Shown: positions 1-64,000 of the stretch, piece by piece | How the letters are laid out: every line of letters begins with the position of its first letter | Position numbering within the stretch: the first letter of the stretch is position 1 | Assembly (NCBI GenBank): GCA_041576165.1 | Contig: JBFGLM010000017.1 | Location: 1-64,000 of the forward strand | From: Acidimicrobiia bacterium | GTDB taxonomy: Bacteria; Actinomycetota; Acidimicrobiia; Spongiisociales; Spongiisociaceae | Direction: 5' to 3' | Length of the DNA stretch: 64,000 bases | Notes under the pieces: generated by a model | Told to the model about the DNA's origin: nothing | What the model saw: only the letters and a program-made list of their open reading frames with translations | Databases searched by the model: none | Translations under genes and position numbers: made by a program

Positions 1-147
1 ACGATGAGCTCGCTGCTCGTGCTGGCGGGGGTCGATCAGTCGACTGCGTTCGCGGCCACCGTTGTCTTCAGGATGTTCTCGTTCTACATCCCTGCACTCC
101 AGGGATTCCCGGCGATGAAGTGGCTGGAGCGCAACGACTACCTGTGA
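1..147 (+). CDS. 3' end of YbhN / lysylphosphatidylglycerol synthase TM (flippase-like) membrane protein, partial
   Basis: Frame 1 reads ..SLLVLAGVDQSTAFAATVVFRMFSFYIPALQGFPAMKWLERNDYL*, resembling the C-terminal A..YR..TFWLP segment of this family. Confidence 0.65.
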   Translation, partial: TMSSLLVLAGVDQSTAFAATVVFRMFSFYIPALQGFPAMKWLERNDYL

Positions 148-766
148 CGGCACCGTTCGTCACCTGCATTACGCGCGCACGAGGCCGTGCCGCATGCCGG
201 TGAAGCCCGGAAGAGCTGGGGCACGAGCTGAGTGATGTAGCCGGCCATCACCGCACGGATTGGCCCACTTCGATGGCCGGGAACCGACGCCGGCGGCGAC
301 CATCCACACCAGAACCGATACTGCAGCTCCGGGCCACAGCCTGCCCAATGTGCGCGGAGCCCTGCTGCCACCAGCCAGCGCAACAGTCTGAGCCACCTGA
401 GCCGGCAACGAGCAAACATGCCTTGACGGCCGCGCCAACCGAGGACAACGCCTCACTCAGGTTCGGCCAGTCAACGGTGCCGCGGGGGTCACCACCGGGC
501 AGCCGGCTATCGAGCATTCGCCCATTCCGTGAGGTGCGGCACCCTCGTCGCCCGGCCAGGAGAGAACATCATCGGGCAGCAGCAAGAAGACCGCGCAAGG
601 ATCGGAATGCTTCACCGTGGGCCGTCACGACTGGCCATCCCCTTCACCCGGGTCCTCAAACACGCCAAGCACTCGGCCGGTGCAGAGCAGGGCGTATGGG
701 TCACGTCGGCCCGGGCTTCAAGAAGGTCTCGAGTGCCGCCGGGCTCAACGACAGGCTCAGCGGGGC

Positions 767-1078
767 TCAGCCGGCCAGGACTTTGGCTTTCTCGGCTGCG
801 AACTCCTCGTCGGTGAGGAAGCCCTGCTCCTTCAACGCCGCCAATCGCTCGAGCGCGGCAACCGTGTCATCCATCGATGGAGGTGCGGCTGCCGGTGGCG
901 GTGGGGCCGGAGCTGCGGCTGGCGGAGGTTGCTGAGCCGCGTACATTGCCTGCTGCTCCTGGGCCATCTTTCCTTGCTGTCGCCTGGCGACACGCCCGGA
1001 TACTGCTGTAGCGGTCCCGGCGACGACCGCGGTGCGGCCCATCGTCCTGACCATGCGGCCGGCCATTCTCCTCGGCAT
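767..1078 (-). CDS. SHOCT domain-containing protein
   Basis: RTAVVAGTATAVSGRVARRQ N-terminus, Pro/Ala linker, C-terminal LERLAALKEQGFLTDEEFAAEKAKVL SHOCT motif. Confidence 0.88.
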   Translation of the reverse strand: MPRRMAGRMVRTMGRTAVVAGTATAVSGRVARRQQGKMAQEQQAMYAAQQPPPAAAPAPPPPAAAPPSMDDTVAALERLAALKEQGFLTDEEFAAEKAKVLAG

Positions 1079-1096
1079 AGGATCTACCTTCCTCGA

Positions 1097-1537
1097 CTAC
1101 TCGACATTGGCGGTGACTTCCAGCGCCTCCAGAACGTCCTGGACTGGGATGCGTCCCGTGTCGGCCAGTTGTCCGCCGGATTCCAGGATGGCGGTGGCCA
1201 GAGGCGCGGCCCAGGTGTTCTCCCAGACCGCAAACAGCGCTGAGCTGCCCGGCTCGATGACCTCGCCGGCAGCCGCGATGTCTTCGTCAGACAACAGCTC
1301 GGTCAGGTCGTCCGAATACACGGAGATGCTCCCAATCTCGTCCTGATCCATCTCTGTGACTTCAAGCGCCTCGACCGATCCGTCTTCGCTTCTCTTGACG
1401 AAGACCAGATCGAGGAGGCGAATGATCCCGCGATCAGTGAGGTCCACGATGTTGGGAGCAATCTCGCCGTTGAAGCGGTTGCCTGGAAACTCAAAGATCG
1501 CGTAGTCGATCGGACCGAACTCGCGGATATCTCTCAT
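1097..1537 (-). CDS. DUF6325 (DUF1269-like) family protein
   Basis: GPIDYAIFEFPG, IIRLLDLVFV and PGSSALFAVWENTWAAP motifs; usual partner of SHOCT genes. Confidence 0.85.
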   Translation of the reverse strand: MRDIREFGPIDYAIFEFPGNRFNGEIAPNIVDLTDRGIIRLLDLVFVKRSEDGSVEALEVTEMDQDEIGSISVYSDDLTELLSDEDIAAAGEVIEPGSSALFAVWENTWAAPLATAILESGGQLADTGRIPVQDVLEALEVTANVE

Positions 1538-1597
1538 CGCGTCGTTCCTTCCTGCTGTCTGGTGGTGTGATCATTGCGCCGCGTTGCCGGCGTTCCA

Positions 1598-1614
1598 TCA
1601 CCCTGCCAGGGTGA
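1598..1614. promoter_or_regulatory. TCACCC-N5-GGGTGA operator, copy 1
   Basis: TCACCCtgccaGGGTGA about 60 bp upstream of the DUF6325 start. Confidence 0.75.
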
Positions 1615-1624
1615 TCGAGAACAC

Positions 1625-3379
1625 CTACAGCGGCTGGTGCAGTCGTCGGCCCGGCACTCGCACCCAGAAGCGGTACATCGAGCTGAAGATCTGGGGATGC
1701 CGCTGTTCGAGAAAATCCCAGTTTGACAGACTGCGAGCGGTCGGATCGTCCGGGAAAGTGCTGCGGTACAGGTCCCGCAGCCGGGGAGTCGCCAGCTCGA
1801 AGCCGAGGAACTCGAGGTCCAATGCTTTGATCGCTCGCTGAATGCGAGGCAGGTCAAACCGATCTTCATGGGCGTGGAAGAAAAGATCGCGACAACCGCT
1901 GATCGAATAGAAATCCGGTGCCCTCATAACGCGACGCGCTGGCGAGTCCATCGGCGAGCACCGCAGCGTCGACCGGAAGGCTCGAATTCCCGCGATGGTG
2001 GGTTCAAAGCCGCGTGCGGCGATAATTGCCTTCGCCGGGTCGAGGAACCTTCGACCGTGCGAGCTGTATAGCCCGAGTTTCATGAGACCGCCGGGGCGAA
2101 TCAAGCTTCGCAGCTCACCCCAGCCCTGCTCCGGGTCGGCCATGTGGTGCAGTACACCCATGCATTCGACGACATCGAAGGTCTCATCAAGTGCGGCCAA
2201 TTCGGCGATGTCGGCCTGGGCAAAGCAAATATTCTGGACGTCGAGGCGTTGCGCCTGGTAGGCGCCGTACGCAAGTGCCGCACGGCTCAGGTCAACGGCT
2301 AGGACCCGAGCGCCCGCGTAGCGCACAGCCGTCATGACGGCGTGTCGCCCGGTCCCGGCCCCGGCGATCAGGATTCGAGGCCGCTCCGCGTCAATGTCGT
2401 CCGCTATTGACGGCGCGGCGATGGCGTTGGCAACCGTCTCACCCAAGCGCCGTGCCCGGCGCGATCCCAGATGCCGCCAGCGCGGATAGGGTCGCTCCTC
2501 ATACTGAGCGCGGACAGCCCGGGAGACCGCGTCTGTGATCGCGGTCAACCGGGGCATCTGCTCGGCCTGCGCGCATAGGTCAGCGGGCTCGGCCAAATGC
2601 CGGCGGAACAGTTCTCGCGGTCGGTCGCCACTCGGAACGGTGACCGACTCCCACGAGTCCCGGAAGATCTCTCTCAGCGGTCGATACAACGCATAGATCA
2701 GGATCGGCGCATCACCCGGTTGCACTCGGTTCAGAATCAACCGCTCCAGTGCCGCCAGCTGGTCGACTTCCTCAGCGGTCTCCTGGAATACCCACTCGGT
2801 GAGGTGCATTTGAAGCCCAACCGCCCCCAGCAGCTCGGAAGCAACTCCTACCTGGCCGGTGCCGGTCACCGCCGCCTCGAGCCAGTCGCGGCGAAGGGCG
2901 ACGATCAGGGTTTCTACGGCTTCGCTGGCCAGCAGATAGTCCGACAGCAGTCGCATGATGAGCGGGCTCGAGAGCGCCACGCCAGCCGCAGCCCGGAGTT
3001 TGGGAGACAACCTGGCCCCGGATCTGAGCATGGCCAGCGCATCGGCCACGACCGGGGTTGCCTCCAACCGGTCCACGGCATAAGGCACCAAGCGCTCATG
3101 ATTCACGTGTTCGTCAGCTGCCAGTGCTGCCACTGCGTCGTCGATCGTTCCCGCCGGGTGGTCGGGCACGTCGATGAGCCCCCTGACCAATCGAGCCCGA
3201 GCCCGGTCATTGTTCGGGTCGGCCAGGTAAACCCGGGCAAGATCCGCCAACACCGACCGGTCGCTGCGGGCCCCGAGGGTCACGGGCGGTCTCGCCCGCC
3301 GTACCGGAGGTGCGGAAGCAGCGGTCGGTCGCTCGTCAGCTGCCGGGACCCGCATGCTCGGCCCCCGGACGGGCGACAC
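1625..3379 (-). CDS. Class I SAM-dependent methyltransferase with long N-terminal helical region
   Basis: VRAQYEERPYPRW, ILIAGAGTG SAM motif, FDVVECMGVLHHMADP, GLYS and CRDLFFHAHE motifs; start uncertain. Confidence 0.85.
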   Translation of the reverse strand: MSPVRGPSMRVPAADERPTAASAPPVRRARPPVTLGARSDRSVLADLARVYLADPNNDRARARLVRGLIDVPDHPAGTIDDAVAALAADEHVNHERLVPYAVDRLEATPVVADALAMLRSGARLSPKLRAAAGVALSSPLIMRLLSDYLLASEAVETLIVALRRDWLEAAVTGTGQVGVASELLGAVGLQMHLTEWVFQETAEEVDQLAALERLILNRVQPGDAPILIYALYRPLREIFRDSWESVTVPSGDRPRELFRRHLAEPADLCAQAEQMPRLTAITDAVSRAVRAQYEERPYPRWRHLGSRRARRLGETVANAIAAPSIADDIDAERPRILIAGAGTGRHAVMTAVRYAGARVLAVDLSRAALAYGAYQAQRLDVQNICFAQADIAELAALDETFDVVECMGVLHHMADPEQGWGELRSLIRPGGLMKLGLYSSHGRRFLDPAKAIIAARGFEPTIAGIRAFRSTLRCSPMDSPARRVMRAPDFYSISGCRDLFFHAHEDRFDLPRIQRAIKALDLEFLGFELATPRLRDLYRSTFPDDPTARSLSNWDFLEQRHPQIFSSMYRFWVRVPGRRLHQPL

Positions 3380-4331
3380 ATCGAAATCCCAGATGGCTCA
3401 TTCCGGTATCGACGTCCTGAGCCTGACGGGCTGCCGGCCGGTACCGCATGCAGTAGTTGTCGGCGCACAGGAACGAACCGCCCTTCAAGACCTTGCGGGG
3501 AACCCGGAACTGAGATCTGTGTGGGTTGTAGCTCGTCTCCTCCGTTCCGACTCTTGGCATCTGCGGCGTGCAGCAGCCGCCGCTCGGTGTGCGATCGAGG
3601 ACGAACCAGTCGTCGGTCCACTCCCAGACGTTGCCGGCCATGTCATACAGCCCGAAGCCGTTCGGCGGGAAGGATCCCACTGGAGCCGTTCGCTCGAAGC
3701 CGTCATCGAGCGTGTTCTGCCACGGAAACTCACCCTGCCACCAATTGGCCGGAGGCGAGCCGTTCAGGAGCTTCTCGTCACCCCAGGTGAACTCGGCTCC
3801 GTCTAAGCCGCCCCGGGCTGCCCGCTCCCACTCAACCTCGGAAGGGAGTGATTTACCTGCCCACCGGGCATATTCCGCAGCATCTTCGTGGGCGACGTGG
3901 ACTACGGGATGTTCCTCGAGCCCTTCAACGGAGCTCCCGGGCCCCTCTGGTTGCCACCAACTCGCTCCCGGCACCCACGACCACCAGTTGCCGTAGTCGC
4001 GCAGGTCAACGGGCCCGGGCGTTTTCGTGAACACCATCGAACCGGGGACGAGATTCTCGACTGGAGCTCCCGGGTACGTGGCGGGATCGAGCGGCCGCTC
4101 CGAAACGGTCACATAGCCGGTGTCCTCAACGAAGGTTGCGAAGTCGGCGTTGCGGACCTGGAACTGATCCATCCAGAAGCCCGCAACGTCCGCCCGTATG
4201 GCAGGAGCTTCCTCCGGATAGTGCCGATCCGAGCCCATGGTGTACGTGCCGCCCGGCACCCAGACCATGCCCGGTGCCGGTGGGAATCCCACCGGCACCA
4301 TCCGTTCGCAGGGAGCCCCGGTCGAAGTCAT
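3336..4331 (-). CDS. Formylglycine-generating enzyme (SUMF1/FGE family)
   Basis: HPVVHV, LPSEVEWERAARGG, NGFGLYDMAGNVWEW and KGGSFLCADNYCMRYRPAAR motifs; ATG at 4331 just after the sulfatase stop. Confidence 0.95.
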   Translation of the reverse strand: MTSTGAPCERMVPVGFPPAPGMVWVPGGTYTMGSDRHYPEEAPAIRADVAGFWMDQFQVRNADFATFVEDTGYVTVSERPLDPATYPGAPVENLVPGSMVFTKTPGPVDLRDYGNWWSWVPGASWWQPEGPGSSVEGLEEHPVVHVAHEDAAEYARWAGKSLPSEVEWERAARGGLDGAEFTWGDEKLLNGSPPANWWQGEFPWQNTLDDGFERTAPVGSFPPNGFGLYDMAGNVWEWTDDWFVLDRTPSGGCCTPQMPRVGTEETSYNPHRSQFRVPRKVLKGGSFLCADNYCMRYRPAARQAQDVDTGMSHLGFRCVARPGAEHAGPGS

Positions 4332-4345
4332 CTGGCACCTCTCGG

Positions 4346-5836
4346 CTAGGTACTGCCGACGCCGGCCAGCAGCTTGTCCATGACCTGATCGACCGTGAAG
4401 CTGGCCGCTTTCTGCCGGGGAGGGTACTTCTGGAAGGTCGCTAGGAACTGCCCTACCAGCATCTGGGCCGGTATCGCCAGGAATGCCCGGTCGATCACCC
4501 AATCCCAGTAGGTGTTCGACGTCTGGTCCGCGCGCTCGTACGGATCTGTGCGCAAGTTGAAGAACTTGGGGATCCTCAGCACCGTATAGGGTTCGAACCA
4601 CACTTGTAGCGTTCCGGCAGACCGCTGTTCCATGAAGACCAGCTTCCAGTTGTCGTAGCGAAACGCTGTCAGGTCTCCATCGTCGGAGAAGTAGAAGAAC
4701 TCGATACGCGGGCTCTTGTCGACCTCGCCCGTCAAGTAAGGCAGGATGTTGTAGCCATCGAGATGGACGGTGAAGCTCTTTCCATTTGCCTCATGCCCGT
4801 CGAGCAGCTTCTCCTTGACATGGGGATCGCCAGCCGCCGCCAAGAACGTGGGCAACCAGTCCATGTGGCTGACGATCTCGTTTGACACGACACCGGCCGG
4901 GATCCTGCCGGGCCAGCGCACAATGCAGGGCACGCGATACGCGCCTTCCCAGTTCGAGTTCTTCTCGTTGCGGTACGGCGTCATAGCGCCGTCCGGCCAA
5001 GTGTTCATGTGCGGACCGTTGTCAGTGCCATAGACAACGATTGTGTCCTCGGCGATGCCGAGGTCGTCGAGCTCGTCGAGGATCGCGCCGACGTGTTTGT
5101 CGTGTTCGACCATCGCGTCGTGGTAGTCGGACTGCCAGCGACCCGCCTGACCGCGTATCTCGTCCTTGATATGGGTACGGAAGTGCATGCCCGTCGTGTT
5201 GAACCACATGAAGAAGGGCCTGTTGGCGGCGTGGTTGCGTTGGACGAAATCGATGGCCGCGTCTCGCGTTTCTTCGTCGATCGTTTCCATGCGCTTCTTG
5301 GTCAATGGGCCGGTGTCCTCGATCCGGCCGTCCGAATAGGCGTGGATCACGCCGCGGGGCCCGAAGTTCTCCCGGAAATCGGGGTAGTCCGCGGCGGGAG
5401 GGTAGTCCTCGTGCTCTGGCTCCTCCTCGGCGTTCAGGTGGTACAGATTGCCGAAGAACTCATCGAATCCGTGATTCGATGGCAGGTGCTCGTCGCGATC
5501 GCCCAGATGGTTCTTTCCAAACTGCCCCGTAACGTAGCCGTGGGGTTTGAGCAACTCTGCGATGGTGGGGTCTTCCGGCTGGAGCCCGAGCTCGGCCCCA
5601 GGCATACCTACCTTCGACAGACCCGTCCGGAAGACGCTCTGGCCCGTGATGAACGCAGCTCGACCCGCCGTACAGCTCTGCTCACCGTAGTAGTCGGTGA
5701 ACCGCATTCCCTCGTCGGCCAGTCGATCGATGTTGGGCGTTGTGTAGCCCATGACGCCATCGCCATAACAGCTGAGGTTGGTCAATCCGATGTCGTCGCC
5801 CCAAATCACGACAATGTTTGGCTTTCCGTCCGGCAT
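4346..5836 (-). CDS. Arylsulfatase (Cys-type, CxAxR signature)
   Basis: KPNIVVIWGDDIG, SCTAGRAAFITG, GKNHLG and TDNG motifs. Confidence 0.95.
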   Translation of the reverse strand: MPDGKPNIVVIWGDDIGLTNLSCYGDGVMGYTTPNIDRLADEGMRFTDYYGEQSCTAGRAAFITGQSVFRTGLSKVGMPGAELGLQPEDPTIAELLKPHGYVTGQFGKNHLGDRDEHLPSNHGFDEFFGNLYHLNAEEEPEHEDYPPAADYPDFRENFGPRGVIHAYSDGRIEDTGPLTKKRMETIDEETRDAAIDFVQRNHAANRPFFMWFNTTGMHFRTHIKDEIRGQAGRWQSDYHDAMVEHDKHVGAILDELDDLGIAEDTIVVYGTDNGPHMNTWPDGAMTPYRNEKNSNWEGAYRVPCIVRWPGRIPAGVVSNEIVSHMDWLPTFLAAAGDPHVKEKLLDGHEANGKSFTVHLDGYNILPYLTGEVDKSPRIEFFYFSDDGDLTAFRYDNWKLVFMEQRSAGTLQVWFEPYTVLRIPKFFNLRTDPYERADQTSNTYWDWVIDRAFLAIPAQMLVGQFLATFQKYPPRQKAASFTVDQVMDKLLAGVGST

Positions 5837-5895
5837 GCAGTCCCTCCGTGATCGCGGTCAGATTGCGAGCGTCGCAACAAAAAAACGGCTTCTCA

Positions 5896-5912
5896 TCACC
5901 CAGGGGGGGTGA
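5896..5912. promoter_or_regulatory. TCACCC-N5-GGGTGA operator, copy 2
   Basis: TCACCCaggggGGGTGA about 60 bp upstream of the sulfatase start. Confidence 0.75.
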
Positions 5913-5957
5913 ACGGGCGGTGACAGCCCGGAGCCGGGCGACCGCCGGCTACCGGAA

Positions 5958-6650
5958 TCAAGCCTGTTCGGGGCGCACGGTCGGCTCGACCGCCTTGGGT
6001 GGCAAAAGCAGGTAGGCCCCGGTGAAGAAGCAGACTGCGCCGAGAAACGTGCCCGAGTTCACCAGCGTCAGGTTCAGGATCTCGCCGGTGGTCGGGAGCG
6101 TGAATGACGTGATAGCTGCGGCCATGAAGAAGATCGACCCGACGTAGTTCAGAGCCGAGATCCACCAATCGACGTCTTCGCGGCGGACGCACCAAACCCG
6201 CCCACAGACCAAGACCCATGCCAGATGGCTCGCGACCAGAAATGCGATCGAGCCGAACATGTCGGGCGCCCAAATGAGCCGGTTGGTCTGTTCGATGGAG
6301 AGGTTCTCCAACATTGCGTCGATCGTGTTGATGTTGAACAGAAGCGTTCCGACGAGTTGGACGAGCGTCGCCCACCACAGGATCCGATCGGGTTGCCAGG
6401 CCCAAAAACTGAATTGGTTTCGAGGGCCGGCGCCGGTCACCGGCTCGTTGATCACCTGGAGAAACTGGCTGTATCCGGCCGAGGTGAAGAAGACCGAACC
6501 GACGAAGAACGTTACCCCGACCGTGCCCGGATCAACGAGCTGCGCATAGGGCGGAAACGACCCGACAGCAAACAGCAGCGACCCGACCATGAACAGGGCG
6601 GAGACGCGCCAGCCCAGATCGCCCGGATTCCAAACAAGGCGCCAGCGCAT
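5958..6650 (-). CDS. YrhK-like multi-pass membrane protein
   Basis: About six hydrophobic segments with repeated GSxxF motifs (VGSLLF, VGSVFF, VGTLLF, FGSIAF, VGSIFF); ATG at 6650 after gadB. Confidence 0.7.
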   Translation of the reverse strand: MRWRLVWNPGDLGWRVSALFMVGSLLFAVGSFPPYAQLVDPGTVGVTFFVGSVFFTSAGYSQFLQVINEPVTGAGPRNQFSFWAWQPDRILWWATLVQLVGTLLFNINTIDAMLENLSIEQTNRLIWAPDMFGSIAFLVASHLAWVLVCGRVWCVRREDVDWWISALNYVGSIFFMAAAITSFTLPTTGEILNLTLVNSGTFLGAVCFFTGAYLLLPPKAVEPTVRPEQA

Positions 6651-6675
6651 CAGAGGGGCCTTTCCGGTCGCCGCT

Positions 6676-8046
6676 TCAGTGGGCGAATCCGCCCCGGCCG
6701 GGTGGGTGGGGTGGCGGGTACTTCTCGAGGTGCGCCACAGCATCACCCAAGGCGTCGAGGAGAGCATTGGCGAGGTCGAACCCGAATCCTTCTCGGACCA
6801 CGATGCGCAGCACGGCGACGTCGGTAGCGTTCTCCGGCATCGTGTAGGCCGGAACCTGCCATCCGCCGGTGCGCAGCTGGTCGGAAATGTGGAATACCGT
6901 GTAGGGCGCCGCATCCTTCATGCGGAACGACAGCACCGGTATCGCGGAGCCGTCGCTGACTATCTCGAACGGACCCATCTCGCCGATTCCAGCCGCCATG
7001 TGGGTGGCTACGTCACGCAGCGTCTCCATGATCCTCGTGTACCCCTCGCGGCCGAGGCGCACGAAGTTGTAGTACTGGCCCACGATCTGATTACCCGGCC
7101 GCGAGAAGTTAAGCGTGAAAGTCGGCATGTCGCCGCCCAGGTAGTTCACGTGGAACACGAGGTCTTCGGGTAGATCCTGCTCGGATCGCCAGATAACGAA
7201 ACCGATCCCCGGGTATGTGAGCCCGTACTTGTGACCAGAGACATTGATCGACTTGACCTGGGGCAACCGAAAATCCCATTCCAGGTCTGGATGAAGGAAC
7301 GGCGCTACGAACCCACCGCTTGCCGCGTCCACATGGATGGGGATGTCGAGTCCATGTGCCTCGTTGTACGCGACCACCCGATCGTGGATCTGGCCGATCG
7401 GCTCGAACTCCCCGGTGTAGGTAGTGCCCAGGATCGGGATTACCCCAATCGTGTTCTCGTCGACCCGCTGCATCACGTCGCCGGGATCAACCACGAAACG
7501 GTCATGCGCGACCGGCACGTACCGGCCTTCGACGTCCCAGTACTTGCAGAACTTCTCCCACACGACCTGCACATTCGACCCCATCACCATGTTGGGGCGA
7601 TCGGTGGACTTGCCCTCGGCTTCGCGGCGCGGGCGCCAGCGCCACTTCATGGCGAGCCCGCCCAGCATCACGGCCTCGCTCGATCCGATGGTCGACACAC
7701 CGATGGCGTCTCCGTCGGCCGGAGCATGAAACAAGTCTGCAACGATGTTGACGCACCGGCGCTCGATCTCGGCCGTCTGTGGATACTCGTCCTTGTCGAT
7801 CATGTTCTTGTCGAAGGTCTCTGCCATGAGGCGCTCTGCCTCCGGGTCCATCCAGGTGGTGACGAAGGTCGCCATGTTCAAACGCGAGCTGCCATCCAAC
7901 AAGAGCTCGTCGTGGATCAGGCGGTAGACAGCCTCGGGCGCGGACTCCGCATCAGGAAGTCGGTGTTTGGGTACGGGCGTCCGGCTGAGGCGGCCTGCGT
8001 AGGCCGGCGCGAGCGCAGAACTGTCGGCGACATGTTGGTGAACCAT
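6676..8046 (-). CDS. gadB: Glutamate decarboxylase (PLP-dependent)
   Basis: LNMATFVTTWM, NMIDKDEYPQT, HVDAASGGF, SINVSGHKYG (PLP Lys) and GWQVPAY motifs. Confidence 0.96.
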   Translation of the reverse strand: MVHQHVADSSALAPAYAGRLSRTPVPKHRLPDAESAPEAVYRLIHDELLLDGSSRLNMATFVTTWMDPEAERLMAETFDKNMIDKDEYPQTAEIERRCVNIVADLFHAPADGDAIGVSTIGSSEAVMLGGLAMKWRWRPRREAEGKSTDRPNMVMGSNVQVVWEKFCKYWDVEGRYVPVAHDRFVVDPGDVMQRVDENTIGVIPILGTTYTGEFEPIGQIHDRVVAYNEAHGLDIPIHVDAASGGFVAPFLHPDLEWDFRLPQVKSINVSGHKYGLTYPGIGFVIWRSEQDLPEDLVFHVNYLGGDMPTFTLNFSRPGNQIVGQYYNFVRLGREGYTRIMETLRDVATHMAAGIGEMGPFEIVSDGSAIPVLSFRMKDAAPYTVFHISDQLRTGGWQVPAYTMPENATDVAVLRIVVREGFGFDLANALLDALGDAVAHLEKYPPPHPPGRGGFAH

Positions 8047-8121
8047 TGGATCCTCCGAGAGGGCTTTGATCGGTACCGTCGTGGCGGAACGTCATCGCAC
8101 ACGATGACGCGAGTGGGCGAA

Positions 8122-8138
8122 TCACCCACCGTGGGTGA
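8122..8138. promoter_or_regulatory. TCACCC-N5-GGGTGA operator, copy 3
   Basis: TCACCCaccgtGGGTGA about 75 bp upstream of gadB. Confidence 0.75.
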
Positions 8139-8168
8139 ACAGGTCTGTCGCCGCGCCAAGTGGGCCGG

Positions 8169-10436
8169 TCAGACCAAGCCGAAACGGCGGGCGCGCTGGA
8201 CTGCCTCCGCCCGGCCCGAGGCACCCAGTTTCCGATAGATACGTGCAGTGTGCGTTTTGACGGTTTCGGGCGATATTCCGAGCTCGCGAGCGATCTCGCT
8301 GCGAGTCAGGTCTGTGAGCAGCAAGCGCAGTACATCGCGCTCACGGTCGCTCATTTCCTTCCAATCAGGCGCGCCGTCCGGCCCATGAACTCGCTCGGCT
8401 TGGATTTCCACGAGCTTCTGCACGAACCTCGGCTCCTGGAGCTCGTCCATTTGTCGTCGCGCTTCTTCGACCGCCTGAGCGGCTCGGCGGTGATCCCCGG
8501 CCCGGTTCGCGGCCTCGGCAATGCACAACGCCACGAAGACAGGTCCCTGCGCAAGGCGGGCGCGCTCTGCAACCCTGTTGACGATGGCGCAGGAGGCTGC
8601 AACGTCGCTATCGTCCCCCGTCCACAGGAGCACCAGAGCCCCGAGAATCGCACCGATTGGCAGTTCATCGACCCTGTCTGCTTGCGACAAGGAGTCTCTC
8701 GCCAGATGCTCCGCCTCTGCGATCTCACCCATCGCGAAACGCACCAGTGCCTCGATGCCTTCCGGAACCAACGCGGCGAACAAGGTCCCCGGACCCTGCT
8801 CGGCCCGGCGGACCAGTTCGAGGGCGCGCGGGTAATCAGCGAGGATGTATTGCGTAACAGCGGCCAGACCGAACGCTCGCCCCGGATCCTCACCCTCATG
8901 GCGGGGGGTCACGGCCGCCGTGAAGCCGGCGAGGTGTTCCATCTCCGCCGAGCATGCCTCCATCTCCTCGACGGTGCCTCCGGCCAGCAACGTGAACCAG
9001 TTCAGGATGAGACCACCCAGGCGAACGGCCTTCCCGGCTACCGTCGAGGTGTCTGCACCAAGCGCAACTTCTGTGAACCGGACTACCTGGGGCCATTCGC
9101 CGCTATTGGCCGCAGCGTCGCCAGCGAGGACTGCCAACGCGGGCACGCGTTCCAGTTCGGCCTCCGGCAGCGCAGTGATCCACGTGAGCACGGTGCGGAA
9201 GATCCCGTGCTGGATGAAGCCGTAACCGTGCTCGACGATCAGCTCCGCTGCGGTGCTCCAGTCGCCGGCGTCAAGGGAGTAGCGCACTGCCTCCGCGACG
9301 AGGCCGCGATCCCTGCACCATGCTGCGGCGCGCCGACGCAGGATGGCGCTGCGTCCAGGTTTTCTGGCCTCGAGTTCGGCCTGTAGCCACGAGGAGAAGA
9401 GGTCGTGGTATTCGTATACATCCGGTCGGTCCCGGCCAATGCGAGTGATGAAGAAACGGCGGCGGGCGATTTCATTCAACAGCAGAGTGGCATCCTCTGC
9501 GTCGATCACAGCGCGGCAGACGTCTGGGCTGAGCACGTGAAGGACCGAAGTGTCGAGGACGAAGTCCTGGAGCTGTGGCGGAATCTGGGCAAGTACCTCC
9601 TCGGCGAAGTACGCAGCGAGGTACCGATCTTGGCCCGAATAGCGGAGTAGGGCACCCTCCTGATCCACCGGTGACTCCTGGGCGGCGAGCCCCGCAAGGC
9701 ACAGCCCGGCTACCCACCCGGTCGCACGCTGATTCACCGTGCTCGTTACGTCAGGCATTGCATCAATCTCCATCCCTTCAACGAGCAACCGATGAGCCTC
9801 TTGATCGTCGAAACGGAGCTGGTCCGCCGAAATCATCCCCAATGAGAGGTTGGCACGCATGCGAGCGAGTCCGAGGGGCGGCTCCGATCGGGACCCGATG
9901 ATCCACCGCCACGAGGGAGGGAGCTCATCAAGGACGTGCGAACACAATTCCGTGACATCCGTGCCGGAGACCCGGTGGAAGTCATCGAGGATGGTGACGA
10001 CGGGCGCGCTGGAGGCAATCGAGGCCATCAACGCGGTAGCGATGACACGCGGTGATGCTCCGTCCGACGCTAGATCGGTTGCGTGGCGAGCCGCCTCGGG
10101 AGCGACGGCGCCTACCGACGCAACCAGATAGCGAATGAAAACGGCCGGGTCGCTGTCACCCTCATCCAGCCTGAGCCAAGACACCAAGTTGGGAGAGCCG
10201 TTCGCCCACTCCGCCAGCAGCGCAGATTTGCCATATCCCGCTGGTGAGACCACCACAGTCAGCCGTGCGTGGTGCTGTTCATCAAGGAGCGCCCGTACCC
10301 GTGGCCGCGAGACGTGGTGATCAGCGACTGGTGGTGTTAGCACCTTGGATCGCAGCAGGAGACCTTCGGTGCGGGCGCCTCCAGCCTTCGAACCTGCCTC
10401 GGTCTTGCTTTCGGTGCGGTCTCTTGTGTGGTGCAT
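8169..10436 (-). CDS. MalT-like ATP-dependent LuxR-family transcriptional activator
   Basis: LLRSKVLTPP, Walker A SPAGYGKS, ILDDFH, TGWVAGLCLA, YEYHDLF and a C-terminal LuxR HTH (SDRERDVL..ISPETVKTH..IYRKLG); start estimated. Confidence 0.92.
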   Translation of the reverse strand: MHHTRDRTESKTEAGSKAGGARTEGLLLRSKVLTPPVADHHVSRPRVRALLDEQHHARLTVVVSPAGYGKSALLAEWANGSPNLVSWLRLDEGDSDPAVFIRYLVASVGAVAPEAARHATDLASDGASPRVIATALMASIASSAPVVTILDDFHRVSGTDVTELCSHVLDELPPSWRWIIGSRSEPPLGLARMRANLSLGMISADQLRFDDQEAHRLLVEGMEIDAMPDVTSTVNQRATGWVAGLCLAGLAAQESPVDQEGALLRYSGQDRYLAAYFAEEVLAQIPPQLQDFVLDTSVLHVLSPDVCRAVIDAEDATLLLNEIARRRFFITRIGRDRPDVYEYHDLFSSWLQAELEARKPGRSAILRRRAAAWCRDRGLVAEAVRYSLDAGDWSTAAELIVEHGYGFIQHGIFRTVLTWITALPEAELERVPALAVLAGDAAANSGEWPQVVRFTEVALGADTSTVAGKAVRLGGLILNWFTLLAGGTVEEMEACSAEMEHLAGFTAAVTPRHEGEDPGRAFGLAAVTQYILADYPRALELVRRAEQGPGTLFAALVPEGIEALVRFAMGEIAEAEHLARDSLSQADRVDELPIGAILGALVLLWTGDDSDVAASCAIVNRVAERARLAQGPVFVALCIAEAANRAGDHRRAAQAVEEARRQMDELQEPRFVQKLVEIQAERVHGPDGAPDWKEMSDRERDVLRLLLTDLTRSEIARELGISPETVKTHTARIYRKLGASGRAEAVQRARRFGLV

Positions 10437-10669
10437 CCCCGAATTTCCAACTCTAGGTGGGAGGCCGCGGGCCGTGGATCCGCCCCGACGTCTATGCCTC
10501 CCTCTGTGGTCACCGCCCGCCGCGCGCTCAAGCCCAGCCGACAATGCATCACAGCCGTCCGACACGGTGTCGGAAACATCATCGCACATGCTCCCCGCTG
10601 CCCGCGCAGCTCGGAACGTCTGCGCCGCCGCGCGATTCGGCTCTGTGGGCCGCGCCCACGGACCACGTT

Positions 10670-10686
10670 TCACCTGCGGTGGGTGA
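10670..10686. promoter_or_regulatory. TCACCY-N5-GGGTGA operator, copy 4
   Basis: TCACCTgcggtGGGTGA in the divergent gap between the regulator and the TrkA-C gene; TCACCC half-site 24 bp further on. Confidence 0.65.
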
Positions 10687-10845
10687 AGTACATTCACCCG
10701 TTGGCCCGGAGGGTGGGAGCGTTCGCCGATCGGCCTGAGCAGTGATCGCCGTGCACTCAAACAGGCAGCACGCCGAGGGACGGTTGCGAGGGCGGGTCAG
10801 CCGCGATCGGCCAGAGGCTCAACACGGGACCGCAGAGGAGGTGAG

Positions 10846-11520
10846 GTGCCAGCAGTCCTCGGCATCATCGGGATCCTCGTGTTGTGGCGTTTCCTCGTCC
10901 TTACAGCCGGTGAGGTATTCATGCGTGCGGGTTTGCCGCCCGAGGCTGCCAGGTTCGAGGCCAGGTCGGCGCTCACCGGCTCCGGTTACACAACGTCCGA
11001 GTCCGAAATCGTGGTGAAGGATCCCGCGTCGCGCAGGGTCGTTTCGATCCTCTTTCTCGTCGGCTTCATCGGACCTGCCACCCTTCTCGGGCTGCTCGGT
11101 TTCGGTTTCTTACTGCCTTCGTCGAATCACCGGGCCTTTCGGCTGGCGGTCCTGCTTGGACTCCTCGCCGGCCTCGGCGTACTGGAGCGCACCGGATTCC
11201 TGACGCGTGTCGGACGGCGGCCTGCGCGCCTGGTCGCCGACCGTATTTCCCGAGCTCGGGTGGCTGATACCTGGATGGTGTTCGGCGAGTATGCGATCCT
11301 GTCGCTCCAGGTCGTTCCCGAAGGCCCGTTGGTCGAACGCTCGATCGGCGACCTGTTCGGCGGCGGCGATATCACCGTGCTGTCGATTTGGCGCAACCAG
11401 CAAGGGACGTCAAACCACATGGCCCGTCCACCCCCAGACGAACACACCAAAGCTGGCGACCACTTGATTCTGTTCGGTAGGTCGACTGATTTGGTTGATC
11501 TCAACGGAGATGCTGTTTGA
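10846..11520 (+). CDS. Membrane protein with channel-pore-like segment and C-terminal TrkA-C (RCK_C) domain
   Basis: ARFEARSALTGSGYTTSESE motif, TM helices and an RCK_C-like tail (ITVLSIWR..PPPDEHTKAGDHLILFG). Confidence 0.8.
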   Translation: MPAVLGIIGILVLWRFLVLTAGEVFMRAGLPPEAARFEARSALTGSGYTTSESEIVVKDPASRRVVSILFLVGFIGPATLLGLLGFGFLLPSSNHRAFRLAVLLGLLAGLGVLERTGFLTRVGRRPARLVADRISRARVADTWMVFGEYAILSLQVVPEGPLVERSIGDLFGGGDITVLSIWRNQQGTSNHMARPPPDEHTKAGDHLILFGRSTDLVDLNGDAV

Positions 11521-11605
11521 CTCGTCCATCATGACCTGGGCGGGAGGGCTGACGATCGGGACTGGCGCCCGACTGGCGCCATCGCCCTTCGGGCCGAGAT
11601 TTCGT

Positions 11606-11622
11606 TCACCCCCCACGGGTGA
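11606..11622. promoter_or_regulatory. TCACCC-N5-GGGTGA operator, copy 5
   Basis: TCACCCcccacGGGTGA about 55 bp upstream of the DUF1269 gene. Confidence 0.75.
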
Positions 11623-11676
11623 TCAGCGGTCTCTCCGAGCATGGTGGGATACCACGCACCAAGCTGAGGAGCGACC

Positions 11677-12168
11677 GTGGATCAGGACTTCGACCCCATC
11701 GAGCTCATTGCCGCCGTTTATAGCAGTCCCGCCGCCGCACAATCCATGCTCAATGAGCTGGTGCGGCTGCACCAACAGGATGTCATCGAGCTCATCGATG
11801 CAGCGGTTATGGAGCGGGACGGCGACGGAAAGCTGCACATCTCCGAGCGAGCGGAGCTCACCCCGGCCAAAGGGGCAAAGCGGGGCGCGTTGATCGGAGC
11901 CGCTCTCGGGATCATCTTTCCCCCATCGTTGCTGGCGACGACCGCCATTGGCGCGGCCGCAGGTGCATTGACGGGCAAGGCTACCGACCAGGGGCTGGAC
12001 AACAAGATGCTTGCGGATCTCGGTTCAGAGCTTCGACCGGGCACGTCGGCCATCATCGCCGTGGTGGACCACAAGTGGTACAGCACGATGGTGAACGCGC
12101 TCTCCGGCTACGACCGCATCCTCGCCAATACCCTGCATGCGGACGAGATTGCGAGCTTCGAACTCTGA
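11677..12168 (+). CDS. DUF1269 domain protein (glycine-zipper membrane protein)
   Basis: IDAAVMERDGDGKL, GALIGAALG..GAAAGALTG and LRPGTSAII motifs. Confidence 0.88.
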   Translation: MDQDFDPIELIAAVYSSPAAAQSMLNELVRLHQQDVIELIDAAVMERDGDGKLHISERAELTPAKGAKRGALIGAALGIIFPPSLLATTAIGAAAGALTGKATDQGLDNKMLADLGSELRPGTSAIIAVVDHKWYSTMVNALSGYDRILANTLHADEIASFEL

Positions 12169-12185
12169 GAAGTGGGCCCGGTGGC

Positions 12186-13064
12186 TCAGCCCACCGTTGC
12201 GGCGGAACGTTCCTTGCGGAACAGCACAAAGGCGAGGGTGAAGCCGCTGATCAGCATCCACAGTCCGTAGAGCGCCGGGATCACCGACATGGGCGGTGAG
12301 TCGAGCGAGACCAGAGCCACCGCTATTGCCAGTGCGGCATTCTGAATACCGGTCTCGATAGCGAGGGTGCCGGCTTGGACACGAGGCAGACCCGTCCAGG
12401 TAGCCAGTCCGTATCCACCCACCAGCGCTACCCCGTTCAGGAGGATCAGGGCGACCGCAAACTCCGGCCCTCGATCCAACACCAGCTCCCAGTTCTCGAT
12501 GAACAGTGCTCCGACGATGATGACCAGGACGGCGCCGGAGAAGACCTTGCCGGCCCGTTGCGTGCGAGTGGCGAAATTCGGCCGGCGCCATCGCACGCCC
12601 ATCCCAACAGCCAGCGGCACCACGGTGATGGTCGCAACCTCGAGCATCGTGCGGACAAAGGGGACCCTGACGTCGCCTGCGCCAGTGTCGAAAGCTTCCA
12701 CTGCCCACGACATGAGCAAAGGGATCGTGAGCCACGAAACTGTGTTGGAGAGAGCGGTCAGCGTGACGGAAAGGGCTCGATCGCCGTCGGCAACATGGAC
12801 GATCACGTTGGAGGTGGCGCCGCCGGGCGCAGCGGCCAGCAAGATGACGCTCACTGCAATCACGGGGTCCAGCGGCAGGGCGAACGCGATAGCAAAGCCG
12901 AGCAGGGGCAGCGCCAGTAGCTGGAGGCATAGCCCAACGATCACTGCCCGCGGGAACATGAGCGTCCGCTTGAAGTCGGACCAACTGAGGGTGAGCCCCA
13001 GCGTGACCATCATCAGGAACACCGCCAGCGGGAGCCCTACCTGAGAAAGAGCACTCTGTTCCAC
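12186..13064 (-). CDS. Bile acid:sodium symporter (BASS) family transporter
   Basis: MVTLGLTL, PGGATSN, GDRALSV and IETGIQNAALA motifs. Confidence 0.93.
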   Translation of the reverse strand: MEQSALSQVGLPLAVFLMMVTLGLTLSWSDFKRTLMFPRAVIVGLCLQLLALPLLGFAIAFALPLDPVIAVSVILLAAAPGGATSNVIVHVADGDRALSVTLTALSNTVSWLTIPLLMSWAVEAFDTGAGDVRVPFVRTMLEVATITVVPLAVGMGVRWRRPNFATRTQRAGKVFSGAVLVIIVGALFIENWELVLDRGPEFAVALILLNGVALVGGYGLATWTGLPRVQAGTLAIETGIQNAALAIAVALVSLDSPPMSVIPALYGLWMLISGFTLAFVLFRKERSAATVG

Positions 13065-13337
13065 CTGTACGATCTCCGCTCCGCAATGGCTCCCGAGAGA
13101 CCGGCGACGACAAGCCCAGATGAGGCACCAATCCGGCCAATGACGGCGGATATCTCGATCGGGCCACGGCGGGCGACCGGTGTCGCCTCATGCCTCTAAC
13201 AGTCCCTACGCGTTGCCAGCCCGGTCTCCGGATCAGAGCCCGGGGTGTCAGGGCACTTTACTCGTCTCACTCGTCGGACGCTGGACGGGGAGCGTGTGTC
13301 GGCGCGAACATGTCCCGATTTCGCCGCTATTCGCAGG

Positions 13338-14897
13338 CTAGGGCCGAAATCCACGTGTCCGAGGTCCAAGCATCTGGGGAAGCTTGCCGTACGCCAGCTC
13401 TGCCCACTCGCACAGGATCCGTCGGGTGTGGCGGGGGTCGATCACGTCTTCGATTCCGAATGATTCAGCAGTGCGCAGCGGCGAACGCACCGCCTCGAAT
13501 CGGTCTAACAGCTCCGCCCTGAGGGCCTCGGGATCGTCGGCCTCGGCCAGTGCCCGTTTGTAGGCGGCTTCGACGCCGCCTTCCAGCGGTAACGATCCCC
13601 AATCCCCACTGGGCCAGGCGACCCGCATCCTCGGCTGGGCGCAATCGACAAACGCGGCTCCTGCCACGCCGAATGTTCGACGTGTGATCACGGCGAAGTA
13701 CGGCACCGTCATCTGATAGAGCGCAGCGATCAAGGTGCCGCCCCGCCGAATGGTGGCTGCCGCCTCGGCGGCGGAGCCGATGGCGAAGCCGGGGTTGTCG
13801 ACCAGGCTGACAACCGGCAGGTGGAAGGTCTCGCACAGGTCGACCATCCGCCCCGCCTTCTCACAACCGTCGGCGGTGAGCGCCCCACCCCAATGCTTGG
13901 GGTTGTTTGCAATGACGCCGACCGGATGCCCGCCCAGGCGAGCGAGGCCCGCGACCACCGAGCGGCCCCACCGTTCACCGATCTCGAAAAAGCTGGTGCG
14001 GTCCACGATGTGGCCGATCACAGCCCGGACGTCGTAGATCCGGCGCCGGTTCCGAGGGATTATCGACAACAGCTCGTCGTCGGCTCGGTGAGGGTCGTCA
14101 TCAGTGGGGGCCACCGGCGGCATCTCCCACACGTTCGCGGGGAGGTAGGACAGAAACCGCCGAACCTGGTCGAAAGCCTCGGGCTCGGAGGCGGCGATGT
14201 TGTCGACGACGCCGTTGCCGCCGTGGACCTCCACCCCGCCCAGCTGGTTCTTGGTGACCGTCTCGTGGCTGGCGTACTCAACCAGCGGCGGTCCGGCCAC
14301 GAACACCTGGCCCAGCTCTTCCACCAATACGGTGAAGTGGCTCATCACCGCCCGGGCCGCCCCCAAACCGACCACCGGACCCAACGCCGCCGAGCAAACC
14401 GGCACCAGGTTGAGCAGTCGGGCCTGGACGTCGAAGCCGGGGAGCGGCGGCACGTACGTCTTCTGCTCCTCCAGATAGGTCGTGACCGATCCGCCGCCCG
14501 ACGAACCGTCGAGCAGGCGAACCATCGGGATCTGGAGCTCCTCGCTGAGGCTTTCGCCATACACCTGCTTTTCCCAGATCGAGGCGTCGGCGTGGCCCCC
14601 GCGGACGGTGAAGTCGTCGCCACCGACCATGACCGGACGGCCGTCGATCTGCCCCCGGCCGGCCACGTAGTTGGTGGGCTGATAGCCGGTGATCGCACCG
14701 TCGTCGTCGTAGGAGACTTTGGCGGTCAGAGCGCCGAATTCCTGGAACGTGCCGTCGTCGAGCACCGCGTCGACCCGTTCCCGCACGGTCAGCTTGCCGG
14801 CCTCCCGCTGGCGTCGGACCCGCTCTTCGCCTCCCAGCTCTTGCGCCAGGCGGCGGCGCTCCTCGATGTGATCGACTTCCTGGGACCAATCGCTCAT
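13338..14897 (-). CDS. Acyl-CoA carboxylase carboxyltransferase subunit
   Basis: GKLTVRER, DDFTVRGG, FVAGPP, LGGVEVH..NGVVD and LVDNPGF motifs. Confidence 0.93.
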   Translation of the reverse strand: MSDWSQEVDHIEERRRLAQELGGEERVRRQREAGKLTVRERVDAVLDDGTFQEFGALTAKVSYDDDGAITGYQPTNYVAGRGQIDGRPVMVGGDDFTVRGGHADASIWEKQVYGESLSEELQIPMVRLLDGSSGGGSVTTYLEEQKTYVPPLPGFDVQARLLNLVPVCSAALGPVVGLGAARAVMSHFTVLVEELGQVFVAGPPLVEYASHETVTKNQLGGVEVHGGNGVVDNIAASEPEAFDQVRRFLSYLPANVWEMPPVAPTDDDPHRADDELLSIIPRNRRRIYDVRAVIGHIVDRTSFFEIGERWGRSVVAGLARLGGHPVGVIANNPKHWGGALTADGCEKAGRMVDLCETFHLPVVSLVDNPGFAIGSAAEAAATIRRGGTLIAALYQMTVPYFAVITRRTFGVAGAAFVDCAQPRMRVAWPSGDWGSLPLEGGVEAAYKRALAEADDPEALRAELLDRFEAVRSPLRTAESFGIEDVIDPRHTRRILCEWAELAYGKLPQMLGPRTRGFRP

Positions 14898-14957
14898 CGC
14901 GGCGACGGTAGCCGGTCGGGCGGCGCCGGGCCGGTCTCGGGCCCGGGGCTGCCCGGC

Positions 14958-15008
14958 AACTTTCGGCTGCTGGGTGCCCTGAGGGCACCCAGCAGCCTTA
15001 GGTTCGCC
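14958..15008. repeat. REP-like palindromic element, copy A
   Basis: Perfect 16-bp inverted repeat ggctgctgggtgccct-g-agggcacccagcagcc (14965-14997) flanked by aactttc and ttaggttc; homologous to the copies at 19335 and 19409. Confidence 0.75.
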
Positions 15009-15776
15009 TCAGCGGCGGGCGGCGTTGGCGGCGATCGCTTCCGACATGTAGCGGGCGAGGCCGTCGCCGGCCCGATCGATGTTGGCCGTGAACCGGGCAT
15101 CTTCGACGTACAACCGGCCCAGTCCGGCGTGGATCTCGATCGAGCAGTCGTAGAACCACCTGGTGATGTGTCCCCGGTGGCGCTCGGCCACGTCCATCGC
15201 GTCGTCATCGGTCGGGGGTGTGCCGGCCGACATCAGCGCCAGGAACGCCTGGTTGATCGCCTCCGCTTCGGCGCGCAACGCACGCCAGTCCTCTGTCGAG
15301 TAGTTGCTCGTACGGCCAGCCGACTCTGCGTATGCCGCAGTATCACCCCATCGCTCCTCGGCCTCCTCCTGGTGTCCAAACGGATCGAAATCGCCGAACA
15401 CCTCGAGCATCTCCTCTTTTGTGAGTTTCATTCCTGTTCTCCTTGCATCGAGTGCCTGGTCGACCGCATCGACCATGGTCAGCAGGCGGTCGGCCCGGGC
15501 CACCAGCAGCTCGCGCTGGCGTTCCAGCACCACCACCCGGTCGTAGTCCGGCCGGTCCACGATGTCGTTGATCTCCTCCAGACCAAACCCGAGCTCACGA
15601 AAGAAGAGCACTTCCTGCAGGCGCTCGACCTCGGCGTCGCCGTACAGTCGGTAACCGCCGCTCGATCGCCGACCGGGCTTGACCAGCCCGATCTCGTCGT
15701 AGTGGTGCAGGGTGCGGATGGTCAGGCCCGCCAGGCGGGCCACTGCCCCGACTGTGAGCGCCGTTTCAGTTTGCAT
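15009..15776 (-). CDS. tipA: MerR-family TipA-type regulator with TipAS drug-binding domain
   Basis: TIRTLHHYDEIGLVKP..GYRLY HTH; EEAEERWGDTAAYAES and HAGLGRLYVEDARF TipAS motifs. Confidence 0.92.
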   Translation of the reverse strand: MQTETALTVGAVARLAGLTIRTLHHYDEIGLVKPGRRSSGGYRLYGDAEVERLQEVLFFRELGFGLEEINDIVDRPDYDRVVVLERQRELLVARADRLLTMVDAVDQALDARRTGMKLTKEEMLEVFGDFDPFGHQEEAEERWGDTAAYAESAGRTSNYSTEDWRALRAEAEAINQAFLALMSAGTPPTDDDAMDVAERHRGHITRWFYDCSIEIHAGLGRLYVEDARFTANIDRAGDGLARYMSEAIAANAARR

Positions 15777-15782
15777 ACCCGG

Positions 15783-15813
15783 AAGATACACCCTCACGTT
15801 ACGTGAGGGTCAA
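15783..15813 (-). promoter_or_regulatory. MerR-type tipA promoter with operator
   Basis: Minus strand TTGACC-19 bp-TATCTT; palindrome ACCCTCACGT-T-ACGTGAGGGT (15790-15810) resembling the Streptomyces ptipA operator; ATG 6 nt after the -10. Confidence 0.88.
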
Positions 15814-15895
15814 GCAGCTTCCCGCCGCCTCCAGCCTCGTCCCAAGCGACGGACCACCGACGACTCCGGCTCGGTGCGAGATAGGCTGGCCGGCA

Positions 15896-17230
15896 ATGAC
15901 GACCGATCTCACTTCCGCCATTGATTCGCTCTTTCCCACGATGCGATCCGAACTCGAGGAACTGGTCCGGATCCCCTCGGTCAGTGCAGCCGGCTACGAC
16001 CCGGTCGGCGTCCGTCGCTCGGCCGAACGGACGGCTGAGCTGCTTGCAGAAGCCGGGTTCTCGGACGCTCAGTTGCTGGAGCTGGACGGCGCCCACCCGG
16101 GAGTGATTGGCGAGATGACCGGTCCCGAGGGTTCACCCACCGTCCTGCTCTACGCGCATCATGACGTGCAGCCGCCGGGACCGCCCGAGCAATGGGAGAC
16201 CGCACCGTTCGAACCGTTCGAGCGCAACGGCCGGCTTTACGGACGGGGTACCTCCGACGACAAATGCGGAATCATCATCCACACCGCCGTTGCCCGAGCG
16301 TTCGGTGGCCGGCCCCCGGTGGGCCTCAAAGTCTTCATCGAAGGTGAAGAGGAGATCGGCTCACTCCACCTCGACCAGTTCCTGGCCCAGCATCAGGATC
16401 GGCTCGCCGCCGACGCCATCGTGATCGCCGACAGCGGCAACCTCGCGGTGAACCAGCCCAGCCTCACCACCTCGCTGCGGGGCTTGGTCGACGCAGTGAT
16501 CGAGGTCCGCACACTGGAGGTGGCCGTGCACTCCGGCATGTACGGCGGCGCGATTCCCGACGCCTTGAGCGCGCTGGTGCGTGCGCTGGCGACACTCCAC
16601 ACGGACGAGGGCAACGTGGCAATCCCCGGACTGGCGGCGAACGATGACGTTCCACGGGACGTCGACGAAGCGACGTTGCGAGAGATCGCCGGGGCAGTGG
16701 AGGGGGTCGACCTGATCGGCACGGGCTCGCTTGCCTCGCGCATGTGGACCCGGCCGGCCATCTCGATCCTGGCTCTCGACGCACCGCCGGTGGCCGAGGC
16801 GATCAACCAGCTGGTACCGGCGGCCCGGGCCAAGATCAGCATGCGGCTCGCACCCGGCCAGGATCCGTCAGCGGCGCTGGCGGCGCTGGTGTCGCACCTG
16901 GAAGCCAACGTCCCCTGGAACGCGCAGGTCACGGTGACACCCGGAGCATCCGGACCGCCCTTCAAGCTCGATACGAGCGGGCCGGCGTATGACGCGTTCC
17001 GCGCGGGATTCCGCCACGCCTACGGCGTAGAGGCGATCGAAATCGGCGTCGGCGGATCAATCCCGTTCGTGGCCGCGTTTGCACACGCCTATCCGGACGC
17101 CGCCATCCTCCTGATCGGGCCCGCGGATGGAACGTCACGGGCCCACGGCCCCAACGAAAGCCTCGATCTGGAGGAGTTCCGCAAGACGGCGCTGGCCGAG
17201 GCGATCGCGCTCCAGGAGCTCGCCGGTTGA
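15896..17230 (+). CDS. M20/M25/M40 metallo-dipeptidase family hydrolase
   Basis: LLYAHHDVQPP, LYGRGTSDDK, EGEEEIGS, GGSIP and AHGPNE motifs. Confidence 0.92.
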   Translation: MTTDLTSAIDSLFPTMRSELEELVRIPSVSAAGYDPVGVRRSAERTAELLAEAGFSDAQLLELDGAHPGVIGEMTGPEGSPTVLLYAHHDVQPPGPPEQWETAPFEPFERNGRLYGRGTSDDKCGIIIHTAVARAFGGRPPVGLKVFIEGEEEIGSLHLDQFLAQHQDRLAADAIVIADSGNLAVNQPSLTTSLRGLVDAVIEVRTLEVAVHSGMYGGAIPDALSALVRALATLHTDEGNVAIPGLAANDDVPRDVDEATLREIAGAVEGVDLIGTGSLASRMWTRPAISILALDAPPVAEAINQLVPAARAKISMRLAPGQDPSAALAALVSHLEANVPWNAQVTVTPGASGPPFKLDTSGPAYDAFRAGFRHAYGVEAIEIGVGGSIPFVAAFAHAYPDAAILLIGPADGTSRAHGPNESLDLEEFRKTALAEAIALQELAG

Positions 17231-18516
17231 CTACCGAGCTGGGTCCTTTTCCGGATGTGGCCGGGTATCAGCGGGCCCGAGAACTGGATGCCGCCGACCC
17301 GATCGCGCACGAACGCGATCGATTCCGTATCGCCGATCCGGAGCTGATCTACCTCGACGGGAACTCCCTGGGGATGATGCCCGAGGCGGCGGCGGCGTCC
17401 GTGGACCAGGTCGTCGAGGAGCAGTGGGGCAGGCGCCTGATCAAGTCGTGGCGCGAAGGCTGGTGGGACCTGCAGCTCGAGGTCGGTGATCTGCTGGCGC
17501 CGGTGATCGGGGCCGGTCCGGGCGAAGTCATCATCTCGGACTCGACATCGGTCAACCTTTTCAAGCTCGCCGTGGCCGCGCTGACGGCCCAGCCCGGCCG
17601 CTCCCGCATCATCACCGACGACCTGAACTTTCCAACCGACATCTACGTGTTGAACGGCATCACCGAAATGCTCGGGGAGCAGTACTCACTCGACGTGATC
17701 CCATCCCCCAACGGGATCGACGGACCGGTCGAAGCGATCGAGGCCGCGCTCGATGACGACGTCGCGCTGCTGTCGCTGTCGGCCGCCTGCTACAGGTCCG
17801 CATACAGCTACGACGTGGAGGCGCTCACCGCCGCCGCCCATAGCGCTGGGGCCATGGTGCTGTGGGATCTCAGCCACGCAGCCGGGTCGGTGGAGGTCGA
17901 CCTGGGTGGCGCCGGAGCCGATCTCGCGATCGGCTGCACCTACAAGTACCTGAACGGCGGTCCGGGCAGCCCCGCGTTCCTCTACGTCAGGCGGGATCTG
18001 CAAAACCGGTTGGAGAACCCGATCACTGCGTGGTGGGGGCATGCCGAGCCGTTTGCGATGGAGCTGACGTTCACGCCCACTGAGGGGATTCGCCGTTTTC
18101 ACGCCGGCACGATGCCGATCCTGTCACTCGCGGCTTCCCAAGCGGGGATCGAGCAGGTAGTCCGGGTGGGGATGGACGCCATCCGGTCCAAATCAGTGGC
18201 GCTCACCCAGTTCTTCGTGGACCAAACCGTACGGCACCTCGTACCGATGGGATTCAGCCTCGCCTCGCCCGCTGATCCCGCCCGCCGGGGCTCGCACGTC
18301 GCCTTGGCCCATCCGGCTGCCTGGCAAATCGTGCAGGCCATGATCGAAGACGCCAAGGTCTTGCCGGATTTCCGGGAGCCGGATGTTGTCCGCTCCGGGC
18401 TCTCACCGCTGACCACGCGGTTCATCGACGTGCACACCGCCGTTGTGCGGATCGCCCGGTTGGTCGAGACCGGCACGCACCAGCGCTTCCAGGCCCAACG
18501 AGCCGGCGTGACCTGA
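17227..18516 (+). CDS. kynU: Kynureninase
   Basis: IYLDGNSLG, DSTSVNL, NFPTD, WDLSHAAG, GCTYKYLNGGPG and RRGSHV motifs; TTG start overlaps the upstream stop. Confidence 0.95.
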   Translation: MTTELGPFPDVAGYQRARELDAADPIAHERDRFRIADPELIYLDGNSLGMMPEAAAASVDQVVEEQWGRRLIKSWREGWWDLQLEVGDLLAPVIGAGPGEVIISDSTSVNLFKLAVAALTAQPGRSRIITDDLNFPTDIYVLNGITEMLGEQYSLDVIPSPNGIDGPVEAIEAALDDDVALLSLSAACYRSAYSYDVEALTAAAHSAGAMVLWDLSHAAGSVEVDLGGAGADLAIGCTYKYLNGGPGSPAFLYVRRDLQNRLENPITAWWGHAEPFAMELTFTPTEGIRRFHAGTMPILSLAASQAGIEQVVRVGMDAIRSKSVALTQFFVDQTVRHLVPMGFSLASPADPARRGSHVALAHPAAWQIVQAMIEDAKVLPDFREPDVVRSGLSPLTTRFIDVHTAVVRIARLVETGTHQRFQAQRAGVT

Positions 18517-18525
18517 GGAGCGACG

Positions 18526-19311
18526 ATGCACGGGATGACCTACGGCGACTACCTGAAGGTGCCGGAGTTGTTGTCGCTACAACAGCCCAAGTCTCAACCT
18601 CCGGAGCACGACGAGATGCTCTTCATCGTCATCCATCAGGTGTACGAGCTGTGGTTCAAGCAGGTTCTGCACGAGCTGGATCGCCTCGCCGTCCACATCG
18701 ACCAGGACGCCGTCGCCAAGGGAGAGCACCAGCTGGTCCGCATCCTGAAGATCCTCAAGACCATGGTCAGCCAGCTCGACATCCTCGAGACCATGACCCC
18801 AACCGAGTTCCTGTCGTTCCGGGACTTCCTCGGCCAGGCCAGCGGCTTCGAGTCCTGGCAGTTTCGGGAGATGGAGTTTGTCTTGGGCCACAAGCAGCGC
18901 CGGCACGTCACGCGGTTCGCGCCGGGGACCGTGCAGCGCCAGGCGCTCGAAGCCCGGTATGCGGCGCCGTCGATATGGGCTCGCTTCGTCGGCATGTTGG
19001 CTCGTCGCGGGTTCCAGATCCCCGCCCACGCGCTGAAACGCCCTCCCACCGAGTCGACTACCCCGTCCGGTGGGGTCCAAGCCGCACTGGTCGACGTGTA
19101 TCGGACCGACCCAGTGCTCACAGGCTTTTGCGAACTGCTGACCGACATGGACGAGGGCTTACAGGAGTGGCGCTACCGCCACGTCATGATGGTGCAGCGC
19201 ACCATTGGCACCAAGACGGGCACCGGCGGGTCGAGTGGGGCGGACTACTTGCGTTCCACGCTATTTCACCCAGTCTTCCCGGATCTGTGGGCGATCCGCA
19301 CGGCGCTGTGA
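18526..19311 (+). CDS. kynA: Tryptophan 2,3-dioxygenase
   Basis: TYGDYL, HDEMLFIVIHQVYELWFK, ASGFES.QFR and WRYRH..RTIGTKTGTGGSSGADYL motifs. Confidence 0.96.
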   Translation: MHGMTYGDYLKVPELLSLQQPKSQPPEHDEMLFIVIHQVYELWFKQVLHELDRLAVHIDQDAVAKGEHQLVRILKILKTMVSQLDILETMTPTEFLSFRDFLGQASGFESWQFREMEFVLGHKQRRHVTRFAPGTVQRQALEARYAAPSIWARFVGMLARRGFQIPAHALKRPPTESTTPSGGVQAALVDVYRTDPVLTGFCELLTDMDEGLQEWRYRHVMMVQRTIGTKTGTGGSSGADYLRSTLFHPVFPDLWAIRTAL

Positions 19312-19334
19312 ACGGCCGGCCGGGGCCTCCCGGA

Positions 19335-19456
19335 GCGAGCCTTAGGCTCGGGGGTACCCTCAGGGGCCCCGAGCGCCGAAAGTTCGAGGAACCGGCATGC
19401 GTTTGCTGAACTTCCGGCTATAGGGTGCCCTCAGGGACCCTCCTAGCCTAAGGAAC
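19335..19456. repeat. Inverted pair of REP-like elements (copy B 19335-19385, copy C 19409-19456)
   Basis: B matches the reverse complement of copy A; C (aacttccggctatagggtgccctcagggaccctcctagcctaagg) matches copy A directly. Confidence 0.72.
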
Positions 19457-19543
19457 GATCAATAGTCCCCCTCCCCCGGGTGCCCGGTTTCGCCAGAAAT
19501 GACATAACCTGGCCCGGACACAGACCTCGAGGAGCGCGTCCCG

Positions 19544-20182
19544 ATGGCGAGACCCAAAGGCAATCGACCGACTCCGGCGAAACGGCCGGAACAGCCGGCC
19601 GGCACATCCGGCACCCGTCGCCCGCTGCCCCAGGCGTCGGACAAGCCCGCCCGCGACTGGAAGCCGATCCTTCTGTGGGGAGCCGGTGGCGTGGTCCTCG
19701 TGGCATTCATCGTGGCGGTCGTCGTTGGGTTGAGCAGCGAGGTCAGCGGCATCCCGGAAGGCGTCCAGGAAATCGCCGTTGATCCTCCCCAGCACGTCGA
19801 CGGCGAAATCGCTTACGACGGCCACCCGGCCGGCGGTCCGCACAACCCCGTATGGCTGAATTGCGGCGTCTACACCGAGCCGGTTCCGGAGGAGAACGCG
19901 GTCCACTCGCTGGAACACGGCGCGGTGTGGATCACCTATCCGACCGGCAGCGAGCCTGAGCTCGTCGACCGGCTCGAAGGTTATGCCGGCCGCCCCAAGA
20001 TGATCGTGAGCCCGGTCGATGGTCAGACATCGCCGGTCCTGCTCACCGCATGGGGTGTCCAGATGGAGACCGGCGATCCGGGCGACCGCCGGATCGAGCA
20101 GTTCATCGCCGCGTTCAACGGCGGTGGAAATGCCCCCGAGCCGGGTGGCGCCTGCACCGGCGGTGTCGGTCAGCCGGCGTAA
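19544..20182 (+). CDS. DUF3105 domain membrane-anchored protein
   Basis: Single TM; PAGGPHNPVWLNCGVY, NAVHSLEHGAVWITY, LTAWG and APEPGGAC motifs. Confidence 0.9.
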   Translation: MARPKGNRPTPAKRPEQPAGTSGTRRPLPQASDKPARDWKPILLWGAGGVVLVAFIVAVVVGLSSEVSGIPEGVQEIAVDPPQHVDGEIAYDGHPAGGPHNPVWLNCGVYTEPVPEENAVHSLEHGAVWITYPTGSEPELVDRLEGYAGRPKMIVSPVDGQTSPVLLTAWGVQMETGDPGDRRIEQFIAAFNGGGNAPEPGGACTGGVGQPA

Positions 20183-20233
20183 CCCGGCGCCGGGAGCCGA
20201 TTCAACTAAACCTCCCAACCCCGGGGCGGGTGT

Positions 20234-20752
20234 GTGAGGGTGTTGATGCACATGCCGTTGTCGACCGCCGGGTCTACTGAGCCCTTCGAGTCGTTCTACC
20301 GCCGCGAGTACGCCGCGATGGTGGCGCTGGCGGCTGCCGTGAGCGGCACCCCGGCACTCGCCGAGGATCTGGCGCAAGAGGCGCTGGTCCGAGCCCACCG
20401 GGCCTGGCCGAAGATCTCCACCTACGACCGGCCTGGGGCTTGGCTGCGGCGAGTCACGATCAACCTGGCCACCAACCTACGCCGCCGGACCTCAACCGAG
20501 CGGCGCCTCGGACCACTAGCGAGCGAGCGGCCCCGGGTCGCGGAGATGGTGCTGCGGGACGAGCAGGTGTGGCGCGCCGTCGCCCACCTGCCGGCGCGGC
20601 AGCGAGCCGCCATCGCGCTGTTCTATCTGGAAGACCGCAGCATCGCCGAGATTGCCGAGATCCTGGGGTGTGCACCCAACACCGCCAAAGCGCACCTCCA
20701 CCAGGGGCGTCGAGCGTTGCATTCGCGCCTTGATCAGGAGAATCTGCCATGA
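20234..20752 (+). CDS. ECF RNA polymerase sigma factor (SigE family)
   Basis: AEDLAQEAL, PGAWLRRVTIN and region 4 LPARQRAAIALFY..EIAEILGC..TAKAHL; start could be 20246 or 20252. Confidence 0.9.
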   Translation: MRVLMHMPLSTAGSTEPFESFYRREYAAMVALAAAVSGTPALAEDLAQEALVRAHRAWPKISTYDRPGAWLRRVTINLATNLRRRTSTERRLGPLASERPRVAEMVLRDEQVWRAVAHLPARQRAAIALFYLEDRSIAEIAEILGCAPNTAKAHLHQGRRALHSRLDQENLP

Positions 20753-22950
20753 ACACCGACGATCGCATCCGGGCTGCCTTCGAGGATCTGGCCCGCCAGG
20801 CGGCCGAGGCCGATCCCGGGCCGGGCGTAGCGGCTTTCGCGTCGCCTGCACGGTCCCGACCACCGCGCTCATGGCTAGGGGCCGTGGCGGCGGGTGTGGT
20901 CATCGTGGTGGCAGTCGGCGCCATCGCCCTCCTCCAGCTTGGCGACGATCCGGTGGCCCCTGCCGGCCTCCAGACGACGACGACCGCGACCACTGAGCCC
21001 GGTCCCGTCTCCACTCCCGCCCTCGCCGTCACAGACACGACCACGGCCGGCGCCGCGACGCCCGAGCCGGTCCCCGCGACCTCCGGACGGCCCGCCCTGA
21101 TCCTGGCGGACCAGGCCGGCATCGTTGCCGTCGACCGCGATCGCAGGACCAGCCAACTCTCGAACCGGCCGGCGGAGGTGGCGTATACCGACGGCCAGGG
21201 CGGCGTGGTGTATCAGGATCCTGCCGGTCGGATCGCATACATCACTGCGGCCGGCGATGAGGTGGAGCTCAACGCCACCGGCGGGCTCCAAGGGGTTATC
21301 GGAGCTGCCGCGGGACCGGCGGCCGTGGTGATCGAGCGGTCACCCATTGCCGACACCGAAGCGTTCGACGGTCGGGTCGTCGCCGTGGATCTCGCGTCGA
21401 ACATCCCGACGGTGCTCGCGCCGCGCGGTGACGTTGCGCGTTACTCAACCTGGGGCGACAGCGTGGTGCTTACAACAGCTGCGGAGGAAGCAACATCGTT
21501 GAGTGTGGTGTGGGCGGGGGCAGAGGCCTTCTCCGTTGAAGAGCCGAGTGGTGCGGTCATTCAGGGGGGAATCATCGTCCCGTCCGAATCAAGCGATGCA
21601 CAGATTGCGTACTTTCGCAACGACCTGGCCGCCAACACGGCCCAACTGGTAGTGAGAGACCTGCAGGGCGAGGTCGTAGATGAGTACGACATCGAGGGCG
21701 GGATCGGGATGTGGCTCGACGCCGACCGAGGTACGTTGGTGGCCACCTTCGGAGACGGGCGCGAGACGATCGGGTTCGCGCTGATCGACTTGGCAACGGG
21801 CGACCAGCAGCAGCCCCCCTTCCCGGGCACCGCCACCTTGCTGACGGGGCCAATACCGGTAGGTAGTGTCGCCCCCGTGGCCGAGAATGTGCGATGGCGA
21901 ATCACCGGATTAGATGAAGGCGCGTTCCTGAACGTGCGGGCCGGTGGCGGGATCGAGCACGAACGGATTGGCCGCCTCTTCATGGACGATGAGACGGTCG
22001 AGGTCACCGGGGAAGGAGCCCTCAACCCGGACGGGTCCGGCTGGTACCAAGTCCGGCTGGAAGATGGAACGGTCGGCTTCGCCAGCAACGAGTTCCTGGC
22101 CCCGCCGGCGGCGTGGGAGGTCGGCTTCAACGAGGTCGCGTGCGGGCAGGGCGTGAGCACCGCCCAGGTGACGCCGCCCCCACCCCCTGACGGCACGGTG
22201 GGTTCGGCCATCGGAGGGTGGGCCCACGTCAGCGGGGACCAATGTGACCGGTATGTGGTGGCCTTTTCCATGGCCGGGCCCGGCGACGGTCGAATGATGC
22301 CGGCCGATCATGTCCCGGGAGGGTTGAGCATGGGCGCCGATCCGTCCCGGATCTCCGTCACCATGCCCGACGTGACCGAGGTCGAAGCGGTCGCAACTCA
22401 CGCCCTCCTCGGTGAGACTTTCGCCCTCATCGCCCAACCCGCCGATCTCAGTGCGCCACTCGAGATCCGGCTCCTGCGGGGCAACGGCGCCAACGCCCGG
22501 ATGAGCGTGCTGTCCCATCCGGCCCGACTGCTGATCGACGTTCCCAAGACCGCCGCCCCGCCGACCGGGCAAACGCCGGTGATCGGGGAGGGAGCGACTC
22601 TGTTCGAGAGCCCAGTGGACCCGGACGGCGCAGGGGTGAGCGCTCCGGTGACGGTGACCGGCTATGCGAGATGGTTCGAGGCGCAGGGTGAGGCTGAGAT
22701 GCGCGACCTCGCCGGCGGGCCGGCCCCGGCCACCATCACGGGTCCGTCGCTGAGCGGTGCCGGGCCCGGCGTCCCGGGTTCGGCCGGCGTGTATGCGGCG
22801 TGGAATCCCACCTGGGGTGAGTTCGTGCTCACCATCGACGCTCCGCCGGGAGACTATGAGCTGTTTGTCGGCGAAGACTGCCTGGTGGACGACGCGAACG
22901 ATGTGTGGAAGCCTTGCGGGATCACCGAGCGGTTCACGATCACCGATTGA
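20749..22950 (+). CDS. Putative membrane anti-sigma factor with large extracytoplasmic region (SH3-like plus Ig/AMIN-like segments)
   Basis: ATGA overlap with the sigma gene, DDRIRAAFEDLA N-terminus, one TM, Thr/Pro linker, LNVRAG..WYQV..GFASNEFL SH3-like motif, VTVTGYARWFEA Gmad2-like motif. Confidence 0.65.
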   Translation: MNTDDRIRAAFEDLARQAAEADPGPGVAAFASPARSRPPRSWLGAVAAGVVIVVAVGAIALLQLGDDPVAPAGLQTTTTATTEPGPVSTPALAVTDTTTAGAATPEPVPATSGRPALILADQAGIVAVDRDRRTSQLSNRPAEVAYTDGQGGVVYQDPAGRIAYITAAGDEVELNATGGLQGVIGAAAGPAAVVIERSPIADTEAFDGRVVAVDLASNIPTVLAPRGDVARYSTWGDSVVLTTAAEEATSLSVVWAGAEAFSVEEPSGAVIQGGIIVPSESSDAQIAYFRNDLAANTAQLVVRDLQGEVVDEYDIEGGIGMWLDADRGTLVATFGDGRETIGFALIDLATGDQQQPPFPGTATLLTGPIPVGSVAPVAENVRWRITGLDEGAFLNVRAGGGIEHERIGRLFMDDETVEVTGEGALNPDGSGWYQVRLEDGTVGFASNEFLAPPAAWEVGFNEVACGQGVSTAQVTPPPPPDGTVGSAIGGWAHVSGDQCDRYVVAFSMAGPGDGRMMPADHVPGGLSMGADPSRISVTMPDVTEVEAVATHALLGETFALIAQPADLSAPLEIRLLRGNGANARMSVLSHPARLLIDVPKTAAPPTGQTPVIGEGATLFESPVDPDGAGVSAPVTVTGYARWFEAQGEAEMRDLAGGPAPATITGPSLSGAGPGVPGSAGVYAAWNPTWGEFVLTIDAPPGDYELFVGEDCLVDDANDVWKPCGITERFTITD

Positions 22951-22994
22951 GCCGGCGGCCGGCCGGGGAACTGGTGGGCGACCGGCCGCGCCTG

Positions 22995-23459
22995 CTACAG
23001 CCCGCCCCGGAAGCCCAGTTGCCGCCAGGCTTCATAAAGGACAATGGCCACCGAATTGGCCAGATTGATCGAGCGGCTCTTGGGCCGCATGGGTATCCGC
23101 ACCTGATCGGTGACCGCCGAATGGGACAGCACCGAATCGGGCAAGCCGACCGACTCCCGTCCGAAGACGAACATGTCTCCGCCGCGGTATGCCACATCGG
23201 TGTGCAGGGTGAGCCCCCGTCCCGTCAGCGCATACACGCGGTCGGGCCGAACCGCCGCGAGGACCGCATCAAACGAGTCGTGCTGTCGGACTGATGCGTA
23301 TTCCCAATAGTCGAGACCAGCCCGGCGCACGTTGGCCTCGTCCATCGAGAATCCCAGCGGGTGCACGAGATGGAGGGTGGCGCCGGTGTTCGCAGACAAG
23401 CGGATGATGTTGCCCGTATTCGGCGGGATTTCGGGCTCGTGCAGCACCACGTGGAACAC
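22995..23459 (-). CDS. trmL: tRNA (cytidine(34)-2'-O)-methyltransferase
   Basis: [30 protein letters not shown] and [14 protein letters not shown] motifs. Confidence 0.96.
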
Positions 23460-23460
23460 G

Positions 23461-24120
23461 TCAGAACAGGCGCAGCGCGTTGGAATCCATGCCCCGGAGC
23501 TCGTCGTAATCCACCTCGACCCAGCGTATCCCCCTCGCCTCGGCTAGCACCTTGGCCTGGGGCGCGATCAGCTGAGCGGCAAAGATCCCCCGCAGTGGAT
23601 GCAAGCGTGAGTCGTGACTCAGCCGGTCCAGGTACCGGGTGAGCTGTTCCACCCCGTCGATCTCCCCTCGCCGTTTGATCTCAACTGCGACGGTCTCGCC
23701 TGCGTCTGAGCGGCAGAGGAGATCAACCGGTCCGATATCGGTGGCGTACTCGGGGCGGATCAGGGTCAGTCCGGCTTCCAGAACCTCAGGCCGCTCCGCG
23801 AGGAGCGCCTGCAGGTGGGCCTCAACCCCGTCTTTTTCCAGGCCCGGGTCGGTACCAAGATCATGCTCGGTATCGGAGAGGATCTCATCGATCGAGATCA
23901 ACAGCCGCTCGCCCTTGGGGTTGGTGACCGTCCATAGGCGCTCGTCCTCCGCCAGGTGGTTGGGCGCATTCATCCAGTTCAGCGGCTTGTACGCACCCCC
24001 GTCGGCATGAATGGCGACACAGCCGTCGGCCTTGACCATGATGAGCCGGATGGCCATCGGGAGGTGAGCCGTCAAGCGTCCTTCATAGTCGACCGAACAG
24101 CGGGCTATGACGAGGCGCAT
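23461..24120 (-). CDS. nucS: Mismatch-specific endonuclease NucS/EndoMS
   Basis: [29 protein letters not shown] and [18 protein letters not shown] motifs. Confidence 0.96.
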
Positions 24121-24162
24121 GGCCGGGCAGAGTACCAGCGGCATCAGTCGGCTCCGGCGCCC

Positions 24163-24230
24163 ATCGTCCGTGTGAACGACGCCAAATCGTCGGCGCGGCC
24201 GACGCACTCGAGCACACCGCTGGATACGCT
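24163..24230 (+). promoter_or_regulatory. Tandem 18-bp response-regulator-like sites plus -10 upstream of the sensor kinase
   Basis: ATCGTCCGTGTGAACGAC (24163) and ATCGTCGGCGCGGCCGAC (24186), TACGCT at 24225; same geometry as 40420-40487. Confidence 0.6.
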
Positions 24231-24238
24231 TTCCCAGC

Positions 24239-25444
24239 ATGTTCGACCACGCATACCGCCCGACCCGGCGAGAGGTGCTTCAGGACATCGGACTCGCAGC
24301 TGCGATCGCGGCGGTGGGCGTGTTCGAGTACTTCATGTTCGCCGATACGTACGTGGACAACAGCGTCATCGAGAACACGCGTCAGCCGGGGCCGCTGCTG
24401 CTGTCGCTCACCGTTCTGACAATCGCTCCGGTGGGCATCCGGCGGCGGTTCCCCGTCACGGCAGCGGTGGTAGGCCACGGGTTCTTCGTCATCACGACCG
24501 GGCTCGACTTCCAGATCACTTCGGCGGCGCAGTTCTCGTTGCTGATCCCCTTCTACGGCTTGGCGCTGTACGTACCGCCACAACCGGGCGACGTGGTGCG
24601 CGGCGCCATCGTTGCCGCCATGGTGGGATGGACCACACTCGGTGCGATTGCGTCCGGCGTTCCATCCGGCCTGATACTGCTGACATTGGTCGTCTACGTA
24701 GCGACCTGGATGGTCGGTAACAACGCCCGGGCCCGGATCCAGAACTCGCTGCTGCTGGAGGAGCGAGCCGCCCGGGCGGAGCGCGACCGGGAGCGATCCG
24801 CTGCCCGGGCGGTCGCGACCGAACGGGCCCGGATCGCCCGTGAACTGCACGACGTGGTCGCGCACAGCATCACGGTCATGACCGTTCAGGCCACCGGAGC
24901 CAAACGCATCATCGGAACCAAGCCCGATCAAGCCAAACATGCCCTGGAAGCCATTGAAGCCACGGGACGCCAGGCGCTCGGCGAGATGCGCCGAATGGTC
25001 GGAGTGATGCGAGGGGACGCGGGGGATATCGGCCTGGAGCCCCAACCCGGCCTGGCCGGGTTGGCGGAGTTGTTCGAGCAGATCGAGGCAAGCGGGGTCG
25101 AACTCGAGTGGTCGGTTCGGGGCGAGGCGACGCCCGCGCCCCCGGGGGTCGAGCTCACCGCCTACCGCGTCGTGCAGGAAGCGCTCACCAACACGATCAA
25201 ACATGCCGGACCGAACGCCAAGGCAACAGTCGAGGTGCGCTACGAGAACGGCGATCTGGCGATTGAGATCATCGACAGCGGACGGGGGGTGACCCGCCCC
25301 GGCGACAACGGTGCCGAGCCCGGACACGGTCTGCTCGGGATGCGGGAGCGGGTGGTGCTCTACGGAGGGAGCTTCGACGCCGGACCACGTGCAGGAGGCG
25401 GCTATCGAGTCGCGGCCACGATTCCGTTTGAGGTTGATCGATGA
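24239..25444 (+). CDS. Membrane sensor histidine kinase (HisKA_3)
   Basis: Multiple N-terminal TMs, [30 protein letters not shown] and [11 protein letters not shown] motifs. Confidence 0.95.
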
Positions 25445-26100
25445 TCAAGACGGTGCTGGTCGACGACCAGGCAATGGTGCGGGCCGGGTTCAAGATGATC
25501 CTGGGCGCAGAGTCAGACATCGAGGTGGTCTCCGAGGCCAACGACGGTCAAGAGGCTGTCGAGGTGGTCCGCCGCATGCGGCCCGATGTCGTCCTGATGG
25601 ACATCCGCATGCCCCGCAAAGACGGGATCGCAGCCACACGCGAGATCGTCGAGGCTCTCGGCGACCAAACCAAAGTGCTGGTGCTCACAACGTTCGACCT
25701 CGACGAGTACGTATATGACGCACTGCGGGCAGGCGCCAGCGGATTCTTGCTGAAGGATGCACCCCCGGAGGAGCTGGTTTCGGCGATCCGGGTGGTGGCG
25801 GGAGGCGACGCGCTGCTGGCTCCATCAATCACCAAGCGCCTGATCGAGGAGTTCACTCAGCGCCCCGAGACGTCGGATGGCCGGCTGGACGAGCTCACCG
25901 ATCGCGAGCTGGAAGTGCTGCGCGAGGTCGCGCGGGGGGCCACCAACGCCGAGATTGCCGAGAAGCTGTTCGTGAGCGAAACAACCGTCAAGACCCATGT
26001 GTCCCACGTCCTCACCAAGCTCGGCGTGCGGGATCGAGTGCAGGCCGTAGTGGTGGCCTACGAATCCGGATTGGTGCAACCGGGCGACGCCGACATCTGA
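25441..26100 (+). CDS. NarL/LuxR-family response regulator
   Basis: LVDDQ, DVVLMDIRMP, LTTFD, GASGFLLK and a LuxR HTH. Confidence 0.96.
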   Translation: MIKTVLVDDQAMVRAGFKMILGAESDIEVVSEANDGQEAVEVVRRMRPDVVLMDIRMPRKDGIAATREIVEALGDQTKVLVLTTFDLDEYVYDALRAGASGFLLKDAPPEELVSAIRVVAGGDALLAPSITKRLIEEFTQRPETSDGRLDELTDRELEVLREVARGATNAEIAEKLFVSETTVKTHVSHVLTKLGVRDRVQAVVVAYESGLVQPGDADI

Positions 26101-26114
26101 CCACGGCGGCCTCG

Positions 26115-26957
26115 CTACAACGTCGCCAGCAATGCCTCCAGCGCGGCCGCCGCCGCCCCGGTTTTCGGCGCGCCGTGACCGAACAATATCGTGTTGGGTT
26201 TGAGGGCGGCCAGCTTTCGGGCGGAATCGATGGCCAGATCCATCTCCGGCGTGAACCGGGGGTTGGGACCACCCACCCCGTCCACGAGTGCCTCGACGCC
26301 GCTGTCCTCTCCGTTGAGGGCGTCCCCGGCGACGATGGTGGCTGTGGCCGGGTCGAAAACCGAGATGTGGCCGGGCGTATGGCCGGGGGTTGCCACGATC
26401 TGCAATCCGAATACCTCGGCGCCATCCTCATATGTTTCGAGGGGACGGGGCGAGCTGATGACTGCGGCATCGGCTGCGCCCGATCCTAAGACAGCCTGGC
26501 CTGCCGCCGCCGCCACATCTCCAAGGGAACCGACGTGGTCGGGGTGGCGGTGCGTGAGGATCACGTTGCCGACATTGCCCCAGCCGAGGCCGACGTCAGC
26601 CAGGCCCTGCTCGATGGCACCGGCGCTCCCCCCGACTCCGGTATCAACGATCGTCGCCTCGGCGCCTCGCACGAGGACATAGGCCGACACAAAGCCGAGA
26701 TCGACCCGCCGGATCTCGACCCCGCCTGGCGCGGTTTCCGCGGTTGTCGCGGTCGTCCCAACGGTGGTCGGGCTGGTCGTCGCGGTCTCGGCCACAGCAG
26801 TGGTGGCCGCACTCGATTCCAGTGGCGCAGGCTCGCTCGTCGCCGGGGTCTCATCGGTACAGGCCGCGAGTGACCAGCCGCCGACCGAGATCCCCAGCAC
26901 CCCCTTGCCCATGTCCCTGATGAAGGTCCGCCGATCCACTCGGTGCTGTCCGCGCAT
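26115..26957 (-). CDS. Tat-exported MBL-fold metallo-hydrolase, probable lipoprotein
   Basis: DRRTFI twin-arginine motif, SLAAC lipobox, THRHPDH, TPGHTPGH, AGDAL and FGHG motifs. Confidence 0.88.
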   Translation of the reverse strand: MRGQHRVDRRTFIRDMGKGVLGISVGGWSLAACTDETPATSEPAPLESSAATTAVAETATTSPTTVGTTATTAETAPGGVEIRRVDLGFVSAYVLVRGAEATIVDTGVGGSAGAIEQGLADVGLGWGNVGNVILTHRHPDHVGSLGDVAAAAGQAVLGSGAADAAVISSPRPLETYEDGAEVFGLQIVATPGHTPGHISVFDPATATIVAGDALNGEDSGVEALVDGVGGPNPRFTPEMDLAIDSARKLAALKPNTILFGHGAPKTGAAAAALEALLATL

Positions 26958-27034
26958 GACGCTCCTTCCGGTCCCAAGACTCTACGGGCCGAGATAGCCA
27001 GACGGGGTCCCGCATCATCGGGGCCGCGCTCCGC

Positions 27035-27089
27035 TTGCATTTAGTACTAAGTGATTCTATAGTCCCGGTCATGAGATTTAGTGCTAAAA
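27035..27089 (+). promoter_or_regulatory. Sigma70-type promoter of the sigK operon with two ATTTAGTRCTAA boxes
   Basis: TTGCAT (27035)-17 bp-TATAGT (27058); boxes at 27038-27052 and 27075-27089. Confidence 0.75.
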
Positions 27090-27110
27090 ACTTTGCGCTA
27101 GGAGGACAAG

Positions 27111-27674
27111 GTGCAAAACCTCGAAGACCGTGAATTGGCGAAGCTGATCGGCGAGCGGTCGGACGCAGCGCTGGCGGAGGCATATCGGCGCCACTCTGGC
27201 GCCGTCCACGGGCTGGCCTTGCGACTGCTCCGCGAACGATCCCTTGCCGAGGACGTGACGCAGGAGGTGTTCTTGCGCCTCTGGAACCGTCCCGGCTCCT
27301 ACGACGCCGGGCGTGGCTCGATCCGGTCTTTCCTCCTGTCGCATACTCACGGCCGCAGTATCGATCTCATCCGCTCCGAAGGGGCGCGCCGTAGACGTGA
27401 AGACCGGGAAACACGGTTCGCGCCGATAGCCGGACCAAGCCTCGAAGAAGAGGTTGTCGAGCTCGCCCGGGCGGAAAAGACCCGTCAGGCGTTGCAGATG
27501 CTGAGCGAAAATGAACGCGGTGCAATTGAGCTGGCATACTTCGGCGGTTATACCTACCGCCAAGTCGCCGCGATCCTCGGCGCACCCGAGGGTACGGTGA
27601 AGAGCAGGATCCGTGCTGGCCTGCAACGGCTGCACGGCTATCTGGCCGGAGCCGATCTCGTTGCCACACAATGA
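27111..27674 (+). CDS. ECF sigma factor, SigK-like
   Basis: AEDVTQEVFLRLW, YDAGRGS and IELAYFGGYTYRQVA..GTVKSRIRAGL motifs; GGAGG RBS before GTG. Confidence 0.9.
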   Translation: MQNLEDRELAKLIGERSDAALAEAYRRHSGAVHGLALRLLRERSLAEDVTQEVFLRLWNRPGSYDAGRGSIRSFLLSHTHGRSIDLIRSEGARRRREDRETRFAPIAGPSLEEEVVELARAEKTRQALQMLSENERGAIELAYFGGYTYRQVAAILGAPEGTVKSRIRAGLQRLHGYLAGADLVATQ

Positions 27675-27690
27675 GAAAGATGATCAACCA

Positions 27691-28602
27691 ATGCCTGCGG
27701 ACATCCAGGAGACGCTGGGCCTGTACGCCCTGGGAGCACTCGGGGATGATGAACGTGAGCAGGTTGAGCAACTGCTGGAGCACTCACCCGAGGCCCGCGC
27801 CCAGCTAGCCGATCACTACGCAGCAGTTGAAGAACTCGGAACCCTGGCGTTCGAGGCGGCGCCGGATCACGTCTGGCACGGGATTCGCCAAAAGATCCGC
27901 GAAGGCGATCCAGTGGCGCGGATAGCCCGATCGCCGGAGGCTCCGCGTGCGGCCGCCCCTCCGCCTCGTGCCGGCTGGGTCCTGACGGCCGCCGCAGCGG
28001 CTCTGGCAGTGGTCCTGGGAATCGGTGTCATGGTGCAGACCCAACGAGTGGCAGACCTCAACGAAAGGATCGCTACGCAACAGCGCGAGGCAGATTCGTT
28101 GGCGACGGAAATCGGTACTCGCGACGTGCAGATCGGCGCGCTCAACGACACCGTCACCGTGCAGGCTCAGCAGGCCGACCAGCTCGGCGGCGCGCTGGCC
28201 GACCGGGACGCTCGGATCGACGAGCTGCAAGCTGCCCTGGCAATGGATCCCCTCGCGATGGTCGCGCAAAGAGCCGACGCCCAGCCCGACACAATGCGCA
28301 TCGGCTTGGCCGCACCGGAGGCCGAGGCACCGCAGATGACCGTCGTGATCAACCACAACGGTCGCGGCTACGTCACTCACTCACAGCTAGATCCGCTGGA
28401 CCCGGAGCGCACATATCAACTGTGGGCGGTCATGCGAGACGGCCGGGTAATCTCGGCGGCAGTTCTTGGGCCAGAGCCGGGAGCCGCGACCTTCGCGGTA
28501 GATCTGGAGAATCTCGAAGCGTTGGCAATCACCGAAGAGATCAGGGGCGGAGTAGTAGCGTCGCAGAACGACGCGGTGTTGGTTGGCGAGGTCGACGTCT
28601 GA
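27691..28602 (+). CDS. Anti-sigma-K factor RskA family
   Basis: LGLYALGAL N-terminus, one TM, LDPERTYQLW..ISAAVL and LAITEE..GGV C-terminal motifs. Confidence 0.88.
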   Translation: MPADIQETLGLYALGALGDDEREQVEQLLEHSPEARAQLADHYAAVEELGTLAFEAAPDHVWHGIRQKIREGDPVARIARSPEAPRAAAPPPRAGWVLTAAAAALAVVLGIGVMVQTQRVADLNERIATQQREADSLATEIGTRDVQIGALNDTVTVQAQQADQLGGALADRDARIDELQAALAMDPLAMVAQRADAQPDTMRIGLAAPEAEAPQMTVVINHNGRGYVTHSQLDPLDPERTYQLWAVMRDGRVISAAVLGPEPGAATFAVDLENLEALAITEEIRGGVVASQNDAVLVGEVDV

Positions 28603-28612
28603 TCGGCGGATA

Positions 28613-29629
28613 ATGGCGAACTCCCGATCCGAGACCATTACCCGCAGGATCCGCACGATCCCCACCGTGTTTGGAGTGAGTGTGCTCTACCTGCTTCTGC
28701 TGCCGGTGCTGCTCCCAGCCGCAGTGCTGGTCGACCTGACTCGCTGGTTCGGCCACCGCCGGCCCTGGATGACGACGCGCCTGCTCGGGTTCGGCGGGAT
28801 CTACCTGGCGGCCGAGGTCCTGGGCGTGCTGAGCATGGGGGCGATCTGGGCCGGGACCGCAGGCGGGCTCATGCGACGGCCGTTCATAGACGGCACGTTT
28901 CGGGTGCAGCGCTGGTGGACCGGAATGCTGATGCGGGGTGTGCAGGCGATCTTCGGGATTCGATTCGAAGTCGAAGGAAGCGACGTGGTCACCCCGGGGC
29001 CCATCCTCGTGCTGGCCCGGCACGCATCGATCGTCGACAACCTGATACCGGGAACGTTCGTGGCGGCCAAGCACGACATTCGCCTGCGTTACATCCTCAA
29101 GCAAGAACTGTTGAGCGACCCGTGCCTCGACATCGGCGGCAACCGGCTGCCCAACTACTTCGTCGATCGGGATGCCGAGAATCCCCGCCTCGAACTCGAA
29201 CAGATTCGGGCGCTTGCCCGGGATCTGACGAGACGCGATGGGGTGTTGATCTTCCCCGAGGGCACCCGGTTCACTCCCAAACGCCGATCGCAAGCGCTGG
29301 ACAAGCTCCGAACGTCCAATTCGAATCTGGTGGAAAAAGCAGAGCGGCTGCGTCACGTCATGCCTCCCAAGCTGGGTGGGGTCTCCACGCTGCTGTCGGC
29401 CGAACCGGCCGCCGACATCGTGTTCCTGGCCCACCGGGGACTGGAGGGATTTGCCCGATTGGGAGACCTGTGGCGGGGGGCGATGGTCGGACGGGTGGTG
29501 CACGTGAAGTTCTGGAGGGTTCCGTCATCGGACGTGCCCACCGGGCGGTCGGCCCGCGCCGAGTGGCTGTTCGACCATTGGGCACACGTCGATGACTGGG
29601 TGGGGGCCGCCGACGGAGTGGCTTCATGA
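28613..29629 (+). CDS. PlsC-type 1-acyl-glycerol-3-phosphate acyltransferase family protein
   Basis: RHASIVD (HX4D), YILKQEL, FVDR and IFPEGTRF motifs. Confidence 0.9.
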
Positions 29630-30984
29630 GTCACGGCATCGTTTGGTTTCGGCGCGATCTGCGGGTGCACGACAACCCGGCCTGGTCGGCGGCCACCCGT
29701 GACCACCAGGAGATGACGGCTCTCTTCGTCGTCGATCCTGCCCTCTGGCCCCGGGTGACCCCTGTCCGTCGGGCAATGCTGGCCGGGCACCTGGCGGCAC
29801 TTGATCAGCAGATGCAGGAGCGGGGCGGCCGCTTACGGGTAGAACAAGGCGAACCGGCCGAGGTTGTGGCCAGGGTTGCCGACGAGGTCGGCGCCGCCGC
29901 GATCCACGCCAACCGCGACGTCACACCCTACGCCCAGCGCCGAGACCGAGCGGTGGCCGACGCGGTTGACGGACTCATGCGGGGCCACGATGGCGTCTAC
30001 ATCGTTCGCCCCGGCACGGTCCTGTCGAAGGCGGAGGAGCCATACAAAGTATTCACACCGTTCCACAAACGGTGGCTGGACATGCTGCCCGACCCGGTCC
30101 CGGCCGAGGGAGAGGCAAGCCTTGCGGGCGAGTCCGGCGGCGGCGTGCCCGCGGTCGAGACCGAACCGCCGCTCGAACCGGGAGAGACCGCCTCCCTCGC
30201 CCGCCTGCAGGACTATTCGGAGCTGGTCGATTCCTACCCCGACGTTCGGAACCGACCCGACCTGGACGAGACCTCGCGTCTCTCGATCGACCTGAAATGG
30301 GGAACGCTCGGACCCCGTCGAATCATCGAGGAGGTCGGCTTCGAGACCAAGGGTCGGCGAGCCTTCATACGCCAGCTGGCGTGGCGCGATTTCCACGCCC
30401 AAACGATGGTGATGGCGCCCGATCTGGTGAACGAGCCCTTCCGGCCCGAGTACGCAGACATGAAGTGGCGGGACGACCCAGCCGGATTCGAGGCATGGTC
30501 GCAGGGCCAGACGGGCTATCCGCTGGTAGACGCAGGCATGCGGCAACTGCAGGAGGAAGGCTGGATGCACAACCGGGTGCGGATGGTCACTGCCTCGTTC
30601 CTGATCAAGGATCTGTTGATCGACTGGCGGGCCGGGGAACGCTGGTTCCGCCGATATCTGCTCGACGCCGACGTCGCCCAGAACGCCGGGAACTGGCAGT
30701 GGGTGGCCGGCACCGGCACGGACGCTGCGCCGTACTTCCGGGTGTTCAACCCCGTCAGCCAATCCGAGAAGTTCGATCCCGACGGCGACTACATCCGACG
30801 CTACGTGCCCGAGCTGGGCGAGCTGCCGACGCCAGCGATCCACGCGCCGTGGGAAGCGGACGCCGATGAGCTGTCGTCTGCCGGCGTGGCTGTTGGTGAC
30901 ACTTACCCGGCGCCGATCGTGGACCACGCGATGGCCCGGGAGCGGGCTTTGGACGCCTATCGGGCGGCCCGGGGTGACGACTAG
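29626..30984 (+). CDS. phrB: Deoxyribodipyrimidine photolyase (class I CPD photolyase family)
   Basis: [45 protein letters not shown] and [15 protein letters not shown] motifs. Confidence 0.95.
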
Positions 30985-30991
30985 GCCCTCT

Positions 30992-31810
30992 TTAGCCTGC
31001 GGTCAGACGCTCCAGCTCCGCCAGCGCCTCGAGGCCGTTGGCCGCCCAACCGTCCGCCCCCGCTTGCCGGGCCGCTTGGCCGTCGGGGATGGCGGTGCCG
31101 CCAAGCAAGACCGGCGTGTTCGGGGCATGAGTGCGTACTGATTCGATCATGTCGGCCAGGGTCTGATCATCGTCCAGCACCATGACCGAGACGCACACCG
31201 CAACCAGGCGATCGGCCTGTCTCATTGCGAGCTCCAGCGACTCGATCGGCACGTCACTGCCGAGAGTGATCACCTCGTAGCCGCCACCCCGCAGGATGTC
31301 GGCCAGCATCTCGAGACCAAGCACGTGCCGCTCACCGGGAGGAGTGGTGGCCACCACAGTGCCCCGGCTCCGGCCCCGTCGAGCGAAACGGGCGCCCAAG
31401 CGACCGATGAGCCGGTGCGCGATGGCAGTGGCAATGTGTTCCTCCCCCACGGAGATTCCACCAGCCACCCATTTGTCGCCGATACGGCGCAACGCCGGCC
31501 CGATCAGGTCGGTATACACCGCGGCCGGGCTCACTCCGGATGCCAGTGCGCTTTCGACGACTTTCCACGCCCCCGCCTGGTCGGCAGCCAGCAGTCGGGC
31601 CTCCAGCCGCTGGCTCCACGGGGCATCACGGCGCGGAGTCGCCGCCTCCTGGGACGCCGTGAACTTTTCGAGATCGGCCCGCCCGACTTGCCATACTGCT
31701 CCGGATTTGATGGCGGGGAGCAACCCCAGCCGGACGTAGCGGTAGGCGGTCATATAGTGCACACCGAGTTCGTCGGCTGCTTGGCGCAGGGTCAACCATG
31801 TTTGGCTCAT
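30992..31810 (-). CDS. Cobalamin-binding regulator: excisionase-type HTH plus CarH/LitR-like B12 module
   Basis: LTLRQAADELGVHYMTAYRYVRLGLLPA HTH; IGDKWVAGGISVGEEH (W-x9-EH); PPGERHVLG (ExHxxG) B12 motif. Confidence 0.88.
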   Translation of the reverse strand: MSQTWLTLRQAADELGVHYMTAYRYVRLGLLPAIKSGAVWQVGRADLEKFTASQEAATPRRDAPWSQRLEARLLAADQAGAWKVVESALASGVSPAAVYTDLIGPALRRIGDKWVAGGISVGEEHIATAIAHRLIGRLGARFARRGRSRGTVVATTPPGERHVLGLEMLADILRGGGYEVITLGSDVPIESLELAMRQADRLVAVCVSVMVLDDDQTLADMIESVRTHAPNTPVLLGGTAIPDGQAARQAGADGWAANGLEALAELERLTAG

Positions 31811-31821
31811 ATTGCCAGCTA

Positions 31822-31836
31822 TTTTATCACTAAATC
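31822..31836 (-). promoter_or_regulatory. Operator box upstream of the B12 regulator
   Basis: Minus strand GATTTAGTGATAAAA, 14/15 identical to GATTTAGTGCTAAAA at 27075; overlaps a TAAAAT -10-like hexamer. Confidence 0.7.
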
Positions 31837-31874
31837 AACCAAGAACATACCCTGAATGAGAGGAGCCGCCGGAG

Positions 31875-32483
31875 ATGCCCGAAGCCATGACGCCCGCCCA
31901 ATCAATCGCCGCCTCCCAGCTCGGTCGGATGCGAGGCATGACGGCTCTCTATCACCGGCGCTTCTTCGTGGACATTCAGTTCTCGCTGGTGGTGATCCTT
32001 GCTCTTGGCGTCGCCGGGTTTGCCATCGACCAGCGCCTCTTCCTGGCTGTCCCGTTCGTAGCCTTGTTTGGCGCCGCCCAGACCGCGTTCGATGCGTCCT
32101 ACCTGATCTTCGCTCGCCAGTACGCCGCGCGCCTGGAGCGCTGGCTCAACCACGGTCTCGGCGAACGGGTGCTGGTGGCAGCCGATCTCGAGTCCACCTA
32201 CCTCTTCCCCCTCGACGTCACCAAGATCGTCACGCTCCGCTTTGGCCAAGATTTCACGTGGTTCGGGTTCATGACCGCCTTCTACACCCTCCTCGGAATT
32301 CTGTCGTTCATCGTTGGATTTGGTCTCGGCATCGCCGAACTCACTGCCACCGGCCAGCTGCTGTATACGACCATCCTCGGATTATTGACGGTGGGGACGC
32401 TCGGCACCGGATTGTGGTGGTTCACCGGTGGAGAAGGCGAGCGGCGCCTACGGTCAGTGCTCGACGACACGTTCGGAGACTGA
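31875..32483 (+). CDS. Hypothetical four-TM membrane protein
   Basis: Long ORF with four hydrophobic segments and an upstream GAGGAG/GGAG RBS; divergent from the B12 regulator. Confidence 0.75.
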   Translation: MPEAMTPAQSIAASQLGRMRGMTALYHRRFFVDIQFSLVVILALGVAGFAIDQRLFLAVPFVALFGAAQTAFDASYLIFARQYAARLERWLNHGLGERVLVAADLESTYLFPLDVTKIVTLRFGQDFTWFGFMTAFYTLLGILSFIVGFGLGIAELTATGQLLYTTILGLLTVGTLGTGLWWFTGGEGERRLRSVLDDTFGD

Positions 32484-32491
32484 CAGGCTCT

Positions 32492-32965
32492 TCAGCGCCA
32501 GTGAATCAGCGGCAGGTAGAACCAAGTCAGACCGGCCAGGACGCCGAGCAAACCGGTGGCGACTGCGGCGACCACGCTCCCGAACACGAGCGTGGATACG
32601 AGATAGGCCGCTGCCCCCAGGGCAACGACGGTGAAGATCGTCCCGGCGTTGGCGATCCGGACCGCAGCCATGACATGGCTGTGGTGGTGGCGGGTGATGC
32701 CCGACCGGCTGCTGCGCAGCCGCTGATGGACGCTGGGCGCTATGAGCAGCACCGTGGCGAACGCCGAGCTCACGAACGCCACGTAGTAGATGATGCGCTC
32801 CGATTGCGAGATTTCCGAGAAGGCGCGCTGGAGCGGCAGGGTGAGCAAGAACGCAAACAGCACCTGCACTCCGGGCAGGGTGGTGCGCAGACCCTCCATG
32901 AGGGATCGAAACTGGTCTTCCACCCGGCCCGCATCGTCGATGGCCGCCGCTTCGTCGGTCCGCAT
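32492..32965 (-). CDS. DUF6328 family membrane protein
   Basis: LRTTLPGVQVLFAFLLTLP..F and LLIAPSVH motifs. Confidence 0.85.
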   Translation of the reverse strand: MRTDEAAAIDDAGRVEDQFRSLMEGLRTTLPGVQVLFAFLLTLPLQRAFSEISQSERIIYYVAFVSSAFATVLLIAPSVHQRLRSSRSGITRHHHSHVMAAVRIANAGTIFTVVALGAAAYLVSTLVFGSVVAAVATGLLGVLAGLTWFYLPLIHWR

Positions 32966-33047
32966 CCGTTCCCATTACCCGTCTCCGGCCGCGAGCAAAC
33001 GCACCGGTGGGGGTGAGTAGGTCGTCGAGAGGGCGCCGCTCCTGGGC

Positions 33048-33992
33048 TCAGCCTTTGCTGCGCAGCTTGGGATCGAGGGCGTCGCGCAACCCGTCACCGA
33101 TGAAGTTCACGCTCATCACAGTGAGGGTGATCATGATGCCGGGCCACATGACCCGCATCGGGCTGATGTTGATGTAGTCCTTGGCGTCGAACAGCAGTCG
33201 GCCCCACGTGGGGAAGTCCGCGGGGAATCCGAGCCCGAGGAACGACAGCGCCGACTCAGTCAGGATCGCCACGGCCACGCCGATGGCGCCGGCGACGATG
33301 ACCGGGCTCATCACATTGGGGAGTATGTGACGCAAGACAACCCGGCGCTTGCGGGTTCCGATCGAATGCGCGGCGAGGACGAACTCGTCCTCCTTGATTG
33401 ACAAAACGTCACCCCGTACCACCCGGGCGGTCTGCATCCAGCTGGTTACGCCGATGATGAACACGACCAAGAGGAAGATGCCCATGTTCGGGCCGAGCGA
33501 CTCTTTGAGCGGCTCGCGGAACAACATGATTACAACGAGCAGCAAGGGGAGGATCGGAAGCGCAAGAAACAGGTCGGTGAGACGCATCAGGGGGCCGTCC
33601 AGCCTCTTGAAGAAGCCGGCGATCACGCCGATGGCGGTGCCGATCAACAGCCCGAACAGCATGGCGGCGAACCCCACCGCCAGCGAGATCCGCCCGCCGA
33701 TCAGCACCCGGGCCATGACATCGCGGCCAAGGTTGTCGGTTCCCATCAGATGCTGGGCTGAGGGACCCTGGTTGGCGTTGGGGACGTCCAGCGCAAACGG
33801 ATCGAGTGGGTAGATGAACGGACCGAGGAAACTGCCAACGAGGATGATCACCAGCAGCACCAGGCCGACCACGGCACCCTTGTGCCGGCGGAACTGGCGC
33901 CAGACGTCGGAACGGAGTGACCTGTACTTCTCCTGCGCCTGTTCGGGCAGAAGCTCTTCGAGATCTTCGACTCGTTCCTGAGTACTGGCCAT
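33048..33992 (-). CDS. Peptide/nickel ABC transporter permease (OppC/DppC type)
   Basis: HLMGTDNLGRD, EFVLAAHSIG, RHILPN and ESALSFLGLG motifs. Confidence 0.94.
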   Translation of the reverse strand: MASTQERVEDLEELLPEQAQEKYRSLRSDVWRQFRRHKGAVVGLVLLVIILVGSFLGPFIYPLDPFALDVPNANQGPSAQHLMGTDNLGRDVMARVLIGGRISLAVGFAAMLFGLLIGTAIGVIAGFFKRLDGPLMRLTDLFLALPILPLLLVVIMLFREPLKESLGPNMGIFLLVVFIIGVTSWMQTARVVRGDVLSIKEDEFVLAAHSIGTRKRRVVLRHILPNVMSPVIVAGAIGVAVAILTESALSFLGLGFPADFPTWGRLLFDAKDYINISPMRVMWPGIMITLTVMSVNFIGDGLRDALDPKLRSKG

Positions 33993-34013
33993 GTTCTTCG
34001 CTCTCCGTCCGGC

Positions 34014-35027
34014 TCAATCGTATCTAATGCGTGGATCAAGGAGGCCGTAAGTGACGTCGGCGACCAGGTTGAATATCACAATCAGCACCGCAAACATGAA
34101 TGTCAGTGTTTGCACCATCGGTACATCTCCCTGACCGATAGACACGATCAGAAGCTGCCCGAGCCCGTTGATGCGGAAGATCTGTTCGGTGATGATGGCA
34201 CCGCCGAAAATGCCCGGGACCGAGAGCGCAATAAGCGTCACCACCGGGATCAGGCTGTTGCGCACCACGTGGGTGATGACCACCTTGTTCTCGGCCAGGC
34301 CCTTCGAGCGTGCCGTGCGAACGTAGTCTTCATTCAGGTTGTCGAGCACCGACGCCCGGGTGAAGCGGCTCAATACAGCCGCGTTGAAGAACGTCAGCAC
34401 GGTCACCGGCATGATCATCTGTTTGACCTGCAGCACGAAGGTATCCCAACTGTTGACCACCAGTGTGGTGTCGTAGAAGGAAGGGAACCAACCCAGCCAC
34501 ACGCTGAAGACCACGATGGCCAGCAGGCCCGTGAAAAACGTTGGCGCCGAGTACCCGATCATGGTGACGAACGTGCCGACGTTGTCGAAGGCCGAGTACT
34601 GGCGGTACGCAGAATAGATCCCGATCGGGACCGCGATCAGCGTTCCGAAGACAAAGGCCAGGCCCAGCACCCACAGGGTCTGGGGGAGGCGCTGATAGAT
34701 GATGTCCACGGCCGGTGCCCGCGAGGCCCAGGAGATGATGCGGGCCCGGTTCTCGCAGTCGCCAATGCAGGTGCCGAAGGCCGAGTCGATGATGTTGAGC
34801 GGCTCGTTGACGAACATGAGCCGCATCCATTTGAGCCACTTGAGGAGGAACGGATCGTTGAAGCCGAGCGACTCCCTGATCCGCTCCTTCACCTCGTCGG
34901 GCAGGGTTAGAGGCAGCTGCGCCGCCGGATCGCCTGGGGCTAGGTCGAGGATGGCAAAGATGATGAGGCTGATGAATATCAGCGTCGGGACCGCAAACAG
35001 GGTTCGCCGCAAGATGTAGGTGCCCAC
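34014..35027 (-). CDS. Peptide/nickel ABC transporter permease (OppB/DppB type)
   Basis: PGDPA, EDYVRTARSKGL, HVVRNSLIP and LLDPRIR motifs. Confidence 0.94.
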   Translation of the reverse strand: MGTYILRRTLFAVPTLIFISLIIFAILDLAPGDPAAQLPLTLPDEVKERIRESLGFNDPFLLKWLKWMRLMFVNEPLNIIDSAFGTCIGDCENRARIISWASRAPAVDIIYQRLPQTLWVLGLAFVFGTLIAVPIGIYSAYRQYSAFDNVGTFVTMIGYSAPTFFTGLLAIVVFSVWLGWFPSFYDTTLVVNSWDTFVLQVKQMIMPVTVLTFFNAAVLSRFTRASVLDNLNEDYVRTARSKGLAENKVVITHVVRNSLIPVVTLIALSVPGIFGGAIITEQIFRINGLGQLLIVSIGQGDVPMVQTLTFMFAVLIVIFNLVADVTYGLLDPRIRYD

Positions 35028-35068
35028 TAGTCCACCGGCTCCGGGTTACGGGTGACGACAGGATAACT

Positions 35069-35103
35069 CAAAGGGCCTCCCAGTTTCCCTGGGAGGCCCT
35101 TTG
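35069..35103 (-). terminator. Strong hairpin downstream of the substrate-binding protein gene
   Basis: 15-bp perfect stem caaagggcctcccag/ctgggaggccctttg with a 5-nt loop. Confidence 0.75.
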
Positions 35104-35135
35104 GGTCGTTCACGAGAGTCACGCTGCTCGGCTGA

Positions 35136-36974
35136 TCAGCCGGTGCGCGTCCACTCTTCGATGTTCCAGTACTCCGAGTCCCAGCCGTTGAGAATGCCGA
35201 AGCCATTGATGTCATTCGAGATCGCCGACACGTTCGCACGGTGGATCAATGGGATGACAGCGCCCTTCTCGACCATGATGTCTTGAAGGCGTTGTGCCAG
35301 CTCGTTGTAAGCGGGATCGTCCGGAGCCGTCTGCGACAGCTGGGCCCACGTCTCGTCATACTCGGTGTCGGCCAGGCGCGGCATGTTGCTGCTGGCCGGC
35401 CAGCCGAGGGCGGCCGTCGGGATCTCTTGCGACGTCCAACCGAAGAGATAACCGGAGGCATCGGGGGCCGTGGCGCCGTTCGTGAACATCTCCATGTCGG
35501 AGAAGAACTTCCAGATGGAGAAGTCACTGGCGCTCGTGCCGTCGAAGAACAGGCTCGCGTCCTGGTTGCTCATGTTGACGTTGACACCGATCTCGGCCCA
35601 GTTGGCCTTGATGATGTCCTGGTTCGACTGCCGCACCGCGTTGGTCGACGTCACATAGTCGAAGTCCAGCGGCAGGCCGGTGTCGGTCTCCCGCACACCG
35701 TCGCCGTCGGTGTCCAGGTAGCCGAGATCATCGAGGATCTGGTTGGCCTGGTCCACGTCACGGGTCTTGCACCAGTCGTTGTTCGACGACGCGGCTTCAC
35801 CGACCGGCCACAACGTGCAGATCGGCGTACCGGTCGGCCCGTAGCCAACCGCGACGAGGGAGTCCCGGTCGATGGCCAGCGACAGCGCCCGGGCCAGCTC
35901 ACCGTTCTGGTACAGAATCGGATGGTTGGTCGAACCGTCTTCCATCCATTCCGAGGGCGGATCGGCATCGGGGTCGGTCTGGTTCAGGTTGATGTGCTCG
36001 ACGTTGGCGGTGAAGCCGGCCACGATCGTCCCGTTACCGGCAGCCTCCATCGGCTGGAGGATCTCCGGCGCAACCTGCAGGTTCCAGCCGTAGTCGGCCT
36101 CGCCGATTTCCAGCACGGATCGGGCCGACGCCTCAGCATCACCGCCACCCTTGATGGTGACGTTGGTGAAGAAGGGTTTGCCTTCCGCCACGCCGCGATA
36201 GTTCGGGTTGAAGGTGTAGGTGACGGTGTCCTCTGGCTTGAGGTCGGTCACCATGTACGGACCCGTGCCGATCGGCGCAAAGTTCTGCTCGGTGCAGGCG
36301 CTGGCCTGCTCACCTACGCAATCCTGGAACTGCGCGCGCTGGATGATCGGCTCGGTGTAACCAACGAAGTCGTTGAACGGGAACGGCTGTGGATCGACGA
36401 AGTTCACCTTGACCGTTACATCGTCGACGACCTCGACACTCTCCACCGTGGTGAAGTCGGCCGAGCAGCCCGTCAGCTCATCCGAGCAGTACTCGAAGGT
36501 GAACAGCACGTCGTCCGCAGTGAACGGCGTCCCGTCCGACCAGAGCACGCCTTCTTTCAGGGTCCACGTGATCGACGAGAAGTCGTCTGCGATCGAGCCG
36601 TCCGACTGCGAAGGAATCGCCGCGGCCAAGGTTGGCTGAATCACACCATCGGGGTCGAACCGCGCCAGCGGCTCGAGTGCGAGCGAGCCAGCCAGCAAGT
36701 CCTTGGTGCCCGACGAGATCAGAGCGTTGGCCTGCGACGGTGCCTGCCACTGCAGCAGCAGCAGGTCGCCACCGGTGCCCGCCCCACCCGCAGGTGCGGC
36801 AGCTTCCGTCGTCTCGGTCGGAGCTTCGGTCTCGGTCGGTGCCTCAGTCGCGGCGGTGGTCTCTTCCGCCCCGGCTTCTGTCGCCTCGGTGGTCTCGGCT
36901 TCGTCGCCGCCACCACACGCGGCGGCGACAAGCGCAAACACCGCGATGATCACCAATAATTTCTTGAGTTGCAT
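35136..36974 (-). CDS. Peptide ABC transporter substrate-binding lipoprotein (family 5)
   Basis: VAAAC lipobox, LKEGVLWSDGTPFTADDV, PIGTGPY and ALSLAIDR motifs; very acidic. Confidence 0.94.
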   Translation of the reverse strand: MQLKKLLVIIAVFALVAAACGGGDEAETTEATEAGAEETTAATEAPTETEAPTETTEAAAPAGGAGTGGDLLLLQWQAPSQANALISSGTKDLLAGSLALEPLARFDPDGVIQPTLAAAIPSQSDGSIADDFSSITWTLKEGVLWSDGTPFTADDVLFTFEYCSDELTGCSADFTTVESVEVVDDVTVKVNFVDPQPFPFNDFVGYTEPIIQRAQFQDCVGEQASACTEQNFAPIGTGPYMVTDLKPEDTVTYTFNPNYRGVAEGKPFFTNVTIKGGGDAEASARSVLEIGEADYGWNLQVAPEILQPMEAAGNGTIVAGFTANVEHINLNQTDPDADPPSEWMEDGSTNHPILYQNGELARALSLAIDRDSLVAVGYGPTGTPICTLWPVGEAASSNNDWCKTRDVDQANQILDDLGYLDTDGDGVRETDTGLPLDFDYVTSTNAVRQSNQDIIKANWAEIGVNVNMSNQDASLFFDGTSASDFSIWKFFSDMEMFTNGATAPDASGYLFGWTSQEIPTAALGWPASSNMPRLADTEYDETWAQLSQTAPDDPAYNELAQRLQDIMVEKGAVIPLIHRANVSAISNDINGFGILNGWDSEYWNIEEWTRTG

Positions 36975-37073
36975 ATAGAGCTCATCCTCCATGCGCCCGG
37001 AGGGTCCGAGCGCGGCTATACCTTAGAGAACTATGACCCCAGGCCGCAGTTCATGTCACGAACAGTGACAGTT

Positions 37074-38105
37074 TCAGGCGGCATCCGGCTCGGCGAAGTG
37101 ACATGCCACCCAGTGGCCGGGGTCGATCTCCCGCCACTCGGGATCGACATCGATGCAGAGCTCCTGCGCCATCGGGCAGCGAGTGTTGAACGGGCAACCC
37201 GGGGGCGGATTGGCCGGACTGGGAATGTCACCCTCCAGGATCACGTGCTCTCGGGTCGCCTCGACAACCGGGTCGGGCACCGGGACGGCTGATTCGAGCG
37301 CCTGGGTGTACGGGTGCTTTGGATTGTTGTAGAGGTCGTCCACCGAGGCCAGCTCGACGATGTGGCCCAGGTACATGACCGCCACCCGGTCGGCGATGTG
37401 CCGCACCATGCTCAAGTCGTGGGAGATGAACAGATAGGTGAGACCGAGAACGTCCTGCAAGTTCTCCAAGAGGTTGACCACCTGGGCCTGAATCGATACG
37501 TCCAGCGCAGCGATGGGTTCGTCGCAGACGATGAAATCCGGGTTGAGGGCGATCGCCCGGGCCACCCCGATCCGCTGCCGTTGGCCGCCCGAGAACTCAT
37601 GGGGATAGCGATTGGCATGGGTCGGGTCGAGTCCCACCAGGCTGAGCAGCTCTGCGATACGCTCCCGACGTTCCTGGCCCTTGTACGCCTTGTGTTCGGT
37701 GAGCGGCTCACCGATGATCGAGGCAACCGTCATCCTCGGGTTCAACGAGGCATGCGGGTCCTGGAAGACCATCTGCATCCGCGGCCGCAGCTTGCGCAGC
37801 CGCTCACCCTTCAACGCGGTTAGTTCCTCGCCCTCGAACGTCACAGTGCCCTCAGTGGCGTGGTCGAGCTGCAGTATCACCCGGCCGGTCGTGGACTTGC
37901 CAGAACCGCTCTCACCCACCAGTCCCAGCGTCTCCCCCCGGTAGATATCGAACGTGACCCCGTCGACGGCCTTGACCGCGCCGACCTGGCGCCGGAACAG
38001 ACCCTTCATGATCGGGAAGTGCTTTCGGAGATCTGTGACGCTGATCAGCACCTCGCGTTCGGGCAGTGGGGCGACGCCCGGTTCGGTCCTGGCGTCAGCC
38101 ACCAT
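37074..38105 (-). CDS. Peptide ABC transporter ATP-binding protein (OppF/DppF)
   Basis: [16 protein letters not shown] and [20 protein letters not shown] motifs. Confidence 0.94.
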
Positions 38106-39096
38106 TTCGGGGCCTCCCTGTGCGGGTATCCCACCAACACGCGGCTCTGTGCTCCTGGCCAACCAGCTGGAGTTTCGGCACTTCGGCCCAGCAGCGGTCG
38201 AATGCATAAGGACAGCGAGGAGCAAACGAGCAGCCGCTGGGGGGCGCGTACATGCTGGGCGGCTGGCCCTTGATGTTGACGAGTTCCTGGCCTTTCTGGT
38301 CCAGTCGGGGCAGCGATTGGAGCAGGCCCTGGGTGTATGGGTGCTCGGGATTCCCGTATAGGTCTCTGACCCGAGCCTCTTCGACGATCTGGCCGCCATA
38401 CATCACGATGACGCGGTCGGCGAGACCCGCCACCACTCCCAGATCGTGGGTGATCCAGATCACCGCCGTGCCTAATTGCTCGCGCAGATCCTTCACAATC
38501 TCGATGATCTGCGCCTGGATGGTCACGTCGAGGGCGGTGGTCGGCTCGTCGGCAATGATGACCTGAGGTGAGCAAGCCAGCGCCACAGCAATCATGACCC
38601 GCTGGCGCATGCCGCCCGAGAGCTCATGTGGATACGCTTTCAGGCGCTGCTTGGCATCGGGAATGCCGACGACGTTCAGCAACTCCTCTGCCCGGGCTTT
38701 CGCTCCGGCCGACGGCACCCTGCCATGAATCCGCAACGACTCGGTGATCTGGTAGCCGACAGTGAGAACCGGATTCAGCGACGTCATCGGATCCTGGAAG
38801 ATGAAGCCGATCTGGCCGCCCCGCACCCTGCGAAGGTCGTCCATGTCGAGTGCAAGGAGATCCTGGCCGCCAAAATGGGCTTCACCGCTCACGATCTCGC
38901 CGGGGGGCATGGGGATGAGGCGAAGCAACGACATCATAGTGACGCTCTTGCCCGAACCGCTCTCCCCCACGACGCCCAGGAATTCACCACGGTTGAGTGT
39001 GAAGCTCACGCCGTTGACGGCGTGCACGACCCCATCCTGGGTGTCGAACTGTGTCGTGAGACCCGATACTTCGAGGACGGGTTGTTTCTCGCTCAC
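38095..39096 (-). CDS. Peptide ABC transporter ATP-binding protein (OppD/DppD)
   Basis: [24 protein letters not shown] and GCSFAPRCP motifs. Confidence 0.94.
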
Positions 39097-39192
39097 AGGT
39101 CTTCCGGTCGTTGCGGTTGACGATGCTGATCAGGACAATAACGCGTCGTCGGGGCTGAAGGTATCGCAGCAGGGGCGTTCCCACCCGGGCGC

Positions 39193-40332
39193 TCAGAGCT
39201 CATCCCACACCTGTTTCTGCGCCATGTCGATGATCGTGTAGGCCATGGCGAGCGCTCCGTCGCGGATCGCCTGCTCCCCGGATGGTGTGACGGTGGCGTC
39301 GGCGAACTCCTTCTGATGGTTCACGGCCCCGGCCGAGTCGATGCCGAGCATCGGATGAATGGACGGAACGACCTGGCTCACGTTGCCCATGTCTGATGAC
39401 CCGCCCGCCGCGCCGGTTTCCCGCTCAGTCGGGATTTGCCGGCCCAGCTCGGCGGCATTGTCGGCAAAGAGCTGGGTCATCACAGGGTTGTTGACCATGT
39501 TGAGGTAGGGATGATCGATAGGCTCGACTTCGAGCCGACAGCCCGACGCAGTGGCAGCCCCCTCCCAGCACGCTTTCACCTTGGGCACCAGCTGCTCGAG
39601 CCGTGCCGGGTCGCCCGACCGGATCCCCCAGGTGGACCTGGTGTAGGAGGGGATGACATTTGAGGCGTCTCCGCCATGATCGACAATGCAGTGGACCCGA
39701 TCGGTGGGGAGGAGGGATTGACGGAGGGCGGCCACGTTCACGTAGGCCTGCACGAACGCGTCGAGGGCATTGATACCAGCATGAGGGGCAAAGGCGGCGT
39801 GTGACTCCTTGCCGTGATACTCGACCGAGAAGCTCTCCCTGGCCTGGAACGACGGATCTAGCTGATCGCCGGGCCCGGGATGGATCATCATCGCGGCCGC
39901 AGCATCCTCGAACGCTCCTGCATTGAGCAGCTCGACCTTGCCGCCACCGCCTTCCTCGGCCGGGGTCCCCAGCACGGTGACCCGAATCCCCATCTCGGGC
40001 GCCAGACCGGCGACGGACACCCCGGCCCCCAATGCCGCTGTGGCGATGATGTTGTGGCCGCAGGCGTGCCCGACGGCGGGGAGGGCGTCGTATTCGCAGC
40101 AGATGACGACGCGAGGGCCGGCGGTGCCGGCGGTCGCCGTAAACGCGGTCTCAAGTCCATACGCAGGATATGTAACAGCGAACCCGTTGGTGTCGAGAAA
40201 CGTGCTGAGTCGCTGCGACGCCTCGAACTCCTGGTAGCCGATTTCGGGGTTCTCATACATCCACCGCGAGATGGACCTCAGTTCGTCCTCCACCGAGCCG
40301 AACGCTGCCAGGGCCGCTGCTTTGTGGGTCAT
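39193..40332 (-). CDS. M20 family amidohydrolase (ACY1L2/PM20D2-like)
   Basis: EYDALP..GHACGHN, GTPAEEGGGGK and GSSDMGNVS motifs. Confidence 0.92.
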   Translation of the reverse strand: MTHKAAALAAFGSVEDELRSISRWMYENPEIGYQEFEASQRLSTFLDTNGFAVTYPAYGLETAFTATAGTAGPRVVICCEYDALPAVGHACGHNIIATAALGAGVSVAGLAPEMGIRVTVLGTPAEEGGGGKVELLNAGAFEDAAAAMMIHPGPGDQLDPSFQARESFSVEYHGKESHAAFAPHAGINALDAFVQAYVNVAALRQSLLPTDRVHCIVDHGGDASNVIPSYTRSTWGIRSGDPARLEQLVPKVKACWEGAATASGCRLEVEPIDHPYLNMVNNPVMTQLFADNAAELGRQIPTERETGAAGGSSDMGNVSQVVPSIHPMLGIDSAGAVNHQKEFADATVTPSGEQAIRDGALAMAYTIIDMAQKQVWDEL

Positions 40333-40419
40333 GCCGGCACGGTACTGGCTGGCTGCGCCGTCCGCCGACCGGGCCGGTGGCGGCCGGCCGATCCGGGTGC
40401 ACGGGCCCGACTGGCACGG

Positions 40420-40487
40420 GTCATCCCGGAGGATGACGTGGAATCCTCACCGAGCGGGACGACGGCGGTTGGGGCGTTCGATACGTT
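40420..40487 (+). promoter_or_regulatory. Tandem 18-bp response-regulator-like sites plus -10 upstream of the ABC exporter
   Basis: Palindrome GTCATCC-CGGA-GGATGAC (40420), ATCCTCACCGAGCGGGAC (40443), TACGTT (40482). Confidence 0.65.
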
Positions 40488-40530
40488 TCGGCTCACTTGA
40501 ACCCTCGTCCCCATGAGAAAGAAGGTAGAC

Positions 40531-41292
40531 ATGACCCAGATGCTGCAAGAAGGAGCCCGAGAGATGACCGCTGTCGCCGCGCGCGCCGAGAACGCCACGA
40601 AGATCTACGGCTACGACGAGACGCGGGTAACCGCCCTCCATGACGTGACGGTTGACTTCCTGCGCGGCGAATACTCGGCCATCATGGGTCCATCCGGCTC
40701 CGGTAAGTCAACGCTCCTGCATGTGATGGCAGGCCTCGATCAGCTGACGGAAGGCCGCGTCTTCATTGGCGATCGCGAGCTGGGCACGCTGGATGACAAG
40801 GAACTCACGCGACTCCGGCGCGACAGCGTCGGATTCGTCTTCCAGGCTTTCAACCTCGTGCCCACTCTGACGGCAGCCGAGAACATCACGTTGCCGATCG
40901 ACATTGCGGGGCGCAAGCCCGATCAGGCGTGGCTCGACCTCGTGATCGACACCGTCGGACTCCGTGACCGGCTGACCCACCGACCGATGGAGCTTTCCGG
41001 CGGCCAGCAGCAGCGGGTGGCCGCCGCCCGGGCCCTGGCCAGCCGGCCGGAGCTTATCTTCGCCGACGAACCGAGCGGCAATCTCGACTCGAAGTCGGGA
41101 GCCGAGCTGCTGGCGTTCCTGCGCCAAGCCGTGCGCGAGTTCGGCCAGACCATCGTGATGGTCACTCACGACCCGATTGCGGCCAGCTATGCCGACCGGA
41201 TCATCTTCCTCGAAGACGGACGGGTCGTCGACGAGATGCGGGAGCCCACTCCGGAGAAGGTTCTCGACATGGTCAAGACGTTGGAGGCCTGA
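40531..41292 (+). CDS. ABC transporter ATP-binding protein (LolD/MacB type)
   Basis: GPSGSGKS, LSGGQQQR, ADEPSGNLD and VTHD motifs; alternative start at 40513. Confidence 0.94.
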   Translation: MTQMLQEGAREMTAVAARAENATKIYGYDETRVTALHDVTVDFLRGEYSAIMGPSGSGKSTLLHVMAGLDQLTEGRVFIGDRELGTLDDKELTRLRRDSVGFVFQAFNLVPTLTAAENITLPIDIAGRKPDQAWLDLVIDTVGLRDRLTHRPMELSGGQQQRVAAARALASRPELIFADEPSGNLDSKSGAELLAFLRQAVREFGQTIVMVTHDPIAASYADRIIFLEDGRVVDEMREPTPEKVLDMVKTLEA

Positions 41293-41294
41293 GC

Positions 41295-43844
41295 ATGCTC
41301 AAGGCAACCCTGAAGGGCCTGCTGGCTCACAAGATCAGGCTGGCGCTCACCGCGCTGTCGATCATCCTCGGCGTGGGATTCATCTCCGGCACGTTCATAT
41401 ACACAGACACAATCGGCCGCGCCTTCGACGGGATCTTCGAAGACGCATTCGAAGGCGTCGACATCGTCGTGTCGGGACAGTCAGACTTGCAGTTCGGCGA
41501 AGGCGTCTTCCTTCCCCAGGACGATGTCGAGGCCCTGGCATCGGTCGAAGGGGTCGAATCGATCGAGCCCTACGTCCAAGGTTTCGGTGTGGTAGTGCTC
41601 GACAAGGAAGGCGAGCCGATCGGAGGTCAGGGACCGCCCCAATTCGGCGCCAACTTCGACAGCGAGGCCGAGAGTGGCGGCTTCGTTCTCCGGGAAGGTT
41701 CGCTACCGTCCGGGCCGACTGAGGTCGTGGTGGACGCCCAATCCGTGGAGACCGCCGGTTTTGCGTTGGGCGATACGGTGCAGATCGTCAGCCCGACGAC
41801 GGCCGCTACCGATTACACCCTGGTGGGTGTTGCCGGATTCGGTGAACTCGACAACCTGGGCGGAGCCACCTTCGCGCTCTTCGATCTCCCGACCATTCAG
41901 CAGTTGCTCGATCGGGAGGGACAGCTCACCGGGGCGAGCATTCAGGTCACTCCCGGCGCCGATGTGGACGGTGTGATCTCGCGCATCCAGCCGATGCTGC
42001 CTGAGAACGGAGTGGCCCAGTCGGGCCAGAGCGCAGCGGAGGAGCAGGCCGGCGAGATCCAGGAGGGTTTGGCGTTCTTCAACACGTTCCTGCTGACCTT
42101 TGGCTTCATTGCGCTGTTCGTTGGCTCGTTCATCATCACCAACACGTTCCGCATCATCGTCGCCCAGCGGACGAGGGAGCTCGCCCTGTTGCGCGCGTTG
42201 GGAGCGACCGCCGCACAGGTGAATCGGATGGTCCTCATCGAAGCGGCGGTTATGGGTTTGGTGGCATCGGTCGTGGGCATCGCCGCCGGCTTCGGTATTG
42301 CCGTCGCCTTGCGCAGCGCGCTGGAAGCTTTCGGAGTCGAGCTGCCGACGGCCACATTCACGCTGGCTCCTCGCACCGTGATCGTGGCGCTGCTGGTTGG
42401 TGTGATCATCACCTTGGTGGCCGCGATCCTGCCCGCCCGCCGGGCGTCGCGAGTCCCCCCGATGGCTGCCCTGCGCGAGGACCTCGCCACCCCGCCGCGT
42501 AAGGCCCTGACCACCAGGGCCGTGGTTGGTGCGATCGTCTCGGCTGTGGGGCTCGCGGTTCTCGCGGTGGGGTTGTTCGTCGACTTCAGCGGTGGTCCGC
42601 CCGAGATTGTCTATGTCGGGCTCGGCGCGGCGATCATCTTCATCGGGATCTCGGTCCTGAGCCCGCTCATCGCCCGGCCGGTGGCCCGTGTCATTGGTTG
42701 GCCATTCGCCCGGCTGTTCAAGGTACCCGGCAAACTGGCACAGGAAAACGCCGGGCGGGCGCCGCGCCGCACATCGGCCACCGCGGCTGCACTGATGATC
42801 GGCATCACGCTCGTCACGCTGGCGGCGGTGATGGCGGCTTCGATCCGCGGCACGGTCGACGAGATTCTCGACACCGGCGTCGAGGCCGACCTGCTCGCGA
42901 TCCCGACCAACACCTTCGATCCCACGTCGTCTTTCACGCCGGCGATTGCCGACCAGGCCGCCGCCAGTGCCGAGTTTGCCAATGTCACTCGCCTCAAAGT
43001 GGGAGCGGCCCGGGTCAACGAAAGTGAGACCTTTGTCAGCGGCGTCGAAGACACCTTTGAGGCGTTCTTTCCGCTCGATGATGGCTCCACCGGCGTTCTG
43101 ACCCTGCAGCCCGGCCAGGCCTGGGTCGAATCAGGTGCGGCCGAGAGCAACGGCTGGTCGCTGGGCGACCAAATCTCGATCACGTTCGAGGACACCGGCG
43201 AACAGAGCTTCCAGCTGGTAGGACTCCCGGTCGGGGACGCCTACGCCGGCATCATCGCCATCTCGATCGACGACTTCGTCACCAATTACGGCAGTAGCTC
43301 CGACTCGCAGGTCTACGTCCAGCTCGCGCCGGGTGTGACCATCGAAGAAGGCAAAGCCGCTCTCGAGGAGATCGCCGCCGGTGTGCCCACCGTCAACGTC
43401 CAGACCTTCGACGAGCTCCAGACCGACGCGGAGGACCAGATCAATCAGCTGTTGAATCTGATCACCGGGTTGCTGGCACTGGCTGTGATCATCGCTCTGA
43501 TCGGAGTCACCAACACCATGACGCTGTCGGTCTACGAACGAACCCGCGAGATCGGGCTGCTGCGTGCCGTCGGGCTGAGCCGGCTCCAGACCCGGCGGAT
43601 GATCCGGTCCGAGGCGTCGATCATTGCAGTGTTCGGAGCCGTCCTCGGTGTCGCCATCGGGATCTTCTTCGGATGGGCGATTCTGCAAGCCCTGCGCGAC
43701 GAAGGATTCACCGCATTCGTCATACCGTTCGGAACGGTGGTCGTATGGATCGTCGTGACCGCGATCCTGGGCATCATCTTCGCGCTCTTACCGGCCTGGC
43801 GAGCTTCCAAGCTGAACGTCCTCGAGGCTATTGCCTACGAGTGA
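41295..43844 (+). CDS. FtsX-like ABC permease (duplicated MacB-type domains)
   Basis: Two repeats, QRTRELALLRALGA and ERTREIGLLRAVG; C-terminal PAWRASKLNVLEAI. Confidence 0.93.
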   Translation: MLKATLKGLLAHKIRLALTALSIILGVGFISGTFIYTDTIGRAFDGIFEDAFEGVDIVVSGQSDLQFGEGVFLPQDDVEALASVEGVESIEPYVQGFGVVVLDKEGEPIGGQGPPQFGANFDSEAESGGFVLREGSLPSGPTEVVVDAQSVETAGFALGDTVQIVSPTTAATDYTLVGVAGFGELDNLGGATFALFDLPTIQQLLDREGQLTGASIQVTPGADVDGVISRIQPMLPENGVAQSGQSAAEEQAGEIQEGLAFFNTFLLTFGFIALFVGSFIITNTFRIIVAQRTRELALLRALGATAAQVNRMVLIEAAVMGLVASVVGIAAGFGIAVALRSALEAFGVELPTATFTLAPRTVIVALLVGVIITLVAAILPARRASRVPPMAALREDLATPPRKALTTRAVVGAIVSAVGLAVLAVGLFVDFSGGPPEIVYVGLGAAIIFIGISVLSPLIARPVARVIGWPFARLFKVPGKLAQENAGRAPRRTSATAAALMIGITLVTLAAVMAASIRGTVDEILDTGVEADLLAIPTNTFDPTSSFTPAIADQAAASAEFANVTRLKVGAARVNESETFVSGVEDTFEAFFPLDDGSTGVLTLQPGQAWVESGAAESNGWSLGDQISITFEDTGEQSFQLVGLPVGDAYAGIIAISIDDFVTNYGSSSDSQVYVQLAPGVTIEEGKAALEEIAAGVPTVNVQTFDELQTDAEDQINQLLNLITGLLALAVIIALIGVTNTMTLSVYERTREIGLLRAVGLSRLQTRRMIRSEASIIAVFGAVLGVAIGIFFGWAILQALRDEGFTAFVIPFGTVVVWIVVTAILGIIFALLPAWRASKLNVLEAIAYE

Positions 43845-43853
43845 GGCGGGCTG

Positions 43854-43882
43854 GGGTGAGGCTCCGATCTGGGGCCTCACCC
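43854..43882. terminator. Hairpin between the convergent permease and MarR genes
   Basis: gggtgaggctcc-gatct-ggggcctcaccc stem-loop. Confidence 0.6.
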
Positions 43883-43886
43883 TCCT

Positions 43887-44372
43887 TCATGGCGGAGAAG
43901 AGGAAGTCCCAGCCGGGGCGGGGCGGGCGAGATGGCCTCGCTCCCCGGCGAGCTTCCCCAGCGCATCGGCAATCACCTCGAGTTCCTCCTTGCTCAGCGC
44001 AGCAGCGAAGATTCGCTTCACACCATCCAGATGTGATGGGGCGGCCTCCCGGAGGCGCTGGAAGCCCAGATCCGTCAAGACCACGAAGGTACCGCGCCGA
44101 TCGGACGAACAGGTCTCCCGGTGTATGAGCCCGGCCGCCTGGAGCCGGTCGACAAACCGGGTAGTAGCGCTTCGCGACAGCATCAGGCGAGCAGCCAGCT
44201 GGTGCATGCGAAGGCTGCCCCCTGCCTCTTGGAGCTGTACGAGCACGTCGTACCAGGTCAGAGCCAGGTCGTGGTCGTCCTTCATTTCGGTCGTGAGCTG
44301 CGAGATCACGGCGGCATGTGCGCCCAGGAAGGCGCGCCATGCACGCATCTCGTGATCGGTCAAGCGTTCCAC
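43887..44372 (-). CDS. MarR-family transcriptional regulator
   Basis: WYDVLVQL, LSRSATTRFVDRL..GLI and DRRGTFVVLT motifs. Confidence 0.92.
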   Translation of the reverse strand: MERLTDHEMRAWRAFLGAHAAVISQLTTEMKDDHDLALTWYDVLVQLQEAGGSLRMHQLAARLMLSRSATTRFVDRLQAAGLIHRETCSSDRRGTFVVLTDLGFQRLREAAPSHLDGVKRIFAAALSKEELEVIADALGKLAGERGHLARPAPAGTSSSPP

Positions 44373-44498
44373 GGCTCCAATCGTACGGCCCGCCGGAGCC
44401 AAAGGGCTCGCAACCCGCATCAATTGCTGGGAGCGACATATGGCCCTTTCCGGCGGAGCGAGCGGAGGCGTATCCTTTGATTTGGAAAAGGGGCACCG

Positions 44499-45608
44499 GT
44501 GAGGCGCAACGCAACGCTTCGCATCTCAAGGATCGCGGCGGCGGCCGTGGTGATCGTCATCGCTTCCACAATCGGCGCGTTTGCTCTCGCAGCCGGCACC
44601 GCCTCCCTCTCGGCCGGGGCTGCGTTGCAGCAGTCCGGCTGCTGGAACTCGGTTTGGGGCACGGACAACGACGGCCACTTCTTCTCGATTCTCGCCGCCG
44701 ACGGGTGTCCCGAGTTTCGCGGTCGGGTCTTTGCCGGGGCGGTGCAGCAGGGACCGACGGTTCGCTCCGTTGGAGGAAAAGCCAAAATGACCGGCGTTGA
44801 CGCCTGCCAATTCGACACGGTTGAGGTGAAAGCCGTCGGGAGAGCCAACGAGGTGGTGTTCTACCGGTTCAAGTGGACGGCTGACCAATTGGGTTGCGAG
44901 TCCGATCCCAGCGGGCCGAGCACACGACCGCCGAGTGCTGCCCCCCGGTTCGTGGCCAACCCTTCTCGCTATTCGCCATTCCCAGGAGCGCTCCTCACCG
45001 CCGCCAAAGCCGGCAACGAATGCCGGCTGACGGTCAGCGGCGCCGGCAACCGAGACCTCGACGTGAGCCTCAACGGAATCAGAAAGCTCAGCAACGGGAC
45101 GGTCACCGCCCGTCCGTTCTTCTCGTTGTGGGTGGCACCCGAAGGCGGGGACCGGTGGACTGCCCGTGCGTTCCATGCCGCCAGTCTGACGGCCGACTGC
45201 ACAGTCGAGGTCTTCCGCACGACAGACGACCCCGCGCCCACCCAGACGCCGGCCGTTCGGTCGCCGTCGTTGGCTCCCACCCTCCGGCCGGCAACGACGA
45301 CCACAACGACCGCCGCCCGGTCCACCACTGCCGCGGCCGCCGGCGCCACGATCAGCGTGCAGATCGAGAGCCGCACGGTGCAGATACAACCGTGCGGCCG
45401 GGACACCCAGGGGCGTCAGCTGGTTTGCATTCGGGACTCACGAGGTGAATGGATCAACGTCGACTCGATCGAAGGTTTCGGGGAGTTCGAACGCATGGAC
45501 GGCAACACCGTCGTGTATGCCCTGAACGGCAACGAGCTGCGGGCGAGGATCCACACGATCGAAACCACCGAGCCGGTGCTTGTGAACGTGTTCGTCGGAC
45601 CGGGATAA
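44499..45608 (+). CDS. Hypothetical secreted protein
   Basis: Signal-peptide-like N-terminus, several Cys, Thr/Ala-rich linker before a C-terminal domain; no family recognised. Confidence 0.6.
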   Translation: MRRNATLRISRIAAAAVVIVIASTIGAFALAAGTASLSAGAALQQSGCWNSVWGTDNDGHFFSILAADGCPEFRGRVFAGAVQQGPTVRSVGGKAKMTGVDACQFDTVEVKAVGRANEVVFYRFKWTADQLGCESDPSGPSTRPPSAAPRFVANPSRYSPFPGALLTAAKAGNECRLTVSGAGNRDLDVSLNGIRKLSNGTVTARPFFSLWVAPEGGDRWTARAFHAASLTADCTVEVFRTTDDPAPTQTPAVRSPSLAPTLRPATTTTTTAARSTTAAAAGATISVQIESRTVQIQPCGRDTQGRQLVCIRDSRGEWINVDSIEGFGEFERMDGNTVVYALNGNELRARIHTIETTEPVLVNVFVGPG

Positions 45609-45641
45609 CGGCGACCGCCGGCAGGAGCCGGGGCCCAGCGG

Positions 45642-46091
45642 CTACGCGACGGGCTCGGCCTCGTCGGCAGGTTTGGCCGGCCGGGACCAAACGAAATACA
45701 CCGCGAATATTCCCACGAACCCCAATATCGAGCGGATCGTGACGCTGTCCGTCAGCAGGCCGGCCGAAAGCGCCAGTGAGAGCACGATCCCGACAGTGGC
45801 CCGGATCTTGGTGCCCCGAGTGAGGCCCCCTTCGTACCTGGCCAGCACCCGTTGCACCAGCGGGCGGCTCCGCAGCCAGGATTCGAAGCGGGGAGACGAG
45901 CGAGCGAAGAAGAACAGCGCCAGCACCACCAGATCGGCAGTCGGGATCCCCGGCAGGAACGAAAACGCGAGGCCGATCAGCGAGATCACACCCAGCAGAA
46001 AGAAGACGGCGCGCAGCAGCGGGTTCAGTGGAGCAGCGGCGCCCTCACCGGAGGTTTCGCCGGGCACTGGGAGATCGGCAGCCGCGGTCAT
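45642..46091 (-). CDS. YbaN (DUF454) family membrane protein
   Basis: LPGIPTA..LALFFFARSSPRFESWL motif. Confidence 0.85.
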   Translation of the reverse strand: MTAAADLPVPGETSGEGAAAPLNPLLRAVFFLLGVISLIGLAFSFLPGIPTADLVVLALFFFARSSPRFESWLRSRPLVQRVLARYEGGLTRGTKIRATVGIVLSLALSAGLLTDSVTIRSILGFVGIFAVYFVWSRPAKPADEAEPVA

Positions 46092-46208
46092 GCGTCCGCA
46101 CCCTATCGGGTTGGGTTCGGACAGCTAGTCGGAAACGCCCAGAGGCGATTGAGCAGGCACGACCACGGACAGATTGCAGAGTCTCCACCTTTGGTACCCT
46201 TCTCGCCC

Positions 46209-47600
46209 ATGGCGCAGCGACCGAAGACCTGGATCGCGTCCGATCGCTTCATACCCAAGAATTTCGTGCGGCCCGTGCTCGAGTTCACACACATCGAGGC
46301 GTCGTCGGGCATAGTGCTGATGGTGGCGGCCGTGGCTGCGATGTTGTGGGCGAACCTCGCATTTTTCGGCGACAGCTACGAACAGTTCTGGGCAACCCAC
46401 TTCGACTTGACCTTCGGGCCTATACACCTCGAAGAGACGATGAAGGAGCTCGTCAATGACGGCCTCATGGCGATCTTCTTCTTCGTGGTCGGCCTCGAGA
46501 TAAAACGCGAACTCGTACTGGGCGAACTGCGCGATCGCCGTACGGCAACGCTCCCGGCCATGGCTGCACTCGGGGGAATGCTCGTGCCGGCCCTCATCTA
46601 CGTGTTCATCAACGCCGGCGCAGGCGGCGAGGCGCTCAACGGGTGGGGAATCCCGATGGCCACCGACATTGCGTTCTCGCTCGGGATCCTGGCCTTGCTG
46701 GGATCGCGCGTGCCGGTGGGCGCCAAGGTGTTTCTGCTGGCACTGGCGATCGTGGACGACATCGGTGCCATAGCCGTCATCGCCATCTTCTACACCTCGG
46801 ACCTCAATCTCGGATTCCTGGCCCTCGGGCTGGGCGGGATCGTGGCCATTGCGGTAGCGACCAACATCAACATTCGTTCGAACGCGCTCTACCTTCCACT
46901 CAGCGTGTTGGTCTGGTACGCCTTCCTCGAGTCCGGAGTCCACGCGACCATTGCGGGCGTGATCATCGGTCTGCTCACCCCGGCCCGGCCGCTCTACTCG
47001 CCCGAAGAGTTCGATGCGACCGCCCGGCGGGTGCTGGACTACTACCCCACCGATTCCGCCGACCCGGGCATCAGCGAGCTGGCCGAGCATGAGGCCCGGC
47101 TGGTCGCCGACGTCGCCCGGGAGTCGATCAGTCCGCTCCAACGGGCCGCCCATGCGCTCCACAACTGGAGTTCGTTCGTGATCATTCCGATCTTCGCGCT
47201 GGCCAACGCCGGGGTGCGACTGGTAGGTGTGGATCTGGGCGCTGCGGTTTCCTCCTCGGTGTCGGTTGGTGTCATACTTGGTCTGGTATTGGGCAAGACG
47301 GGAGGGATCACGTTGTTTTCGTGGTTGGCAGTACGGCTGAGGTGGGGGGCCATGCCGCGTGGACTCACATGGATCCACCTCACCGGGGTGGCGATGCTGG
47401 CCGGTGTCGGGTTCACCGTTGCGCTGTTCATCGACGAGCTTGCCTTCACGGACGTGATGTTGAGAGATCAGGGCAAGATCGGCATCTTCGTGGCCTCGAT
47501 CATCGCCGGCCTGTTCGGCTACGTGTTTCTCCGACTTGGGGCTCGACGCGCCTTCAGGCGGGTCGAGCAGCAGGCCTCAGAACCGGCGTCGGTCGCATGA
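46209..47600 (+). CDS. nhaA: Na+/H+ antiporter NhaA
   Basis: NDGLMAIFFFVVGLEIKRE, GWGIPMATDIAF, LAIVDD, SGVHAT, FALANAG and AGVGFT motifs. Confidence 0.96.
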   Translation: MAQRPKTWIASDRFIPKNFVRPVLEFTHIEASSGIVLMVAAVAAMLWANLAFFGDSYEQFWATHFDLTFGPIHLEETMKELVNDGLMAIFFFVVGLEIKRELVLGELRDRRTATLPAMAALGGMLVPALIYVFINAGAGGEALNGWGIPMATDIAFSLGILALLGSRVPVGAKVFLLALAIVDDIGAIAVIAIFYTSDLNLGFLALGLGGIVAIAVATNINIRSNALYLPLSVLVWYAFLESGVHATIAGVIIGLLTPARPLYSPEEFDATARRVLDYYPTDSADPGISELAEHEARLVADVARESISPLQRAAHALHNWSSFVIIPIFALANAGVRLVGVDLGAAVSSSVSVGVILGLVLGKTGGITLFSWLAVRLRWGAMPRGLTWIHLTGVAMLAGVGFTVALFIDELAFTDVMLRDQGKIGIFVASIIAGLFGYVFLRLGARRAFRRVEQQASEPASVA

Positions 47601-47779
47601 ACGACCGACACTCCGGAGTCGAGCGCGAGATGCGATGCGTTGACTGCGGCGGAACGGCGCATCTCATCACGCCGCTGCCGCCGGACGACGACGTGTACCC
47701 GGGTGACGTCCTGGTCTACCGCTGCACCGACTGCCTCGAGCGATTCGATGTCGTATATGAGCCGGGCGGCGACTCATGA
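47597..47779 (+). CDS. Small zinc-ribbon-like protein (CxxC..CxxC)
   Basis: MRCVDCGGTAHL..YRCTDCLERFDVV; ATGA overlap with the nhaA stop. Confidence 0.72.
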   Translation: MNDRHSGVEREMRCVDCGGTAHLITPLPPDDDVYPGDVLVYRCTDCLERFDVVYEPGGDS

Positions 47780-47804
47780 CCTGGACGGGCCCGGCCGGCA
47801 CCCA

Positions 47805-48170
47805 TCAATAGCGATCCGATGCCTCCCGGCGCGCCGAGGGGCGATCCTTCAGCCGGGCCAGTTCGATCGTCTCAAGGGTGCCGCAGGCGCAGCGATAGGT
47901 TGCCGTCCCACCGTTGATGGTCAGCTCCCGATGACCCACCACGACCGGAATCCCGTACTCGTCGCAGGCCGTGGTCAGCGGCGCGGCCGCCAGCTCGTCC
48001 GGGGTGGGCGCCAGACGGCGGCGCAACTCGTGGACCTCGGTGCGGGCGTCCTCGAGCGCCATGCGGCTCCTGGCCAGCTCCGGAATCGCGCACCGTTGTT
48101 CACGATTCTCCTGATGGGAGCGCCACGCGTAGAGCAAATTGGCAACAGCAGTTTCGAGCACCGGATGCAC
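47805..48170 (-). CDS. Hypothetical protein
   Basis: GTG start 7 nt after TACTTT; helical N-half and Cys-containing C-half (TACD..YRCACG). Confidence 0.6.
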   Translation of the reverse strand: MHPVLETAVANLLYAWRSHQENREQRCAIPELARSRMALEDARTEVHELRRRLAPTPDELAAAPLTTACDEYGIPVVVGHRELTINGGTATYRCACGTLETIELARLKDRPSARREASDRY

Positions 48171-48256
48171 GCTGCGCAAAGTATCAGACGCTTCTGGCTG
48201 GGGCCAGCCCGGCGTGCGTCTTGACACCAGCTTTACGTCGGTTGCGAAAGATTCGC

Positions 48257-48284
48257 GGAACCGTTCGTAAACCTCGAGCGTCTA
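48257..48284 (+). promoter_or_regulatory. ECF-type promoter upstream of the SigE-like gene
   Basis: GGAACC-16 bp-CGTCTA, matching the actinobacterial SigE/SigH/SigR-type GGAAC..CGT pattern. Confidence 0.7.
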
Positions 48285-48299
48285 AGCGGCGAGGTAACC

Positions 48300-48878
48300 A
48301 TGATGCCCATGCCAGTAGAGATCGATGAGGGCAGAGTCGCAACGCTCCCCCGCCCGGTGGTCGACGCGCCAGCGCAGGCAGTTCCGGAGTGGGAAGACGT
48401 CGCTCGCCAGCATGGACGCACGATCTACAACTTCGCGTACCGGCTGTCCGGGGATCCCGACGACGCCAGCGACCTGACCCAGGAAGTCTTGCTCCGGGTC
48501 CGCCGCGGCCTGGAGACCTACCGGCCGATCACATTCGAAGGCTGGCTGTGGCGTATCACCCGCAATGCGTTCCTCGACGAGGTCCGACGGCGTCAGCGCC
48601 GCCAAACCACACCGCTGCCCGAAGGATTCGAAACCATCATCGGGATATCATCGCCGGCACCCGACCAGACGCTGGCCTCCTACGGCCTTTCCGACGATGT
48701 ACAGGCGGCGCTCATGAAGCTGCCCTACGAATTCCGCGAGTCGGTGGTCTTGTGCGATGTGGTGGGCCTCTCTTACGTCGAGGTAGCCGATGTCGTCGAC
48801 GTGCCTGTCGGCACTGTGCGCAGCCGCATTCACCGCGGCCGCAAGCTGCTGCGCAAGATGTTCCCTGAGGCGGCGTAA
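48300..48878 (+). CDS. ECF sigma factor, mycobacterial SigE-like
   Basis: AYRLSG..DASDLTQE, FEGWLWRITRNAFLD and VVLCDVVGLSY..GTVRSRIHRGR motifs. Confidence 0.92.
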   Translation: MMPMPVEIDEGRVATLPRPVVDAPAQAVPEWEDVARQHGRTIYNFAYRLSGDPDDASDLTQEVLLRVRRGLETYRPITFEGWLWRITRNAFLDEVRRRQRRQTTPLPEGFETIIGISSPAPDQTLASYGLSDDVQAALMKLPYEFRESVVLCDVVGLSYVEVADVVDVPVGTVRSRIHRGRKLLRKMFPEAA

Positions 48879-48889
48879 GGCCCCGGCGC

Positions 48890-49339
48890 TCAGCCCTTGG
48901 CGATCTCTCTGTCCATCAGGCGTTGTTCGAGCATGCCGCCCCGGCCCGAGAATGCATATGAGGCGTGCATGCCCACCAACATGCCCCACCCGATTGCTGG
49001 GAAATAGAACCAGTCGACGCCAGATCCCGACAGCACGTCGATGCCGGCCAGACCGGCTGTGACCGCGGCATAGGTGCCGGCATGGCGGAACCACAGGAGC
49101 TTGCGGCGAACCCGCCGCCGCACTGACTTCAGGTCCCGCTCGGAGGTGGCGATGGCCTGGGCCAGGGCCTCGGGTGAGACCTTTAGCTCGCTGGCAATCT
49201 CCCGCAGTTGCTGCACGCTGACGTCGCCGGCACCCTCCTTGTCGTCGGCCAGCTGCTGAAGCCGGGTGGCCGACCTGATCACCTCGCCCACTTCGTCATA
49301 GGTGAAAGTCTGTTTGGGTTTCCGAATCCGGCCGGCCAT
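48890..49339 (-). CDS. 2TM domain-containing protein
   Basis: FRHAGTY..WFYFPAIGWGMLVGMHA 2TM motif; N-terminal SVQQLREIASELKVSPEAL segment. Confidence 0.82.
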   Translation of the reverse strand: MAGRIRKPKQTFTYDEVGEVIRSATRLQQLADDKEGAGDVSVQQLREIASELKVSPEALAQAIATSERDLKSVRRRVRRKLLWFRHAGTYAAVTAGLAGIDVLSGSGVDWFYFPAIGWGMLVGMHASYAFSGRGGMLEQRLMDREIAKG

Positions 49340-49428
49340 GCGGTCATGATACGCGGCCCACTGGTACGGGCAGCCGGGTAGCGTGATGATCGCCGGAGAT
49401 CGCATCCGGCCGCGACCGAAAGGCGGAA

Positions 49429-50910
49429 ATGTTCGACAGCATCTTCAGCGGTCTGGCACTCGCGGTGTTCGTGCTGGGCGTGGTGGGGGCGATCTACCTG
49501 CTCGCGCGTTTCTTCTACAAGAAAGCGGGGCCGGACGAGGCTCTGATCGTGTACGGGCGGGGTGGCCGGGTGCGGAAGGCCAAACCGGACGGCACACCCG
49601 CCAAGCAGGGGTTTCGGATCGTCCACGGCGGGGGAACGATCGTCCTCCCGGCCTGGGAGGGGTTCGAGCGGCTCAGCCTGAAGGTCATGACGCTCGACAT
49701 CCTGTTGCAGGACGTCTACACGGTCCAGGGAATCCCCATAACCGTTCGGGCGGTAGCCCAGGTCAAGGTCAAGAGCAATCCCGAAGCGATCGCGCGCGCA
49801 GCGGAGGGCTTCCTGGGACTGGAATCCGAGCAGATCCGGGCGACCATTCGAGAGACGGTGGCCGGTCACTTGCGCGGCATAGTCGGAACGTTGACGGTCG
49901 AGGAGCTCTATCGCGACCGGGCCCAGTTCCAGCAGGCGGTCCGCAACGAAGCAGAAGAGGACATCGAGGGCATGGGCTTCGAGTTCAAGTCCCTGGTATT
50001 TCAGGAGATCCAGGATGATCAGGGCTACCTGGACGCGCTGGGCCAGCCCAAGATCCAGGAGGCCCTCAAGCATGCCCGCATCGCCCGGGCCAACGCCGAC
50101 CGGGACGCAGCGCTCGAGGAGGAGCATGCGCGCCAGGTCAAGGAACAGAAGCGGATCGGCGTCGAAACAGAGATCGCCGAATCGGACAAGTCGCTCAGCC
50201 TGAAACGGGCGGCCATCCAGGAAGAGGTAGATGTGGCCCAGGCTCAGGCCTCGAAGGCGGGCGAGCTAGAGGTCAAGGTCCAGGACATTGAGATCGCCAC
50301 CAGGGAGGTCGACCGCCAGAAGCTCGAGCTGAGCGCCACGATTCGGGAGAAGGCCGACGCCGACCAGTACGAGCGGGAGCGGCAGGCCGATGCCGCGCTG
50401 TACGAGCGCAGCAAGCGGGCGGAGGCCGATCGCTTTGAGATCGAGCAGAAGGCAGAGGCAGATCGCAAACGCCGCGAGGAGCAAGCGGAGGCGCTGCGGG
50501 CCGAGGGCCTGGCGGAGGCGGCCGCCGAGTCCGCCAAGAACCGTGACATCGGCCTTGCCCAGGCGGAAGCCATCCAGGCCAAGGGTGAAGCCGAAGCCGT
50601 GGCTCGCCGCAAGCTGGCGGAGGCGCTGAAGCTGTACAACGAAGCCGGGCTCTCAATCGAGGCGCTCAAGGTATTGCCGGAGATCGCGGCGGCGGTCTCC
50701 GAGCCGCTCGCCCGGGCCGGGACGACGACGATCATCTCCAACGCGGGCGCCAACGGGTCTGGAACCGGCGCGTCCAAGTTGACTGAAGATGTGGTGGCGG
50801 CGCTGAGCCAGCTCGGGCCGATCATGCAGCAGCTGGCCGGCGTCGATCTGAACGCCTTCCTGCAGGGAGTGGCCCAGGTTCCCGGCAAGCTGACCGCAAC
50901 CGACGAATAG
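49429..50910 (+). CDS. Flotillin (SPFH domain) protein
   Basis: N-terminal TM, AGPDEALIV, GHLRGIVGTLTVEE, IQDDQGYLDALG and EA-rich coiled coil. Confidence 0.93.
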   Translation: MFDSIFSGLALAVFVLGVVGAIYLLARFFYKKAGPDEALIVYGRGGRVRKAKPDGTPAKQGFRIVHGGGTIVLPAWEGFERLSLKVMTLDILLQDVYTVQGIPITVRAVAQVKVKSNPEAIARAAEGFLGLESEQIRATIRETVAGHLRGIVGTLTVEELYRDRAQFQQAVRNEAEEDIEGMGFEFKSLVFQEIQDDQGYLDALGQPKIQEALKHARIARANADRDAALEEEHARQVKEQKRIGVETEIAESDKSLSLKRAAIQEEVDVAQAQASKAGELEVKVQDIEIATREVDRQKLELSATIREKADADQYERERQADAALYERSKRAEADRFEIEQKAEADRKRREEQAEALRAEGLAEAAAESAKNRDIGLAQAEAIQAKGEAEAVARRKLAEALKLYNEAGLSIEALKVLPEIAAAVSEPLARAGTTTIISNAGANGSGTGASKLTEDVVAALSQLGPIMQQLAGVDLNAFLQGVAQVPGKLTATDE

Positions 50911-50975
50911 GCAAGTGGTCGACATCACCGCAGCCTCGAGCCGGCACCGGGCCCTGACGCGGCCTGGTCTCTGAC

Positions 50976-52070
50976 GTGGCGCTGGCCGAAGACGTCCTCG
51001 GTATCCTCGACGAGCTGCGCCGCACCGACGGCAAGCTGAAACGGGCCCGCATAATCGGCCGCCTCTGGTCGGCGGCGCGCAAGCTGCCGGGCGAAGAACG
51101 CAAGCAGCTGGCCGCCATCCTCGCCGACAGGTATGCGCCGGCGCTCGTCGCCAAGTTGGACGCCGGAGATGAGGTGCAGTCAAACGAGCTGCTCGGAATG
51201 ATCCGTGCGGTCGGCTCGGTCGACGCAGATGAGATCACCGAAATCATGGAAAGGCTCAGCCACCCCGAAGAACGACGCCAGTTGCTCACTCAGGTGGCGG
51301 AGAGCCTGCAGGACGACATCGCCGACGCCGACATCGAGCAGTTGGTCGACGACCCGGCCGCCGCCACGGCCGCCCTTGCCGCGGCTGCCCACGAACTCGC
51401 AGGCGATCTCGACGTCGTGCGCGACGAGCCCGATCGAGCGGACGAAGCCCCACCCGAAGCCCTGGCGCCGATCGAGCGAGCCGAACTCGGGGCCCCAGAG
51501 GTACCGGACGGGGATTCCGGGAAACCAGCGGACGCAACCGACGACACGGACGAGCCGGCGACCGCCCCCGAACCCGAGGCCGTCGCGGTGCATTCCGAGG
51601 CCAGCGAGGAAAACACGGCGGAGGAGGCGCCGCCAGCGCCTCACCCGGATACTGGAGCACCGATCGCCACGGCAGAGACCGGACCGATCCCGGGCGCGGC
51701 CGCGATGCCCGACGGATCAGCGATCACCGCGGAGGAGTTGGAGTCGATCCCATCCCCCGTGGCGCGGCTCCGGACCTTGTCCCTCCGGCTGGAAGAGCTG
51801 TCGGGCCCTTTTGACGGGCCTCCGCTGGCCGCATCGTTTCCTGACGGCTGGCAGCGGCGCCGGGCAGTCGCAGCCATGTGTCGCTCGTTGCCGCCCGGCG
51901 AGATCAGCGAGGCCGCAGCGATCATCGTGACTTTGACCGCACCGATGCAGCGGCGCTGGGTGGTTCGCACGCTGGTCGATCTGTGGGATCTCTCGGCGGA
52001 AGAGGTCGCCCGGCTGGCAGCGGCGACCGACCTGCCCGCGTCGGCCGTCCGACTCGCGCCCCTAGGCTGA
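50976..52070 (+). CDS. Hypothetical protein with acidic Pro/Ala-rich linker
   Basis: 364-aa ORF filling the space between flotillin and the TPM gene; C-terminal DGWQRRRA segment. Confidence 0.7.
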   Translation: MALAEDVLGILDELRRTDGKLKRARIIGRLWSAARKLPGEERKQLAAILADRYAPALVAKLDAGDEVQSNELLGMIRAVGSVDADEITEIMERLSHPEERRQLLTQVAESLQDDIADADIEQLVDDPAAATAALAAAAHELAGDLDVVRDEPDRADEAPPEALAPIERAELGAPEVPDGDSGKPADATDDTDEPATAPEPEAVAVHSEASEENTAEEAPPAPHPDTGAPIATAETGPIPGAAAMPDGSAITAEELESIPSPVARLRTLSLRLEELSGPFDGPPLAASFPDGWQRRRAVAAMCRSLPPGEISEAAAIIVTLTAPMQRRWVVRTLVDLWDLSAEEVARLAAATDLPASAVRLAPLG

Positions 52071-52091
52071 CACTTTCAACCTAGGTGCACG

Positions 52092-54398
52092 ATGATCAAA
52101 CGTTTCCTACTGCTCGCCTCGGTGTCGACGCTCGCGCTGTCGCCGGCGAGCGTGCTCGCTCAACCCGACACGGGAGAACTCGCTGCGTGTCCTGAAGTCG
52201 ATGGGATCACCTGCGATGCCTGGGTCACCGATGCGGCGGGCGTCATCCGCAACGAAGAGGTCGTAGAGTCCGCCGTAGGGGCCTTCGTCGACGAGTCCGG
52301 CCACCAGACCGCCGTTGTGATCGTGTCCAGCAGCGATTCCAACCCGCGCGACCTTGCAAACGAAATCGGCAACCGGTGGGGAGTCGGGGACGCTGAGCGA
52401 GACGACGGGATCGTGGTGCTGGTGGCGCTGGCAGAACGCCGCACCGAGATCGTCACCGGCCCGGGGGTGGAACTGAGCGATGGTGAGCTGAGCGCAATCG
52501 CGGCACTGGCCAACCCCCATTTCGCCGACGGCGACTTCGATCGAGGAATCTTCGCCATCATCGACGGGCTGGCCGACACCCTGGGCGTCGGAACCACGGC
52601 CGACACCGGCCGCACCGGTGCCGCTCCCGACCCTGAGCCGCAATCTGACACCGGCTCCGTCCCCGCCGGCCTCTTGACGGCAGCCATCGTCACCGGGGGC
52701 CTGGTTATCGGCGGCGCCGGCCTCTACAACAGCCGGGTGAGCCGCCGGGGACGCCTGCAACGACGCCGCCGCGAGGCCGTCGACGCAGAACTGGATCGGC
52801 TGCGTCCGGCCGGCCACGAGCTGGCGCTGGCGGAGGAGTACTTCCTGCCGAGGCCCGAGGGAGCCGGGGCGGTTACATCGGGCGAGGCCGTGATGGCGCT
52901 CGGCGACCTGCGCGACGGCCGGCAGGTCGATGATCTCGACGAGGAAGTGCTGATGGCGCTGTGGGTCGAGGGCGCCATCGAGGTGGTGGACGCTCCGCGG
53001 CTCGAAGAGCTGGCGACCATGCCCCTGGAACTTGCCATCACCGGTGAGCACGACGTCCTCGAGGAAGCGGTTCAAGAACGCGCCCGTACGGCAATCGACA
53101 TCAAGGACGATCAACAGTTTGAAGTCGCGATGCAGGAGCTCACCCGCCTGGTCGAAACGCTGCGCCCCTACCGGGTGGCCGAGGCTCGCCAGGAAGCGGC
53201 CCGCAACATGCAGGCCCAGATGAGGGAAACCCGGATCGGGCCCACCGTGGTCACCGACCTCGGAACACGTCTACTGGAGGCCGCCCCGGTGATCGAGGCG
53301 GCCGAGCCGTTCGACGCCGCCGTCGACTCGCTCGAAGCGGCGTACGCGACAGCGCAACGGAAAACCGAGAGGCTCGAGTCGCTGTACCAGAAGTTGCCGG
53401 AGGGCACCGCCCGCCCGGCGGTGGCGGCCGCGCTGGCCGACCTGGACGATGACCCGCAGGCATCTGTCGAGCGATATGAGCAGATTCGGGCCGAGCTCGC
53501 CGAAAAGGGCGGTTCGCTGCGCCAGGACGGCCTCGAAACGGACGCCATTGCCGCCTTTCTGTTGATGAACAACGACGCCGCCGACGTCGACGAGTTCCTC
53601 GATGTCTACCGGGAGGGACGCAAGCTGCACGAACCGGTGGTCGCGGTCGAATTCGCTCTCGCCGGCCTGAAGTCCCCGGCCGAGGTCAAATGGGTGCAGG
53701 AGAACGCCGACGACCTCGGACTGCCGATCACGATCACTGCGGCCTTGCTCAAGAAAGGCGAGCGCTCGATCGACGCGTATCAGTCCTTGCTCGGTGCGCT
53801 GAGCCAGCACGGCATCACCGGCGATACCCGCCAAACGATCGCCGGGGTGCTGGCCCTTTCCTTGGAACCTGCTCAGGCCGAGCGGCGCTGGATCGAGGCC
53901 CGGGATGCCCTCGCCGCCCTGGGTCTCGAGGGCAGTTACGCCGACATCGCCGCGGCGTTTGGCGCCTCTGACCCTCGCGGCCCCCAGCAGTTCGCCCTCT
54001 CCTACGCGGCGACTCGCCAGGCGCTTGCCCGGTCTTCAGTCGACGACGCCGATCGATTTGCGCCGGAACTGGCTCACGAGGGCACGTCCCGCCAAGAGGA
54101 CACGTGGACGGGCCAGCCCATCCCGCCGGGATTGGGCTACTTCGATCCGTTCACCTTGCTATTCCATCACTGGATCATCACCCGCGGCACGATCGGAGCC
54201 CTCGGATGGCGCCCGGTGTACACGGACCGCAGCTGGTCCGGGTCGCGCGATAGCTGGTTCGGGGGCGGGGGCGGATTCGGCGGTTTTGGCTCCGGCGGGG
54301 GCGGCAGCTCCTGGGGTGGCGGCTTCGGCGGTGGATTCGGCGGCTTCGGCGGCGGGGGCGGCTTCGGCGGCGGTGGGGGCGGCGGCTCCGGCTGGTGA
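52092..54398 (+). CDS. TPM domain protein with long cytoplasmic helical extension and Gly-rich tail
   Basis: Signal peptide, VTDAAG, WGVG..RDDGIVVLVA..RRTEIVTGPG, F..GDFDRG, TM and a GGGFGGGGGGGSGW end. Confidence 0.88.
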   Translation: MIKRFLLLASVSTLALSPASVLAQPDTGELAACPEVDGITCDAWVTDAAGVIRNEEVVESAVGAFVDESGHQTAVVIVSSSDSNPRDLANEIGNRWGVGDAERDDGIVVLVALAERRTEIVTGPGVELSDGELSAIAALANPHFADGDFDRGIFAIIDGLADTLGVGTTADTGRTGAAPDPEPQSDTGSVPAGLLTAAIVTGGLVIGGAGLYNSRVSRRGRLQRRRREAVDAELDRLRPAGHELALAEEYFLPRPEGAGAVTSGEAVMALGDLRDGRQVDDLDEEVLMALWVEGAIEVVDAPRLEELATMPLELAITGEHDVLEEAVQERARTAIDIKDDQQFEVAMQELTRLVETLRPYRVAEARQEAARNMQAQMRETRIGPTVVTDLGTRLLEAAPVIEAAEPFDAAVDSLEAAYATAQRKTERLESLYQKLPEGTARPAVAAALADLDDDPQASVERYEQIRAELAEKGGSLRQDGLETDAIAAFLLMNNDAADVDEFLDVYREGRKLHEPVVAVEFALAGLKSPAEVKWVQENADDLGLPITITAALLKKGERSIDAYQSLLGALSQHGITGDTRQTIAGVLALSLEPAQAERRWIEARDALAALGLEGSYADIAAAFGASDPRGPQQFALSYAATRQALARSSVDDADRFAPELAHEGTSRQEDTWTGQPIPPGLGYFDPFTLLFHHWIITRGTIGALGWRPVYTDRSWSGSRDSWFGGGGGFGGFGSGGGGSSWGGGFGGGFGGFGGGGGFGGGGGGGSGW

Positions 54399-54500
54399 TG
54401 CCCCCCCACGCGAAAAAGACTGCCGGGTACACGACGCTCTGCCGCTGATGCGGAATCGACGCGTAGGGTCCCGGGTTGCTAGACCCGTCCGAGGGAGCTC

Positions 54501-54908
54501 ATGTTTCGCCGCAGCAAACGTGTAAAAGCGACTCGCGTCGAGTCGATGGACGAGATCACCGAGATGGCCGCGTCGGGTCGCCCTGTCCTGGTCGACTTCA
54601 TGCAGCCCGGCTGCGCCCCGTGCCGGGTGATGGACGGCATCGTCGATGAGCTGGCCGACGAGTTCCAGGATTCTGCCCATGTCGTGAAGGTCAACCTCCG
54701 CGAGCTCCCGGCCGCAGCCCACACGTTCAAGGTCAAATCCACTCCGACGTTCGTACTACTGGCGGTGTCGCCCAAGGCCAGAAAGAAGGCCGCGGCCGTC
54801 GGAGGCGTGCCGGCGGCAACCCAGCGGTGGCGCGCGACCGGGCTGGTCAAGAAGGACGCCCTGCGCAAGGCTATCGAGTCCAACGGAGCATCGGCGGCCT
54901 CCGCGTAA
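54501..54908 (+). CDS. Thioredoxin family protein
   Basis: PVLVDF..GCAPC and VKSTPT motifs. Confidence 0.88.
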   Translation: MFRRSKRVKATRVESMDEITEMAASGRPVLVDFMQPGCAPCRVMDGIVDELADEFQDSAHVVKVNLRELPAAAHTFKVKSTPTFVLLAVSPKARKKAAAVGGVPAATQRWRATGLVKKDALRKAIESNGASAASA

Positions 54909-54980
54909 CGCGGGCGAAACCGAGCCGTGCCGGAAACGCAACCCGGCGGTAAAGGCCGCGAAATCTGCCCGCCGTACTTT
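54905..54980 (+). promoter_or_regulatory. GlnR-box array and -10 upstream of amtB
   Basis: GTAAC-n6-GAAAC (54905-54920) continuing at 11-bp spacing to GTAAA-n6-GAAAT (54949-54964); TACTTT at 54975. Confidence 0.75.
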
Positions 54981-55008
54981 CCCTCCAACTCACTAGAGGG
55001 AGATTGAA

Positions 55009-56355
55009 ATGTGTAAACGATTCGTGCTCATCTCTGCGATGACGCTGATCGCCGTACTCGGGCCGCTGGCGAGCATCGCGAGCGCACAGGAGGGCCCGAC
55101 CATCGATGATGTCGCGGCGGCGGTGGACACGGTTTGGGTCGTCCTGGCCGGGATCCTCGTGATGTTCATGCAGCCCGGGTTCGCGCTGGTGGAGGCGGGA
55201 TTCACCCGAGCCAAGAATGCCGGCAACATCGTCATGAAGAACTTCATGGACTTCTCGGTCGGAGCCATCATCTACTGGGCGATCGGGTTTGGGCTGGCGT
55301 ACGGCGGAACGTCGATCGGGGGTTTTCTGGCCACCGGTGACTTCTTCATGAACAACAGCGACCGGTCCGTGGAGTGGTTCTTCCAGGTCGTATTCGCGGC
55401 CACGGCGGCAACAATCGTGTCCGGAGCGATGGCGGAGCGCACGAAGTTCTCCGCCTACCTGCTGTACACGCCATTCATCACGGGCCTCATCTACCCCATC
55501 GTCACCCACTGGGTGTGGAGCGGCGACGGGTTCCTCACCAAGCTCGGCTACTACGACTTTGCCGGCTCGGGTGTTGTGCATCTCACCGGTGGCGTCGCGG
55601 CCTTGGCGGGCGTCCTCACCATCGGTCCCCGCATTGGAAAGTACGACAGCGACGGCAAGCCACTCCCGATCCCCGGGCACTCGCTGACCCTCGGCGCGCT
55701 GGGTGTGTTCATCCTGTGGTTCGGCTGGTACGGCTTCAACGCCGGATCCACCCTGGCTGCGGTCGGTTCGCATGGCGCGATCGGTGCCGTCGTCGTGACG
55801 ACCACGCTGGCCGCCGCCGCCGGGGCGCTCGGTGCGATGCTCACCGCGTGGGTGTTCCCAGTGTACGGTCGTCCGGACGTCGGGTTGACGCTGAACGGAG
55901 CGCTGGCCGGCCTGGTAGGCATCACCGCCGGACCGGACGTGATCAGCAACCTAGGGGCCGTGATCGTGGGCTTGATTGCCGGCGTCATCGTGGTCGTGTC
56001 GATCGTTGGTTTTGAACGAGGAGGAGTGGACGATCCGGTCGGCGCCATCTCCGTCCACGGATCGGCCGGCATCTGGGGTGTCCTGGCCGTCGGGCTGTTC
56101 TCGACCGACAACGGCCTGCTGTATGGAGGCGGCTTCGAGCAGCTCGGATCGCAGATCATCGGGGTCATTGCGATCGTCGCCTGGGTATTCATCAGTTCGA
56201 CGATCGTGTTCAGGGTGATCAGCTCCGTCTGGGGGATCAGGGTCACGCCCGAAGAGGAGCTGGCCGGACTCGACCGGATGGAGCACGGGGCGGAAGCGTA
56301 TCCGGAGTTTCTCGAACAGATCGCGTCACCGGATGCGCTCGATCCGGTGATGTGA
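55009..56355 (+). CDS. amtB: Ammonium transporter
   Basis: FMQPGFA..EAG, IVSGAMAER, DFAGSGVVH, WFGWYGFNAGS and DDPVGAISVHG motifs. Confidence 0.97.
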   Translation: MCKRFVLISAMTLIAVLGPLASIASAQEGPTIDDVAAAVDTVWVVLAGILVMFMQPGFALVEAGFTRAKNAGNIVMKNFMDFSVGAIIYWAIGFGLAYGGTSIGGFLATGDFFMNNSDRSVEWFFQVVFAATAATIVSGAMAERTKFSAYLLYTPFITGLIYPIVTHWVWSGDGFLTKLGYYDFAGSGVVHLTGGVAALAGVLTIGPRIGKYDSDGKPLPIPGHSLTLGALGVFILWFGWYGFNAGSTLAAVGSHGAIGAVVVTTTLAAAAGALGAMLTAWVFPVYGRPDVGLTLNGALAGLVGITAGPDVISNLGAVIVGLIAGVIVVVSIVGFERGGVDDPVGAISVHGSAGIWGVLAVGLFSTDNGLLYGGGFEQLGSQIIGVIAIVAWVFISSTIVFRVISSVWGIRVTPEEELAGLDRMEHGAEAYPEFLEQIASPDALDPVM

Positions 56356-56379
56356 GCGATTGAACTCAGAGGACATCAC

Positions 56380-56417
56380 AACGAGGAGCGGGCCGGTGGC
56401 GGCCCGCTCCTCGTTTT
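56380..56417 (+). terminator. Intrinsic terminator after amtB
   Basis: aacgaggagcgggcc/ggcccgctcctcgtt stem ending in a short T run. Confidence 0.82.
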
Positions 56418-56450
56418 GGCGCCGCACGCCGTTGGGCCGAGAATCACAGT

Positions 56451-57872
56451 GTGCGCGGCACTGCAGTGATCGTCGGTTCGGGCCCCAACGGGCTGGCAGC
56501 TGCCATCACGCTGGCGCGGGCCGGTCTGGATGTGACCGTACTAGAGGCTGCCGATTCGATCGGGGGCGGCACCCGGACTGAGGAACGTACGCTGCCGGGG
56601 TATTTGCATGATGTGTGCAGCGCCTTCCATCCGCTGGGGGTTGCATCGCCCTTCTTCGCCGATCTCCCTCTCGGTGAGTACGGGCTCGAATGGGCCACGC
56701 CCCAGATCCAAGCAGCACACCCGCTGGACGACGAGACCGCCGCCGCCGCCTACCTCTCGCTCGATCGCACCGCGACCGGGCTGGGCGCCGACGGGGCGGT
56801 CTGGGCATCCGACGCCGGTCGCCTCGCTCAACGATGGGACCAGCTGGCCCGCCCGTTGCTCAGCCCGCTGATCCGCGTGCCCCGGCGACCGCTGGCTATG
56901 GCCTCTTTCGGGCTGCGAGCGGTGATGCCGGCAACCGTGTACCTGCAACGGCGCCTCTCCACCCCACGAGGCCGAGCGCTCTTCGCCGGAATGGCGGCGC
57001 ACGCGATCCTCCCCTTCAACCGGCCGCTCACGGCATCCTTCGGTCTCTTGATGGGGGCACTGTGCCACGTCGCCGGCTGGCCGGTAGCGGTGGGTGGATC
57101 CGCCACTATCACCGTCGCAATGGCTCGCTACCTAGAGGCGCTTGGCGGCACCATCGTCACCGGGCAGAGAGTCACAGCGAGCACGGACCTACCTGCGTCG
57201 GACATCGTCCTCTACGACACGGCCCCCGCCACAGTGGCCAGCATCTACGGTGACCACCTCCCGGCCCGGGCCTCGCGCCGCCTGCGCAGATTCCGCTACG
57301 GACCGGCGGCATTCAAGCTCGACCTTGCCACTTCGTCGCCGATCCCATGGGCCGCCGCCGAATGCCGGGCGGCCGGCACCGTCCACTTGGGAGGGACCTG
57401 GGAGGAGATCGCTGACGCCGAGGCCGCTGTCTGGGAGGGGCAACACCATCCCGCCCCGTTCGTGATCGTCGGCCAGCAGAGCATCGTCGATCGTACCCGC
57501 GCCCCCGAGGGCGGGCACACCGTGTGGGCGTACTGTCATGTGCCCAACGGCTCCACTGTCGACGCGACCGACACGATCCTTCGTCAGATCGAGCGGTTCG
57601 CACCGGGATTTCGCCAAACCATTCTCGAGGTCGCCAGCCTCAGCCCGGCCGAGCTGGAAGCGCACAACAGCAACTACGTCGGCGGCGACATCTCCGGCGG
57701 GGCACACAACGGCCTGCAGCTGGTCGCCCGGGGCGGGATCAACCCGTATCGCACGGGGATCGATCGTGTGTATCTCTGTTCTGCGTCGACGCCGCCGGGT
57801 GCCGGGGTCCATGGCATGTGCGGTTGGAATGCGGCCAGCGCCGCCCTCACCGACCTCCGTAGCCGCGCCTGA
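56451..57872 (+). CDS. Phytoene dehydrogenase-like NAD(P)/FAD-dependent oxidoreductase
   Basis: VIVGSGPNGLAAA, HDVCSAFHP, WAYCHVP, NYVGGDI and CSASTPPGAGVHGMCG motifs. Confidence 0.9.
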   Translation: MRGTAVIVGSGPNGLAAAITLARAGLDVTVLEAADSIGGGTRTEERTLPGYLHDVCSAFHPLGVASPFFADLPLGEYGLEWATPQIQAAHPLDDETAAAAYLSLDRTATGLGADGAVWASDAGRLAQRWDQLARPLLSPLIRVPRRPLAMASFGLRAVMPATVYLQRRLSTPRGRALFAGMAAHAILPFNRPLTASFGLLMGALCHVAGWPVAVGGSATITVAMARYLEALGGTIVTGQRVTASTDLPASDIVLYDTAPATVASIYGDHLPARASRRLRRFRYGPAAFKLDLATSSPIPWAAAECRAAGTVHLGGTWEEIADAEAAVWEGQHHPAPFVIVGQQSIVDRTRAPEGGHTVWAYCHVPNGSTVDATDTILRQIERFAPGFRQTILEVASLSPAELEAHNSNYVGGDISGGAHNGLQLVARGGINPYRTGIDRVYLCSASTPPGAGVHGMCGWNAASAALTDLRSRA

Positions 57873-57976
57873 CCCGATACGATGCGACCGACCGGGACCT
57901 CGCGCCGGGCAGCCCGGTTTGTCACGAGATCGGCTCCCACCGTCGGCGCCAGGCCACAGCTCAGGGAAGGACTGAT

Positions 57977-58972
57977 ATGCGCCACCCGGTCAACAGGCTG
58001 ATAGCGCTCCTGGCCGTGTTGGTCGCCGTGGTCGGCGCCGTTCCCGCGGGGGCCGCCACGCCGGCCGAAGGTGGCCGGTTCTGGGACGACGACGGCTGGA
58101 CCCATGAGGGCAACATCGAGGCGATCGCGGCGAGGGGAGTGACCCAAGGCTGCGCACCGGAGGGCAACGCGTACTGCCCGGAACTGGGCGTGACGCGTGC
58201 GCAGATGGCCTCCTTTCTGGCCCGGGCGCTGAAGCTGTCGGGTTCCGACGACGGCCGGTTCACCGATGTAGCGACCGACAATGTCCACCGGACCAACATC
58301 AACGCCATCGCCGAAGCGGGCATAACCCTGGGGTGCAACGCCGGTGGCACGTTGTTCTGCCCCAGCACGTTCGTCACCAGAGCCCAGATGGCCTCGTTCC
58401 TGGCCCGAGCGCTCGACCTGGCACCCGTAACCGGCGGCGCCTTCCAGGACGTCACCGGCGACTTCGCCGTCCACGAAGAGAACATCAACGCTATCGCTCG
58501 GGAGGGCATAACCCTCGGGTGCAACGCCGCGGGCACCCTCTACTGCCCGGGAAACGTCGTGATCCGGGGCCAGATGGCCTCGTTCCTCGCTCGCGCCTTG
58601 AACCTGAGCCCGACTGCGGTGGCCCCCCGGCTCTACCTGCTGGACTTCGCCACCTGTGACACCGACGGCTTCTGTTCGGGCACCGGCGCCGCCGATACCG
58701 GCGCCTTCTTCATCCGGCACGGTTTCGTGTTCACACCGGACGACCCCGACTTCGAGGCGGTCAAGACCGATCCCAACACCGGCTTCGTGTTGATCGTGGA
58801 CGGAATTGAACTGCCGTCGACGCCGATCACATCAACGTTCACCGACGAGGTGGCCCGCTGGGATGTCATCGACTTTCCGAATGGCTTGACCGGAACGCAC
58901 GAATTCGAGATGCAGTGGGTGCGGCTGGGAGAGGTCGTGCAAGATGGGCTGGTGACGATCACCTTCGGCTGA
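57977..58972 (+). CDS. Secreted S-layer homology (SLH) domain protein
   Basis: Signal peptide, three F.D..H..NI.AIA..G(V/I)T.GC..(Y/F)CP...TRAQMASFLARAL repeats and a C-terminal beta-rich domain. Confidence 0.88.
   Translation: MRHPVNRLIALLAVLVAVVGAVPAGAATPAEGGRFWDDDGWTHEGNIEAIAARGVTQGCAPEGNAYCPELGVTRAQMASFLARALKLSGSDDGRFTDVATDNVHRTNINAIAEAGITLGCNAGGTLFCPSTFVTRAQMASFLARALDLAPVTGGAFQDVTGDFAVHEENINAIAREGITLGCNAAGTLYCPGNVVIRGQMASFLARALNLSPTAVAPRLYLLDFATCDTDGFCSGTGAADTGAFFIRHGFVFTPDDPDFEAVKTDPNTGFVLIVDGIELPSTPITSTFTDEVARWDVIDFPNGLTGTHEFEMQWVRLGEVVQDGLVTITFG
58073..58610 (+). repeat. Three intragenic tandem repeats of about 180 bp encoding SLH modules
   Basis: Units start near 58073, 58253 and 58436; shared cagatggcctc.tt.ct.gc.cg DNA. 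Confidence 0.85.
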
Positions 58973-59001
58973 CGAGCCCGCCCGGCCTGCGACCGGAGCG
59001 A

Positions 59002-59871
59002 TCAGTCCGCCCAGCGATGGGGGCGGGCCAGGACGTCGGTGAACCCCAACTCCTCACACAGCGCCTCAAAGTCGGCGCGCCGGACGCCCATCCACTCCAG
59101 ATCGGCGAGAGACTCCTTCAGCGGCACATCGCGGCGCAGGGTCGTGAGCGTCCGGTAGAGCATCGCCGCATCCCGATTGGCCTCGAGATTCTCCGACAAA
59201 CGGCTGGCCCCGCGTACCTTCACGTCCCACTGCGCCGGATCGGACGGAATCCGCTCGATGCGACCGTACCGGGCCAGCAGCGTAGAGGCCGACTTCGCTC
59301 CCCACGCCGGTATGCCGGGAACACCGTCGGCCGTGTCCCCCAACAGCGCCAGATAATCCGGGATGGAGGCGGGCTCGATCCCGAACTTCTCGCGCACGCC
59401 ATTCTCGTTGATCTCCAGATTCTCCCGGCGATTGTGGGACACGATCACGTCGCCCAGCACACACTGCATGAGATCTTTGTCGGGACTCAGGATGACTACC
59501 TTCTCCACGTCGTCGACCCAGCGCAGGGCCGCAGTGGCGATTGCGTCGTCGGCTTCAAACTCCAGCATCGGCCAGACGACCACGCCCAACGTTTCCAGTG
59601 CCCGTTCGGCTAGCGGGAACTGTGCCATCAGTTCCGGCTCGACGCCCTCGCCGGTCTTGTAGCCCGCAAACATGTCATTGCGAAACGACTCGATGACGGT
59701 GTCCGTGGCTGCGCCCACATGGGTCACGTCCGGCTGGCGGAGGAGCGAGAGGGTCGTCTCGATGACACCCAGGACCGCGCCTACCTCCCGCCCGTCCGGG
59801 GCCCGGCGCGGCGGGAAGCCGTAGTACGCCCGAAACAGCTCATAGGTAGCATCTAGCAGGTGGAGGAGCAC
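59002..59871 (-). CDS. 5'-3' exonuclease / flap endonuclease (Pol I N-terminal-like)
   Basis: LLDATYELFRAYY, SFRN..YK, EADD, DKDL and DYLALLGDTADGVPG..GAKSA H3TH motifs. Confidence 0.93.
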   Translation of the reverse strand: MLLHLLDATYELFRAYYGFPPRRAPDGREVGAVLGVIETTLSLLRQPDVTHVGAATDTVIESFRNDMFAGYKTGEGVEPELMAQFPLAERALETLGVVVWPMLEFEADDAIATAALRWVDDVEKVVILSPDKDLMQCVLGDVIVSHNRRENLEINENGVREKFGIEPASIPDYLALLGDTADGVPGIPAWGAKSASTLLARYGRIERIPSDPAQWDVKVRGASRLSENLEANRDAAMLYRTLTTLRRDVPLKESLADLEWMGVRRADFEALCEELGFTDVLARPHRWAD

Positions 59872-59877
59872 GACGGC

Positions 59878-60198
59878 ATGGTAGGTGAGCCGACCAGCGC
59901 GGCCACCCGGGACGCATGGAAGTCGGTCACAGAGGAGGTCAGCCGCCTCGGATCGAGCTTGCGCGCCCACTATGTCACCGAGGGCCGTACGGACGCGCTA
60001 GCCGAGCTGCGCGAGGCAGTCCAGGACCTCGCCGTCGCTGCCACCCGGGTGGGATCGGCCGCAGCTGGCGCTATCCGGGATCCCGAGGTTCAGGAACACG
60101 CGCGAGACACCTTCAAGGCTTTGCTCGCCGCCCTCACCAGCACTGTGGACAATGTCCGTTCCGACCTCGCAGACCAGAACGGTGACGAGCCACCATGA
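59878..60198 (+). CDS. Hypothetical helical protein
   Basis: Amphipathic helical ORF (DAWKSVTEEVSRLGSSLRAHY..AIRDPEV) divergent from the exonuclease; start uncertain. Confidence 0.65.
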   Translation: MVGEPTSAATRDAWKSVTEEVSRLGSSLRAHYVTEGRTDALAELREAVQDLAVAATRVGSAAAGAIRDPEVQEHARDTFKALLAALTSTVDNVRSDLADQNGDEPP

Positions 60199-60262
60199 GC
60201 AATCACCCCGCCGCCGCCGGGCGCCCCGGCCCGGGCCAGTGGCCGGCCATGCCGGTAACGCC

Positions 60263-61123
60263 ATGATGGTGCGACCGATCGTTTCGTCGTCCTGGCTCGC
60301 ACCACGGGTCGACGACGACGTTATTCGCATCGTCGATGTGCGGTGGTATCTCGATAATCCGGACAGGGGCAGGGCCGACTACGAGCGAGCGCATCTGCCC
60401 GGCGCGATCTTCCTCGATTTGGAGACCGAACTCTCCGGTCCCACCGGGCCAGGCCGGCATCCACTTCCCGACTTCGGATGGTTGGCATCCCGGTTGGGGG
60501 AGCTGGGGATTGGCGACGATCACCACGTCATCGCATACGACGACAACACAGGATCCATCGCAGCTCGTCTGTGGTGGATGCTTCGCCACGTCGGGCACAC
60601 TGCGGTGTCGGTGCTGGATGGAGGTTTCGAGCTCTGGCAGGCGTCCGGATTCCCCACGACGGACAGTATCGAGACGCTGGAGCCGGCCGCGTTCACGATA
60701 CGCAGCGTGCGCGACGACACGATCTCCCGCGACGAGCTGATCGGGCGCTTGGGCGAGGTGGCGCTACTCGACGCCCGGGCCGCGCCCCGCTTTCGCGGCG
60801 ACATCGAGCCGGTCGACCCCGAGGCCGGGCATATCCCGACCGCGCTCAGCGCTCCATTTGACGAGAACCTCAATCCCGACGGGACCTTCAAGAGCCCGGA
60901 GGAACTGGCGCGGCGCTTCGCGGCGATGGGAATTGAGCCCGACAGTGACATCGTGGCCTACTGCGGCAGCGGGGTGACCGCGTGCCACAACATCCTGGCG
61001 CTGCACCTGGCCGGGCTGTCCGAAGCGATGCTCTACCCGGGTTCGTGGAGCGATTGGTCGACAGCGGGGTACCCGGTTGCCACCGGGTCACAACCCGGTA
61101 CCGTGCCCCTCCACATGCCCTGA
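60263..61123 (+). CDS. Tandem-rhodanese sulfurtransferase (SseA/MPST type)
   Basis: HLPGA, GRHPLP, AARLWW, DARA..RFRG, GHIP, YCGSGVTAC and YPGSWSDW motifs. Confidence 0.94.
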   Translation: MMVRPIVSSSWLAPRVDDDVIRIVDVRWYLDNPDRGRADYERAHLPGAIFLDLETELSGPTGPGRHPLPDFGWLASRLGELGIGDDHHVIAYDDNTGSIAARLWWMLRHVGHTAVSVLDGGFELWQASGFPTTDSIETLEPAAFTIRSVRDDTISRDELIGRLGEVALLDARAAPRFRGDIEPVDPEAGHIPTALSAPFDENLNPDGTFKSPEELARRFAAMGIEPDSDIVAYCGSGVTACHNILALHLAGLSEAMLYPGSWSDWSTAGYPVATGSQPGTVPLHMP

Positions 61124-61138
61124 AGCAGCAGGAGAACC

Positions 61139-62059
61139 ATGGCGCGTGGCACTCACGCCGCGGTACCCGACCCGCGCAACGACGACGTCCTGATCTATAT
61201 CAATGGGGACTTCTACCCGCGCGCCGAGGCCAAGATCTCGGTCTTCGATAGCGGCTTCTTGGTCGGGGATGGGATCTGGGAGGGCATCCGGCTGCACAAC
61301 GGGCGATTCGCGTTCTTGGACCGCCACCTCGACCGACTCTTCTCCGGCGCAGCAATGATCGGTCTCGACCTTGGCATGAGCCGCCAAGACGTGGCTACTG
61401 CTCTCACCGAAACGGTGGAACGCAACAACATGGACGACGACGTACACATACGGCTGATGATCACCCGCGGCGACAAGAAGACGCCGTCGCAGCATCCATC
61501 AAACGTCATCTCGGGTCCGAACGTCGTGATCATCGCCGAGCACAAGCTTGCCAATCCGGAGGTCAAGCAGACCGGCGTCTCGCTGTTCACCGCAACGATC
61601 CGCCGACCTCCTCCCGACACCCTCGATCAACGGCTGAATTGCCATTCCAAACTTCACGAAGTGATCGCGCTCATCCAGGCCACCGCGGCCGGCGCCGACG
61701 AGGCCTTGATGCTGGACCCGACCGGCGCGGTCGCCACCTGTAACGCCACCAACTTCTTCATTGTGCGGCGTGGCGAGGTCTGGACCTCGACCGGCCACTA
61801 CTCCCTCAATGGAATCACTCGCGGGGTCGTGCTCGAGGTGGCGCGCGCGGCCGGGATTCCGGCCTTCGAGCGGCCGTTCTCTTTGACCGACGTATACGCC
61901 GCGGACGAGGCGTTCGTGACCGGCACCTTCGGCGCGCTTACCCCGGTACGGGAGATCGACGGCCGCACCATCGGCACGGCCGGGATGGGGCCGGTAACGG
62001 CTCGGCTGCATGAGCTCTACGACGAGGCGCTGGCAGCGGACCCGGGAGCAATCCATTGA
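61139..62059 (+). CDS. PLP-dependent aminotransferase class IV (BCAT/D-amino-acid aminotransferase-like)
   Basis: SVFDSGFLVGDGIWEG, HLDRL, HSKL, DEALML, GITR and ADEAFVTGT motifs. Confidence 0.92.
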   Translation: MARGTHAAVPDPRNDDVLIYINGDFYPRAEAKISVFDSGFLVGDGIWEGIRLHNGRFAFLDRHLDRLFSGAAMIGLDLGMSRQDVATALTETVERNNMDDDVHIRLMITRGDKKTPSQHPSNVISGPNVVIIAEHKLANPEVKQTGVSLFTATIRRPPPDTLDQRLNCHSKLHEVIALIQATAAGADEALMLDPTGAVATCNATNFFIVRRGEVWTSTGHYSLNGITRGVVLEVARAAGIPAFERPFSLTDVYAADEAFVTGTFGALTPVREIDGRTIGTAGMGPVTARLHELYDEALAADPGAIH

Positions 62060-62778
62060 CCATACGCATCAACGTCTGCTCCGGTCCCCGCAACATCTCT
62101 ACCGCTGTCATGTACTCGTTCCGACAGCGCGACGACACGACGGTTGTGGATGAACCGCTCTACGCCTACTACCTGGCGAGCACCGGGGTCCGCCACCCGG
62201 GTGCCGATGAAGTCCTCCGATCGCAGAGTCCGGACGGCGAGGCGGTCGTACGCGACGTCATTCTGGGTCAATATCCGACGCCGATCGTGATGTTCAAACA
62301 GATGGCGCACCACCTGCGCGGCCTCGACACATCGTTCCTCGCGGCGTGCACCAACGTGATCCTGACCCGACATCCCCGGGACATGCTGGCCTCGCTCACC
62401 GTCCAACTGCCCGACGCGACCATTGAAGCTACCGGGTTGCCCATGCAGGTCGAGCTGCTCGACAAGATGCTGGCCGAGGGCGCGTCGCCCATCGTTGTCG
62501 ACGCGCGAGCGTTGCTGGAGGATCCCGAGAGTGTCCTCACCGAGCTGTGCCGGCGGATCGCCATTCCATTCGACCGGTCCATGCTGGCGTGGCCACCCGG
62601 CCCCAAGCCGGAGGACGGGGTCTGGGCACCGCACTGGTATGCCCGTGTACACCAGTCGATGGGCTTTGCACCGTATCGGGAGAAGACAGATCCTCTCCCT
62701 TCCTATCTGGAGCCGCTGCTGGCCGAATGCCTGCCACTGTATGACCGGCTGGCCGAGTTCGGGGTGACGCAAGCATGA
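62056..62778 (+). CDS. Sulfotransferase-like P-loop protein (BCAT-associated type)
   Basis: SGPRNISTAVMYSFRQR, DEPLY, FKQMAHH, LTRHP and DGVWAPHWY motifs; TTG start overlaps the upstream stop. Confidence 0.85.
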   Translation: MTIRINVCSGPRNISTAVMYSFRQRDDTTVVDEPLYAYYLASTGVRHPGADEVLRSQSPDGEAVVRDVILGQYPTPIVMFKQMAHHLRGLDTSFLAACTNVILTRHPRDMLASLTVQLPDATIEATGLPMQVELLDKMLAEGASPIVVDARALLEDPESVLTELCRRIAIPFDRSMLAWPPGPKPEDGVWAPHWYARVHQSMGFAPYREKTDPLPSYLEPLLAECLPLYDRLAEFGVTQA

Positions 62779-63707
62779 CCCGCCGCTTCCTCATCGATAC
62801 CGACACCGCCTCGGACGACGCGGTGGCACTCGCTATGGCATTGCGCGAGCCGAGCATCGAAGTGGAAGCGATCACGGTCGTGGCGGGCAATGTCCCGCTC
62901 GATCAAGCGGTGCAGAACGCATTGTTCACCGTCGAGCTGTGCGATCGGGCTGTTCCCGTCTACGTCGGTCGCGCAGAGCCGATCATGCGGGATCTGGAGA
63001 CCGCTCAGGACGTGCATGGATGGGATGGGATGGGCGACATCGGCCTCGACCTGGCCGGGCGGACTCCGGCCGACGGGCGGGCGGTTGATGTGATCGTAGA
63101 GACGGTGCTGAGTGCGCCCGATCAAATCACGCTCGTGACCCTGGGGCCGCTGTCAAACGTGGCGACTGCCCTCCTGCGGGCGCCCGAGATCGCCGAGGCT
63201 GTGGGGCACTGCTACGTGATGGGTGGGACCGGGGCGGGGCACGGCAACGTCACGCCCTTGGGCGAATTCAACTTCTGGTGCGACCCGGAGGCGGCGGCCA
63301 TCGTCCTCCGCTCCGCCATGCCGTTGACGCTGGTCGGTTGGGACATCTCAGTGGCGTCGGCGACGTTCGATGACGCGGAAGCAAACGAGCTGCGGGCGGT
63401 CGGGCGGCTCGGCGCATTCGCCGTGGACATCCAGAGCGTTCTGACTGACTACGCCCGGCAAGAGGCCAAGCTGGCCGGCTTCGACCTGCCGGACCCGATC
63501 GCAATGGCGGTCGCCCTCGACCCCTCGATCGCAACCGTTGAGCACCGGTACGTGGAAGTCGTGATCGGGGACGGCGTAGCTCGGGGACACGACGTCGTGG
63601 ACTGGCTGGGGGCTACCCGCAATCCAGCGAACGCGTCGGTCGTCACCGAAGTGCCGCGGGATCGCTTCGTTGCCGACGTCCACCGGCTTCTGTCCGATCC
63701 GGCGTGA
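62775..63707 (+). CDS. Inosine/uridine-preferring nucleoside hydrolase
   Basis: IDTDTASDDA, VAGN, HGWDGMG, LGPLSN and GNVT..EFNFWCDPEAA motifs. Confidence 0.94.
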   Translation: MTRRFLIDTDTASDDAVALAMALREPSIEVEAITVVAGNVPLDQAVQNALFTVELCDRAVPVYVGRAEPIMRDLETAQDVHGWDGMGDIGLDLAGRTPADGRAVDVIVETVLSAPDQITLVTLGPLSNVATALLRAPEIAEAVGHCYVMGGTGAGHGNVTPLGEFNFWCDPEAAAIVLRSAMPLTLVGWDISVASATFDDAEANELRAVGRLGAFAVDIQSVLTDYARQEAKLAGFDLPDPIAMAVALDPSIATVEHRYVEVVIGDGVARGHDVVDWLGATRNPANASVVTEVPRDRFVADVHRLLSDPA

Positions 63708-63762
63708 ACGTGATGCGGCGCCTTCTCTGCGGGATACACCCGGGCCTGTACGCTTGCCGGCC

Positions 63763-64000
63763 GTGATAGAGGACCTCCGACGCCTGGTTGAGGCCAACGA
63801 CGCCGACGCGCTGCTGCGCCGGGTGGATGGGTTGTGCAGCGGCCGGGACTGGCAGACCCTGTCCTATCTGCAGACGCTGTGCCGGGAGGCAGTGACCCGA
63901 GGAAAGCAGCTCTGGTCGGTAGCCGATCACATCGATTACCGGCTTGCCCTCGAGGCCCCGGCCGAGTGGGCGGGTCCAATCGTGACCGAGACCGCCAGCC
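63763..64000 (+). CDS. 5' part of a hypothetical protein (DUF6183-like), truncated by the window end
   Basis: GTG start; DALLRRVDGLC..RDW..CREAVTRGKQLWSVADHIDYRLALEAPAEWA open to the window end. Confidence 0.6.
   Translation, partial: MIEDLRRLVEANDADALLRRVDGLCSGRDWQTLSYLQTLCREAVTRGKQLWSVADHIDYRLALEAPAEWAGPIVTETAS

Follow-up and report, generated by a model that had tools for sequence, protein, structure and literature searches.

Genes and palindromes at the locus

The window analysed here is the whole stretch of 64,000 nucleotides. It is part of a 5.1-Mb genome (G000) with an Acidimicrobiia MAG as nearest named relative. A MalT-like regulator gene, its neighbours and five copies of a 17-bp palindrome (the box) are arranged as follows.

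767..1078, minus strand: SHOCT-domain protein, gene 2 of the box 1 unit (Pfam PF09851, E 1.5e-07; an 80% identical homolog follows DUF6325 at the ortholog locus L009)
1097..1537, minus strand: DUF6325 protein, gene 1 of the box 1 unit (Pfam PF19850, E 1.3e-12; 91% identical homolog in L009, likewise behind a box)
1570..1575, minus strand: predicted -10 element AATGAT of box 1 (offsets +23 to +28 and phasing statistics; predicted start ~1563)
1598..1614, unstranded: box 1, TCACCCTGCCAGGGTGA (pattern match)
1625..3379, minus strand: methyltransferase, gene 3 of the box 2 unit (Pfam Methyltransf_25, E 1.8e-16, residues 330-435; a homolog follows the regulator in L009)
3336..4601, minus strand: formylglycine-generating enzyme (FGE), box 2 unit (Pfam PF03781, E 1.4e-76, domain from ORF residue 109)
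4346..5836, minus strand: sulfatase, gene 1 of the box 2 unit (Pfam PF00884, E 2.8e-54)
5868..5873, minus strand: predicted -10 element GACGCT of box 2 (from phasing; predicted start ~5861)
5896..5912, unstranded: box 2, TCACCCAGGGGGGGTGA (pattern match)
5958..6914, minus strand: YrhK-like membrane protein (weak), gene 2 of the box 3 unit (Pfam PF14145, E 3.8e-04, below cut-off; 45% identical homolog by a decarboxylase in L016)
6676..8046, minus strand: glutamate decarboxylase, gene 1 of the box 3 unit (TIGR01788, 684 bits, cut-off 380; Pfam PF00282)
8094..8099, minus strand: weaker -10-like TGCGAT of box 3 (offsets +23 to +28; G instead of A at -11, against the ANNNT rule described below; predicted start ~8087)
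8122..8138, unstranded: box 3, TCACCCACCGTGGGTGA (pattern match)
8169..10436, minus strand: MalT-like STAND/LuxR (LAL) regulator P0001, 755 aa, proposed activator (GerE, E 3.4e-17; MalT chain 8bob_C, E 8.9e-43)
10670..10686, unstranded: box 4, TCACCTGCGGTGGGTGA, with one arm TCACCT (pattern match)
10709..10714, plus strand: predicted -10 element GAGGGT of box 4, towards TrkA-C (from phasing; predicted start ~10721, leader ~125 nt)
10846..11520, plus strand: membrane protein with weak TrkA-C domain, box 4 unit (Pfam PF02080, E 5.2e-05, below cut-off)
11606..11622, unstranded: box 5, TCACCCCCCACGGGTGA (pattern match)
11645..11650, plus strand: weaker -10-like TGGGAT of box 5 (read from the sequence; against the ANNNT rule; predicted start ~11657)
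11677..12168, plus strand: DUF1269 glycine-zipper membrane protein, box 5 unit (Pfam PF06897, E 3.5e-17)

These gene identities agree with those proposed in an initial annotation made from the sequence alone, the YrhK-like and TrkA-C assignments being weak. The long N-terminal part of the methyltransferase belongs to no known family. Since the FGE reading frame overlaps the end of the sulfatase gene, its true start probably lies downstream of 4601; the YrhK-like reading frame similarly overlaps the end of the decarboxylase gene. The distance from box edge to start codon is 60 nt for DUF6325, 59 nt for the sulfatase, 75 nt for glutamate decarboxylase and 54 nt for DUF1269. From box 4 it is 159 nt to the start of TrkA-C and, in the other direction, 233 nt to that of the regulator.

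Abundance and conservation of the box

The pattern TCACCYNNNNNRGGTGA (TCACCY-N5-RGGTGA, a palindrome of 17 bases with 12 specified positions) matches the window exactly five times, at 1598, 5896, 8122, 10670 and 11606. All five matches are intergenic according to the open reading frames and Pfam calls. The initial annotation had named these same sites, described them as always intergenic and seen no further copy in the remaining 52 kb, and the scan bears it out on each point. Comparison with a shuffled background, as that annotation had suggested, revealed a clear excess: 100 dinucleotide-preserving shuffles contained on average 0.03 matches and at most one, and none reached five. Two supposed degenerate companions did not hold up. 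The one at 10694 deviates from the consensus at 4 of the 12 specified positions and is a lone TCACCC half-site; the one at 11582 deviates at 6 of 12.

The whole genome contains 12 boxes, seven of them on four other contigs, so the regulon is not local as had been assumed. Two of these boxes adjoin a paralogous sulfatase-FGE-methyltransferase-DUF6325 cluster and two adjoin a second MalT-like regulator gene on contig C92. The spacing is strict. When TCACCC-Nk-GGGTGA was counted for k = 0 to 15, we found 11 matches at k = 5 and 0-4 at each other k. Eighteen palindromic single-base variants of the arms gave 0-4 matches each, and TCATCC-type palindromes are absent from the genome. By strict-box count this genome ranks highest among 401 searched genomes of its class.

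The paralogous cluster on contig C109 is 77.4% identical to window positions 771-6709 over 6028 columns. In both box pairs 12 of 12 arm bases are kept, while five of five spacer bases differ for box 1 and two of five for box 2. Boxes also recur elsewhere. At L009 a 66% identical ortholog of the regulator is followed by five exact boxes, which precede genes for a methyltransferase, DUF6325-SHOCT and DUF1269; this locus contains neither the sulfatase nor glutamate decarboxylase. Other box clusters in Acidimicrobiia lie by MalT-like regulators and have the same cargo, namely DUF6325-SHOCT, DUF1269, sulfatase and GadB-YrhK. DUF1269 genes stand behind boxes in L009 and L010, and in L015 DUF1269 is fused to a sulfatase. 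Of 30 DUF6325 genes in the other genomes of this class, 9 have a box with up to two mismatches within 300 bp upstream.

Position of the box within predicted promoters

For an analysis of phasing we collected 39 boxes from six genomes (12 from G000 and 27 from loci L009-L017), corresponding to 78 oriented flanks. A -10-like ANNNT with A at +24 and T at +28 after the box occurs in 26 of the 78 flanks. At other offsets from 5 to 59 this motif occurs in 0-6 flanks, except for eight at +25. The phased element is present at 33 of the 39 boxes, in a single orientation at 32 of these 33, and absent at the other six. Of the 12 boxes in G000, 10 show it, each time facing the adjacent gene. The window boxes at 8122 and 11606 lack the A of the rule.

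Since the phased -10 begins exactly 24 nt past the box, the box is placed at -51 to -35, which is the position of a class II activator. The predicted transcription start follows 34 nt after the box; among the listed sequencing runs that contain this stretch, none is recorded as RNA. At six boxes the start codon of a reading frame of at least 60 aa lies at +35 or +37, the predicted start of the transcript, which fits with leaderless mRNAs. A scan of positions 700-12300 for sigma-70 consensus promoters returned no match. Judged from sequence, the boxes are parts of promoters. Box 4 was correctly placed between regulator and TrkA-C by the initial annotation, but its -10 is on the TrkA-C side, and the regulator side has no phased ANNNT.

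It is very improbable that the palindromes form RNA hairpins, acting as terminators or as processing sites where neighbouring genes run in the same direction, or that they are a dispersed short repeat without regulatory role. Four of the five window copies do lie just downstream of a same-strand gene, and a G+C-rich stem of 6 bp with a 5-nt loop could form. However, no T run follows any of the five copies, none of which is called terminator-like, and positions 1-13000 contain no Rfam match. The loops vary freely around invariant arms, the phased -10 points towards the next gene, and boxes also precede divergent genes (contig C92, position 8912). We also consider it improbable that the palindrome is a repressor operator, the occupation of which switches the units off. 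Palindromic operators are common, and the -35 position, which the box overlaps, is also a place where repressors act. Against this reading, the sigma-70 scan shows promoters without a -35 consensus of their own, and the spacing between proximal arm and -10 is fixed, which would be expected of a bound protein that replaces -35 contacts. Furthermore, loss of MalT in Actinoplanes lowers, and its overexpression raises, the expression of genes with homologous boxes, according to the cited part of Droste et al. 2020 (PMC7567727).

A MalT-like activator as the candidate binding protein

P0001 resembles E. coli MalT in sequence and fold: chain 8bob_C matches the NTPase-arm part with a TM score of 0.90, and both proteins end in a GerE domain. 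The translation contains a Walker A (GYGKS) and a Walker B (LDDFH) motif. P0001 scores 286 bits against the MalT equivalog model (cut-off 537; 755 aa compared to 903 model positions), and a search of its sensor region with the MalT TPR Pfam model (TPR_MalT) found nothing up to E 1. In the 24 same-family relatives searched, the regulator has no match at E 1e-20. The paralog on C92 may share the boxes with P0001 or split them, and since it adjoins two boxes itself, the assignment may be either. Near a third paralog, on C77, there is no box, and the best-matching word differs at two positions.

Co-location of boxes and MalT-like genes extends beyond this genome. G269, G353 and G057 each have a single genomic match to the NTPase part of P0001, located inside or next to a box cluster; elsewhere G057 contains one further match, limited to the helix-turn-helix. 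G308 has three full MalT-like matches, all on the contig with five of its eight boxes. Outside the class, boxes and MalT-like genes share contigs C143 of G586, C138 of G688, and C177 and C358 of G487. This co-location can also have another meaning, with the regulator genes as targets.

The closest precedent is MalT (ACSP50_3915) of Actinoplanes sp. SE50/110, a member of a different class. As far as the cited part of the report goes (Droste et al. 2020, PMC7567727), deletion or overexpression of this regulator alters 40 of the 51 genes of a maltose-regulated region. Activation there proceeds via TCATCC-5nt-GGATGA overlapping the -35 position, and 17 start sites lie 34.4 ± 1.0 nt downstream of this motif. 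The architecture here is the same: a palindrome with 6-bp arms and 5-nt spacer overlapping -35, with ~34 nt from the box 3' end to the start, a distance that is measured in Actinoplanes and predicted in G000. Both regions also have many single-gene or short units with a box each, a regulator encoded within the cluster beside a second paralog, and a patchy gene order that is rearranged between genomes. Table S3 of that report includes SHOCT, three DUF1269, two BrkB/YihY-like proteins, DUF308 and two MalT-like LuxR genes; SHOCT, DUF1269, BrkB/YihY and DUF308 are shared cargo, with PPK2 in relatives. The arms differ (TCACCC instead of TCATCC). The cargo also differs: here it includes a sulfatase paired with FGE or with a radical-SAM maturase, glutamate decarboxylase-YrhK, DUF6325 and DUF7144, and the arginine deiminase, amylase and glucosidase genes of Actinoplanes are absent from it. 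E. coli MalT is likewise an activator with a box abutting the -35 region, and the core GGGTGA is one base off its GGA(T/G)GA (PMC7567727). Its boxes as described there are asymmetric decamers used as repeats, in contrast to the 17-bp palindrome, and the targets in our set include no maltose genes.

More distant parallels come from two LuxR-family activators. At the lux box a LuxR-family helix-turn-helix dimer acts as class II activator from a palindrome centred near -42, and E. coli GadE controls gadA and gadBC-hdeD, encoding glutamate decarboxylase and small membrane proteins. Both differ from the system here in receptor domain, box sequence and lineage, and the parallel is one of resemblance only.

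Could the palindrome be bound by another GerE-type protein, with MalT-like genes only as frequent members of the regulon? Thirty proteins with a GerE domain are encoded in the genome, and most have the size of a response regulator. When their helix-turn-helix regions are aligned, no specificity residues set the MalT-like proteins apart. The binder could be a BldM-like orphan response regulator or a small membrane-anchored LuxR protein. The latter (194 aa) is encoded by the second gene behind the box at position 892 of contig C60. In L011, L012 and L015 a box with phased -10 drives an operon in which gene 2, among the reading frames we picked, encodes a MalT-like or large LuxR regulator; such a regulator inside a box-driven operon would suit a target. 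The Group I box of Streptomyces venezuelae, TCACcCgnncGgGTGA, has the identical inverted arms TCACCC and GGGTGA and is footprinted by BldM, a GerE-type helix-turn-helix protein that binds as a homodimer (Al-Bassam et al. 2014, cited in part, PMC4125116). However, the spacer of this 16-bp box is 4 nt instead of 5, a spacing that occurs twice in G000 compared to 11 times for k = 5, and BldM is described there as an orphan response regulator with developmental targets, not a STAND protein. Across L009-L017 a tblastn survey revealed no response regulator as a repeated neighbour of the clusters, and the small LuxR protein as query gave a single match, in L017. Where a genome contains just one MalT-like gene, this gene is in the box cluster. 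Spacer length (5 nt) and distance to the start agree with the Actinoplanes MalT box, which is genetically supported in the cited part of that report (PMC7567727). Taken together, binding by another GerE-type protein seems unlikely to us.

TCACCC-N5-GGGTGA is probably the box of MalT-like STAND/LuxR (LAL) regulators, serving as a class II activator site for five units in the window. From -10 phasing, arm conservation in the 77% identical copy, recurrence by MalT-like regulators and the Actinoplanes precedent (PMC7567727, in its cited part), we infer that the core of the initial proposal, several units co-regulated by the adjacent MalT-like protein, is right; its local scope is not. On sequence grounds the regulator at 8169-10436 is the most likely activator of these units. 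Once activated by ATP and a ligand, a dimer of its GerE helix-turn-helix would contact both arms of the palindrome at about -51 to -35. The promoter-proximal arm would stand in for the -35 element at promoters in which a -10-like nANNNT is present but a -35 consensus is missing, and RNA polymerase would be recruited. The units so controlled would be DUF6325-SHOCT, sulfatase-FGE-methyltransferase, glutamate decarboxylase-YrhK-like, TrkA-C and DUF1269.

The core cargo (DUF1269, SHOCT, DUF6325, DUF7144, BrkB and DUF308) is shared across Actinomycetota; sulfatase with its maturase and glutamate decarboxylase are variable, lineage-specific additions. Our guess is that the programme serves stress or quiescence through proteins of membrane, ion and pH homeostasis. 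A coupling of sulfate-ester use to acid and ion homeostasis is speculation. Regulons of this kind are already known from Actinoplanes. The present one belongs to an actinobacterial lineage far removed from that genus and additionally includes genes for sulfatase and glutamate decarboxylase; it would give SHOCT, DUF6325 and DUF1269 proteins a regulatory context.

Number and placement of the palindrome

A search for TCACCYNNNNNRGGTGA returned exactly five matches in the 64-kb window, at positions 1598, 5896, 8122, 10670, and 11606 (boxes 1 to 5), which is the number that the initial annotation had counted by eye. In 100 dinucleotide-preserving shuffles of the window the mean was 0.03 matches, and five were never reached. 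The ORF list and scans with Pfam and NCBIfam profiles agree with the earlier gene map of the cluster (listed below) and confirm that all five boxes are intergenic. Four of them lie 60, 59, 75, and 54 nt upstream of a start codon; the remaining one stands 159 nt upstream of the TrkA-C gene and 233 nt upstream of the regulator gene.

Genes of the window cluster (from the ORF list and Pfam/NCBIfam scans; for the decarboxylase, from the profile named)
767-1078, minus strand, SHOCT protein
1097-1537, minus strand, DUF6325 protein
1625-3379, minus strand, methyltransferase
3336-4601, minus strand, FGE
4346-5836, minus strand, sulfatase
5958-6914, minus strand, weak YrhK-like protein
6676-8046, minus strand, glutamate decarboxylase (TIGR01788, 684 bits, cut-off 380)
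8169-10436, minus strand, LuxR-type regulator of 755 aa (P0001)
10846-11520, plus strand, weak TrkA-C protein
11677-12168, plus strand, DUF1269 protein

Two degenerate companions that had been proposed next to the boxes are not sites, with 4 of 12 arm bases mismatched at 10694 and 6 of 12 at 11582. Positions 10694-10699 hold a single TCACCC half-site, at +8 to +13 after box 4 and before the predicted -10. A further GerE-domain protein of response-regulator size (25891-26058, in a 220-aa frame) lies 14 kb off the cluster.

The view that this regulon is local does not survive a search of the whole genome (G000; 5.1 Mb in 161 contigs, 96.5% complete, 7.5% contamination), which contains 12 matches, seven of them beyond the window. 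Within this assembly the window makes up the initial 64 kb of contig C17.

Boxes beyond the window (contig and position)
C60:892, upstream of a DUF7144 gene, behind which come a small membrane LuxR protein and a dehydrogenase
C92:7528 and C92:8912, upstream of a protein of no known function with an RDD protein, and of a membrane protein of the Phage_holin_4_2 type
C109:805 and C109:5144, upstream of another sulfatase-FGE-methyltransferase operon and of another DUF6325 gene
C153:1168 and C153:2234, before two proteins without a family

The boxes on C92 adjoin a BrkB gene and another gene for a MalT-like regulator, the latter truncated by the contig end. Contig C109 (7 kb) repeats the YrhK-like/sulfatase/FGE/methyltransferase/DUF6325 order in positions 1-6010 and is a diverged copy of window positions 771-6709, with 77.4% DNA identity over 6028 columns. 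This copy may be a paralog, or it may belong to a second strain in a bin with this degree of contamination. The two intergenic regions that could be aligned between window and copy keep 12 of 12 arm bases, with changes at five of five spacer positions in one and two of five in the other, and the non-coding DNA around both boxes has diverged.

The spacing is sharp. TCACCC-Nk-GGGTGA occurs 11 times in G000 at k=5 and 0 to 4 times at each other k from 0 to 15, and the 18 palindromic single-base arm variants have 0 to 4 copies each. Words with one (18) or two (271) mismatches look like background and show no excess of a phased -10; the only possible extra sites among them are C92:8830, C109:6098, and C83:14972. 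The one-mismatch box at C92:8830, TCACCCGGCCTGGGTGG, has a phased -10 toward a 123-aa gene of no known function and stands back to back with the box at 8912, so that the two would make a divergent promoter pair. The everted arrangement GGGTGA-N5-TCACCC has five copies, and the k=13 spacing has four.

Among 401 searched genomes of the class Acidimicrobiia, at least one strict box is present in 116, and G000 has the highest count. Two unpublished genomes are part of this tally, and none of the claims depends on them. The reversed control pattern, AGTGGG-N5-CCCACT, gave mostly 0 or 1 in the same tally; it reaches 94 copies in genome G265 and 9 in G131, where it is a repeat family. Three distant genomes each contain a single copy of the word TCACCTTGGCAAGGTGA or of its reverse complement (G269:C1:3133366, G353:C165:17841, G057:C4:682499); this word probably belongs to a conserved gene or RNA and is not a box.

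Position of the box in the predicted promoter

The -10 hexamer carries a conserved A at -11 and a conserved T at -7, which together read A-N3-T. We recorded the distance of this pattern after the box, in both orientations, for the 39 strict boxes with enough flanking DNA (12 from G000 and 27 from loci L009-L017, which represent five other genomes and one MAG contig). Among the resulting 78 flanks, A-N3-T lies at +24 in 26 and at +25 in 8, and every other offset from 5 to 59 has 0 to 6 occurrences. The phased pattern is found at 33 of the 39 boxes, in one orientation only at 32 of these. In G000 it accompanies 10 of 12 boxes and always faces the adjacent gene; the exceptions are boxes 3 and 5 of the window, with TGCGAT and TGGGAT at that position. 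At box 4 the hexamer is on the TrkA-C side, and this box is therefore predicted to serve the TrkA-C gene, whose leader would be about 125 nt long. The position of box 4 between the regulator and TrkA-C genes is not evidence for autoregulation.

With the A set at -11, the box would span -51 to -35 (centre at -43) and transcription would start 34 nt after it. Of the eight sequencing runs listed as containing this stretch, none is recorded as RNA. Start codons that open ORFs of at least 60 aa fall exactly at +35 or +37 after six boxes (C153:1168; L010 2917; L013 7375 and 7701; L015 11336; L017 5854). These codons coincide with the predicted transcript start, which suggests leaderless mRNAs. Across 26 oriented promoters from G000 and L009-L017, G occupies -33 in 24 and A occupies -32 in 16. 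This asymmetry is confined to the promoter side of the palindrome and could mean either that the box extends further on this side or that polymerase makes a contact there. A scan of positions 700-12300 found no sigma-70 consensus promoter, and an Rfam scan of positions 1-13000 gave no match.

Regulator and linkage to the box

The protein P0001 was described as MalT-like, and this description is borne out by several lines of evidence. Its translation contains a Walker A motif (GYGKS) and a Walker B motif (LDDFH), with G67, G69, K70, and D151 invariant across 42 homologs. A phmmer comparison with the E. coli MalT chain 8bob_C gave E 8.9e-43 over residues 27-436. The same chain was the best Foldseek match of the structure model (mean pLDDT 86.6, pTM 0.79), with a target TM of 0.90 and an rmsd of 2.6 over 407 columns; as in MalT, winged-helix and arm modules come after the NTPase. 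The second-best fold match, the STAND-TPR protein 6mfv_A, covers 699 columns at an rmsd of 9.5. Residues 362-683, the candidate sensor domain, are modelled entirely as helical hairpins of a repeat region, and residues 695-749 form a C-terminal GerE helix-turn-helix (PF00196, E 2.8e-17). The assignment does not extend to MalT proper: the equivalog NF003420 scores 286 bits against a cut-off of 537 and matches residues 27-451 only, and the MalT repeat profile PF17874 (TPR_MalT) found no match in P0001, P0005, or P0006 at E values up to 1.

The two box-linked paralogs, in the window and on C92, are 28% identical, and either may serve given boxes. A third MalT-like paralog, on C77, has no box. A scan of genome contigs with the single P0001 sequence found no relative, and the 24 searched relatives of the same family gave no regulator match at E 1e-20; a contig scan with a four-sequence alignment found one locus, the Acidimicrobiia MAG contig L009. 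There, an ortholog with 66% identity is followed by five exact boxes, which precede methyltransferase, DUF6325-SHOCT, and DUF1269 genes; the locus contains neither sulfatase nor decarboxylase. The roughly 320 N-terminal residues of the window methyltransferase, which belong to no known family, are kept at L009 12436-13970. The match is in two pieces there (12436-13659 and 13665-13970), maybe from a frameshift or from two genes.

Boxes cluster again in five genomes from five other families of the class. G269, G353, and G057 each have a single match to the regulator's NTPase part, and it is located within the box cluster or next to it; G057 has one further match, to the helix-turn-helix only, away from the cluster. 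All three full regulator matches of G308 are on the contig that bears five of its eight boxes. In G290, two of about five regulator matches flank two boxes; another cluster there, of four boxes, shows no regulator in the surrounding 26 kb. A MalT-like regulator gene within the box cluster is seen in the window, on C92, and in L009, L011, L012, L015, L016, and L017. Beyond the class, a sample of the phylum Actinomycetota has the box in 70 of 301 genomes, including all 13 of one family (f68) with up to 19 copies, and regulator and boxes are co-located in three of the five outside genomes checked. Five f68 genomes (G575, G487, G500, G513, G586) have 8 to 19 copies, which equals or exceeds G000.

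Some results speak against the reading: the missing regulator matches in the 24 same-family relatives, the lack of a box at the C77 paralog, and the limited conservation of the motif upstream of DUF6325 genes. Only nine of 30 such genes in other genomes have a box with at most two mismatches within 300 bp upstream (two exact, six with up to one mismatch); the downstream control gave 0 of 30.

Other explanations for the palindrome were also considered. No box appears in the list of intrinsic terminators, for which a stem and a T run were sought, and a dispersed repeat with copies inside genes or at random places does not fit with 12 boxes that all stand before genes. The main rival is that another GerE protein binds the box. 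G000 encodes 30 GerE proteins, and the response regulator BldM, which is of the GerE type, is reported to footprint TCACcCgnncGgGTGA, with identical arms and a 4-nt spacer (Al-Bassam et al. 2014, PMC4125116); as described there, this footprint means that a GerE dimer can read these arms. This was the only relevant paper in our searches for TCACCC/GGGTGA with LuxR proteins. The BldM Group I palindrome as given in that source is a 16-bp element with the 4-nt spacer, a spacing that occurs twice in G000, against 11 copies at 5 nt, and the box clusters are linked to MalT-like regulators. The fixed spacer length of 5 nt and this linkage make it less likely that a different GerE protein is the binder. 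The linkage is the main argument for a MalT-like regulator as the putative binder.

Phasing, conservation, and regulator linkage support the central proposal of the initial annotation, that the palindromes are predicted sites of a MalT-like activator. We consider it likely that one or more MalT-like regulators act at the box by class II activation. An oligomer activated by ATP and ligand would bind the arms with two of its helix-turn-helix domains, the arm nearer the promoter would substitute for the -35 element, and RNA polymerase would then use the weak -10.

Comparison with Actinoplanes and predicted function

A closely similar arrangement is described for Actinoplanes sp. SE50/110, where MalT activates 40 of the 51 genes of a genomic region, and 17 mapped transcription starts lie 34.4 +/- 1.0 nt after TCATCC-5nt-GGATGA, which overlaps the -35 (Droste et al. 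2020, PMC7567727). According to the same source, relatives of that strain keep the box with the genes shuffled, and ppk2 is present in relatives; Table S3 of the paper lists genes for SHOCT, three DUF1269, two BrkB/YihY-like, DUF308, and two MalT-like LuxR proteins. As far as that region is described, the two systems have in common a palindrome of 6-bp arms around a 5-nt spacer, which recurs upstream of many units in the cluster, and a MalT-like gene inside the cluster. The start predicted here, 34 nt after the box, would agree with the distance mapped in Actinoplanes. The cargo overlaps in SHOCT, DUF1269, and BrkB in G000 and in DUF308 and PPK2 in L011. In contrast to the TCATCC/GGATGA arms reported for Actinoplanes, the arms here are TCACCC/GGGTGA, a difference of one base in each, and TCATCC-N5-GGATGA has no copy in G000. 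Our literature searches found no report of a TCACCC-N5-GGGTGA box with a MalT-like regulator.

In other genomes of the class the two arm types occur next to each other within a cluster, as in G308:C18 at 27650/27698 and G254:C268 at 16643/16673, where the paired boxes share an intergenic region and are 30-48 bp apart. Such pairs may be tandem sites for two paralogous regulators. An alignment of the helix-turn-helix of 30 GerE domains from G000 and 9 foreign ones, made with covariation between recognition helix and box type in view, revealed family-level conservation only, and the arm types are mixed within clusters.

The recurrent cargo of the box clusters comprises DUF6325-SHOCT, DUF7144, DUF1269, decarboxylase-YrhK, PLDc_N, DUF308, ion-channel parts, PPK2, and a SulP transporter. 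Sulfatases also recur, with FGE or with a radical-SAM/SPASM maturase. Proteins of the latter kind, of the anaerobic sulfatase maturase type, are encoded in place of FGE at L013 5753-7024 and L015 6633-7889, and the 977-aa sulfatase at L015 3606-6539 has an N-terminal DUF1269 fusion. A search of the ESM Atlas with DUF6325 returned its own family alone. Our literature searches, judged by title and the start of the abstract, found no paper on DUF6325 and no relevant one on DUF1269. To judge from this cargo, the programme may serve the homeostasis of membrane, ions, and pH during stress or quiescence. Since L009 lacks a sulfatase, the use of sulfate esters may be a lineage-specific addition.

A broader and more tentative reading, which we regard as possible but somewhat doubtful, is that the window represents one branch of an old regulon of the whole phylum. 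MalT-type STAND regulators would recognise TCA(C/T)CC-N5-GG(G/A)TGA at -35 and activate a mobile group of small membrane and stress proteins without known function (DUF1269, SHOCT, DUF6325, DUF7144, BrkB, DUF308, PLDc_N, and parts of potassium and mechanosensitive channels), to which each lineage would add enzymes of its own. In the present lineage these would be formylglycine sulfatases, their maturases, and glutamate decarboxylase; in Actinoplanes, they would be arginine deiminase and amylases. If so, the ligand would signal a general condition (energy or envelope stress, for example, or the entry into quiescence) instead of a sugar, and the regulon would give a first access to the function of these DUFs throughout the phylum.

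The principle is already published for Actinoplanes; what appears to be new is that it reaches a different class and more families of the phylum. Because the 12 arm bases are almost perfectly conserved and the -10 is exactly phased, these promoters can readily be predicted across a whole genome and should be simple to test in a heterologous host. A MalT-box regulon had been described once, in Actinoplanes; with the same architecture found elsewhere in the phylum, one base different in each arm, it is no peculiarity of the Micromonosporaceae. DUF6325, SHOCT, DUF1269, DUF7144, and YrhK-like proteins of uncultured Acidimicrobiia gain a predicted regulatory context that is open to experiment.
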